Assembly: GCA_040954595.2 (NCBI GenBank)
Contig: CM082586.2
Coordinates: 991,630-1,055,629, forward strand
DNA length: 64,000 bases
Direction of reading: 5' to 3'
Source: Balanoglossus misakiensis
Lineage: Eukaryota; Animalia; Hemichordata
Shown: positions 1 through 64,000 of the stretch, one piece after another
Numbering within the stretch: position 1 is the stretch's first letter
Layout: each line of letters opens with the position of its first letter
Notes under the pieces: generated by a model
Told to the model about the DNA's origin: nothing
Database searches by the model: none
Seen by the model: the letters and a program-made list of their open reading frames with translations, nothing else
Position numbers and translations under genes: made by a program

Positions 1-1684
1 ATCAGTTTTCCCTTGAAACACAATAGTATGGACAGTGTTTGCGTACTTGAACGTGCTCATGCACGCATGGCTTGGAAACATAAAACAGCAACTAGTTGAC
101 ATTCATGCATTGTGCTTTTGGCAGCCAAAATATGACAGAAGGCCCGGCGTTAGTATTCCTCAATAGCGGCATTACTATGGCAACTATTGTGTCATTATTA
201 TAAATCGTTTATGGTTGATCGTCATTGGACGAACTAGTCGTGATGACGATTGTGTTTATGTGAGTGGAACGCTTCTAAATAAGTATCACAGGATTTGCTG
301 CCAGATCAAAAGGTAAACCTGCAAACTATAAGAACCTGTGTTTTTGCTGAGAAAGATTTCTTTTCATCCAACTGCATGCAGCGAAAAATTTGAGCGCTTT
401 CATAGGCTCTAAGCATCAAACAGTGCTCCTTAGAAATATGATTTCCTGGGTAACTCACCGTATGGATAATGCTTGGCGTATTTCAATTAATTTTTTGGAC
501 CTTTGTTGTCATCAGAAACCGTGTCGGCACATCAAAGATGTGGCTCCACCAACTTGATTGCTACAAATACATGTCATCCATTGGTCCATTGGAACAAATG
601 TCTTGTGATACTTGTTGGTGCTGTGTCCATAAATATTTGCACTGCTTGTGCTAGATGTATAAACTTAAGCATCACATCATAGACAAAATAATCTTGTATT
701 GAGGAGATGTTTATTCAAAAAAGACTTATCCATCTCTTGAGCACAACACATTTTCTGAACTTTTAGTGAATTACGTTAATTAGAAAAAATATGAAAGTTG
801 GATACTGTGATGCTGTTCACTTGTATCATAGTTACGAGACACCAGGATAATAATTTCTATCAAGCTTTTGATCTGTATATGAAAGATTAATGTTTAATGA
901 AAATGCTATGGTAATTGCACTAAATTTTAATTTCACTAAAAGTCCTTTAGAAATTATGTATAGACCACTGATTGTTTGCAACGGCAGATAAATGCACAGT
1001 GCAGTCATATTTACCTCAGCTGTCTTTAGAAAAGTCCAACTTTGCGCTTTATATTTTTAATGATATTCACTGCTTTGGTTTCAGTTAAACTCTGGTAGCA
1101 ATGAAAGAATACTTGAGTGGGGTCCACATAAAAACTACTCCAACTGGAAAAAGGATCGTGCAATGCAACATCGTCTTAATGCAGAATGCTTTTGAATAAT
1201 TAACAATGGTTAGACTAAAGGGAAAAAGGGAATCAATACATGTTGATTTATTAGCCACAATTGTCGCAATTAATTGACATAAGAAACGTTTTAGACATCT
1301 TTCTCGAGTGCAATTGTGTTTATTCGGTGAATTGGCATGATGTTGTTCACTGGATGAGGCCACTTAAAATACATAGTGATAATTTTGCAAATTGCATAAT
1401 ACAAAGAGTTGGAACATCTTTCTAAGGATACCTTGATTGTAACTGGCTATCATGTGATACGTTCAAGTATGTGGTGTAGCAATGGCCTATAACTGTTCCT
1501 GTGTAAAGAGGGTCTTCTCAGCAAGAAAACCATTTAGTATAGAACGTCCTGAAAGTACTATCTCCACTACATCCCATGTAAAGCTTGAAATAAATATTCG
1601 CTGGAGAGTATGTGGATGTTTTTGTATGACAAACTTTATTCAAAAACTTTATTTTTGCAAAATCAAGATTGAATTAAAAAGCAA

Positions 1685-4600
1685 TCATTGTTTTGAACTA
1701 GTGCCATGACGACCTCTCCAGTTTTTGACAAGTCTTTTAATTGGATCAACGACACTGTCCGGATTTCTGTATAACATGTGGCGATCAGCTCCGTTGACCA
1801 AGATGTGTTTGCATCCAGGGTGAACAGCAGAGACAAGATACTGGATAGATTTTGCCCAGGCCTAGAATGTATAAAACATCAATTTGAATAGATAAATACG
1901 TACACACACACATCAGTAACTCTTAACAGGACATTGTAGATACACTCTACGGTAAATTCAAGAAATAACTGACCGTCTAAATCAGAACTGAATATTGTAT
2001 TCTGTTCTCACTGAAGCCATGAATTGATAATGATTTTAATTTGTCTACACACATTCCCATAACTACAAGCAATTTATCAAGATACAGATGCAAACTATTG
2101 TTGCCAAGTTCAATCAGATGTTGCAGAACTGTTTGTGTAAAATGCATTAGGAGAATTTATTCCACTTCAAATATAAAAAAGAAAAATGTTTTGTGAATAT
2201 GAAAAACCGTGAAATAAAGCAACAGGCTCAATTATTGAAACTGCATTAATGGATGTTTGATACTCAGACATTTCAATAGACGCTTTATAGTTCTAACGCT
2301 TAGCAATAACTCTTTCATGCATCTCATCTACTCTATCACTGAGCTCGCTAATGCCCAGTGTGAGTAAAAGAGTAAATGATTATTTGTGTTTGCCAAAGGG
2401 AGCGAAAATGCACAACAGATATCAGGCAAAGATAACAAGCAATTGTATAAATGAGTAATTTTGGGAAAACTCACCGTGTTAAGATTGTTTGGAATTTGTT
2501 CATCGTAGTAGTTACCAGTTATTACTGTGACGGAGATGTTTGGAGGAAAGGGTTTCATATGCCACAGTGTTCTGTTATCAATATAAAAAACAAAAACAAA
2601 TTAGTACATGAAATCTTTACATTAACTATGCACAACTGAGTTTTTGTAACCAGGTCGTGTGCAAACTTTAATAAGACGTAATTATATACCCATTAAGGAA
2701 TGATACACACAAACCCCATTATACATGAAAGTTGATAGCAGCACATAGCATTAAAAGCCAGACACTGTATATAGTGTTTGCAAATCAAACATGTCCCAAT
2801 AATTCAATGTGGTTTACATTACATGGAGCTGGTTAAACGTGAGTAGACTCCAACTGCTTTTGAGCAGAAGACATCAATCATGACTTAATTTTCAGTGGCA
2901 GAAAACATATCATAAGCAATGTGCATAATCGTGCCCTACAGCCCACGTTAATAATATAATCCTGACTAATTAGAGATGAATTCACCAGCCGTCACGATAT
3001 CTTCTTGTGTGCTTAGAGTTTGGAAACAAAATACTCAAATGAAGTGATGGTATTTGGAGTCCTTGGAAATCAACAGATGGCAAATGTTGCATACAACAGA
3101 TTAAGATGATAGTGATTAATTTTCGCTGGGGAGAGTTTAGACTGATAGATCAAACCATCGTATGGTGCCCAGGGTTCATTCTGACATGTTTTGTGAACCC
3201 CAAATGTCTATCTGAAGGCAGGAGTGGAGCTGTAGTTAAAAGGAGTTTTCGAAAAGAGTAAGCTTGTCCTGCTTCACAGATGGGGAAATACTAGTGAGAT
3301 GAAAACTGTAGGAAACATTTGTGTAAATAGCTGATTTCCTCTTGGGGATAGTTGTAGATGTTGTTTTCGTGAGTGACAGAGATAATTTATTACAGATTAC
3401 AAAATTTTTGAATGGAGAGAAATGATCTCTAGCCCTGATGCTTCCCAATTGAAAAGAATCATCACCAAGTTTTAATTGAATTCCCAAAGATCCCAGTTGC
3501 ACAATTACTAACAACTGCATTCAGCATATGTTCCATCTACAGTGCGCTTATGCTTTGCCGTCTGTTCCTTTTACATTACATTTTGTGTGTTATTAAAATT
3601 GTATAATTATATATTGGAATAATCACCATTATAACATACATGCCTGAATGATATATTATTAAATTATACCAGTCTCAGACTCGCAATCATCGAACACCAT
3701 CTCAAATGATAACTGAGAGAAGCAACACGCTTGTGAGAAGAAAATTTGCTTTCAAAAGAAATCAATATTGCACATATGTATAGTCAGGATGACCTGTTGC
3801 GCTAAACAAACAGGGACGACTTTGAGTGTTTTATATCAAGTTGGAGTGTGTCTGATTAGTTGGTCTTCATCTGCATATTTACAGAGTTTTCAGCAAGCAG
3901 AGTTCAAGGTGACACTTAATTAAAGTATACATCTAGTTCATATTACCTAGTTTATTAAAAAACATCTAATTTCACTCTCCTTGCCAAATAACTCAATATA
4001 AACATTGAACGTCAGACCCTAACTACTACTCTGGAAAGTATATTTGGTCAATACAGTATTGTGTATTCAGGTACAGGGAGTCGAGTATTGATCCACTTAC
4101 TTGATCTGTGAAATACTGTCATTGATGAAGTAATGTTCGTCCACCACAGTGCTGAGGTGAGCTCCACTGCATAACAGGTACTTCTGCCTGGTGATGACAT
4201 CTTCTGGGATATCCTTGGCCGTAATTGGCTGGTGCATCATCTTCAGTAACAATGCAATTCTGGAGAGTCCGACAATGGAGGACAAGTGGAGAGCCTCAAG
4301 TGATGGAACTAAGTGTCCGAACCTGGAATTGAAATACATGAATTAATATGGAAGACCAAAAACTAATGAGACACACAGACATACATGTGAAATCACTAAT
4401 TTTGGATTTGATGTTTTAAGCAATGTGTAATCCCAGAGACTGCACTCTCTCTCGCATGCTTGGATGATGCTCTTTCTCTGTTCTTACTACACCAATCTTG
4501 GATATGCCTTTTTTATTATAACGATAAATTACCTATTCACAGATGAGCTGATGTCTGCACTTAGTCTGACTCATCCAATAATTTTATTCATCAATTTCTG

Positions 4601-7600
4601 AATCAACTATAACTTTCTATCCATTCCAACAAATCAGGTCATTGCTTGGAGGAAATCCTAATGCTGCCAATATACACTGTGTGCATCAGGTTTCATTAAT
4701 CTGCTTTCAGCTGACATCAGCCAAGCGCAAAAAAGAACTGTCTTCAACATCCACACTGAAATGACATTCATGTGAAAGGCATGCTCCCCATTTCCAATTC
4801 ATAACTGCATCACATCCAAGCCACCAAGACATGAATTATTATCAAGCTGTATGATGTAATGAAGACGATCCATCAAACACAATCAATGGTAAATAATTAA
4901 TATTTTAGCCCCTAAATGTAAAATATACATCATAAATCATCCCACACATGTCAAAATTAATTATTGGGATAAAACATAAAAATTACAGGTATACGACAAA
5001 CATGTCTCTGAAAATATCTTACAGAATTCACATTATAGATAAATGTCAACACTCATGTTTTCATTGAGCTTAATTCACAACATAAGCTTTTGGTTAAATT
5101 AAAGCATGGGCAGGTTTTCTGGTTTGTACACACCAATATTGGCTCCAAACGCTGTCATCCACTTCAAACAATCCTTCTGTAATTGGGTCAATTAAAACCA
5201 CATCTGAAACATCACTGGAAAAGACAAAGAGAAGTTATAATTCTGGCAAACTGAAAATCTACTTCAGAAATACAATTACACTAACATTTCTGGCTTCTAT
5301 AATGTGCTTGCATTCTTTATGATGTGGATGATTTTGATGGCAACTTTTCTCTACGTCACACTGCAAATACAAATGACTAATATTAAAAATTCATCTCAGA
5401 ATCAAGAATGCATGAAACGTCAACTTACAGAACTGTCCATCTGATTTGTGTGTGTTTCTTAGTTAAGGATTATCCGTTGAAGTTAATGAAATACAAAGGT
5501 CAATCATTCCATTTCAAATATCATTAGATTTACGCAGAAAATGTACGTCATCACGTCAAAAATTTAATCTGATTTCACAGGATTAGGCAACACTTTTTAT
5601 TGAAACAGAATGCACAGTATTTGAGGGTTAAAGTAATTTGTTACGCACTAGAATGGATGTTTAAAATTGCTCACCCTTCAAAGAGCTGTGTATAGAATCT
5701 CATGTTTAGTGCTCCCAGCTCAGAACCAACAAGGATGTATGGTGGTTTTAGATGAGCTTCGCCATGTGACAAGAGTCTCCGTAAGTCATCAACCATTCTG
5801 AAATAAAAAGACGGATATCCCAACTGATGACTGACTTGTGTTGAAGTTGAGAAATGATGAAGAAGACTGCAATCAAACTAACAAAACTTTTAATGTCAAA
5901 AAACAAAAGGAGCCCCACGAGTGGGAGTGCTCTTCAAATAACACTTTCATAGCTGTTGAAACGTTGGAAAATTTTCATATGCCCATTCAGGGGTTTCTTT
6001 TACTCATGTCAAAGTGTATTAGATGTAAAATAGGTCTTAATGCATCATCGCAAGCTGTTGTAACATATATGCAGGATAATTTTGTGATAATTGTAATGTC
6101 AGCCATATGACACACACAGGCTTAGATTAAGATGATGGAAAATTACATGTCAGATTAACTATAATACATGCAATTTATATAGCATGGATGAACACACACA
6201 AGCTGTGCATTATTGTGAATAGAATCCATCTCTATATGCACTTGATGGCTTGCATCACTTTGGCATCCTTGAAGCCCTGTAAAAGCACATCATAATTCTT
6301 TGTAAAGGAAAACTTGCATCAACACATTAGGTAAATGGCCTAAATACACTTGACGTAAACACAAGGTGGCATCTGTTTACATCAATACAGCATACAGTCT
6401 CTCACAATGATGTATTTCCCCATTAGATTCTCTTACCACACAATGACGTGTATGACAATTGACAGGTTATATGCGCATGTACGCAAATATCTGATTTACT
6501 GGTAGACTATGATGGATCCACTACAAGTGGCCTGATTTGATCACCATGAAAGCAACATCAGTGGTTTCAAATGCAAATATATGTATCTTACATGGGTGTG
6601 GAATCAGAAACTCCGAGAGAGAATGCCCATATATATAATTTATATAATCTTATGCAGACGTTATAAGTATATGTATATCCATTTTGAAAGTATTTACCTT
6701 TCTGATGTAAAGGCCTGCCATCTATTTTGCATATAGGCAATTTCTTTTTCTTCTGAACTTCCATCTCCAGAATACTCGGATGTGTTTAGATACTAGAGAT
6801 ATAAAGAGAGAGTCGATGACATTGCACTCCCAAGTGTGACTTTGCTACATATGAAGCAATTAATATGCACAAGTATCCTTGGGTTAAAATCACCAAATAA
6901 TTTGCAATGGATGTATACAATTGTTGGAGACAACTAAAGCTCTGGTTTCTCCAAAAACAAAATTACACACATGAATGTGGAATTAATTTACATAGGTACA
7001 TTAAATTGTTGTTTTCTTTATGGGCATTTGCTTTGCTAATCACAGACGCCACTACTTATATCATGAACCTACCTTAGAGGGCGCATCACTGAATCCGAGC
7101 CCTGCTCGATCATAGACACAAACCTACAGAATTTAGAGTGAAAAAGATATCAGTTCATGTTCTCCTAAATTCCATCAATTACTTTTCTTCTGTACATTAA
7201 TCCCTCACCTCCATTTTGAATTATTATGCTCCAGTATAAAAGCTAATGTCAAAAATCTAATATGATAGAATCATTGTTGCAAAATGTAGTGATCCATTAA
7301 TAATTCACTGTTTAATCAGCCAGTCCTATCTGCTTCTTAGTTTGAGCACCTTAATTTCCTAGCAGTCTTAGAACAATTGAAGTGTGTAATAAAAATAAGA
7401 GAGAATATATTTATGATTGACAACTACGGTAACAGCTTCAGGGATGAGATGTACCTTGTGAAACAACCAATAGTCAGGTATTAGGCAAACCAAAAATATA
7501 ATTAAGTGTGCTTAAATTCCGGCTGTTATGTCATATGATTTCTTACTTTTGTCAGCTTTGCCAGCTGTGCTTGTACTAGGATCCAAACATCAGACGTCAT

Positions 7601-8898
7601 ACCAGTTGGGGCGTCCATAATAACTGTGGATGTTACACAAGACAAGTTTTTATTTATCAAAAGTCAAAATGTATATCAGGTTAAATTAATCAATCTAACT
7701 AACAGTTTAAAATTGCAGTATTTACCTGTTGGGGCTCCCTTTCCTGCACAGTGCATGTAAAGTTTCTGTCCACCAATGTCATACAAGTTTCCTGAAAACA
7801 AGGAAGAACAATTTATCCATTATTAAAATGATATGTCAATAACATCCACTGTAAATTAATTAATTAATTAGTCATTGTCTGCTGAATTTTGAATGTGACA
7901 TACCTGGTGGCTTCAGTACTTCTGCTTCTTTGTATAATGATGCATGGTTCAGAAAGGCTGGCAGAAGCAGTAACAACACTATGTATTTACCGATGCCAAA
8001 ACACTTCGAACAGAAGCCTGGTCTCTTTGCCTGTTGAAAGGAAAAGATGGGATTTGAGTGTGTCTGATCATGGTCATCCCTTCCCATATGTCTATTCTTT
8101 GAATAATACAGAATTAGTGCAGAAATGTGCGCTTATTTTTACTTGCAGTCTTAACTTCTTTTGAGTAAGCATTAATATTTGGGAACAGAAATAGGCCTCA
8201 ATCAACAGGTGTGATTGTAGATTTCATATAGTAATCACCTCCAATTTAGATGTGTCCATATATGGTTAAAAGGGGGCGTGTCTTGTCATAGAGCAATCAC
8301 CTCCAAAAAGTTGAATGTGCCCATATGTGGTTAAAAGGGGGCGTGTCTTGTCATAGAGCAATCACCTCCAAAAAGTTGAATGTGCCCATATGTGGTTAAA
8401 AGGGGGCGTGTCTTGTCATAGAGCAATCACCTCCAAAAAGTTGAATGTGCCCATATGTGGTTAAAAGGGGCGTGTCTAAGTCTTCTAATGACAATGTCAC
8501 GCCCATTTTTTTGCGTGGGCACCCAGGATAGAATATCTGCTGGAAATCTCTGATTGGCTAGATTTCACTCTCCATATTGAGCCGATAACCGACCACAAAT
8601 GTATCACAAAAATAAACTGAACCGGAAACCAGTATGGAGACATATGGGAAACAGGCCTCGATCATTTGTACCACTTTGTCAGTGGAGTAAGCAAAAAAAA
8701 AATTCATAAAAACAACAAGATTTGTACCTCTGCTTTCGTTGACGATGAAGATCTTGAAGCGTTACCACCACGATCATTTCCAGTCGTTCTGGTTACAACC
8801 TGAGCGACGGGTTCTCTCGAGTCCGAGTCGTTCCTCGATCTTTGCTCTTGCGTGCTTTTCGGATCGCTTCTGTCTTGTTGGCGCTTGTGTCGTTTCAT
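1685..8898 (-). CDS. Membrane-anchored alpha/beta-hydrolase-fold protein (~428 aa, 11 coding exons), catalytic residues apparently substituted
   Basis: Exons (minus): 8728-8898, 7904-8030, 7726-7791, 7547-7623, 7073-7123, 6698-6792, 5675-5797, 5134-5214, 4101-4322, 2475-2571, 1685-1861. All introns are GT-AG with matching phases; total 1287 nt ending in TGA. The translation has a charged N-terminus, a hydrophobic anchor (KYIVLLLLLPAFL), then LYDIGGQKLYMHCAGKGAPTVIMDAPTG..W..VQAQLAKLTKVCVYDRAGLGFSD, MVDDLRRLL..PPYILVGSELG and DVVLIDP, all typical Abhydrolase_1/6 motifs. Confidence 0.88.
8233..8480. repeat. Minisatellite, ~65-bp unit, ~3.8 copies, in intron 1 of the hydrolase gene
   Basis: Unit aatcacctccaaaaagttgaatgtgcccatatgtggttaaaagggggcgtgtcttgtcatagagc starts at 8295, 8360 and 8425 (last copy truncated); a diverged first copy starts at 8233. 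Confidence 0.95.
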
Positions 8899-9224
8899 GG
8901 TGTGTCTGTTGTATCTTTGGATGTGGCTTTATCGTAAAACGATAATTAGGGGCTTGGATCACCTTCGGAGCAACAGATTATCGACAAATCTGGCACAGGG
9001 AATTCCACGATCGGTGTAAACGTGGCGATCAGCTGCAGGAAGGCGAGGAATCCCCCTTGGTCGTGCGCATGCCCGAGCCTCGCTCTGACGTAGCTGAGGG
9101 CTTCCCCCGAAATTAACATAACTGTGTGTCAGCCACGTTGTTTTTAGTTAGGTCAACAGCTGCCGAGCGAACACGCCTGAACTTGGGCGAATTTAACGAA
9201 ACTGGGAGAAAACTTAACGATGCA
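8899..9224. promoter_or_regulatory. Bidirectional promoter between hydrolase-like gene and TDP2
   Basis: Only 326 bp separate the divergent ATGs. The region is GC/CpG-rich, with an NRF1-like TGCGCATGC at 9064-9072 and a nearby CRE half-site TGACGT (~9086). Confidence 0.7.
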
Positions 9225-11881
9225 ATGGCTACAGCGGCAGTCAGCGAATGCATCAACCCCAAACAAAGAAGCTTGTGCGAGGAATTTGCCGCAGTAACCG
9301 GTACAGACACAAGTCTCGCTGAATACTATCTCCGCGAAAAGGCCTGGCAGCTCGAGGCAAGTGCACGTATATTCCGTGAATGGATGACACCGATCGTCTT
9401 TTTCTATCACGTTTCAGATACTTCAAAAACCACTGCCTTTATGTTTTATGGGAGTGCATTTAACTGTGCGGGTATCGCGCGGTTCAAGACCTTGATCGAG
9501 CGCTTGTTTACGACTGAATGATAAAAGGGGGAGGGGCAGCTACAGAAGATCCGTTGATAATTTTGCTGACTCATCCATGTATTCAAAGTGAATGGTTTGT
9601 GAAAAAATGTGTCATGTCGATACCATGGTTTGTAATGGATAATGATGGTTACATTTTTGTGCATATAGCGTTAAATTAAGAGCTAAAATTAATTTCATAT
9701 TTCGATCTCTCAAGGCTGCAATTAACTCCTACTTCGATGGAAGTGACCCATCAGAGGGTGGTAACCATGGAAACACTGGTGATGATGATGATTTGGACCG
9801 GGCTTCAATGTCACCTTCAGGGTCAGGTTCATCAAGGAGTAGCTCACCAGACATGGTTGTCACTTATGAGTAAGTAAAAGAAAACATGTCAGTCTGGGTA
9901 CCTATGTCAACAAACATATCAGCACAAACAAGAATAGTTCACCTTATTTGGGGAAATGGGTCATGACATCAGTAAGTTGTGCAGTAAGGGCCATTGTGGC
10001 TTTATACAGCCACATTGTTTTCTCATCAATCATATCTAAGACAGGTGAAATGTTATAAAAAAGAATCCAGACAACTTCAAATGCATGTTATCTGTTGTCA
10101 CCCATGGCTGCACATACGACAGTGATGCATGTCCGACTGGACAAGTGTCAAAAAGTGTCAATTAGAGACTTGATTGATACAGTCCATATGTTGCCTTGGA
10201 GTCTGGGTAGCGATCACAGAGGGACTTCCAGTTTTCATCTGTCAGGGAAAATAATGTGGGAATATGTTCTCTGCACACACCCACGAGTTGATCAAAGTGT
10301 CAGGTGTATAATAAGTTGCCTTCAGACGTTGTATTGTTACACTGGGATTGACAAGTACATGTACTTGTACGTGTTCATTTCCCCAAAACAGGTCAGGTGT
10401 AGCAGTGGAATGTGTATTGGTGGGGAACGCGTGTCCCAGCACAGAAGTTGAAACACCAGAGATGGATCCCACTGTGCTGAAGTTGATGACATGGAATATT
10501 GATGGTTTGGATGAGAAGAATATCACAGAGAGAACAAAAGCTGTGTGTTCTACAATCAAAAGGTAGTTTTGAAGTTTGTCATTTTTAGCATGAGCTTTTG
10601 GAAAGCTAGGGACTGATTATGTCTGACTGGTGTTTGGATACATACACTTGGGGTGTCATAGTGCCAAGATGGCCAACTGAGAACCAGTATGTCTGTCAGT
10701 TGGGTGTGATGTTTGTATTTCTTCATGTCCAGAGGTACAATCATCGCCCTTTAATATGGACAGTTTAACATCATTTTGATTTATGACCACATTCACCGAT
10801 GTACACAAAATTTGCATTAACAACCACTTGACCTTTTGTATTCCCCAGTCATTTGCCAGACATCATCTATCTTCAAGAAGTTATACCCGAGACCTTTGCC
10901 TACATTGAAACCATGTGCTCACCGACTTACATTGCCATTCCTGGAAATACACTGGGGTATTTTACTTCCGTCTTGCTCAAGAAAAGTAGAGTTACATTGT
11001 TAGACCATATTATTCAGACATTTCCTTCGACTCAGATGATGAGAAATCTGTTGATAGTTAAGGTAAGAAAATAGTAGTTGCAGGGACAAAGTCTCTCATT
11101 TTTGACATTATTATGCAGTGTTTTAGTTGTTTTTTTCGATAACTTAATTATGTTCAGCTGATTGAAGCACAGTTGCTATCATTAACCCTAGGTCATCGAT
11201 GTACTGCTGATACACCAACTTTCACTTGAGTTACAGGCTAGGTTTTCAAACGTCAATTTGACTCTTATGACATCCCACCTCGAGAGTACTAAAGAATACG
11301 CTACGGAGAGGAAAAGACAGTTGAGTAAAGTTCTCAAAGAAATGTCCGAGGCTAATCCAAGGAGCATGGTGATCTTTGGTGGTGACATGAATATCAGAGA
11401 CAAAGAGGTAGGTCAGATGTTGACCATTTGACCACTCAATGTTTTGTCTTGTTCGATTCCATTCCACTACTAGGAACAGCAAACAGTAGAATTAAAGGGG
11501 CAAATACACTGACCATGGCATCTTTCAGGGGTCAAACAAAAGATCAGGTACACTGTGCATCTCTTGCTTTTAATTTTTGTCCCTCCATTATAGATTACAG
11601 ATGTGGGTGGTCTGCCAGAGGGCATCAATGATGTGTGGCAGATGTGCGGAAGTCCACCAGATGCTAGGTTCACCTGGGACATCTCGACCAATGATAATTT
11701 AGACTGGAGGTTCAAGAACAAGCCCAAGTGTCGATTTGACAGGCTCCTACTTCGCCAAGGCTGCGAACCACCAAACCTCACACCTCATACTTTCAAGTTC
11801 ATTGGCACAGAGAGACTGGCTACATGCCAACGTTTTCCAAGCGACCACTGGGGGATCTTGTGCGAGTTCAAAGTGCAATAG
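9225..11881 (+). CDS. TDP2: Tyrosyl-DNA phosphodiesterase 2 (UBA-like N-terminus + EEP catalytic domain), ~376 aa, 6 exons
   Basis: Exons 9225-9356, 9715-9869, 10392-10562, 10849-11062, 11237-11407, 11594-11881 (1131 nt). Motifs: CEEFAAVTGTD..A..YL....WQLEAAINSYF (UBA-like), LMTWNIDGLD, PDIIYLQEV, MMRNLL, TSHLES, IFGGDMNIRD, FTWD...NDN, CRFDRLL, RFPSDHWG. Confidence 0.96.
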
Positions 11882-12136
11882 AGGACACTTCAGCCATGAG
11901 AAAAACTTTATTTTAGAACTTTGACAATTTTGAGTATCACCTCATTAAATGTCTGAAAGTATTTTGAACTTGTATTCTTTTATGTGAAAATTGCATGATG
12001 TATATTTTCGCAAGGTGCCATTGTGTTATAGTTCACCTTTTCTCTTATCTGACCAGTGAATATGTCCAGTGTATTACATGTTCACAGAATGTATGTTTTG
12101 ATAGATAGAACATGAGCAACATCTTTTTTGGTGACT

Positions 12137-12229
12137 TTAACCCTTCCACCACCATGGTTCAGTCCAAACCCATTGTATTCTGTTGTAAGGTTGGACCTCT
12201 TAAGAGGGAACTAGGGGTGAGAGGGTTAA
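12137..12229. mobile_element. Small piggyBac-like MITE in the TDP2 3' UTR region
   Basis: TTAA|CCCTTCCACC ... GGTGAGAGGG|TTAA: TTAA on both sides and imperfect CCCT-initiated terminal inverted repeats around an 85-bp body. Confidence 0.55.
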
Positions 12230-12810
12230 TGGGATGCACTTAGTGTGCCTGTTTATTTCTATACTTAACCCAACAATACATACTTTGAACTCATTTTCCT
12301 TTTCTTCACCGCAAAAGTTTTGCAGAAGTTATTTACATGCTCATTTAGACAGATGCATTGCTCAGCCTGCTGTGTCTTAAGTTTACTGCCAATTTGATAA
12401 TGCACATCTTGAATATGATTGTCGAATCATGATCCTTCATCCCTCTTTGGGTCTCTTTGATTTCCCAGTGTAAGATTTACTCATAGTTAAAAAGCCGCTT
12501 GCAACTCAATCTGTTGTTTTGATTAACAATTTCCAAAATCTTAGTTTATGACTTTGATATGATAATCATTGAGAATTTATCACTGTGATTTCTTTGATTC
12601 TCCTTAGCATCCTATGGCGTACTGTTTTTGTTGTTGATATTTACAGAATCATTGTGTAAATGTCGATAAATGCATTGTTTGTTTTCTGAGGACAAAAACA
12701 TATCAAAGTTTAAGAATTTTCAGTGTTCTTTTGTGTATCTTATCAAGAACTTTAAATCTCAATGACAAATATTCTTGTTTTCTTTTTCTGTAAGTGCATT
12801 TTTTTATTGA

Positions 12811-12816
12811 AATAAA
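12811..12816 (+). terminator. Candidate polyadenylation signal of TDP2
   Basis: AATAAA ~930 nt after the stop codon, followed by GT/T-rich sequence. Confidence 0.4.
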
Positions 12817-14280
12817 TGTTTGTGGAAGGAGTTTCCTATAACAACTCTATTGGTCTTTGAAGTGTGTATTTATGAAGCATAATATTGGTAACCACACCTG
12901 AAGCTGTATGTCTCACCAATTTGTTTCCAGTGGTGCAGTTTCACTATTATTCATTAAATGTGTTTGCTCACCCATGCAAATTTAACCCCCCCCCCTCCCT
13001 CCCCATTACCATGGACACCTGAGATCTCTAGCCAATCACAGGCCACAACCAAGTTTCAGTTCATAAACTAAATAGTAAGTGATGTGAAACATCGGCGTGT
13101 CTTTCAACCTTATCGAACAATCGGAAGCCGTTAAACACATCTACACTTGGGTATACTTGCATATCATGGAAACAACTTATTTTACGAGATCTGAATTTTT
13201 AAGAGCGGACACGTCACATGAAAGGAAGTTATGATAATGCAAGATAAACAACTTTTAATTTAGTTGTAGGGTTCATTATTCTTAAGTCCATTAATATTTC
13301 CTGGACTTTCCATCTTTTCCAGAAATTTAACAATTTGTTTTTCATGACCATTGGCATTTGATGACGGTATACCAATTGACTAATGCAACAGTTCTATTAA
13401 TTGAAATCAAAAGACATGACAAGTGATTTCTAGTCACTCCAGGATGCCGATTGGCGCTTCCTCAAGGCTTTGAGACAATCAAGTGTTCAAAGCCCCAGCA
13501 GCCGGAAAGAAAATCGACACCTTGACCAGTCGATATCAATGTTCCTTTCATGACAGGTGTCTTTAATGTCAGCTGAAGGGCATAAATATTTTAATTGTCA
13601 GGATGTTACACCCACTCGTGGATACATTCTCTGGTGGTCATTTTGTCAATTACCACACCCCGCCCACGGTTTTGGTATCGCTTCTGTAGTGTACAACTAT
13701 ACATATTAAAATATTGATCTGTGGACACTCTTGGTTCTGACGGTCATGCATAATAGGTCATCCTGTCAGGAAATTGTGATTTCCATATTTTACCTGCTTC
13801 ATAAATGGCAAAAAGTAGAAAAGGATAGAATAGAATAGAAAATAGGCTTGTAAAGGGTGGCTGCATATGAATTCGACCAATTGCAAATGTAAGCCGAAGT
13901 AAATGGTGAAGAGCGAAAGCTAATACAGATTAATGTAAGAGTTAAGTTTGGAGAAATTTTCCTAACTGAATTTTGTGAAAGAAGAACACTGTTTATAAAC
14001 AAATAAAATGTCAAGTAATACACATTAAAATGCCTACAGCTTCTTCAAGGGATTCGGAAGTTCCATCACTTGGGAATTGTGAAATTTCCCAAGGCACCCT
14101 ACCTTTATAAAAATTATCTTTCGGGCATCACCGCCTCCACGCAACGCTGGCGTTTGATTTCCCAGGAAATGCGATATTATATCCTGCGACTTCTGATGTC
14201 ATATCAGAATCCATTTCCTATCTTCTTTACTTCATGGCAGAACAGAGCGTGAAAACATTTATGATACGCCCCAAATGTGT

Positions 14281-14357
14281 CACCTGATTATGCGGGCAGG
14301 TGCAGTGAAGGGAAGACGGCATTGAGATAAAAACAGGTAGCCACGGGACAGTCAGTT
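14281..14357 (+). promoter_or_regulatory. Core promoter of secreted peptide precursor A
   Basis: Inverted E-box pair CACCTG (14281) and CAGGTG (14297), TATA-like GATAAAA at 14326, and consensus initiator TCAGTT at 14352, ~80 nt before the ATG. Confidence 0.45.
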
Positions 14358-14434
14358 GTCAGAATCAACTTTTAGTTTGCAGAGAGTGTAGCTGGGACGC
14401 CGTGCAGAGAAGTTCTGACACACTCACACAAATT

Positions 14435-16783
14435 ATGCGATTACTTTTGAGTTGCTTAATAGTGGCAGTGACACTGACTAGTGTCTGTCCCTTCAGATGG
14501 ATGGCAAGTAAAAGAAAGGAAGATTTGTATCCATATGATAAGCTATCAGAAGCCTACAATGGGATCAGAGGTAGGAGTAAAGCATTTAGTCACATTTTCT
14601 GCCTGCATGAAACTCTGTTCCTTATCAACTGGACTGGAGAAAATAATTGATCGTCAGTACATTCCTTCTGTTCAGCTCAAAGACCTTTCATTGTAATTCC
14701 GCAACTGCGATCATTCCATCAGAGCAAATTAATATTAAAACAGGAGAAATGTTGTTTATGTGAACTGCGAAAATTACAGAATGTGCTCATATAGTCAGTC
14801 TTCAAATATTATTTGGCTAAAATGGCAGCATTTTGAAGTAGAGATTGGTAGTGTGAAATTGCTACCCTGTTCAGAAGAAAATGTAACAGAAAGTCTAATG
14901 ATAATTCAAATGTGCACCGAGAGATACTTCAGGGAAACGTAATGGAATTGGCATTTATCTGTGCAACATCTTTCTCGGGTAGTTAACAGGTTTGAACTAT
15001 AACGAGGTATTGTGCATACTGAGGGAATTCTATCAGATCGTTTATGACTCTCATATGGAAACTGTCCAGTAAATTTTGATATGTATCGTGTGTTTATAGA
15101 CCACAATAGCCATTGATCTGCAACCGTAAAATTAAAAGCATCTACGATTTGCATAAATGAAAGTTATGAGTTATGTTGTGATGCACACACATTGTTCAAA
15201 AGCCTGAATACTTGAAAAAAATATTGTATATGCATGGAGCCATTAGCCATTTCTTTTCATAAAGGAGATGTGATAGGACACAGTCCCTCCATGTACAAAC
15301 TTCTCAAAAAGTTCTTTTTGTTTGGTTTGGTTTTGGTTCTGGTTCTGGTTTGGTTTGGTTTGGTTCTGGTTTGGTTTGGTTTTGGTTTGGTTCTGGTTTG
15401 GTTTGGTATCACATATGCAGTTTGTCATTATTGTGGAGATGCTGGGCCTGAAAATTCAATGCTTGAAAACCCTAGAATATCCAATTAAATCTTCAGGCCC
15501 ACATTATTCGATTCTCCCCGTAGAGAACTTAAGTGGCAACTCGTGTCCTTGCAGGATACTAAACTAACATTGAAGTCTCACGAGGTTTCATCATGATCTG
15601 TTGTGGAGAGATATGATGGTGATAACATTTATTGCGTTCCCACTGCAGATCAGGAGAATTTCTCTGAAGATCGATCAGTCAGGGACCAGGATAAACGGAG
15701 ATACAATGACAACATCCGATCTCTCATACTACAGCTATTCAAAGGTCAGTTTTGCATTTGCAATGGAAAAGTGTAATGTTTGTTTGGGGTAGACTGCAGA
15801 CGGAAGCAAATTCCCAACGGAAAGTGAAGTGGATTATATTATGAAAATGCTACTTTCCGTTCGCGAAATAATTATCTCTATATGTGTATGTTATTGAACA
15901 TTTATAAAGAAACTTTCTAAGAATCGCGCCCTCTACATGGAACTGTTCTCCAACATGAAATAATGATTGTGAAATGGTCGGATATCATCCTGATATTTTC
16001 GATCATCAGTTTCTTCTTCTTCAAGCACAATTCTAGAGAAGTCTTAGAATACTTTCAAGAGACCTCAGTGAAGCCTGACTAGGAACAAGAATGTTATGAC
16101 GAACTGAATGGAACTTACACTTTATGTGATCACATACAGTGTATACCGAGTTATTCCATGTCTATTTTCGTGTGTTTATGTATTGTTTAGAGCTTGCTGC
16201 AGATAATGGCTTGGCGAAGACCGTTCCAGTGTCTATTTTAAGGTATGACTGTATACATAAAAGCAAATTCGCATAATTTAAGACATGAATGCGACCGCAC
16301 TATTAATGATTGATTCACGGGTTATTTGGTAACCAAGAGAGCTTGCTGAGCGGAAATAGAATCTGAAAGCTTGGTACATAATTACTATCAATCTGCATTA
16401 TTTATTTACACCTAAATAATGGACAAGATATATTCATCACGCATTTTTATCAGGGCAAAAAAAGAACCTTAAGGTACTTTACGCCTATAAAACCAAAATA
16501 GTCTTAAACATTTTATCATATTTTCCTCAAGACAACTTTATAGTATTCTATTACAAAGGGAATTAAATCCCGGTATATATAATTATAGGAACACCTTCTA
16601 AAATCTTCTTCAGAGGTTGAATTTTCTGAAACTGCTTGTGTGACTTTAGTTCCAAGGAAGGGGTATGTCAAATGTCTTTCAGACAATGATAACTCCATCA
16701 ACTTTTCTTTCAGAAAACGTAATGATGGTCTTATTCTTCTGGATGACGTCTTGCAAGATTTAGAAGCAGACATCGACCCCTGA
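14435..16783 (+). CDS. Small secreted prohormone/neuropeptide-like precursor A (~117 aa, 4 exons)
   Basis: Exons 14435-14570, 15649-15744, 16191-16242, 16714-16783 (phases 1,1,2; GT-AG). Translation: MRLLLSCLIVAVTLTSVCPFRWMASKRKEDLYPYDKLSEAYNGIRDQENFSEDRSVRDQDKRRYNDNIRSLILQLFKELAADNGLAKTVPVSILRKRNDGLILLDDVLQDLEADIDP*. It has a signal peptide, an acidic spacer and KRK/KRR/RKR convertase sites; AATAAA at 17104. Confidence 0.7.
15318..15406. repeat. (TTTGG/TTCTGG)n microsatellite in intron 1 of precursor A
   Basis: Directly visible ~90-bp run of TTTGG/GGTTCT units; it generates the spurious ORFs at 15234, 15243 and 15322. Confidence 0.95.
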
Positions 16784-19700
16784 TGTGTATACATATCGGT
16801 AACTTCCAGCAAACATGCGACATCAAAAGTATTGACCATTACAACCAGAGTTTCTGATTTAGTAAATATTCCTTTGTTGATAAAACTAGTTTTGTTTGAT
16901 GGCACTAGTTCTTCTGTATATGTAAAGTATATGGGCATCTCTGTAGATATGCCAGTGTATAAGCCTTAGGTGTGTCTAAGTTGGGTATTTATATTACGAC
17001 TCTTTTTAAATCATTCGATAAACACTTTTTGATGTGTGCAGTGCTGTTGGTGCAAGCATATACATAGCAACAAGTACTTTAAAAAACTTTGTTTTGAATC
17101 TTAAATAAATGTCAAGTAAATTGTTCTAATGCAAACAGATAATCGCATTTGTGTCATTTATACACACCCTCTACCTACATAGATAAAACAGAAGCTTTTT
17201 CGTTTGTACCATAAAGCGCCCTCTAATCAAATTGTCTGCCTCACAGTCACTTGGCCATAATGATATATATACATGTAACAAGCAATACCATACTTTTCCC
17301 CATCCTATCACACCTTTGCGCAGATAAGCTTGAATAATACTAAATATAACCTTCCTGATGTAAAGTGCAAATGTACACCGGATGACTTGTTTTGCTTGCT
17401 GATGTAACCATGAAAATTTACACAGAATCACATATGGGCATTATTAAAATTCATAGGAGAAGCACTAAGTTCAGAAGAAAAATTCAAATCGTATCTTGAC
17501 ATACAGAGCGATTAATGTCTACACTCTCTTCAAAGGTACATTCCTGGGGACAGTTCCATCAATCATTATCGACTATCTTCACTTTGATCAGGTTAACTTA
17601 CATGCACAGTATGGGCAGGGTGAAGTGGGGTTAATCTCAATCTTTTCATACATACTGATTGTGCAAACTGGCAATTGAATTCCCGCCAAGGGAATAGTGA
17701 AGAAGCGAAAACGATGTTCTTATCAGCGAAAACATTGTCGACAGGTTCTATAACCTTGGGTTATTAATAACGACCCTGATATTTACGACTTTTTGAAGTG
17801 ATGGCAAATTGATATACGGGTCAATCATTTCAAACATATGCTAGTTTCTTGTCTTTGTATAATGATGTTTGGTAAGAGACATAAATAGACTCACAAGATT
17901 TGCAAGTTTGCACAAGAATGTGTTATCTGAACACGAGTTCTTTTCAGTTCAGATCTCTCGTTGCCATAGATACATCGACTACCTAAAAGCTGCCATTGGT
18001 ACTTCTGCATATGCACCACACAATACTCGATGATTATGATAAATGTAATTTGTTGTATTACATTGTCTGGTGCATATTCCTTATGCAATACATGGTATGA
18101 TATGAGCCACAAAACTATCGAATTTCATACTTGACGAGCAATTTGGAATTTGTAGATTCGAGTATACTTCATGAGTCCGGTAGGTCCTGTAGTTGCTTAA
18201 GATATTCCGTCGATTGAATTTATGCTTGACTTATAATTTATTAGGCATAGATGTGCAATTTGCAGTCCATGACTACAGGAGTCCTTGGAGCAAGTTATGA
18301 CTCAAGAACCGGATGCTTTAAAGACCAAAGTGACGAAATCTGCCTGTTTTACGCATACACGTGTTGCTCGAGTCCTTGGGAATCTAGCCGACACAAATTG
18401 ATGCAATTACATGGGAAGCTTTGGGAATGAGGATGTGTTAATTATTCAAGAAGTCAATTATAAGTTTATGTCCGTATTCTAATTCGTGTAGGGTATATGG
18501 GCATTTCAAAAACTATTGTCATAAACCTTGTTGCTTGTGACAGAGAAAATGACTTTCCGCCATGATTTTCAATCCCTGGTTCTCGCATTAGCTCTTGTTG
18601 AGATTCAATGTCCATGTAGTGTAAACCTTTTGTTTTCCATTGAAATCTTTATCAAGTTAATCTGTTTGATTTTAGATAAAGCTGATAAAGAAGGTGGGCC
18701 TTTAATATTGAATGCTGCCCAACATTGGCTGTCGTATCCTAGTCAATTAGTTAATTGTTTGATTCCTGTACCAATAGAAATTGACGGGTTCTATTGAGAC
18801 ACAGTCATCATTATATTTGAAATCAAGAAGATGGTTACCAATGAATTGATTCCATTTATGATCATGTCACAGATGTTTACATACTACCACTTGCATTATT
18901 GGACATAGCTGAGGTACGTGTATGTCCACCTGACCACAAAGCGGGTAAGCTTGTTGCACATCATGTTTAGAGAAACATACATTATTCAACGACCGCACTA
19001 TTTTCATTTGCTTAATAAGTCAAATCTTCCATTACTCCCACGACAGTCATTAATTGCAATAGGACGATTTATGTCTTTTATTCGCAAAATTTTGCTGTGC
19101 TATAAAATACTGCACTCAGGTGTAATTTCGTCACATACCTGTCATAGAATTGAGAGAAGGGTACGAGAGCGATTGTAGATATTTGGAAAAGTTAAAGGTA
19201 AGGGATTTTCTTTTCAACTTTCTTTAACAACATCACAGGCAAATGGCACGATTCAGGTATGGAATGTATCATTCTGCATCACCCAGTTCCTCAACCACTT
19301 CCTGCCATAGAAACCGCTCTCTTTTAAACAATGCTGGGCGTTCCAGTATAATAACTTCACTTGTGCAAGTATAAAAAAGACGTGTAGAAAACATGGTGCA
19401 GTAAAATTGTCTCTGTTCATGAAATTGAAATCTGGTCGATCTTCTGAGACGAACAATCTACTTTCGATAAAGTCATACGTTTTTTTAAGCTACTTTAAAT
19501 TAATGGATAGTGTACACTTCAATAGAGAAAAATGTATTTTTGTTTAGAACAAATGTCAAGTATTGCGTCATGTGTGGCAATGCACAATGTGGTACATTCT
19601 AGGAAAAATAATACTTTATTTATTCTAATTAAGGTTACTGTAGATGTCATAGGTAGTCGGGTTTGTAAAAGTCAAAATTAGGAAATGGTGTGATTCTTAT

Positions 19701-19928
19701 CTGGTAAAAGCGCCTGCGGATAGGCGTAAGACTTTCTGTAAGAAGACACTACTCATCCATTTAGCTAATCATTTTCCGCGCAACTCCTGTAGTATCGCTG
19801 TTCTTCCATTGCTTGTCTACACCACATCATTCGCCTAGGCGTCTACAAAAGTGCCTTTCAGCTCTTCGTTCTGAAGAAAAGGGTCTGCATTTCAGTTTTT
19901 GGAAACACGAAATGTGTATGAAAGTGTT

Positions 19929-19964
19929 TATAAACTAGCAGAGAGCGATCAAGTATTTTTCAGT
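19929..19964 (+). promoter_or_regulatory. TATA box and initiator of secreted peptide precursor B
   Basis: TATAAA at 19929-19934, TCAGT initiator ~31 nt downstream (19960), and ATG at 20037 in a GCCATG context. Confidence 0.5.
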
Positions 19965-20036
19965 GTCACGTTTACTAACTTGTTCTGTTTATGGTTATAT
20001 TTAGTCAGATAAGAAGATCCTGTCCAAACCAGTGCC

Positions 20037-21915
20037 ATGTCATTTCCGTGGGACAAAAAACGAATAGGGGTGATGCTTTGTATGCTTGGTTTTCTTCTGA
20101 CCTTCACACATGCTATGATAGATACAGGAGAGAAAGATGATTATCAAGACGTGTTGAGTGAGTAGTTTCCATGAAACATTCTTATATCTCCATTAGCGTT
20201 CCGAACAATGAAATTTCTGGGTCTTACGACTGGAGTTGTTTATTAAACAAACCATGGACTGTGATGTAAATGTTAAAATGTATATTGTTTTTGTTGTTTC
20301 TTTACTTCACAGGCAACATATTTTTAAATGCATTTCGTAGAGTACAAAGATCCAGGGGACCGACAGGGAATGTGGGTGACATATTTGCAGGTAATTAAGA
20401 ATTTGAAACAGAAAATAATCTGACAAAATGCTCAATAGATTCACTTCTCAGTCATATTTGAAGGTCAATATTAAAGTAGCTGCCAACTCTTCATTATAGG
20501 TAGATCAGTGTCATCATTATAATTTTCTGAGTGACGTACATAAATGTGTTACTGACTCCACCCCAACCCCAACCGTGTTAAGTTAAAACGTTAAAATTAC
20601 ACCTATGGATACAAAATCAAGCTTACCCACTTCTGACATGCATTCTCATTACATTTGTCCTGTCGATTGACACCTCCAAGTTTATCTTACAAACACCTGG
20701 TTCGATTCATAGAATCAAATTCAAATAGTGTGTGTACAAATGATCTATCTTGATTTAATACTCCGCTAGAGATTTAAATGCAAGCCCATGTCTAAGCGAA
20801 GGGGAAGTGTGCATATTTATATGTGAACAGTGTCTCAGATGAGCAATGTCCTGGGATTAGTGTTAATTGAACAATTTACTACCTGTAGCATGATTTGCAG
20901 TCGGAACGTGTTATCGAGCTCAGTTCGAAAATTTTCTTTTTTGCGCTCTCTCGGGAAAGCACTACTAGTTACAGTGGAAATAGATTGAAACTAAAATATT
21001 TATGCCTGTGTCGCAAACTAGCACGGTGCGGCTGCAATCAAGATATACAAACATACATTATGCATGACGCTCCACTGCCTTTGTAATACAACATATAATT
21101 TAACAATTCAGTTTCTCTCATTCTTCTCTGTAATGGTGTGCATTAAATTTAGCATGGCATTATTGTGTGTAAACGTTAAAAAATGTACACACCATTACAG
21201 CCTTTGATGACAAGAAGTTTGCCCTGCACTTTACCATAGAATTTAAGTATGTACTGAGCAAGGCATTGTTGAATAGACTATTTTCCGAAATTCACGAAAC
21301 ATTTTCATGTGACACCGGACAAACGACACAACACATGGCGAATGTGTTAATCAACACTGATCTATGTGTTCCTCCTTTACATTCACAGCTCTACGGAGGA
21401 AGTATGGATATCCACCAAACCAGCCATCAGTACCACTATCAATTCTCAGGTAAACTATTCGAGTCAACATATCCCCGACGAAAAACACTTTGATCCAACA
21501 TATCTTAATCACTCAATGAATTTATCAACATGCCATTTTCTGTCGATGAAGTTCAAAAACTGATCATAAAACTAAAAGCAATAAAAGTGGCATAGATGAG
21601 TTCATTAAAAACTGCTCTTGATTCTTAAAATTATTGTTCATATTTTAATGTTTTGTTGAAGTTCAAAAACTGATTAAAAAACTAAAGGTAATAAAAGTGG
21701 CATAGATGATAACATAAATGAATTTATTAAAAACTGTTCTGATGACATTCTTAAAACTATTGTTGATCTCTTTAATGTTGTTCTGGACAGGTATTGTGTC
21801 AGGTGACTGGTGTATTGGCATTTTAATTGGCACGTTTCATTTCCGTGGATACATGAATGTTGTAACCAAAACATTCACCGCTCTGTTTTCGCTTCATTAC
21901 AGGTACGTGAGGTAG
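20037..21915 (+). CDS. Small secreted prohormone/neuropeptide-like precursor B (~87-90 aa), paralog of precursor A
   Basis: Exons 20037-20157, 20313-20390, 21389-21449 (phases 1,1,2; strong splice sites). The last exon is probably 21903-21915 (R-YVR*); alternatives are 22069-22078 (R-FR*) or unspliced read-through to TAA at 21451. Translation: MSFPWDKKRIGVMLCMLGFLLTFTHAMIDTGEKDDYQDVLSNIFLNAFRRVQRSRGPTGNVGDIFAALRRKYGYPPNQPSVPLSILR(YVR)*. It has a signal peptide, an RVQR furin-type site and a VPLSILR ending that matches VPVSILR of gene A. Confidence 0.7.
21515..21830 (+). mobile_element. Degenerate non-LTR retrotransposon (LINE) ORF2 fragment with internal tandem duplication
   Basis: Frameshifted translation resembles VDEVQKLIKKLK.NKSGID.I.NEFIKNCSDDILK.LVDLFN...TGIVSGDWCIGILI, the segment just upstream of the LINE RT domain. 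About 110 bp (gaagttcaaaaactgat...ctaaa...aataaaagtggcatagatga...ttaaaaactg) occurs twice, at ~21548 and ~21658. Confidence 0.7.
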
Positions 21916-22562
21916 CTTCAAGGAGGCGAACATCACCGTGTAGTAGAACATCCCCGCTGTTTTGATTAAACATTGCGTGCCACATCGTTCTCCAGTTGTG
22001 TATTTGAACCCAGCATCTGCATAATAAAACAGTCTATCTGACAACAAAAAAAATGATTGATCTTTCAGGTTTCGTTAATTACACAAGGCTTATCGATATT
22101 CTCGACATGGAATACTAATGCAACAGTAGCCATTGAAGGTCAACGAAAATTTTAAGTGTTATCATCTTTATATACCGGATCTTGATTACAAAACATTCTC
22201 TCGAAATAGCTGTGCCAAAAATGTGTTTAATCATTATTACCATTTCACTCTCATTTATGGGAAATCTATATTTAAATACACATGTATCTATTATCCACTT
22301 CAGTAAAAATTATGTGATGTAGTAGAACTGTTTGCATGAATCCAATGTTGTACATTTGTTCTTTCACGGGCACGCAAGAGTTACAAATTAATTTCAATAT
22401 TTTTATGGATACAAATCAAAACATGAGAAAATTAAACGTGGCAATCAAAATAAAGATATATGCATTAAATGCACGAGTCTTCTATTCTCTAAACATCTAC
22501 ATTTTCCATTAAACATTACTTCTGCCAATACCAGTTTGTGTCGATAGAGACGATTTACCAAG

Positions 22563-22606
22563 ACCACCACCACCACCACAACCACCATCATCATCATCAG
22601 CATCGT
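22563..22606. repeat. (CAC/CAT)n trinucleotide microsatellite
   Basis: accaccaccaccaccacaaccaccatcatcatcatcagcatcgtc; it explains the poly-V/M and poly-G/D ORFs at 22445 and 22509. Confidence 0.85.
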
Positions 22607-24313
22607 CACAAGGTCGATAAGACCGTAAAGGTGACACAAACTGCAAAAATAGTTCCAATGACTGACAAGGCCAAAGTAAATAGGAGAGATCATTAGCCTG
22701 CCTGTGATCTTTATCTTTAGAGTCCCAAGGAGACATCACGAAATCTAGCTAGTGTCACACGTTTCTCAGTCCTCGTAAACTCGACTTGTTAAGTGATAAT
22801 GCACCAGCTGCATGTAAATAACAGTAGCAAGAAGCCACATTTATTTCAATTATTCTGGATCCAAAAGAAAGAAATGTGTTGATATTTCAGGAGTAGTTCA
22901 TATGGTGAAACCCTTTGACCAATTGGCATTAAAGGGGACACTGCTAATAGTATACGGTTAAGGTATTGCAATCCCAGACCCTTTCACTAGGACCTATGAT
23001 CCCATCAACGCAAGGTTTTGCCAACTCAGCCGTAGCTGGCGCCATAGCAGTGAAAGTGCGGTATGTGTGAGCGACATTAAGCCAAAGTGCAAACAATCAC
23101 CTGTAGTGAGTTCTTTGTCAGCCATCTTACAGGATAACAGTGGAACGGAAGCAAGCAGTGATTGTACCACCCTTCACAGTTCACACCGCTCTCAGAAACG
23201 AGGTCATCTCACTCGCTTGATCATATTCTGTGGTTGAAATTTCATCGTGCCATTCTCGGCTTTATTGTGAGCGTAATATTTTTGATCACGTCAAGAAGAA
23301 ATACTGCTCGACCTCTTCCCGGAGGCCTACAGGTTTACATCGAGAAATACTCTTGCGTCGCCATTAATCCTCGCAACACCTACAACACGCCGGTGCCTGA
23401 TACAAAGTTGTCTTATTATACCTGTAGTTGAATTACTGGTATCATTGGTGGAGTCGAGAGATTTTGAGAAAGGACCCAAAAAATCAAGATTCTCTGGTGA
23501 GTGTGGTATGCGACTAAGAGACAAACGTTAATTGCGCAATTAAACGTGTATTGTCAAGTTTTATTGTTGCACAAAAGCCTGGTAGTAATCCGATTAACTG
23601 TTAGGAAACTTGATCTAGGATTAAGCAAATCAAAAATTGTTCACAAATTTTTTCTAAAGGTATACATACAAAAATAAGGTGGATAATAGATATGGGGAAG
23701 TATGTGAAAATTTAAAATAGGAGGGCATATTTCCCTACATTTGGCGCTTCATTGGAATTAGGGCCGGCAAGAGAGATTAATTCTGGAAGGTCACGAGGGA
23801 ATGGTTTCTCCAGATTGTATTTTGACTGCCGGTTTATTACTTAAACCGCATGAAAGTGTTTGAGCAGTTAAGCTATATTTAAATATTGGTGGAAATTTCA
23901 GCCATTTCACTACGATGTTCATTTCAGAAAAATAATCAAACGAATCGTAAACTGGTCACGAATCCCATGGGAAAGGTGACCCCGAAGTGACCTGCTCTGA
24001 GGTAAACAATGATCTCACTCTTGGGTGTATCCCCAAGGAGCACAAAAGAGCATGCGTCATTCTTTATGTGTTGACAACTTCGCGATTGTGTTTGCTCATT
24101 TGCATCAGAAAGGGATCGATGACCACGGCTACTCCCAGTCTCAAAGTTGACACAGCGCCGCCAAATTGAATACAAAAAGTAAACGAACACGCCTTGGTGT
24201 GTTCATTCTACTGTTCTGCCAAGCAAGATGTGTAAACCTTCTATAGTATGGCAACCTAATAAATTTACGCTCCTGCGTCGTGTGATAGTGACCAGTCCTC
24301 GATCAGGTCAGAT

Positions 24314-24341
24314 CATGGACGTACTAGTATGTACGTCCATG
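24314..24341. repeat. Perfect 11-bp inverted repeat (hairpin mini-element)
   Basis: CATGGACGTAC-tagtat-GTACGTCCATG, flanked on both sides by TCAGGTCA direct repeats. Confidence 0.75.
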
Positions 24342-25006
24342 GTCAGGTCATGGCGGTAACCTCCACTGTCAGATCAGTGTCACTGGCAAGCTTTATTTTC
24401 CAGTTATGTATCATATTGTATGTTGTGTAATCACATGCGCTGCAGGCACGACAGTACACTGACTTTTGTGCTGGGAAAACGCAAAGCCACAACTTTGAGT
24501 GCTGAGACACCAAAACATCACTGTAGTGTTGATGACGCTACGCTAAGCGATGAACAAAAAAATCCCATACACATGCAGATTCAATCCAATTGTAGCCATG
24601 AGTGCCTTTTGTCGATTCATTCACAACACACAGAGCACAGCCTTCAAGAAATGGATTTGCGTATAACTAGCCCCATCTCGTGTTCAGTGTCACTCTAACC
24701 TTCGTATTTCAAGTCACGGGTGAACAGGGTTATATTGAAGAAATTACATGTACATCACATTAGTTTTGCAAATATTCCAGTGATGGAAATAAATAACTTT
24801 AAAAGTTTTAAACTATTGAACTAATATTACTGATAATTACAATTTTATTAAGTCATTTCACAATCTTTATAATATTTTTGTTGATTCTTATTTTTTAAAG
24901 AAAGCCCATCCGGAGCTGTAGAATCCCTCAACTGGTTGTTTGATGTACACCTGTTGGCATTTCTGGCTGTTTAATTTGAAGTTCATTGGTATACGAGACG
25001 TCATCG

Positions 25007-25663
25007 ATGGATGAACTATTGTCCACTGTGGCACCCCCGTGTGTTGGTGATGAATGCATTACAGCATCCTCCAAGTCAAAAGTCTCGCCAGAACTGGTGC
25101 TAGGACTATCGTTGGTGGCGTTTGTGGGTGCCGTCATATTCACAGTCGGGATGTTGATCTTCATCAAAAGGCAGTGTCGAGAGGAAGACAAGCGGACGGA
25201 AGAAGTCATTCGCGAGAAGCAAATGTTCGAAGAGCAAAATGGTGGGATGACAGGGTACAAGTCGGTTAAGAAGCAAAATTTTGCCTTCATCAGCAAGACA
25301 AATTCAGAGGTCATTCTCGGGAGGCGGGCTGCTGCCGGTGACCAACCGAGGCAGTATGTTTCTAGAAATGTCAACATCGCCGCAGAGGGCGATGCAGGAG
25401 ACGACGAACATGTCACTGTTTACAATGATCATGACAATCCGTTATTCACGGCTGATGCCATCATGACAGCTAGCGACTTTGGAATTGGTCAAGCCAATGG
25501 AGCATGCAACGTCGATGATGAAACTATCCAAACTGATCAAAATGATAAAGAGTCAGATGACATTGTCAATGACATTATGAGTCTCGTTCATTCTCTCGAG
25601 AGTGAATCTGCCAGGAGCGTGGCTGGAGATTCAGACGAGCCTCCCCAGGTGACAGTATTGTGA
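25007..25663 (+). CDS. Uncharacterised single-pass (type III-like) membrane protein, 218 aa, single coding exon
   Basis: Longest ORF in the window. First ATG at 25007 after an in-frame TGA; splice acceptor at ~24900 upstream. TM helix LVLGLSLVAFVGAVIFTVGMLIFI followed by KR; acidic tail with DNPLF; C-terminus QVTVL; AATAAA at 26126. Confidence 0.85.
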   Translation: MDELLSTVAPPCVGDECITASSKSKVSPELVLGLSLVAFVGAVIFTVGMLIFIKRQCREEDKRTEEVIREKQMFEEQNGGMTGYKSVKKQNFAFISKTNSEVILGRRAAAGDQPRQYVSRNVNIAAEGDAGDDEHVTVYNDHDNPLFTADAIMTASDFGIGQANGACNVDDETIQTDQNDKESDDIVNDIMSLVHSLESESARSVAGDSDEPPQVTVL

Positions 25664-26372
25664 ATTGAACCCTTCTAGATGATGAATTTTCTAATTTTTA
25701 TACCACCCATGGAAGAGTACTAGTGGCAAACTTGTTGTGATTTAAAACTCGTATATAACAGGAACTGTGCAAACTTTGAACAATTTACTCAGTTTCAACT
25801 GAGCTGCACGTTTTGTGACATGATGCTGTGCCATTCTTAATTTGTTTTACCATATGTATGTACATGTATGTATATTTTCTCCCGAGTGAAGTGTTCATAC
25901 ATCAATTCCAATTCCCTCATATTTGCAAGATCCCAGTGCCTGCATTGGGAATGTGGGACTTATCAGGTTTTTCAGTGGTTGATGGATGTTGTTAAATGCA
26001 TGCTTTCGTGAGATGTATTTTGATTATATAACACAGTTCTGTAGAAGTTTATTCGCTTTTTTGGCTTCCCACAAAACATATTTACTCATAACTGCATTTT
26101 AAAAGTCTGGTCGAGTTTATAAGGAAATAAAACATTTATACATTGTCATACAGGTCTGTCTAGATACACATCTGGATATAAAACTTATTATCAACTTGGG
26201 AATGTTTTGATATTTTCATCAAGTCATCGGAGGAGTGTAAAATGCCTCATGCATGCATACAACAAGATGAGGTCTGATGATAAACGACAAAACCACACCA
26301 AGAGACTCTATTTTCCATTTTAGGGCAAACACGACAAACAGCCAACAATCACATATAATGCTGATTAATAAC

Positions 26373-26424
26373 GAGAGGACATTTTTCTAGAACATTTTGT
26401 GTGAGTCTCATGAAATGTCCTCTC
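26373..26424. repeat. 12-bp inverted repeat
   Basis: GAGAGGACATTT ... AAATGTCCTCTC separated by ~28 nt. Confidence 0.55.
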
Positions 26425-29400
26425 TTACTCATTACCTACCCTAGCTCTTCTGCTATCAAATCCATCGCATCGTGACAAATCTCTCTTCAATATACCTGCT
26501 GAGATGGAATAAACTCCTTACACCCAATTGCAGTTGATGGAAATACATGTATTAAGTTTAAGTTGACCGAGATCTCATTTTAGAATAGAAGTATGAAAGG
26601 TTACTGATGCCACACATAATTTCAAGGAGAGAAAACATTATCACCGCAGCAAGAGTCATGAATTATTATATCAGGAAGGATTTCACCTTTTATGAAAAAC
26701 TAAAAAGACTCCTGCACACTCGCTGTTGATGGTACCACCCATGTTTCTCGTTGTCTCGAATTCAAAGGCTCCATCAACATGGCTGTGTAATACTTCCAAC
26801 AAGGTAAAAGCAGCCTCAGGTGGGTTGAATTTACCACAATTATTGGAGGGCTATACTTTGAAAGTCACCAGTGAAAATAACCAGGACTCCTCCTGCGGGG
26901 GACAAGAAGAACCAGCCGTTAATGGACGCAAGGGGAATTTTATTTTCCATTAGCCAGTAACTCATGCACTAATCCCATGCAGAGAGTTTCCACTTATCTA
27001 AAAACACAGAGTAACTTCTCATACTACTGCAGTGCCAAAGAAAAACAGGCGGTGAGTCCCGTGCAAAAGCGCACCGCGGTCGCCCCATTAGTTGGCACCT
27101 CACAAGCGTTGGATGGAGCGATATTTTCCTCTGAAGCGAATCACATCTAAATATGATGAGGCGGCTTGATGCCCCACTGTTGCCATGCACCATGACGTCA
27201 CCCGCGTAGTATTTTGAAAATCTGCTTGGCCTGCTTGGATTGGAAGCAATTTTAAATTCACATTTTAGACAAATTGCTCTCTCATTCCAAATTTTAGATT
27301 GGAGATGGTTTCGAACACAGACAGGTTAAAACGTCCATTTGATGGTAGAGCAAATGATATATAAAATCTCCACACGAAGCCTTGGGGGTATTTTCAACTT
27401 CGTTGTTAATTTAGAGTCACATGGACAACCTATTGTATGCACTGAAAGTTGTTCAAATGGCCTACTATCTATAGCCGGATCAACTGAGTACTTTTATGAA
27501 TAATACGCGTCTGTCGGGTATATTTCTAAAAGACAGAATATTAACGGATTAAATCAGGCACAATAGCATGTAGTCACAAGGAAATTATTATTTCATGAAA
27601 GCGATGTATGTAGGGAAAAACAGGGGATAACCAATTTCTGATCTTCTTCTTTTTACAAATCCTGCTTGTCAGTTTCAGTTGTTATTCTGTGTACTGTTGT
27701 TACATGATTCTGTTACTTTGTAATATCATCGATTCAGATCTGTAACTTCTGGGAGAAAAAGCGTATTTATCCAAAGTCCGTTTTTGTTGTACTTCTCATA
27801 TGTCAGAGAGTATATCTCTTTCCTCAAATCCCTCGAATGTATTACTTTATGGTAATCTGATGCTTTCCTTGGAAAATGAGGTAGTCGTATTACAAAAAAA
27901 TCATCATTTGTGTGGGACCTTGTTATCTTGAAATATCAAACACGGATATTGTACACTAAAATAACCAAACAAACTACTAATGATTTTTTTCCATAGGTAG
28001 AAAATACATAGTGTTGGAGACACAATTTTAGAAATGAAAATCCGGGAAAAGTCTTCCAGTATTCGCTGTGGCAAAGCTTGCTTGAAGCTTTAATGAGAAA
28101 TAAGGGTGTGAATAGTTTTTAAATCAACAAGATATTTTTTCACGTGGTAGGCACCATCATCAGGGTAGTTAGTTAGGATGACAGTCTTGTGTTTACGCCC
28201 TAAATGACTCTATGATGATATTAATTTTCCCTATTATATAAAAGAAAAAATATGCGGCTTTCATGTTCCAGATGAAATAATTACAGAAAGCGAACAAATG
28301 TTGAATGTGCTTATGAAATTTCTTGTGTGATTGATCTATTATGAACAGAACCTGTGGACAGGCCCGGATAATTATATTAACTGCATTGACGTTACAATCA
28401 CTCATCAGATGTGAACGTCTGGCCGTGAATAGATTTAACAGCGGTGCGTGTGTGATACTATTAAACCAATCGTTACGATACTTTGAACATTTTTCCTACC
28501 GTACATTGGTGACTCCTCCAAATTTAGACGGCGTGTTCAATTGCTTAAATCCAACACACTAGTATTAAACATGTTCACAATTTCACCATACCCTCATTCA
28601 AAAAAGCTAAAAGCCATTAACTATTTTATCAGTCGACCTGTTAATTTTAAAGAGATAAACCCTACATGTAGTAAACATCCCACATTTTAAAGAGTACTTC
28701 ATTGTACTGCTGAAAGTTTGTAATACCCACTTTTGCCACGATTCTTTGTCACGTGGTCTTTGTTACCGATTTGGATGTCTCAACTGTAAAGAACATTTAT
28801 ATTAATTCCTGTATGACTGCTCAGTATGGCCCATGACAGGAGACGAAAGAACGTTTCTTCAATTTTCTTTTCAACATAATTGGTTGTAATGTATGTCAGT
28901 CTGTGCAACCGGGAGAAGAACCCTTTTGTAAACTCTGCGTGTCCTTCGAATTCATCATCCACGTTTCTACGAAAAGATTTGTGTTAATGTTTATACTTCG
29001 CTTCGCTAAGTACAAGCTTATTTCGATAGGTGTCGTGTGAGTTCCCCGAAGTGACGAAACGCAAGGCGACACTTCAAATCGCCGTGGGACATAAAACAAG
29101 GCCTCATAGCAAAACCCAATTAATTCTCACGTCAGTAATGACTTGCTGCTGTGGAACTGTGTTTGCAAAATTAACCGTCAAAACAACGGTAGATCCTTGC
29201 TGTTTTGCTATGCAAGGCCACGTACTTCGCATTCTGCATCGTTGAAGAGCTTGCTCAAACACGCATGTATGACAAAGTTAATGTCTCTTGAAACACGTCA
29301 ATGGCAAATCATTTTGCCTGGCAATCTGCATATCTGAAATGGCTTTGATTGAAAAAAATAAATGACATTCAGGCTTCATATTTCTTTATCAAAGCCGAAA

Positions 29401-31704
29401 TTGTAGATATCACTACACTTTAGACTTAGGACAATTGGTCACTTTGCTGTGTATTTAATTTTTCGGTGATTCCGCACTGGAGTACAACTTTGGTGGCACT
29501 TGCACACAGCAGATCGAGTTGCCTGAACGTACTTCAACACGCGCGGATGCTCATTTTGCGTTCTTAAACGATTTTGTTACTCTGGCACGTTGCTAAGTGG
29601 AGAAATTTTCCATCGATAAAATAGGACTATGTGCAATCAACACTTAAACAAAACTGCACATTTAGTAGCACAGTGCCTCGCTCACTTTGCGGGATGTCCA
29701 TGACACTGTGGAATTGAATGCGAAGATAAATGAACTGTCATGTAAAACGTTTTTTTTTATAAGCTGAGTTTTTGTTGGTAAGGAGATCTATTAAATTTGC
29801 TGGCTCCCCTGAAAATTAGTTTCATATAAACCTTCGTCACCTTTAATGTAGATGTAAAAATCATTATCATTTTTCATCGATCAAATAGGCTACACGCAGT
29901 TCGTACAGTTATTAGGGAAGTACCAGCCATTTTCATTTTATATGTACGAGTAGAGGTGACAGTAATTTGTACGTGAGATTTTCTCTGATGGGAAGACCTG
30001 TGGAGTCTTAATAATGGCCATGCATGCCTGTTCGATCAACTCTACAGTAGCATGAGACTTACACCTCATTTCATATCATAGAACGTTCTTCAAGAAGTTG
30101 TCAGGTATCTTAGAAACAAGTTGGAACCATCACCAGTGAATTTCGTCCTCTGACGCCCTCGGGCCTCACAGCTGCTTCGACATGAACAGCGATTCTCTTC
30201 GCCCAAGACGCGCCGTAATGTCTGGCAAAATTTGCACGATTTTATTAAATGGTTGAACTCCCCAGAGCGAATACAAATCCATAATACAATTATAGAAATC
30301 TGTAAGCATTCAATATTATTAAATCAACGTTAAAAATAGACAACCTGGCGTGTCTTTGATAACTTGTTGCTAAATTGTCGACGTTAAAATTACTCCCCTT
30401 GTTTTTGATGAACCTTTCTGAGAATATTTGTAAGATTTGTTTATATTCTATCTGCCATATAATTTGAAAATATGGTGCGTTTTAAACTGCCTCAAGTAAA
30501 AAATAATCACAAAGTTGTCGACACCATCCAATTTTGTGTACAGGATGCCACAACTGTAACATTCAGGAGAACCATATTGTCTTCTCAATTGATATAGCTT
30601 TAGTTTTGTTTCGTATCATTTGATTCGTTATTTTTGTCTTGTGCACTGACCCAATGCTATATCGATAGTCCTTACAGTAATGTTCTTCTTCAGTTGGTCT
30701 TGAAGATATCGGGCTCTTGAGATAGAAAATCGATTGCAGGCATTATCTCGTGCGTTGTTTGTAAACCGGCATTACAGAGTTAAGGAAGCAGAACAGTGTT
30801 AATAACTTATAGGGTGGAATAGGAAACGACCGAAAAAAAACAATCCTGCAAAATTGTGGCTCTATCCCCTTGCTCTCTGAATCTCATATACAACTCTCAA
30901 TGTTGACGTCATCGAATGAGAGAATATGTCCCCCGCCATACCCTCAAAAAGAACAGTACCCGACTCAGGCTACACGATTTCCTTGCATTTTTATCTCATT
31001 TGGGAGACAAAGGCTTGGGTTTTGCATAAACGATCCCATGATATGCATTATTGATGTTTGCTTGCTGATACCGTCCGGTCTTAGTCATGTGTGTTTGCCG
31101 GAGCTCTGGGCCACCATTAGGAGAAGATCCCATGGTGTTTGATAGCGAAATATACTCCTACATATCCGCATTGAAAGTTTCTCTCGGCTACAGCGGTGGA
31201 AATTCAAGGGACAATAGTGTTGGCAACGATGCATGCACTATGTATCCGGGTTGTGTTTTCACTGAGAATTATATAGCGTTATTCACACGTTATCGAAGGC
31301 GTTAATTTTTTAAAAGTGACGCGAAAACAAAGATGGAATAAAACCTTAATGTCAGTGTTATCAAAACCATGTCGATTCTCACAGGGTATTAGACATTTGC
31401 ACCTATGCAGGTTATATGATGAGTAATGTGTACTTGTGAATGCCGTTCACGATATTGGAACATTACAGACACAGCAACAAATTGCGATAAAGTGTTAGAA
31501 TGGCCAGGTCAAAAATGTTCTATTACGCAATCAATTCGCTTTAAGTGTCACGCACTATTATCATTACTGAAAGTTGTTCGACGGCATGCTGTTACTCAAT
31601 CAAGGTTGGTCATATGGAATGAGACACGACTGTAAATGAGTCAAAGTGTGAATTTCGCAAGGCCAATTGTTATATACAGTCCCTGTGCAGTTTACATGTG
31701 CATT

Positions 31705-31791
31705 GACTGACCTGTCTATAAAGATCATATGCTTATAAAGGCCAGTTCAGTAAAGTCCCTTGACTGGTCACTATGGACAGGTTCAACTGTA
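31705..31791. mobile_element. Tc1/mariner (pogo/Tigger-like) MITE remnant
   Basis: The right end reads TACAGTTGAACCTGTCCATAGTGACCA on the minus strand (TA + CAGT terminus). It matches the left-side gacctgtctataaagatca; the left terminus is degraded. Confidence 0.5.
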
Positions 31792-32345
31792 CCAGAGACA
31801 TGTACCGGTACTGACAGTTTCTTGGACTGTATGGTGACCTTATGAATGATAGAAAGCCTCCATCAGTTGCAATGGTCATTGTTTCGGGTCTCCGAAAGTC
31901 TCCACACTATTTATTCTAGAATGGTGAGTTAAGTCGCACCGGGTTTAACCAGCGAACTGAACTGAAGTAACTTAGCTGCAGAAAGACGTGAAATGTCAGT
32001 GAATTAGATGAGGTGCAATGTTCTGAGTCATGATAGGGTCTGCTGAACAAAAAACCCTAGTTGACGGATGTCTACTACAGAACAAGAAATACCCATTTAC
32101 TTGCTTGGTTCATCACGGCATTCAATGTGCCAACCCTACCGTGTAAATGCTTCTGTAGCACGACGTCTTGCAAGATGTCCCACGCATATCAACCTATGTT
32201 GACAATACTCCACTCCACCATAAAAAAGATATCGTTTCTGATATATATAAGCCTTTAGGCCTAATATTGGTGTAAACTAAACGTTAAAACTCCCCCTTCA
32301 TAATTATTCACATTTTCAGACCATGAAATAGTCTTCATTTCATAT

Positions 32346-32351
32346 TTTATT
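32346..32351 (-). terminator. Candidate polyadenylation signal of the Cys-loop channel gene
   Basis: AATAAA on the minus strand ~880 nt beyond the stop codon, after an AT-rich 3' UTR-like stretch. Confidence 0.4.
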
Positions 32352-33232
32352 CGATATGATATAACAATGTATGTACATGTATAGCAAATTACATGTGGCC
32401 ACACCCTTCAATATAAAACCTTCTAAATCTCAGAAAGTAATAATCGCAATGTAGAGAGAATCAAGTATCATCATCATCATCATCGTCTGCAAATATTCTA
32501 AATTATATGTATATCATTTAAAAGTTAAACTTTAAAAATAATATAATACGTGTGCAAATTGATGTTTTTCAGATCCCTAATATGTACAATGAACAAAGAT
32601 TGGGTGCTGTCAAATTATTACAAAAATATCAGTCAGCAATTACTTTAAGATGCAAATGTGCTATCAGAATACTTACTACTATAAACGTTAGCAGTAACAA
32701 CAAAAGTACAAAAAATACAGGATTCAGATTTTGATAAGTTTCTTATTTGGCAAGAGAAGGCTGTAACCCGTAATTACCCATATTGAGGTAGCGTAACAAG
32801 TTAGGGAATTTCTTTCTAAATTAAAATGGCAATAGTAGAATCAGGTTGTGTAGTAATTGTGTGAGAAGAGAAGTTGGAAATTTTGACGTTCTCATGTAGT
32901 GAGCACACATCATGGATCCATTGACACAATTGGTCATGCCAGATGTCATACGCGATATTTGACCTAACATAGCTTTGAGTATCATTTGGTATGACAACAA
33001 ATATTGTATTCATTTCAAATATTTTTCTTTGTCGTCAAAATGCAAGGTGTATGTGTTAATTGTGAATATAGTATGCCATGTTAAAGACTAGTTAACTCTA
33101 TGTCAGATGACTCTTATATATCGTTGATAATAACGCTGGATTTAGCGTATGTTACCATTCGTCCTTCATATCTTCATGTTGTGAATTCTCCAGCGAAAAG
33201 TAAACAAAAACAGTAAACAAACATAGGCTAAC

Positions 33233-36200
33233 CTATGTAAAGTGCAGGTAGGACAACCAGTAGATCAGATTGAATATAGTAAAACAGACTGGAAAGAGCA
33301 ACCTAGATAATTTGTCAACTTTGTAAGCCATGTGACGTCGTGATGATGTTATACACATGCTTTTGCTGACGATGCCCGATTCGACGCCGTTACTCGGATA
33401 TGTGCCTTCGTTGTTGCAGTTGTCGTTGGGGACATCCTGTTTGTAGACAAACGGTTTGCTCTGCATCTCCTGTAAGAAGGGAAAACATAAACCATATCAG
33501 CTGCTGTTAATTTCCCTTTCAGTGGGCCAACTGGGGAATCCTTCTGTTCAGGATCGCCTAAAAACTAACAGACGAGAATGGCTAAGTAAGTGGGCGGCTC
33601 TTTGAATGAATGTTAGTGCGATATTTACGGTAAGAGTAATGGATATTTCGCGTCAAACATCGATGCTTCAAAACCAGATTCACCCAAAAGGTGGGCTTAT
33701 CGTTGCAACAGAACGATTTATTTTTTTCTTCGGTACAATGGATTTGGCAGGATAGCGAAGAAACTTGTTTTCTGTGGTACGCCAGCGGCGAAGATCATCT
33801 GCTTAACGACTTGCTACATCGCTAAGCTTCCGTTGTCACAGAGAGACAAGGGACCCACCGTGGATGTGCCGTACGGCTATATTTTGAGAAGAAAAAAAAC
33901 ATGTTTTGTTTTCCACCACACTTCAGCGTTGAAGTACTGGCCAGATATGGCAAACATGTACAGATTGTTTCCAGCTGGCTGGACAAAGTACTGTGGGATA
34001 TTCTTTGTGCTATTAATATCTATGAATGAACAAGGCGGTGGTATGTGTCGTTTACTTACCATAGCTTGCTCGAAATCCCCACGCCTTTTACTTTTTTGCC
34101 AACAGTCGAAGAGCTTTATGTGTTCAGGCATCTCATTCGCAGCCAGGTAATTGACGATGGCAAATTCTATCATGGCGGCAAATACAAAGAACATACAGGT
34201 CGTCATCCAGATATCGATAGCCTGAAATGCACAGAAAATTGCAGTAACAATCAAAACTAGGATATTTTATAATAAATGTATTGACACATACATGTATCCA
34301 TGTCCAAATTAAATGATTTGTGAGTCTACTTGTACCTTAGGGTTTATTTATTTATTTGTTTGGTTGGGTGGTTGGTTATTGATGTATGTCAATATATCAT
34401 ATGTCCCAGTGTCTGAAACTTTTTGTGTTCATTTGCATTCTTGGTTAAGCACAGCTGTGCAACCTTTTATAGCTGTTGAGTTTCGATACACAGTGTTATT
34501 CTGAGTCTGAAATTGAAAGCTTGAAGCAGCCATAGTGGACAACCAATCTGCGCAAAGACCTGCGTATACCTCCTGTCTTTGATATTAAATTAAATTAGTT
34601 TCCTTCGGGAAACCAGCCATTGAACAAAGATATTAAAAAGATGAAAAGGCGAAGAGAATAAAACAGCTATGATGTTATCGATCATATTAAACAATTTAAG
34701 CTGCCATCGCGATATTATTTTTTCATTTAATCACAAGCTTGTTTAGCGATTTAGAATTGACACATCGCTTAAATTATAGTACAGGAGTAAACAATAATTA
34801 ATTTGTGATTTAAGATCACTAAAGGACTCATTTATTTCATGTTTGCAGATGTGACAATGTTTAATCGTGCATTCAAGTATATCGCACAAGATTAGCATGT
34901 TATGCATGCACGTGACGTCTTTGACAGCGTTTGATACACCACCCACAGGAAGAAATGTGGTGATTGGAAAACTTTACGGATTAAAAGACACACTCTGCAT
35001 TTTTTACTTTTATCAGTTTCGGATGAATCAAAAGTTTGAGGATAACAAAAATACTGGAAGGGGTATACACCTACTTGAGCATCGACAAGTAAAGCGGAAA
35101 GAAACTCGAGCTGCTTTCCAATTTAATTTTAATGAGAACGCAGATGTATGATGTATGTGTGTTTGAAGGGGATACTTTTGCCATTCTAATCTGGATTAGA
35201 ACGTCGCCATTGATATGATCGCCGCGAGAGTTTCGTGAAACTCTGCTGAAACAACTGAACGTGCAGAGTATTCCCCTGCTGGCAGACGATAGCTTCGAAT
35301 ACATCAAACTTTGTCATAACACGACCGCAAAAGCGGGTACCCAACTACACAACCCTCTTGTCATAAAATGGACCTTCACATTCATAATGTGATAAAAAGT
35401 AACGATATATTGCTTGCCGTTATGTACAGAATAATACAAAGTAACCACCACATTGTTCCTAATGCACATTGTAGCAGTTATACACTTAGCACCGCCGTTG
35501 ACATGGTATCAACTGTGTTCTATGGTGTATCCTATGGGACTCATATACTCAGCCACAGAAGGGACGACACTCACCCTTTAAGGAATACAAACTGACTAGT
35601 TTGGTTCAGACAGAGAGACAGATAGCCACAGCATTTACCTTCAAAACATTGGATTGGTGGGAAGTGGAAACCATCAGTTATTACTATATGCATATATTAG
35701 TCATGTTTGTTGAGTGATTGACTACATCGTACTTGTGAGTTGCTAGGCTAAATAAATTATTAGTTTTGTACGTGAATGCATGATTTATGTTTTCAATTTG
35801 TAAGACAACAGCAAAGCGTACATCTTAATGAATCATTATTTACAAAGCCTAATAACTTTTTCAAGCCGTCATTATCATTATTACTTCAGCATAATGAAGG
35901 CAATTAACAATGATAACCGAAATTTGACAGTACATGTACATGGATCTTAATAACAGTTTAATTGATATTTGATTAAGTCTCCATCTTTGAATTTTCGAAT
36001 ACTAACAATTAAACGCGTGTAGTGAACGTTAACCTTCAGCAATCGTCATTCAAACAGTCTCGACTCATAACAGCAATATCACATAAGGCAATTGTGATGA
36101 GTATTAACATTTTATGTTTATTTATGCTCACAGAGAGAATAGTTATACCATTTCACCTCTCTCTTCAGTATCTCAGCAACAACTCATACTACCACACCCA

Positions 36201-39200
36201 TATTTCTGCTATTCTGACGATGTTGAAGTGACTCGATGTTTCAATAAGACACACAGGCGCATAGAAAGTGGTTTGATGTGACCTACAGTTATGGTGCGAG
36301 CAATTCTTCGTGCATTAAAAGCACGATTTTGATGTCGCTTGGCGGCAGACAAATAATCGCCTAATCAATCGGATTAATTGATGAAAATGGTTCGTTTTTT
36401 AAAACACGCGTAAAAAAAAATAAGGAGCTTGTCATAAGAGCTTTTTCAGTTAACAATTTGTACTCCATTATTCATTTATTACTAATTGTTCATATTGTAA
36501 TAAGTAAGAGCTGCGAGTGCCATCAGAAAAGTAATTTCAAGTTTCTTTTTTCCATTTAAACGTCAGGCCTTGTGCATGACGGCCTTCCTTTGAAGTATGG
36601 CGGTATTTGTTCAGATAAATAATCCATATTTTGTAATTTTCTGTCTGCAAGATATTAACAGCATTTCTACATTTGCCATGCGCCCATAGCACTGTGTGAT
36701 GTTGTGTGTTAAAAATAAATGGTAGAGTTATCCAAAGAAATTATGAACCTCTAAACAAGAATATACTCACCGTAGCATATGATACTTCGAGTGAACCTCT
36801 TGCAATAGATAACTGCGTTGCAGTTGTCAATACTGTGGTGATCCCGAGGGCCACACGACCTGGTGTACAGTCCACTTGCAGCCAGAAGGAGACCCAGGAT
36901 AATATCACAAGAAAGGTGCTTGGAATATAGTTGATCAAAATGTAGTATCCCATCTCACGCTCAAGGTAGAATACAATTTCCAAGTACGATTTATGATTTG
37001 CTGTAGAAATCAATTTGGACATGGGCAGTTAGAAGTTTATACTATTTTTTCACACATAATTGTGGCTTGATGGATGGAGGGACATTGCAAGGCTGGAGGA
37101 ATGGGCAGACAGCAGGCAGACAGACAATATGATTGTTCAGGAATATTCCACTATCGCAGACTTCATCATTGCCATCGAACAAGTAATCAGTCAAAGAACT
37201 AGCAAAGAGATAAAAATCAATCAATCAATCAATCAACCGGTCAATTAATCAATCAGTCGAGCTTGTGATAGAAAACCTGAAACACTTATGAGACATGCCA
37301 TTTTAAAATGTCCCAAAGTTACTTAATTCACATCACAAGGATTTAGAAGTTATTTATACCAATAAATGACATGAAAAGATGAAATGAAGCACCAGCTCCA
37401 GTATGTGTAATTAACTAAACTCTGTCATGTGTAACAGATTTTGCTAGTCAAGCTAAAATCAATAAAAATTGATTGCATGACTGAACAAGATCAATGATGT
37501 AGTCCCCACGTCCAGCTAGAACGCTAAGTGATCATGGATTAATATTGATATTGAACATGCTAAACAAAGGCCACATGGGACGGAAAATCAAATTCCGGCA
37601 TGAATTCTGCAATTCGCAGCAGAAATAGTTACGTCATGGCAATAGAACTGTAGTTCTCATTGTGCACATGTGGTACTAGTTTGAATGTTTTTTTTATAAC
37701 ACAAACATTAGTCTAGCGGAGATATACCCTTAAGGAGTGTGAAAGAAGGTTCTGGATTATGAGTGACCTCCTGAAATTTCTATAACCTTTTGCATTAAGT
37801 CAGGTACGATGGATACACCAACTGTATTATCTAATGCCTTCACAGGCGTTAATTAAATATCGATGGTGCCCCTATACACAGCAGACTGCCCGCGGTCACA
37901 GCATTGCCATAATTCGTATTGTATCGGCTTACTTTACCCGATAACCTCGAGGATAGTGTGGCAATATTCGGGACGTCGACACCACATATCATGGCATAGT
38001 CAGTTAGTTAGTGCCCGCTGGCCCCGGTGGGGAAATACGGCAGCGCAAATGTGTGCACTTCACACCGATTTCAATAGCAATGCCTCGAGCCAGTGGAACA
38101 GTGTTTATTTTGTACCGGTATATGCAACCAAAGGTCTGGATAGGTGTAATTTGAAGGTTGTTGGTGTGTTGATCAAAGCATTTACACCTAAGGCAGTAAT
38201 ATATCTAGACCCAGACTTTTATCCATTATCTGGAGGAATTATGGGAATTCCAAAGTGAGCAATTAAGTGCTGGGGTGGTGTATGTGTCTGCTTGTCTATC
38301 TGTGTCTCTCATAACAGTTATGTTTCATCCATATTCCAACTCTTGCACATGTCGAATAAAAACTGGTATACACTATGTGAATTTAACACTTTATCTGGTC
38401 AGTCCTTTGGAAGTCTTGACACTATTTTGATTTGTGTATAAAATCTATAACTCAAGACATGTGGTAATCAAAGGACAAATCCACATATACTGCTTTTACA
38501 GCAGCAGTCCTGTTCTGGCAGGTATTAATTGGCAAACCTTGAATGTTTGAAATACGACCTACTTTTAGGAATAAGCAATGTCGGTTCTGCGAAAAAGCAC
38601 TTTGGTGTGCACCGCTGGTTGTCATAGGAACTGTTTTATAGTACAAACATAGGATAGTAGAATCTTCGCTCTGTGTACGATTCCAATACATCAATGCCAA
38701 ATATCGGCACCTATACCGGTATTTGCTCTTTATGGATGTTTCAGTCTCAACCCTTTTTTCTTGGATACATTTATTGGGATCTTCAGCACGTTTAGTCCAT
38801 ATATTCGATTCAACTTGTTATTATACTGTTTGAATTTCTACCTTTTTTATTACCTGCTATTCATCAGTTTGACATGACCCTCAACAACCTTAATTATTTG
38901 CTTTCCGGAAAGTATCCATCATACTTTCTTCACATCAAATAAACCAATTCCGTGTAACGAACACCAGTTTGGTATGATTTAGGTATCAGAGTTGCATTCG
39001 AGTTCATCATTAAATGAAGCTTGATCAAGGTGTCTCCCAAATGCATGCCAAATGTAAATTAATCATGATTACAGCCACACATGTGGGTAATCAATATCCA
39101 AGGTGTACACTTGCCCGCATCGTGTTATTAACTCTCGCAATATTAAAATTCCACTGTATTGTTAAAAACATAAATCACTTTTTGTTGAGTGTGACAACGT

Positions 39201-42200
39201 AGAAATACTTTACATGCAAATGTTGTTAGTGTGTATAATTAATGCTTCGGGTGTATCCATAAATTGCATTCGCCAAGGCCTAATCTCATTTGCGTCACTT
39301 CTATAAAAAGAACATGAACTAATTAACTTGACCAAGGACGTGTCAGGTTCTACTTCATATATTTATTAATATGTGAAAAAACTGAAAAGTGCATTGAAAC
39401 TATACTTTTCAAAGGGCAATCCTTGCTTGGTTCATATTATGGTTAAATATTATTGTTAAGATAATATGAGATACACATGCATTGTTTTATTTATTTATTT
39501 ATTGATTGATTGATTGATTGATATAAGTGCATATTCCCTGTCCTGATACATATCATTCAACATAATAACAACCATAGAATTTAACTTACAATTAATGTTG
39601 GATTTGATAGCTTGTTTATATTCAAAGCGACGGAGGGTAAACTGAGGCATTTCATTCCCAGAAAATACAGCTACAGGTGTTTCTTTCCTCCACTGCAGCA
39701 TCAGATTCTTGGAATCATAAGCATCTGCAAAAGTAGAACAAAGTATGAGTATATGTGCTATCAAAGCGCATGATATTTTGAGAGATAATATGGTGGCTCG
39801 AAAAGTACATGCACGCGGTCACGTACGTATCACCTAAAGATCCCTTTCTGTTCACACTTAAACTCAGAAGCACAACACTTTTAAAATACCAGGTTAATGC
39901 CACCAGCCATGTTGTATTGTAACATGCAATGATTTCTGACAGTTGTGGATGTCTAAGTGGGTCAATCTACTGTACCTATTAAAACCTATTATAAGCATAC
40001 AATACATTTTGCCACAGAGTCATATGCCGTCGGCATTTCAGTTTCATGCTAATTGTGTACACTCATAATGTAATTACTTGAAGTGGCGTATAGTCCCAGG
40101 AGAATGTATACGTAGACCAGTATAGTAGCATACATTACGTATATAGCTCACAATTGATAAAAAATTAAAGCTGACATTTTAAGAGCCAATACTTATATCT
40201 ACATAAATTTAATGGGTGATCGCATAAAATCCAATTTTGTGTAATCACTTTACGTGGCAATCATGCATGTCTACCGGTATATTCCAATGTTAATATTGTG
40301 TTAAAGATAAGTATATTGTACTAGTTAAAAATAGTATTACAATATAGTCTGTGCTGTGTAATGTGGTGATTTTATATTAAAGGTAATAATTGCACACACA
40401 ATAAGTTTGTCAAATAGGCAGACAGGCAGACAGTCAGCCATACAGGCATGTTCAGTGGCCTTAATTTAAGAGCCTTGCAATAAATGAATAGCAACCTTGG
40501 GAGTATGTCAAAGCATAATAAAACAACTTTGAACCTCACAAGTCAAGAAATCTGCCCATCTTCAAACCTTGCAGATTTTTGCTTGTTAATAGAATATGTG
40601 CCGTAAAATTCAAAGCTATTAATACACCACATATATATAAGGCCTGTCTGCATCAAGCTATTACGTGATCAAACGTTAGAAAACGTGGGCATAAATTGTA
40701 GTGTCCACTGTGCTGGCGGTGACAACAGTCGACTTTTTCATGTCAGACGGCGAGCGATATTCAGTTATATGCATTACTAGGCAACCTCACGTCTGGTTCA
40801 TACCCTCAGCCGTCTTATCAGAATAATCACTCATTCATCAGCAGGAAGAAACATAAAAGTTTCAATGTGTGAAAGACTTAGCTCGGACTTAAGGTTATGG
40901 ATGTATTTGAGGAGATTTGTCAGGGGATTTTGTGTTTATCTGCAGAATTTAATATTTGAAACGTAACACCATGATTGTCGCTGTTGTAATCTCGCTCTTG
41001 TAATCTCCGTAAGAAGACTTTTTTATGTCATCTGGGTTTATGTTGACATGCTTTTAGCAATGTCCATCTGGCATTGGTTTCTTATGTTCTTGTTCTTTGT
41101 CTTATCTAGTTATTGTAACTGTCCTTACCCCTCAGAATATATTTGTGTAGTGTAGTCTGAAAATGCAAACCAAAGTCAGATTTGGCTTTCTTTGGTCTCA
41201 ACGGTCAGTGTCCATTGAGATTTTAGATCTGTAGTCCGTTCGTTTGTATTCCTAGCTGTCCATCTGAAGTCATTACTCAAGAAAGTCAGTAGCCATTTCT
41301 CAAAATCTGCAAGTGTATGCACTATGATGTACATATGCAACATCTCGGGAGGCTTGGTTAATTGACTGGCGACAGGTTGCTAGCCAAATAGAAGTCCTGC
41401 TTTGTATGAAACTAGAATGCACACAGAGTTAATTTGCCATGTCCTGTGTCACACGAGAATGTCCTACTATAAACTGCATCCATGAGAGTTCTCGCTGAGT
41501 CTCGTGAAGGGACTCACTTAACTTGGAAATGGATAATTCTTGTTTTGATTACAGTAATGGTTTGCATGTTTGAATTCGAACATGCTTTCCCAATGGGAAG
41601 TTTTGCATTCATGGATCATGTTTGCATAACACGCTTGACCTCTGCCAAATGATGGCATGTCGTTCATGAGCAGAAGTTAAAACATCACTGATCTATTGAC
41701 CTTTTATTCCGAGAGAAAAGTGAATTGAAAGCTGTTTTGATTGATTCTCGGAAATTCTCAAAGTTTTTGTTTTGTTATTGACACAAAAGTTAACGTACAG
41801 CAGTCGCTCTGGCGCCAAAGTCACTTTTTGTCGCCATGCAGTCTCCGTAACTTTGCTGCATGGACCATATCTACGCTAATTAACTACATTCCCCATTGAC
41901 ATAAACAAACTAATGTACAGTGTTTGTGGGTCCCATATCCATCTTCTTTAACTTTTTTAATATGCCGCCGGATTCGGCTTGGTAAGTCTTGTTGTAAAAC
42001 CATCCTTTCGTGAATGACTGATTTAAAATGAAAAAAAGCTCCAGAAGCCACATCAGACTGATATTTTTAGATCTTTAAAGATCATCCATAAATTACGTGA
42101 TTCTGTAAACACTGCATACACAAGGAACCACTTCTATTATGCATTCAGGCAAGACTTTCTGTTACTTCCTTTGCGACTCAATCCTCTTACACAGGGATGG

Positions 42201-45200
42201 TCGAATCCCTGACTATGCCATAATATACCGGTACAGGTACCAATTTTTGATTCCTCAACAAACAATTGTGGCTTAATTTGCACAGGTAATCATATACCCT
42301 CAATTGCAATTAACAATTTAAGAAGTTGTTATACTAATTCAAGATGCAATACGAGTCAGACATTAACTATGCTTGATTTTGATTCTGGCATGGGGTTTAA
42401 TAATTAAATGTGGATACACGCTGCAAGACTGAATAAGGAGAAAGGATTGTACGAGACAAACCTTCCTTAAAATAGAACAGCAATTGAATGCACGCTCAAC
42501 GATCGACAGCCAACAATTGTTCACTGAAGCAACCGCACATTGCTCTTCCGAGAATCTGGTATTAAAATAGTTTAAATATCACAAGATTACCATTTTAATA
42601 CAAGTACAGGAGAGCCATAAAAAAATTCGAATTTCATAATATCATGTACGAACATGAAGAGCTGAAAAGGCAATTCATCAAAGTAGTTCTATGTTATGGT
42701 TGCCAGGTAACAGATCGAACCTGTGAATGTACATGTACGGTATATACAGGCAGTCGGGTCCCCTTCTGGGTGCACTGCGACATAAACGTATTCGAGTAGA
42801 TCTAAAGGCAACCTACGCGTTTAAATACACTAGACATACACAAGAAGAGAGGAGATAGTGAATAGACGAGGAATTCACAAACACCTCGAAGGAAAACCGG
42901 ATGAAAGCGTGTGATTTGAGAGAGACCGTCTTATGCCTCGATCGCCTCAATCGCCCCTATACGTGTCTTCAAGACAAGTGGATGCAAACGCCCAAGTGAA
43001 AACAAAATAATTCAAGAATATCAGGTGGCTGATAGGCAAATGATATACTTCTAGAACGCGATTCTTCATTTTTGTCTTATTATATTATCTCGTACATATA
43101 TTTTAATTGTGTTATATGGACATTGCCAGTTTTCTCTCTCTCCAACTGTGATCTAATCTAATTTACGAAACGATGATTGATCAGTTCAGTCTGTTAGGCA
43201 TAATCTTTCCTTAAAGTTAACGCATATCTTTTAATGCAGACTTGCTGTTTTCCAATTCAATTACTTAAATTGTTTAATAATGAAATTAGGAAGTGTACTT
43301 AAACGCTAAGAGGTCACATTTTGCTTGCATCGTCTCTAAAACAGCAACCAAAACACATTCTCAGTTTCTAAGGCTACCTTTGCTGTGATTATAGATTCAT
43401 TGATATTTAGATCACATATCTATTAAAGGAGGTTGCTGTATATAAAATTACATGTAGATAAAAAACAGACTGACATACCATAAAGAAGAAAATAAACTGT
43501 GAATCTTATATTTTTAGAAAGCTTATAGATAAATGATCTTTTCAATGATATATAACCTGATGTAACATTTTGAAAATGTTACATACTCTTATGTTTTAAG
43601 AGAATATACTTACAGCTCATCATCGTCATTCGGCACTTGTGTTTGTCACATGGAAAGTTGTGCAATTTCATTTGGCACGATAACGCCATATTAAGTCTGT
43701 GAAGAAAAGCAAATCCAACTGTTATTAGAAAAAAATACTCGTTCGCAGAATAATTATGTATATTCCAGTATATATGTATCACCAAGGTAAATAGGTATGA
43801 CTTAATTGATGCATTGTGGTGTTTCATAGAAATGTCAACATGTGTTTAGCCAAGACATGTTTCTACAATTTGTTTTATCATGACAAAAACCATCTATCTG
43901 AAATTGCAAATTTTGATAAAAATAGCCGTGTAATATGCAGCACCAATTTAACTGTGTTATGCTGCACAAAATTAAGTCAACTAATTATTCAAGTCGATCG
44001 TGTAATTAGCATATGTTCTCAATATTCTACTAATGATTCATGGCATACTGTAAGACTAATTTGAAATATTACAAGCACAGGTGTTATTTGACCAAAGCGG
44101 GGGCTACATTCAACAATTACTAACCTTAAACTGTATCGAATGTCCCCGTTGGGATCAATTTCGATAGCCCTGTTGTCGGTGATGACTTTGTGATACTCTC
44201 CTCGCTTCTCGTTATCAAAATACACATCTGGCCTCCAGACAACGTCGATGAACTCCGGAGAATTCAATGTGATGGAATTGGTGCCGTTGTGTTTCAGACG
44301 ATCATCGTTCCACTGTAGATTTAGGTAGAAGGATGTCGAATACTCCTACATTGGAGGAGATAGAGTAATTTGGTCACAAGCTGACATCGCAGAGCCTAAT
44401 GCAAGACCACGGAATCAAGTTTTATCAATTATTCACCCACAGGAACACACTTATGGCATTCCAATGAGAACTAATACATACATGCAAATCAGGGACACAA
44501 GAAAGTCGCGCATAATGTCTTTGGGGTTTGATACCTTTCGAGCTGCATGATCAAAACTGTATAACTTTTCATGAACTCTGACTTTTAGCTATCATCATAT
44601 CATCAAAAGACTGACTTTTGTCAAAACCAAAACCAACAACAAAGTGCGAGTTTACACCTTTACACTGGGACCCTTGCGTTTGAGCGATATTACTGCAGAT
44701 CAATCAATTTTTGTTAATATTTACAGATATTAGCCATCGGCAAAATGGATCAGTTTATGGGGTAGAGTGGTTACCAAACACTAACTGTAAATGACGTTCA
44801 CACCATCTTAATATGCGTGGCGCCGTGCAGCCAAGCAAACTGTCGTCTGCAAAGTTTCGCTTCACAGTTGCCTGATCAAAATGGTTTCTGTCAATTATGA
44901 CAAATTTGTATCATTATAGACTGTAATGCGGTAGGAACTGGAAAATAACTGAAAGTCTTTTTTGCAATAACAGGGGCCATGGCCTCGACCGTACCCCATG
45001 AAGATATGATCGCTTGTGGGGAAAAACCACCATTGTTGTCTTTCTGTCAACACCAAATATGTAGCGGACCATTTGCAGTGAATGACTTTGATACATGTAG
45101 CTTCAGACATTTATGTCAAGGTTGCAATTTTCTCATTATATTATCACATAGTAAGCCGTGCTATGACTGTAGCCAAAGTCACATACGGTACAACTTTTTC

Positions 45201-48200
45201 TCAACATTACAATAACATTACAGTGCTTACCATATCAACTTCTTTGATCGAATGGAAACTATTTATGTACATGTGACATGTTACGTTGACTGGTGGACCT
45301 AGAAAAAAAGGGTAAAAAAAATTAGACAACTGTATAGTTTATATGATTCCCAAGAAAATGTGTTCAAAAACCATGTGAGCTGTTGCTTCAATCATAAACG
45401 TTAATAGTATTTAGTGTTTGTACGCATACGCCAACCCTTAACAGGCTGATTTTTGAATATTTTGCAGAGGCGTGAAACATAAAATTCCATCAATAGTGCC
45501 TCGTTAGGAAGGCAGGGCACGCGTGATCCTTCAGGTATAAGTTTAAAACATAAAAATGACGCGAATGATTTAAATGCGTCTCCTCTTTAAAAGCAGAAAT
45601 GTTTGCGATTTAAATTGTTTATGATTTCCTTCATAGTCAAAGATTATGAGTACCGGTATACATTGTATCTCGAGATAGCTCTGCTAAAAATTCCACAGGA
45701 CTTTTATAAGACATTCTTCGAGAGAACTTAAGCGTGACCACAGCCGATCAGGGAGGTTATTAGAGTCTGTCTTATGTGGCATCAGTATAATTACATGATG
45801 GAATGTCTACGTGCAGCTGGTATGTCAGCTCTTGTGCCTTAGGGTTATGGGGTGTCGCAGTAGATTAGGAAAAGAACAACAAGTAAACTGAAACAGTATG
45901 GTGTAACTTTAGAAGTGGTCAGTCGCACATGCATTGCAAAGGGTCTTCTAGTCTGCCGCTTGGAAGAAAACATTCTGCACGGCATTATAACGTCATTCTG
46001 TTGGCCATGATCATGGGTTTTAAAAAAACAGATTCAGACATAATCCCTGAATCAAAGAAGCACTATCTGACCGATACATCTACCTTGGGCGGTTGCTGTC
46101 ACTGGTGATAAACTTGTGTGACGACTTTACGTCTGACTTCGTACAAGAAAACAACCTACTAAACGAGACAATAGTCAGCTAAGTCTGTTTTTCATGGCGC
46201 ACGATAAAACGTTTTAGTGCAGCTATATAACAAATGCCCATAATATACAGTCATGGCCTTCCGTCAACCACCACTAAAATCTGATTCAAATGTCAGATCT
46301 GCATCGAGGTGATTTGTTGTGACTGAAATTGTACCAAACTGGACATAAACATCATCCAGATATTCAGAATTTGAACCGACAGTCTAAAAATTTGGTAATA
46401 TAAATGTTTACCCAAAAGACGCTATAGTAGTCAATCAAATGTCACATCTCTTTGTTTTTTACATAACGAAAACTATATTGCACAAATGTAATGGTTTGTT
46501 TTTATTAGTCTATGATTTATTACCAATTCACCCGTCAGGCCGTGCAGCATTTGGCGCAACAGAGTGATCGTGGTAAATCCTCTGCATTGTAGAAATAGCT
46601 GGAGTTGGTTGTTCTTTTCAACGCGATCGATCATCCAACGCTCATGTTTTTATAATCATCTCTCCCTGCTCACAGAGATGGCACACCGTACTAGTTTGAC
46701 TGATGGCAACTCTTGATTAAAGTAATTGAGATCAGCGAAATCAAGAGGATTAAAATGTCAGCGGAGTAAATAAGGTTATAATTATTTCCCCTCAAGCATG
46801 AAGCTCTCTCCAATTTCAGGGCCTTTTTGGTTCTTGAAATCGTGATTTCTAGTGAAGTCATGACAGAGTTGTTGACGGTGCACAGTTGACATTTTGTTAC
46901 TTATGGAGATCAAGGACTTGGGCATTTGGCAAAGGTTACGGAGAAATCAAGCTTTTGCCACTAGTGTGTATTTTTAAAGTGTGGGCGAATAAGATGAGCT
47001 GTACAGGTTATCAGTTTGGCATGTTGTGTATTGAAGATAAAACCTTCACAGTTTGCTCTGTTTCTCACTTCGGTTATATGTTAAAATTACCCAAATTTCC
47101 AGTCTCATACAAACATATTTTACAACATGCATAATTAATTCTGAAAAAAAATTAATTGAAAATGTACCTTTTTCTCTAGAAGGACTGATATGAACTTGAA
47201 TGGGGAATGCCCCAATTCTGATGGCAAAGTTTCATCCACATTAAAAGCCACAAGTGAAAAGTGAAAAGTGAAATGAATACAGCTGGGGATTGCAAGTAAC
47301 AAGCAAACAGGTTGAGTATTATTCCCCATTGTAGATTTCGACAAATATCTAAGGGCAAATGTCAAAAATGAAACGCAGCAGTAAAGATGAGGCAGATACG
47401 GGATTACACGGAGAGATAACGATCAAGGTGAATGCCCAGCCTTTGCCTGACACTTCTCTTGGCACGGAATAGGCACATAATCGCAGATGTCAATCTCTCT
47501 CGAGCTAAATCTTGTCAGCTATCGCAATTCTTCACAGAAAGAAGACACAGACTCTGTCCTGGCAATATATGGACACTTTATCACACCTGACACCCACCCC
47601 AGTTCTGACCCCTGACATTTAGTTATGGCATCTAGCTGTGCTGTGGGGAGGAATAGTATTTGAAAATCAACATCTCTCTCTCACATAAATGATACTGATG
47701 ATCATACCAAGTAAACTTAGATGATATGGGTAAATATCGAGCAAATATTACGAAGACAGTATAGTGACTAAAAAGAGTTTCAAATCATTACAAAATACAT
47801 GGGCGGTCATGCATGCTACTCAACAAGACAAGAAGCAACTGGAAATTTAATAAAACTGAAAGTACATCTTTGACACTCTGGGTGTGTGTTCAGACAAAGT
47901 ATTCAAATTTGCCAGTGGCTCAAAAGATTTTCTCACACAACAGATGATGTTTGTAAATGTTCCTTGAAAAAGATTCCGATTGGGAAAATTGTAATTTCAA
48001 ATTCTATGAACACTTTATTATGAAATACATCCCCATGTGGTGTGTATTAAAAACACATATTAATTGACCATATTTTGGTGACGGCATGGCGTCTGTCTCC
48101 CCTCCGGCTAATAAATCACCTCAAAATGTTTTTGTTTCCACCAGTCACATCAGACACTGGTAGTGATGATTTAATTTTTGTTTGACTCGCAAATTGGTGC

Positions 48201-51200
48201 AATTATCAATGATTACGAGGTACGGTAAGACCTCATGCTGTATCACACACGCGCTGGTTTACAGACACCTGGCTTTGCTTACTCGGGTAGTCAGTATATA
48301 CCGGGTATGCCGAGCTGCCATGCCGATGCCTGTTGGTTTACACATATGGCATTCAACTTTGACAAAATGCAACCAGCAAGTGGTGAATTCTGTTATAAAT
48401 GCTTGCAATCCTTGATAAGTCATAAAACATGAAACGTCTCAGTGGAGTTGAGATATGGAAATCATGCTATATAAATGATCATTATATCGCTTTAGACTAA
48501 ACATTCCAATTAAAAACATTTGCTACTCCAATGTCTGATACATTAAATGCCTTTCTCACATTAACAAGGTTGTTAACAGCCAACTTCATTAAAAATTCAA
48601 ACCTCATCCTGCAATCTCGTCTATATTTCACCGTTCTCTACACTCAAGGTTAACTATAGCGTCGACTAATGATTGCTTGGGAAGCTTGATGTTTTCAGAA
48701 ACTGTTGGATAGTTCACAGCACATTAATAATGAAGTTTACGACTCAAACAGATATTCAATTTAGTGACAGCGATGTTGTCTCGTTATTCAAGACACAATT
48801 ATCTACTCCACATGTCGGATTCTATGACTTTACTGCAAATGCGTTTTTAACCGTGCAAGAGTTGCTAGTTCAACTTCTGAATTAAGGATTACAGATTTTG
48901 ATAACATGTACTATAAATAAAATTTGATAACATGTACTATACAAATGCAAAATTTTCCAACTTTAACACCGCCACTCCCTACGTAAACATATAACCTCTG
49001 GAGATAAGTTGCAATCAATTGTGACCACTTAGGTTGTACTGGTAAATCCTATATGGATTAGTTATCGGGCCGGGCTCAATGGAGTGAATAAAGTGCTAAA
49101 ATGGCAATACTGAATCGAACTACAGGTGATTTCTTTTACAATGCACGTACTTATGTCGTAATCTAGCTGGCTAATTATCGAGATGTCTAATCTCATATCG
49201 GTCCATTGTGTACTTTGAAAACGCTGACATTCTGTGTCGCCACAAGTATTCTCATACACCTTGAGTTCTAAAAAAAGTGTTATACTCAGTTGGAAAGAAA
49301 AACCTCAATGCAAATTCATTATATTACACACAAACGTTTCAACAGGTACCACCAGCGCAGCGATCTCTTTTCAATCTAACTTCCTAATTATGTTTTTGTC
49401 TTGATTGTTATTTCTCGTAGCCAATATATCAGTTCTATTTGGGATTTAATAGAAAAACACCCATATTTGAATGATAAAGGTCAATTTACCCTCCATCATT
49501 GGATTCTCGTTCATCATAATCAAGAACACGGGGGATTATGTTTGAGCAATACACTTGAGTGAGGATACATTAGGTCCAGCGTATTTATGATCTGTGCAGT
49601 TCACTTGACATAAAATGGAGCCAACTTTTAATTGGTTCGTTTATAACCATTAGACAGGTTTTGGAGAATTGTCCGGCGTTTTATGGTCGGAAAGTGTTTG
49701 TAGAATTGCCGGGTCGAATTGAAATCGTAAAAATGTGCGCTGAACGAGAGATTGTATCAGTTAATTGCCTGCCATCTTATCACCATGAGGTGACGATAGT
49801 GGATTTTACATTCACCATTCTCATCTGACAACAAAATGACGTGAAATTAGGAAATTGCTTAATGCAAGCGTCATATTTTTAATAAGAAAATGCAGGTGCA
49901 TAATTATGTGATCATAATTTTGATATCGAATATTCTTAGAAATACATATATCTCCGGGGACTGATTCCATCGTCTACTTAAATCTTATTACAAAAGAAAT
50001 TGCCCATATAACATAAACAAACGGTGAAAGATGTCATTACAGTCATGTTTACCGAACTGACTCGTGACCATTTTGAATCACATCACAAAGCAAAATTGTA
50101 TACTTAGCCTTCGGCCTCGGTTTAGATTTCTGCAAATTGGTTCACAAGTATCTGAAAGTTACTGCTGCATTGGTGGGACATAGAGATTTATATGTAATAC
50201 ACACGAATCTTGTCCCATAGCGACTACTAGTATATAAAGTCAAGCCACCAGGCCACACAGTATACTGGGTACCTTATGAATGTCTCTACTGTGAGAAAAC
50301 CCTTGCCCTTGTTGATTCTTGAAAGACTTACCGTGTGACTGGGGTCGCAGAGCACCAATTTCGAAATTACCCATGATCCTAGTGACAATCTCTTCATCAA
50401 TCAGGTGGGCTTCACTGGCGTAACATGGACTGCAACATGAGAGGGAGAATGAAAGTTAGAAATACGTCAGAATATGATGTTATGTGAAGAGTACAGGGCA
50501 CCCTTACTCATTTTGCATTTTGTTGTAAATCTTTTTAGAAATCGGAGGTGAGAATGAGGGTCGCGACTGACCCAACGCAAAGTTCCCCCTTTCTCTAATT
50601 TTCATTCAAGTTGTGTGAACACACTCTGGAAGTCTCTAATCTGTACTCTACGGATTCTCTTGAAGACAACGTCTGCTAGTGTCCTGTCCTGATTATACGT
50701 AATATGGGGTTAATGAGAAGAAATTTACTATCTGTCACGACAGGCATTGTCACAAACATGTTGATACAATAAAGTAACAAATGATAAAGATTATTTACTC
50801 GAGAAAGATTGCTTACTCAAGACAGCTACCGCTGGCAAATCTCAAACCCTCTGCCGTCAACTATAGGTAAATCTAATTGATCAGTTTAATTCTAGCATTT
50901 TTTGCTTGGTGTTCATTTACGAAGAAAATTATGACTGTGCACGTTTCACTATGGGTCTGTGTTAATGCATGTGTCATTGTGGAATGTTGGCATCAATGTA
51001 TGCGTGAAGTCCATAAAACAACCTATGTGAGTGTTATTGTTTTTTTTCCAAAGGCGGGATCTCCAAAAGTCTGCAATCGTTTTATACACACAGACAAGCA
51101 ATGGCAAAAATAGGGAACATTATACAGTACTTGCCTTATGTTTCTCAGGCTGATGAACGGGAAGAGAAGGATAACACTCCTCAGGATTATTTCCAAGCTG

Positions 51201-51208
51201 CCTGGCAT
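33233..51208 (-). CDS. Cys-loop ligand-gated anion channel subunit (glycine receptor alpha/GABA-A/GluCl superfamily, divergent), ~435 aa, 9 coding exons
   Basis: Exons (minus): 51135-51208 (signal peptide; GC donor), 50332-50429, 45231-45298, 44125-44345, 43614-43696, 39590-39724, 36771-37000, 34060-34221, 33233-33469; 1308 nt with consistent phases. Motifs: [28 protein letters not shown], Cys-loop [38 protein letters not shown] (M1), [13 protein letters not shown] (M2), AIDIWM..CM.FVF.A.IEFA.VNY (M3), [15 protein letters not shown] (M4). An in-frame upstream ATG at 51453 (exon ending 51425) could add 19 aa. Confidence 0.93.
37214..37255. repeat. (AATC)n microsatellite
   Basis: aatcaatcaatcaatcaatcaa...aatcaatc. 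Confidence 0.8.
39486..39521. repeat. (ATTT)/(ATTG)n microsatellite
   Basis: tttatttatttatttattgattgattgattgattga. Confidence 0.8.
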
Positions 51209-54200
51209 CCTAACAAAGGTTCCAATTAAACCGGGACTGAAAAGGGAAAGTATAATCAACTACAGCGTACGAGTAACGATCAATCTGATGATGTCATGAT
51301 CTCTTTTTCATAGTACGGTAATAGTGAGAGACATGCGAGATTTGCTATTTTCATCCCAAAGACACTGCATACAGCAAAACAAATGTGCAGCAAGTCGAAA
51401 CGTCAGATGTTACTTTAGTCTTACCTTGAAATGTATTGGCGCCCTTCCGTCATCTAATTTCCTGAGAGCAGTGCTGCACTCAATCCCTCGTTATCGACTG
51501 ACAATGCTGGCACTGAAAGCCACATATGTCAGGAGTACTCAGGCTGCCGGAAACATATATGGAAACATATGAATATTCATATCGCTCTTACTTACTATGG
51601 TTTACGCCCCCGTGTCAATTTCAAACCACAGGTTATGGAGAACACAATATTGGATAAAAATTATAAATGCAATTCCATCATATATAAAATAATGTAAAAC
51701 GTGATATTATAAGCATAAATTTTTTAAAAGTGGAATGTGAAAATTTGACATTACATGGGTATACTGGTTTACGTATTCTCATATCGGATTTCGAAATAAT
51801 TGCTCCCCAGTTCCATTAACAAAACCCAATGCATGCAAAGTATGTAAAGCTTGAGATGACTAAGATGTTAACATCCCACTCTGGCTTCATAATATTGCAA
51901 GTCATAAAGAGAGTAAAGCGAAACCGATAAAGTTGACAACTTTACGATTTTGCCTTAATTTGCATTTTGTAGCACAGGGTGACTTTAACAATAAATTTTA
52001 ATGAAGCAGTTATAAAAACAGCATCTCCACCAGTGGTGCCGAATTTAATTGAGATGCTAATGTGAAAGGTCATTTTGCCAGGGTCCATTTAACTGTGTGA
52101 CAATGAAATGAAGGTATGTGGGAATGATTCTTGATAAAATTGCGGGTGTTTATTCAAATGTCATGATTATGAAAATTAACACCCGTGACAATAACAAGTG
52201 TGATTTACTTTCAAAACCGTCTGTTCAGTGTGCACTACTAAACATATCGATTCTAATCCACGCATTGTATTCTGCTCAAATTGTGCACAAATCATAAATG
52301 AATAAAACGCAAAACCGGCAGCGCGACTGTTGAGTCTAAGACTACCGTGACAGACGATGCTCGCTCAGATTGTTTGAAAATCTGGTCAGTTTGAAAGCTT
52401 AAATTAAACTTTCTGTCCTACGGTGCTGTGCTATGTTCTGTCGAATCTTACATGACCAGAAGGCAACACAGCCCACTCTCCAAGAAGACGCCACCAACAT
52501 ACCAACACTAATCTGAATTCAGTTCTCAGACAAAAAATGAAAAATGAGTGATGAATGAATGATGACTAATACAATTTGACTTAATTAGGGGTTCATGTTG
52601 ATTGAAGGTTATTTCTAAAAGTGTGCTTATCAAAACATGCTTACATGTATTTCCAGCCCCTGGATGCTACATTTTCCACTCGATGTATGCATGTAAACAA
52701 TGGCGCATATTGTTGCGTTTACCACAATGTGCAGGCACCCTGCTGTGTATATGTCGAATGTATCTGTTCGACAACTGCACAAATGGTCCCCAAACACTGA
52801 TAGGTTAAAATTCCCAGTACATGCCTAAATATGTTGTCGGGGTTTATACTATGAAAAGTAACAATTTTTCCCATGAATGGATTCGACCGTAGGCATGGTG
52901 GATGTGCGATAAACCCGGAGATGAGCCTTCTAAATCTTTCAAAACGTTTATTGCGTGAGAGCCACTTCTGATAGTATCAATGAAAGACATTTCCGATTGC
53001 GGGCCGACGCTGTTACACGATCGAATTCTCTGTCGTGAAGTTACCGACTCGCTGATAATGAATTAAACAAAACGGTCACGTCCATCACAGATAATTAAGC
53101 GGGGAAACAATCTAGGAACATTTCCTCTCTCAGGTAATTTATTTACATCTTCGCTTGTCACGATCTTTGAAAGAACGCACATGTCAGGTTTATGAACCCA
53201 ATACACCTGCACGCTGGCCACATTCATTAGTGACAGTATTCAGCGTGAGTCTGCCAAATATTTTTATCGTCCGTTTCAGACGTGAAGCGAATGTTAACAT
53301 TGTGCTCCAACAGCCATGTAGTCCGTTTGCAACACAGTTGAAATAAATGCATGGCTTTGATTTGCGTATGCAGACAAGACAACACAATACAAGAATAAAA
53401 GTCAGTATAAGTACTAGTGACCTGGCTAAACACACAGGAGGAACATGTATTTGGCAATTTATGCAGATGAATTTGAACCTCATTTATTATCGCCTGTGTC
53501 GCGGTCGTTAACCTTTTTCATTATAAGCAATATTGCCACTCAGTGTCCGAACCCATATGGTAATTTCACCCATAAGCGATGACACAGCCACATGTCCGTC
53601 TTGATAATTGCTCTTTTCATACCATTTCAGACACATACATTTGATCCAAACAAAGTCAATCTGTTTTGATGTATGGGATATAAGGCTTCATTGAAATATT
53701 TTGAATGCTCTTTGCTCTGTTTAATTCTTACAATTCAAACACAGTGTTCAGACACTTTTTAGATGGTAAAACATGTCAAGTATGTCTGTGATCCTCCTTA
53801 AAGGGGGAGTGCTGGTGTCCCTTCTGCAACTGTGGGTATATGGTCTCATATGACATAGTTGTCAGCAGGTGAAAGTAGAAGCAAATTATGGTAAAATTGG
53901 TACAATGTACATCATTGCGAACAATGCTGTTGTTCATTTGTCTTTGGTGTATGTCATGGCCAACAATATATCATACTTTGTATGACATTTTCAATTTATT
54001 TTTATATAGTATATATTGGTTGTCAGGGTCACCCTGAACAGTGGACCTGGTCTGCCTTTAACTTCAAATAGTGAAAATTCAACTCGTGGTAATATCACAG
54101 TGGAGTGCCAGTTTAACCTTGTCTGTTTTCCAATTAACCCACACACGTACACGCGTGTGTTGAGTAAGCTCTGTTTTCATAGTGTAAATTGGCTATTACG

Positions 54201-54927
54201 TGATACCCAGACCGTTCCAATTAAAGGCACATGATTTTCCTTTGTAGTTAAGGCGGCTGCATGAGAATCAAATATTTTACTACATATTTACGACCTACAT
54301 GTAAGTCTCGTAAGATCTTAAATGTTTGAGGTGTTCCTGAAGACATAAATTGTAAATAAAGTACATGTATCGTTCAATTTGGCAATTATTTCTGATATAA
54401 GGATTTTTGAACTTCAAGTGGAATATTAAATCAAATCAGTCGATCAGACCACCTAGGATATTAACTCATTTTAAATTAATGTATACATTCCAAACGGTTA
54501 CCGAGCCGTATTTTAATCTTGCAAAGAAAATTGTGAAATGATGAAGGTAGTGACCACCTACCTCGTAGATTACATAGCATTTTAATATAGCCAAGAACCA
54601 TGATACAATTTAAGGGAGTTATTACATTTACTTGTGATCTGATCCTCACGGCTTTTTGCTGGTGCCCAGTTTTGTTAACAATCAACCACAGTGCTTCATA
54701 CGCCACTCTTGATTAATTCTGCCACTGGCACTGACAAGAAAGCGTTGGAAAATTACCCCAACCCAGCTACGCCAGCTATCCCCAATTGCGCACTTCAATT
54801 TGAATGTATTATACATCCCCTCAATTCAGGATTATTTTTCCTCTTTCGTATGCTACGCAAAATTAGGTCACGAGAGCTCTCACTTATTTCCGACGTGACT
54901 TGGAACCTGTAAACTCAACTTCATATC

Positions 54928-55199
54928 TTAAAGGGGAGGTTCGCCTGAACTGTACATGTGCGACTTTTCTGTTTATTAACAGGCCATCACATTCAATGCC
55001 TCCCACTGTGCAGGGAGACCCTGTCAACCAATGCATGTTGTATCAAAGTAAGAATTGTTCGCAATGATGTCAGTGTAATACACAGTAACAACCATGTTGT
55101 CTAAAATGATATACATTGTATCAGTTACACTTAGTGCCTACCGTACTTTACTTGTTAGCAACTGTGGCGCAGTCGCAGAGGGACGACACCTGCCCTTAA
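54928..55199. mobile_element. TTAA-flanked non-autonomous DNA transposon (Kolobok-like MITE), ~270 bp
   Basis: TTAA|AGGGGAGGTTCGCC ... GACGACACCTGCCC|TTAA with imperfect terminal inverted repeats. Related-looking ends occur at ~53798 (ttaaagggggagtgctggtgtcc) and ~55740-55984 (shared actgtggcgc; ends gcaccttaa). Confidence 0.5.
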
Positions 55200-58100
55200 T
55201 CCTTGGAATGAAATGAATTGTTGATGGCTCCAGATGTTTGGATAAGTCATTTGCTTTGTTTCAAAACCTCAGAAAAGTTTGGGTTGTGGTGATGTAGTGT
55301 GATAATCAGTTGAATTTCTTGGTGGCCTTTCAGGTGTGATTTAGTAGGTGCAATTTGTTCTCGTGGAGACTTTTTTGAAACAAGTTCTCTGTGTGACGGA
55401 TCTGTATCTGGAAAGGGAGGGGGACAGGTTACAATTGATGTGAAAGAGAATGAAATTTATACTCTGTCTCTGAGGTACAATCGTAATACACCTTATCAAT
55501 GCAGCACAAAAGCTTTGTGCATGCACATCAGAACAAAAATCACACTAGAGAACAGCCAGGAAATTATTAAGTGGAAGACCAAAGATTAGATTGGGCAAAG
55601 GTTAGATTCGCCCATAAAAGTAGGCAGTATGTTACCATGAATCAAAACAGAATTCCATGTAAAGTACACAGGGAAATTTGTAATGAGAAACTGGCTCACA
55701 TTTGGAGGAATGAGTCTTGAGTTTATTTATTTGAATACTTCAGGTTCTCCAGCTGTCGGAACTGTGGCGCGGACTGAGATGGCGTACACAGAGCACGCAC
55801 CACTGTATAACAAATTCACTGATTTGGATCAAGTAGTACATCTGTACGTCCAAGATAAATGTTCTTGTCTATACACATTGAACAAATAATTGAGATTGCA
55901 CGTTCAGTTGTTTTTCCAGTCATGTAATTCGATATCACGATTTGACTTAGCCAGTCATACATTATTTTTCCAGCAGCACCTTAAAGTGAACTTGACATAT
56001 ATTCGACAAACAACGGCAACTCTTTGAGGGGCTAAGATTTCTGCTCAACTGAATGTTACAGAATTTACATAAAAAACACTAGACTAGTTTAACCTCTTGA
56101 CTATCTATAATGCCGGAAATTTCTGGCACCATGTTTAATTTCTGTATACCTTGCCTACCAGAATATTCCAGCACAATTTAATGGGGATCTGTAGTCTGAT
56201 GGTTGCCAAAGGGAGCAAGATATTGGTGTCAGGATCAAAATTACAGTAGCCGCAATGTCTGCAATGTTAAAGCTGCGTGGGAAATGATGAAATTCTATAT
56301 GCAAAAGTATTCCCAGGTATAAGTCATTTTTATGAGTATAATCATTGATAATGATTTTTATACCCGGTTGTATGAACAGACTAATCCACTCACCAAGGGA
56401 GAGTTGTCGTGTCAGCTTCGTAGTCAGCTTATTGCAAAAGTAATCTTCGCAAATGTAAATTAATCGTGATGAGAAGTCAGTCGCTGTAAATGTTTAATGG
56501 CATGGTTGGCTCATTGTACCATGGCTAATCGTAGTTTGGAGACATGACTGTGTGATATTGTTCTAATGCAAAAATCGACGACACACTTTGAACGAAAAAG
56601 TAACACTTTTTTAGATTTGTGTTACAAGCTACTTTAGTTCAGATAGAAATAGGTCATTGCCAACTTTTTTGTAAAATTTGCTCTAATAGATGGATTGAAG
56701 AAGTTAAACTTCAAATTGCATTACAAAAATAGTTAAACTTAATCAAGCTCGAAATGTGAGTATTTATCTGATGACAGGTATCTCCCTCTAAATCTACATT
56801 CATAAATTTAACATCAATTAGTGTAATTTGCTAATAAATACTTTTTCAGCTCTGTTACGGATTAGTCATCCTCCCATTGGTGGAAACTAAGGATATCGTT
56901 TGAAATGACACACTTTCCGGGGGAAATTGGATAAACTCGCCAGCAAGAATAAATCTTTAAGCATCACTTTTTGACACTTCTTTCATTGAAGCAATTTGGC
57001 ACTTTGTATTGTCTGCTGGTACGCTGAGGAAATAAAAAGAATCATAAAAAATTAAACATCCGTGGCAAGCACATGGGTAAATCAGACAACATTTCCGTTT
57101 AGCTGTGAAAGCACAATGTAGGCATCTGGATAAAACAGTCGCACTTATTACCCTCAATCGACTACATGCTGAATTACTGCAGCAGATGTAAGGAGAATAG
57201 CTGAATATATTGACCTTTAAAAATGTGGGAACACAGATATATGAGAGACGAAGTTTTTTCAACTAAACAAGGGTGAGCACCGAGAATTTCTGCACAAATT
57301 AATGACCATTTTCTCGTCGCTGCAAGGAATCTTTAATTTCCATGGTTACCTTATTCTTCACGACATATCAAATATTCTGAAAAAATACACAGTGACGCAT
57401 GACATGTTTTGCTCAGAAACAACCTGATCGCACACTGAGAATTCTTTTGAATTTCATGTAGTTACCTGGAATTTATGTGCCCAATTATGGTTGAAAAGTG
57501 CTTGTGAACTTGTCATTGTCACGGCCATTTGCTGACGCACATTTTTGCTCCACCCCTCCAGTAGAAATCTCTGATTCGGTATAATAAGTCTGTCGTATAT
57601 GGTGCCTGTGACTAGACTTCTCAGGCAGTTGTGTTGCCTTCGACCATTTTCGATTCTCATTCTCTCGCACGATTGTTCATCGACTACTGCATGGTTTATA
57701 CACAATTCTCTTTGAATTCTTGTGCCAACCATGTTACAATGCCATTGATAAGTGAACAACATCATAGTAAAAAATCGTTTTAACATAGAAACCATGATGT
57801 TTCCAATATAAATTGTACAGGCATGACAGTCCTTCCTTAAAAGATAAAATACTGTTATTAACAAGACAAAAGTTTATGTCAAAATTTCGATTACAAGATA
57901 TACAAATTCGGTTTGGTCTCCTTTTACAGTAATGGGCTGACTAAGAGATACGTCTTGTTTTTGACCCCCAAGTCTTACGCATGTCTTTGATGTGTACATG
58001 ATGTACCTCCTTCGTCAATGCTTAAGGATATTCCTATCAAGTCTAAGTGAGTCTACTTACAGATGAATAATAAGCTTACGGATATTCCTATCAAATTACT

Positions 58101-61100
58101 AATGGTGTATGTGCTTGCAGATGAAACACTCTTTTCGAAAGAAGCGGACGGAAGTCATGATCAAAATGTGGTTGGTGCGTTACGGAAACTCGGCCTACTT
58201 GTCAAATAGTCTATCATCTACCATGCCTGAGAAAACTGTGCGAAAGCGCCTTTGGTCATAATTTATAAGTAATACATCAGATGATATTAAACAGACCTTC
58301 TTTCCTATGCCAATCAAACCTTCCCTTTCCCCATTAAATTAGTAATGAGGATCGTAATGGGTCGCAGAATGCAACAATTTGCACAAGCTATTACTCGACT
58401 AATTTTGGTTCATTTTGTTTTGAATTCAGATGACAGATTGTTGCATATTCTGAACGTCAAACATCAACAAATATAGACAACACTCTTCTTTAAGCATGCT
58501 ACAGAACTCCACATTGAATTACTACTATGCATTGTAATAGATCCCTTCGGTACATTAATGCAGAAGTATACTTGCTAGGCATGAACAAATACTGTAAGCA
58601 AGTGCAAGGTCATGAGGAATAAATTGCTACATCGCAAACCTTGGCGCTGTCAATAACAGAAAGACAGATGGATGTCAGGTCTTTGACCTCTATTATTGGA
58701 GAAGGGCGATTAAAAAAATATTAGCGGTCAGGGTTAAGTTCTTTAAATTGCAATTTGTCAGTTTGTCAATTAACCACCACAAAATAGTTTTCAGGCAAAC
58801 TATCGTTTTGTTAGAACCATCTGTCTATAGAAATACACAGTAGAAATGTTTTGATTTGAGTAAGTTGTGCCAAAAGTATTGATTGTTTGTTTCCAACTAC
58901 ATGTATTTGACCAACAGGCTTCAAAAACGACTGAATATCCAGAGTTTTGTAATGACAACCTAATACTGAAGCCATTGACATGTCTGAGTGTTAAATTGTC
59001 ATCTATAAGTTGGTGTCAACTTCTTTTAGAACTTAAATGGCGTTAATAGGCAGCAATGTAATACAACGGTTGTACATCAGACATCACATGCAAGGTCACA
59101 GTTTCCTTGACTGTCCCTCATTTTCAAAGGGTCAATGACATATTTTTAACAACGGGGAGACGCCTCAAGTTCCAAAACTGCCGCGCTAGCCAATTATCAA
59201 GTGAACATCACTCGGTTTCAGAGACACCTGGGGACTGACGCGCACAGCGTAACATCCAATGAATATTGGTATTGTAAATCTGTATACGTCTTCGTGCACT
59301 CCTCAAAATTATGACACACCTGGGAACCATATTGCAGAAGTGATTCCCAACATTCATTATAGTAGCACCAACAGTCGTTCACATTTCGAGTTTCGCGGAA
59401 GGATCGTGATATTCTGCAGCACATTCATCAAGCAGCATGTAATAAAAGACATACAACCGGCCCATATGGCTCAACTGATTATATCAGTCACAGAAGACAT
59501 GCGTGCAAAGTGGATATCAATCCTTGTAGCTGTGGGCTTTTCATATACAGGTTGTCAAATATGATAAATTTGGCAATGTCTCGTGCATGTAATCTTTTCC
59601 TTGAAGCCACTTTTGTTTTTTGTGCAAACCTTATTATCTCTCCATCGACATCATTTGTTACCGTATAGCTCCTATCATCTGTGCAATGACAGTATTCCCC
59701 AAGTGATACCCGCTCAGGATTTCACAAGAAAGATAAACGAAAAAGAGGTACTAGTATCTATCCATGAAATCGTGTGCATTCATAATGTATCTTCAAGTCG
59801 TCGCTTATGATATATGTTTGTAATCTCTAAGCTCTCTCAAATAATTACCATATGTACAGCACAGCGAACTGTCACCCATCGATCAGGTGAAAATACAGGC
59901 TCTTCACTGCGAGAACAAAAGAAAGTGGCAAATACAACTATTGTATGTATGATAATAACCAGGACGTAGTGAACTGCAAAATGTTTTTCATAGTTAATGC
60001 AAGTCAGTTAAAGGTAATTTTAAAGAAAATTTACAGTCATGTATAACGCCACGCCTGGATTAGGCAAGCTGTTCACTTTCCAGCAATTTTCGTGCATGAT
60101 AATAGTCGTGATTTATGAAGGTTTGAGAAAGCTGTTGTTATACAAACAATGCTGCTCGTGTTCATGGCCTGAAAGCCCAGACTTGTATAGTTCTGAGCAG
60201 GATGTTTATAGCAACAGCTAAATAAATCACGTCGCAAATTCATCTGTTAAAGCTTGTGGCAATGTTTCGACGTTAATATGCCCAATAAGCATTTACCTAC
60301 TTCACTGAAATTTACAAAGGTAAAAACCATATCAAAGGTAAAAACCATAAAAACCATATCACAAAGAAACCAGATGTGTCCTAAATAGTGCTGCTTGGAC
60401 TGCTTTGTAATTATAATCTCTCTATATTTACATTGTATATACATTATGAAGCGATTGTATATTCTAGCAGCAGGCAAGTATATATTCTGAGTGCAGTAAT
60501 ATACACAAACATCCATCAGTTCAAAGCCAAATTAAATAATTCAAATGATTTTCATCGCAATGGCCTGATTCAGTAATATATAATTCCTGTTGCTAATTGC
60601 AGATATTAGTTAAATATGTCAATTAGCTTGACTTTAAGAGTAGTATCTCTACCAAATTACCAGACAGACAGACATACATCTGTACACTTTAAATAAGCCC
60701 ACATCTTTGCATGCGGCTACGACGACTATGCTATGGGATCCAAAAGAGATTAACATGTTTTTGCCAGCGTGGCCTACTCCTTACCACCGAATGTAAATTA
60801 CAATTCTATTTCGGGTTCTCGTGAAATTGCTGCTCACCAAATGTCGACTGGAGTTCTATTCCTGTTTGTACATTATCATTCATCGAAATAATGCAAAGCC
60901 CTGACCTGCTCACACATGTATACATGACGTTAAAAATATTGTTATTCAAATGTTATTTTCACCAATGTACTGGCATGTTTTTGATTAAAGTATATTTATA
61001 AAATCATACTTTTCGAAGTAAATGCTTCTTCAAATGGCATATTACAATAAATGAACAGATGTTTCTTTGTATTACACTGGACACCATAGCAAACAATGCA

Positions 61101-63409
61101 TCTTTACTTTATTATCACATTTCCAAGTAACTTTCATATTCATTGGAAGGGTCTCCTTGAACAATGGCAATGATGTGGATGGTGTGTTTATCAACAGAAC
61201 ATGTGCATGCAGTTTAGACACACCTCCCTTTAAACCACTGCTAAGAGATGGCATCAGGTGTCCGCAATGCAAAGCATAGTCTGCTAGCATGCTACACCCA
61301 TCAAGTATTGACCCCATGAGACAACTACAAGTCGCATTCAGTTGAACCACCACATTACTTTAGTGAGCCAAACCCAGGAATACTGTCATTCATCATTTAA
61401 GTAACAGACATCTTTATGTCTACCATAATAACTTATTGAATGATCCTTCAAAAGTACTTTCGGAGAATCCGTCTCACAAGCTTTGATGCTACATGTAATA
61501 AGCTGTCTCACTCAAAAGTCATAAAATACATCTCAAGGTCTACTGCATCTCCATGTCACAGGATGAGTTTAAACATATTTGATGTCATCGATGTTACACA
61601 GTGACCTGAACTCATCGATTGACCGAGTGAATGTATAGTCATCTCTGTACGAGCCTTCTGAGTACCACCTGCAAGACTGTATTCAAACATTGCAAATAAC
61701 CAGCCTCTTTAGAGACCGTGTGTATGAATTTTCTCCTTGATCAAATTGGACCACAGTTGTGTCTTAGTTTGATGTATCAGACGTGTTTCACATTGCAATG
61801 TCACATCTCTGCAAGCAAATACTCATATATGGATGATGCCCTATCTGGAAATCCGCAGAGTGGTCCAGCAGTAAAAAGTATGGATCAATGCGGCCGTCCA
61901 ACAAAGATCGATTTCAATTATGATAAAACTCGCAAGTTTAGGGACACATGGGGGTGTATGTATGCATAGACAAAATAAATTGAGCCATTCGCTGTATCTT
62001 GGGGATCAACTTATAAATACCATGAATCTACAAATGAATAACGTCGATAACTCCAGACAATTGCATCCGTATCCTTATCTTTTACGGCATCATCCATACT
62101 AGAGCACAGTTTCTGATATTAATAAGTAGACCATTATTAAATTATCATTAGAATCTTAACACAACTGGCGACATGTTGTCTGAATGTACTATGCGCACAA
62201 ATTGTGAAGTTTAAGACGCAAAACTTGTAGTCAGAACTATGATATAATTACTAAATTTACCTCAACTTATGCATGTTAATGTTTACCTTCAGCAAATTCT
62301 GTACTGTGAACCATGTCAGTTACTCGGTGGAATTGCTGGAGTGTTGCATTAATGTTGTGCTGTGTTGTGTTACGTACGTTACATTACTTTATATGCTGTT
62401 ATGTTGTGCAATTAAGTCTGTGCTACAGCTATTCAACACCCCTTCTTGAATTCTAACCAAGAGCAGCAGTGCTCACCTAGATAACCATCATCATCTGAAT
62501 GTTAAGGTAACACTTTGTGTTACCATGCTCCGTGTTAATGATGTTTGCAGCTGTGTCACAGTGTTGGATCAGTGGCAAAGTGAATATCAGACAAGAGATA
62601 TAAATAGGCCAGGTAGATAACATGCAAAATGCACACCATGCCAAATTCCAAGGTTAGTGATATGGACAAAGGCATGTAACCGGAATAGAGCCAACTTTGA
62701 TAGGATATTTACATTACTATCTTTAAGGTAGCATGGACGCTTTTGTGACCACAAGAAGCTTCGACAGGGTATAAAAGGTAGTGTGGTATGTTATGTGACC
62801 ACACTGTCTGCCATCAAATTTGCTGGCAAATATCATAGCAAAGACCTACCTGTATATCGATGGAAAATCCTTTATGTGAATGATATGTATCATCACAGCG
62901 TGTTGTTTAATTGTCTTAGATGTAAATATAACAGATTTGATTGGGCCATGCGCAACGTATAACCGGTTGCCATTGAAAGGGACAAAGTTGCTCATATTTG
63001 ACAATTTGGTTTTTGTAGTTTCATTTGATGGCTTTACAGTGTATGTTGTTCAGTTCAGTTGTATAAATTGTTGCAAGTATAACAAAACCTTGTTAACACC
63101 AGGGAAAAAATGAGGTTGTGTTGTGTGTGTGTGTGTGATTTGTTTTGGGCGTTGCATTCTTATCACTAAGCATTCATTGCAATCTAGACACAGGTGGCTT
63201 TTCATTTTCACTGTGAACGGGAAAAGCATACAAAGTGTTTCTTTTTTACTGTGTTGATCGACATAAAATCGATGGTCAGTACATTCCTTCTGTGTAGCTC
63301 GATCTGTTTCCATTGGAAGTGAATACATGACACAGCATCAGTTTAATGATTTAAATTAACATATCGAGTCTATTTTCAGCATCCTTGGAGTCAGATCTAT
63401 ATTTATTTT

Positions 63410-63521
63410 GCAATTATGTATACTTGTGGACCGATGGCCTATAGCATATTTTAATATATTAGTAAGCAATTATGTATACTTGTGGACCGATGGCCTATAG
63501 TATATTTGAATATATTAGTAA
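63410..63521. repeat. Tandem duplication, 56-bp unit x2
   Basis: gcaattatgtatacttgtggaccgatggcctatag(c/t)atattt(t/g)aatatattagtaa at 63410 and 63466. Confidence 0.92.
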
Positions 63522-64000
63522 TACATGTAATACAATTCGTGTGGCACGCACAAGGGATTTGAAATACATTGTGTTCTGCTTATTTTATTCTCCTCCAGAT
63601 ATCATGAATATATTTGGAGGCAAAAATCTGAAGGAGAATGTAGGATTGTATAAGTTGGCAGTACGCACTAAAGTTGGTGAATTTAGAAACACCAGTTCAC
63701 TCAAGTCTAGCCCCTTTTTGTGTTTTTGATGTACAGATAACATGCCTTCATTAACATTCAGTGGAAGCAATAAAGTGGTGCGTCCTCTAGAGGCCAATAA
63801 AGAAAATGAAAACTTGCAAATTCATCAGGCACATCTCTTGGTACTTGTCCCTCCTGCGAGACACTGGCAATACACATAGTCCCACTAACGTCAAATGTTA
63901 TTCACTTCAGCTCTTGAGTTTGTCCTTGATCAATACGCAACCCCAGGCCCTTGAACTCCAAATACTTATTTGACTTAACAGAGTTTTTTCACGTTTTTCT

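What the first reader, a model, noticed from the sequence alone, without database searches (positions are those of the whole stretch)
14435..21915. Tandem pair of paralogous secreted precursors defining a candidate new neuropeptide/hormone family ending in VP[VL]SIL
Seen in sequence: two small genes ~3 kb apart on the same strand. Each has a TATA-like box plus initiator, a signal peptide, an acidic spacer and basic cleavage sites, and both use intron phases 1,1,2. Predicted mature peptides are A (after KRR) YNDNIRSLILQLFK|ELAADNGLAKTVPVSIL-RKR and B (after RVQR) SRGPTGNVGDIFA|ALRRKYGYPPNQPSVPLSIL-R. They align as [LI]F-x-x-L-x4-G...VP[VL]SILR. The phase-1 intron falls at the same position after F-x, and the phase-2 intron splits the Arg codon after SIL in both genes, while signal and spacer regions are unalignable. 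Established knowledge: conservation confined to a convertase-flanked segment is the hallmark of bioactive peptide paralogs. Inference: these are non-amidated ~31-33 aa peptides with a free-acid ...SIL C-terminus that I cannot assign to a known family. The hydrophobic -IL-OH end before a basic site loosely recalls neurotensin (PYIL), and the phase-2 Arg intron recalls NPY/NPF genes; neither is demonstrated.
Basis: partly seen in the sequence, partly recalled or inferred. Interest (0 to 1): 0.88.

Follow-up and report, generated by a model that had tools for sequence, protein, structure and literature searches.

The report
Acorn-worm twin peptide-hormone precursor genes
Two neighbouring small genes, likely from an acorn worm, are predicted to encode secreted precursor proteins that share only a short tail motif, and they likely yield signalling peptides of a family that matches none of the named families I could check.

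Summary
The gene models hold. Both genes have four coding exons, GT-AG introns in phases 1,1,2, a hydrophobic N-terminus and basic sites. The neighbouring TDP2 exon is closest to acorn worms. Paralogy rests on the VP[VL]SIL-R tail: 1 of 7095 same-phase candidate exon-end pairs scored as high, and 3 of 5 identical residues use different codons. The rest of the precursors barely align. Two corrections concern gene B. Its proposed 33-mer holds an internal RRK site, so a 15-mer is likelier. Its free SIL end needs intron read-through or an unusual single-Arg cut. I found no convincing homolog (one doubtful singleton), and expression could not be tested. Neurotensin, Ciona NTLP, NPY/NPF, PrRP, QRFP and iPTH each fail a defining feature. 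CiNTLP1, which ends VPSIL, is the closest look-alike. Verdict: a likely real paralogous prohormone-type pair and a candidate unnamed family, unconfirmed by orthologs, RNA or peptidomics.

The parts
14326..14357 (+). Gene A candidate core promoter (TATA-like GATAAAAA and Inr-like TCAGTT)
   Evidence: read from the sequence; start site not tested
14435..14570 (+). Gene A exon 1: predicted signal peptide (about aa 1-18), KRK at aa 26-28, start of acidic spacer; phase-1 donor
   Evidence: (hydropathy maximum 2.81 at aa 3-13); SignalP not run
15649..15744 (+). Gene A exon 2: spacer, KRR (15693-15701), first 14 residues of the predicted peptide (amphipathic helix); phase-1 donor
16191..16242 (+). 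Gene A exon 3: rest of predicted 31-aa peptide ending VPVSIL; phase-2 donor splits the Arg codon
16714..16783 (+). Gene A exon 4: RKR site, acidic 20-aa C-terminal peptide, stop; AATAAA at 17104
19101..19197 (+). Gene B candidate TATA box and non-coding first exon
   Evidence: donor top-ranked; matching acceptor at 20005 or 20009 weak; inferred
20037..20157 (+). Gene B first coding exon: predicted signal peptide (about aa 1-26) and short acidic stretch; phase-1 donor
   Evidence: (hydropathy maximum 2.58)
20313..20390 (+). Gene B second coding exon: RR-V-Q-R site (20336-20350) and 13 following residues; phase-1 donor
21389..21449 (+). Gene B third coding exon: internal RRK (21394-21402), predicted 15-mer (21403-21447) ending VPLSIL; phase-2 donor that reads Arg-stop if unspliced
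21903..21915 (+). Gene B last coding exon: completes Arg, then Y-V-R-stop; AATAAA at 22023
   Evidence: one of the 2 strongest + strand acceptors in the window

Best explanation
Two tandem genes with matching intron phases and a shared VP[VL]SIL-R tail are likely old duplicates that encode secreted prohormone-type precursors, predicted to be cut at basic sites into non-amidated signalling peptides whose conserved hydrophobic tail would bind a receptor, likely a class A GPCR. Shown: exon structure, open frames, hydrophobic N-termini, basic sites, tail conserved at protein level. Inferred: entry into the regulated secretory pathway; convertase cuts at KRR and RKR plus carboxypeptidase trimming give A a 31-mer with a free Leu carboxylate. 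In B, cuts at RVQR and RRK give a 15-mer that ends in SIL (read-through transcript) or in SILRYV (spliced transcript). The variable N-terminal amphipathic helix would be an address or spacer part, the tail the message. Source cells (neurons or gut and skin endocrine cells) and receptor are unknown.
For: Frame-keeping GT-AG models with strong splice sites. Tail similarity beyond chance with a shared phase-2 intron. Synonymous differences in 3 of 5 identical tail residues and no long DNA repeat between the genes point to selection on the peptide rather than recent copying. In A the motif ends exactly at RKR and begins within a KRR-released segment. Neither modelled precursor has Cys after the signal region or a Gly amidation donor at the tail, and no alternative acceptor gives RF/RY-Gly. 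S. kowalevskii expresses PC2 and other processing enzymes (PMC10508912, passages). Free-acid peptides ending in P-x-I-L exist in other deuterostomes.
Against: No ortholog found. Exon 2 of A gave 1 candidate and none scored; a stack of five exon pieces gave 180 candidates and none scored, although simulation showed good power for B relatives at 60% identity or more and poor power for A. The collection holds Glandiceps and Saccoglossus proteins, so conservation outside the tail is low or the genes are unannotated there. Similarity is only 7-8 residues; whole-precursor alignment p=0.043 in another register. B's C-terminus is not a clean convertase site.
Confidence: 0.6

Rival explanations
1. The genes encode secreted host-defence, mucus or pheromone-like peptides rather than neuroendocrine ligands; the amphipathic helices do the work and the tail is a sorting or trimming signal.
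For: Both have an amphipathic helix (11-residue hydrophobic moments 1.81 and 1.64). B after its acidic stretch is Arg/Lys-rich. A signal-acidic spacer-peptide layout is also typical of antimicrobial precursors (recalled).
Against: A's predicted peptide has net charge 0 and its flanks are acidic. The conserved part is the non-helical tail, not the helix, whereas antimicrobial families usually conserve the signal peptide (recalled).
Confidence: 0.15
2. They are divergent members of an already named peptide family, or precursors already listed for Saccoglossus under another name.
For: Short peptides drift quickly. A phase-1 intron inside the peptide recalls PrRP and a phase-2 intron in an Arg codon recalls NPY/NPF; B even reads R-Y there. 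Ligands for hemichordate QRFP- and GnIH-type receptors were reported as not yet found in 2014. The Mirabeau and Joly paper was not held.
Against: No amidation Gly after RY or RF at any of 197 (A) and 191 (B) downstream AG sites. No Pfam or PDB match for the exons tested. PLSILR, PVSILR and PLSILK occur 0 times in a 3.87-million-character supplement of precursors and receptors from many animals, and no matching precursor showed in the echinoderm or xenacoelomorph supplements.
Confidence: 0.12
3. They belong to a deuterostome-wide lineage of free-acid P-(x)-x-I-L peptides that also gave Ciona NTLPs and vertebrate neurotensin.
For: CiNTLP1 ends VPSIL and neurotensin ends PYIL; both genes end P-[VL]-S-I-L next to a basic residue.
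Against: Pro sits one position further from the end and Tyr is absent. Neurotensin genes have phases 1,0,0 with both peptides on one exon. NTSR was not found even in urochordates or cephalochordates. PYIL tails have evolved by convergence at least twice.
Confidence: 0.07
4. One or both models are spurious, or the two genes are unrelated and share the tail by chance.
For: No RNA support obtainable; similarity is 7-8 residues; thresholds in my null test were set so that both real exons pass.
Against: Strong splice sites, open frames, promoter and polyA signals; 1 of 7095 pairs.
Confidence: 0.06

Closest known systems
Ciona neurotensin-like peptides (CiNTLP1-6; ci-nt-A and ci-nt-B)
   Same: Non-amidated hydrophobic C-terminus; CiNTLP1 ends VPSIL, sharing S-I-L and a Val/Pro pair just upstream (PMC8936170 supplement table); two paralogous genes.
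   Different: 8-12-residue peptides, several per precursor, Pro at position -4. Here there is one motif per precursor, Pro at -5, and 15-31 residues.
Vertebrate neurotensin / neuromedin N
   Same: Pro...Ile-Leu free-acid tail before a basic site; four coding exons.
   Different: PYIL with critical Tyr, two peptides on one exon, phases 1,0,0, system reported as confined to chordates. Here there is no Tyr in the tail, the peptide is split by introns, and phases are 1,1,2.
NPY/NPF and PrRP precursors
   Same: Single-peptide precursors; phase-2 intron in an Arg codon (NPY/NPF); phase-1 intron within the peptide (PrRP).
   Different: Both need a C-terminal RF/RY-amide. A has R-K-R and B has R-Y-V-R with no Gly.
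iPTH / PXXXamide
   Same: Signal peptide, basic site, one mature peptide with a Pro near its end, C-terminal extension.
   Different: Strictly conserved Gly-basic-basic amidation signal and N-terminal SD are absent here.

Membership tests
Prohormone-type precursor (general kind) | N-terminal signal peptide | tested here: met
   single hydrophobic maximum at the N-terminus in both; SignalP itself not run
Prohormone-type precursor (general kind) | Conserved segment flanked by convertase sites | tested here: inconclusive
   met for A (KRR and RKR); B has RRK upstream but only a single Arg downstream
Prohormone-type precursor (general kind) | Expression in neurons or endocrine cells; peptide detected; receptor activated | not testable with these tools
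   no RNA holder listed
Neurotensin/neuromedin N | C-terminal PYIL | tested here: not met
   P-[VL]-S-I-L against PYIL
Neurotensin/neuromedin N | Intron phases 1,0,0 with the peptides on one exon | tested here: not met
   1,1,2 here
Neurotensin/neuromedin N | Activates an NTSR ortholog | not testable with these tools
   no genome held; NTSR reported absent from invertebrate chordates
Ciona NTLP | C-terminal P-[SG]-[IV]-[ILV], Pro at -4 | tested here: not met
   Pro at -5; last three residues equal those of CiNTLP1
Ciona NTLP | Several short related peptides per precursor | tested here: not met
   one motif per gene against 4 and 2 peptides per gene
NPY/NPF | Phase-2 intron in the Arg codon of a terminal RF/RY | tested here: inconclusive
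   phase-2 Arg intron present in both; followed by Tyr only in B
NPY/NPF | C-terminal RF/RY-amide (Gly donor) | tested here: not met
   no downstream acceptor gives R-[FY]-G directly
PrRP | Phase-1 intron within the peptide | tested here: met
   a common feature of little weight
PrRP | C-terminal RF/RY-amide | tested here: not met
QRFP/26RFa | 25 residues with Leu4, Ala8, Lys18, Gly20 and RFamide | tested here: not met
   features; 0 of 4 positions match in the register suggested by a recalled resemblance of B's exon 2; no amide; no PDB hit
iPTH/PXXXamide | Gly-basic-basic amidation signal; N-terminal SD | tested here: not met

The most novel reading that the evidence does not exclude
The pair is the acorn-worm branch of an ancient deuterostome peptide lineage with a free Ile-Leu tail, ancestral to tunicate NTLPs and vertebrate neurotensin. 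It would move neurotensin-like signalling back before chordates and point to the ligand of an orphan receptor. The milder novel reading, an unnamed hemichordate peptide family with its own receptor, has about 0.45 probability and would deserve about 0.6.
Probability: 0.07. Interest if true: 0.85.

Novelty: new variant of a known kind. Interest (0 to 1): 0.47.

Why it matters
Hemichordate neuropeptides have mostly been found by homology to named families. My three literature searches aimed at hemichordate neuropeptides listed no dedicated hemichordate peptidome, and a 2014 review named hemichordate peptide receptors still without ligands. A non-amidated family held by selection on a short tail would be missed by homology screens. 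It gives two synthesizable candidates for receptor matching in the sister group of echinoderms. A link to the NTLP or neurotensin tail would bear on where that supposedly chordate-only system came from.

Tried and rejected
Own genome: none held. RNA runs: no RNA holder listed, which is no evidence either way. Protein searches: A exon 2 and a five-piece exon stack gave nothing at E<=10; both see only relatives that share several exact 5-mers, and the spliced precursors themselves were never used as queries. HMMER over 1.84 billion representatives with A exon 2 gave 1 hit, P0025 (E 2.6e-4), a one-member cluster on a 2.1-kb contig that carries the match twice in a tandem repeat and shows no VP-x-SIL tail. 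I treat it as probably chance but could not see its DNA. Metagenome contigs: 473 and 19 pattern matches, none confirmed. PDB: 0 hits for 3 exons. Pfam: 0 families for 5 exon or exon-containing frames. ESM Atlas did not answer for A exon 2. Earlier scan findings: nothing in 6 look-ups. Full-text search for VPLSIL, VPVSIL, PLSILR or PVSILR gave 2 unrelated papers, seen as listing only. Supplement searches: crinoid (27), xenacoelomorph (50), sea cucumber (57), ophiuroid (58), spiralian and pan-animal set; hits seen were unrelated proteins. I saw only 2 of 32 PLSIL places, but PLSILR and PLSILK were 0. Sequences printed only as figures, and bioRxiv supplements, were not visible. No further family member in six frames of the window and no GPCR family hit among 124 frames scanned, a subset of the 298 stop-to-stop frames of 58 aa or more. 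Recalled leads to DH44/CRH, galanin, secretoneurin and natriuretic peptides were dropped on inspection without a tool test. Structure and complex prediction were not run: only single short exons could be submitted.
Full report
Context. The window is animal DNA of about 37% GC. A TDP2 gene lies just upstream of the finding. Its last exon (11594-11878) is 78% identical to Glandiceps talaboti and 69% to Saccoglossus kowalevskii, against 56% or less for the other 22 of 24 hits, so the source is likely an enteropneust hemichordate. Downstream lie a predicted single-pass membrane protein exon (24980-25663) and a Cys-loop channel gene on the minus strand. No whole genome was held and no RNA run was listed.

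Observation. Gene A (14435-14570, 15649-15744, 16191-16242, 16714-16783) gives 117 aa and gene B (20037-20157, 20313-20390, 21389-21449, 21903-21915) gives 90 aa. All introns are GT-AG with phases 1,1,2. Scored with a simple matrix of my own, 5 of 6 donors and 5 of 6 acceptors are in about the top 1% of window sites. The two best + strand acceptors in 64 kb both belong to B. Each protein has one strong hydrophobic stretch at the N-terminus. A has a TATA-like box 28 nt before an Inr-like element. B's TATA at 19101 implies a non-coding first exon, which has a top-ranked donor and a weak acceptor. PolyA signals follow both stops.

Are they paralogs? The evidence is narrow but good. Exon 3 against exon 3 gives p=1e-4 by shuffling, while exons 1, 2 and 4 give 0.10, 0.76 and 1.0. 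Among 207 candidate exon ends on both strands, forming 7095 same-phase pairs, only the A/B pair scores 19 or more (observed 25). These pairs are not independent and the thresholds were set to let both real exons in. Five of the last seven residues are identical and three of these five use different codons; no long DNA repeat links the genes. That pattern fits an old duplication with selection on the tail.

Predicted products. In A, KRR and RKR flank a 31-residue neutral peptide with an amphipathic first half and the VPVSIL tail, followed by an acidic 20-mer. After SIL, the spliced B reads R-Y-V-R-stop. With no basic residue at P4, P6 or P8 the single Arg is a poor site, so the product may end SILRYV. 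If the last intron is read through, the frame is Arg-stop and trimming gives SIL. The strong acceptor at 21903 favours splicing: one that strong follows a random position within 1 kb only 3% (+ strand) to 10% (- strand) of the time. AATAAA at 21580 and 21690 leave read-through open. No acceptor downstream of either gene yields RF-Gly or RY-Gly (197 and 191 AG sites), so amidation is not predicted.

Mechanism. Most likely (0.6) these are prohormone-type precursors whose conserved hydrophobic tail is the receptor-binding message, probably at a class A GPCR. Gene structure and tail conservation are shown; secretion, processing, cell type and receptor are inferred. Rivals are host-defence or mucus peptides (0.15), a divergent named family (0.12), a neurotensin/NTLP lineage (0.07), and chance or spurious models (0.06).

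Search for relatives. None was convincing. Word-based searches with A exon 2 (1 candidate) and with a stack of five exon pieces (180 candidates) scored nothing at E<=10. Simulation says the second search would usually catch a B relative at 60-70% identity but rarely an A relative. Full HMMER with A exon 2 gave one singleton, P0025, at E 2.6e-4 from two tandem copies of the match and with no tail motif; I could not resolve it. Metagenome scans, PDB and Pfam were blank. An 8-residue motif alone is below what these tools can retrieve, and hemichordate genomes could not be searched as DNA, so absence is weak evidence.

Comparison with known families. Neurotensin needs PYIL, has phases 1,0,0 with both peptides on one exon, and is described as chordate-confined; NTSR was not found in urochordates or cephalochordates (bioRxiv 10.64898/2026.01.24.701534 and 10.64898/2026.02.02.703354, passages). 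Ciona NTLPs end P-[SG]-[IV]-[ILV] and CiNTLP1 ends VPSIL (PMC8936170, passages and supplement table). This is the nearest look-alike, but Pro is displaced by one residue and NTLPs are short and multi-copy. NPY/NPF share the phase-2 Arg intron and PrRP the phase-1 intron, but both need RF/RY-amide (PMC7314547, passages). QRFP features (PMC4062910, passages) and iPTH features (PMC7224569, passages) are not met. So it works like a single-peptide prohormone with a neurotensin-like free-acid tail, but it is not a member of any family tested.

Not in print, as far as searched. The motif search returned two unrelated papers (listing only). Supplement searches of PMC9793003, PMC6188537, PMC6586643, PMC5627052 and PMC8557429 showed no matching precursor, nor did the main text of PMC4772807. 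PMC10508912, PMC13554239 and PMC12441681 were seen as passages; the one held supplement of PMC12441681 listed only image files. Mirabeau and Joly 2013 was not held, figure-only sequences were invisible, and bioRxiv supplements were closed, so a prior listing for Saccoglossus cannot be excluded.

Verdict. This is a likely real pair of paralogous peptide precursors and a fair candidate for an unnamed hemichordate family. It rests on two genes, one genome and an 8-residue motif, with no transcript, ortholog or peptide evidence. Interest 0.47.

Noticed in passing
window 9117-11881 (+): TDP2 gene (UBA-like and phosphodiesterase exons) directly upstream; a useful synteny anchor.
   Followed up: partly
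window 24980-25663 (+), possible earlier exon near 23340-23498: 227-aa open frame with one hydrophobic membrane-like segment and an acidic tail; no Pfam family passes its cut-off.
   Followed up: no
window 33236-44345 (-): Cys-loop ligand-gated ion channel gene; five exons hit Neur_chan_LBD or Neur_chan_memb.
   Followed up: no
window 14489-14509 (+): In gene A a 7-residue segment with an aromatic-Arg-Trp core lies between the predicted signal cleavage and KRK; it could be a second small product.
   Followed up: no
window 20315-20341 and 20378-21402 (+): Gene B carries two similar Ile-Phe...Arg-Arg helical stretches, and the first aligns with the start of A's peptide (score 33, p=0.043); possibly an old internal duplication.
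   Followed up: partly
window 21547-21772: Duplicated AT-rich block (spacing 110-126 nt) in B's last intron, each copy with AATAAA; could serve a read-through transcript.
   Followed up: partly
window 15316-15407: Degenerate (GGTTT)n-like microsatellite in A's first intron.
   Followed up: no
window about 5214, 7791 and 8030 (-): Three very strong minus-strand acceptors upstream of TDP2 hint at an unidentified gene head-to-head with it.
   Followed up: no
protein P0025 (not in window): Unnamed singleton with a tandem repeat that matches A's spacer, KRR site and peptide start at 56-59% identity; origin unresolved.
   Followed up: partly
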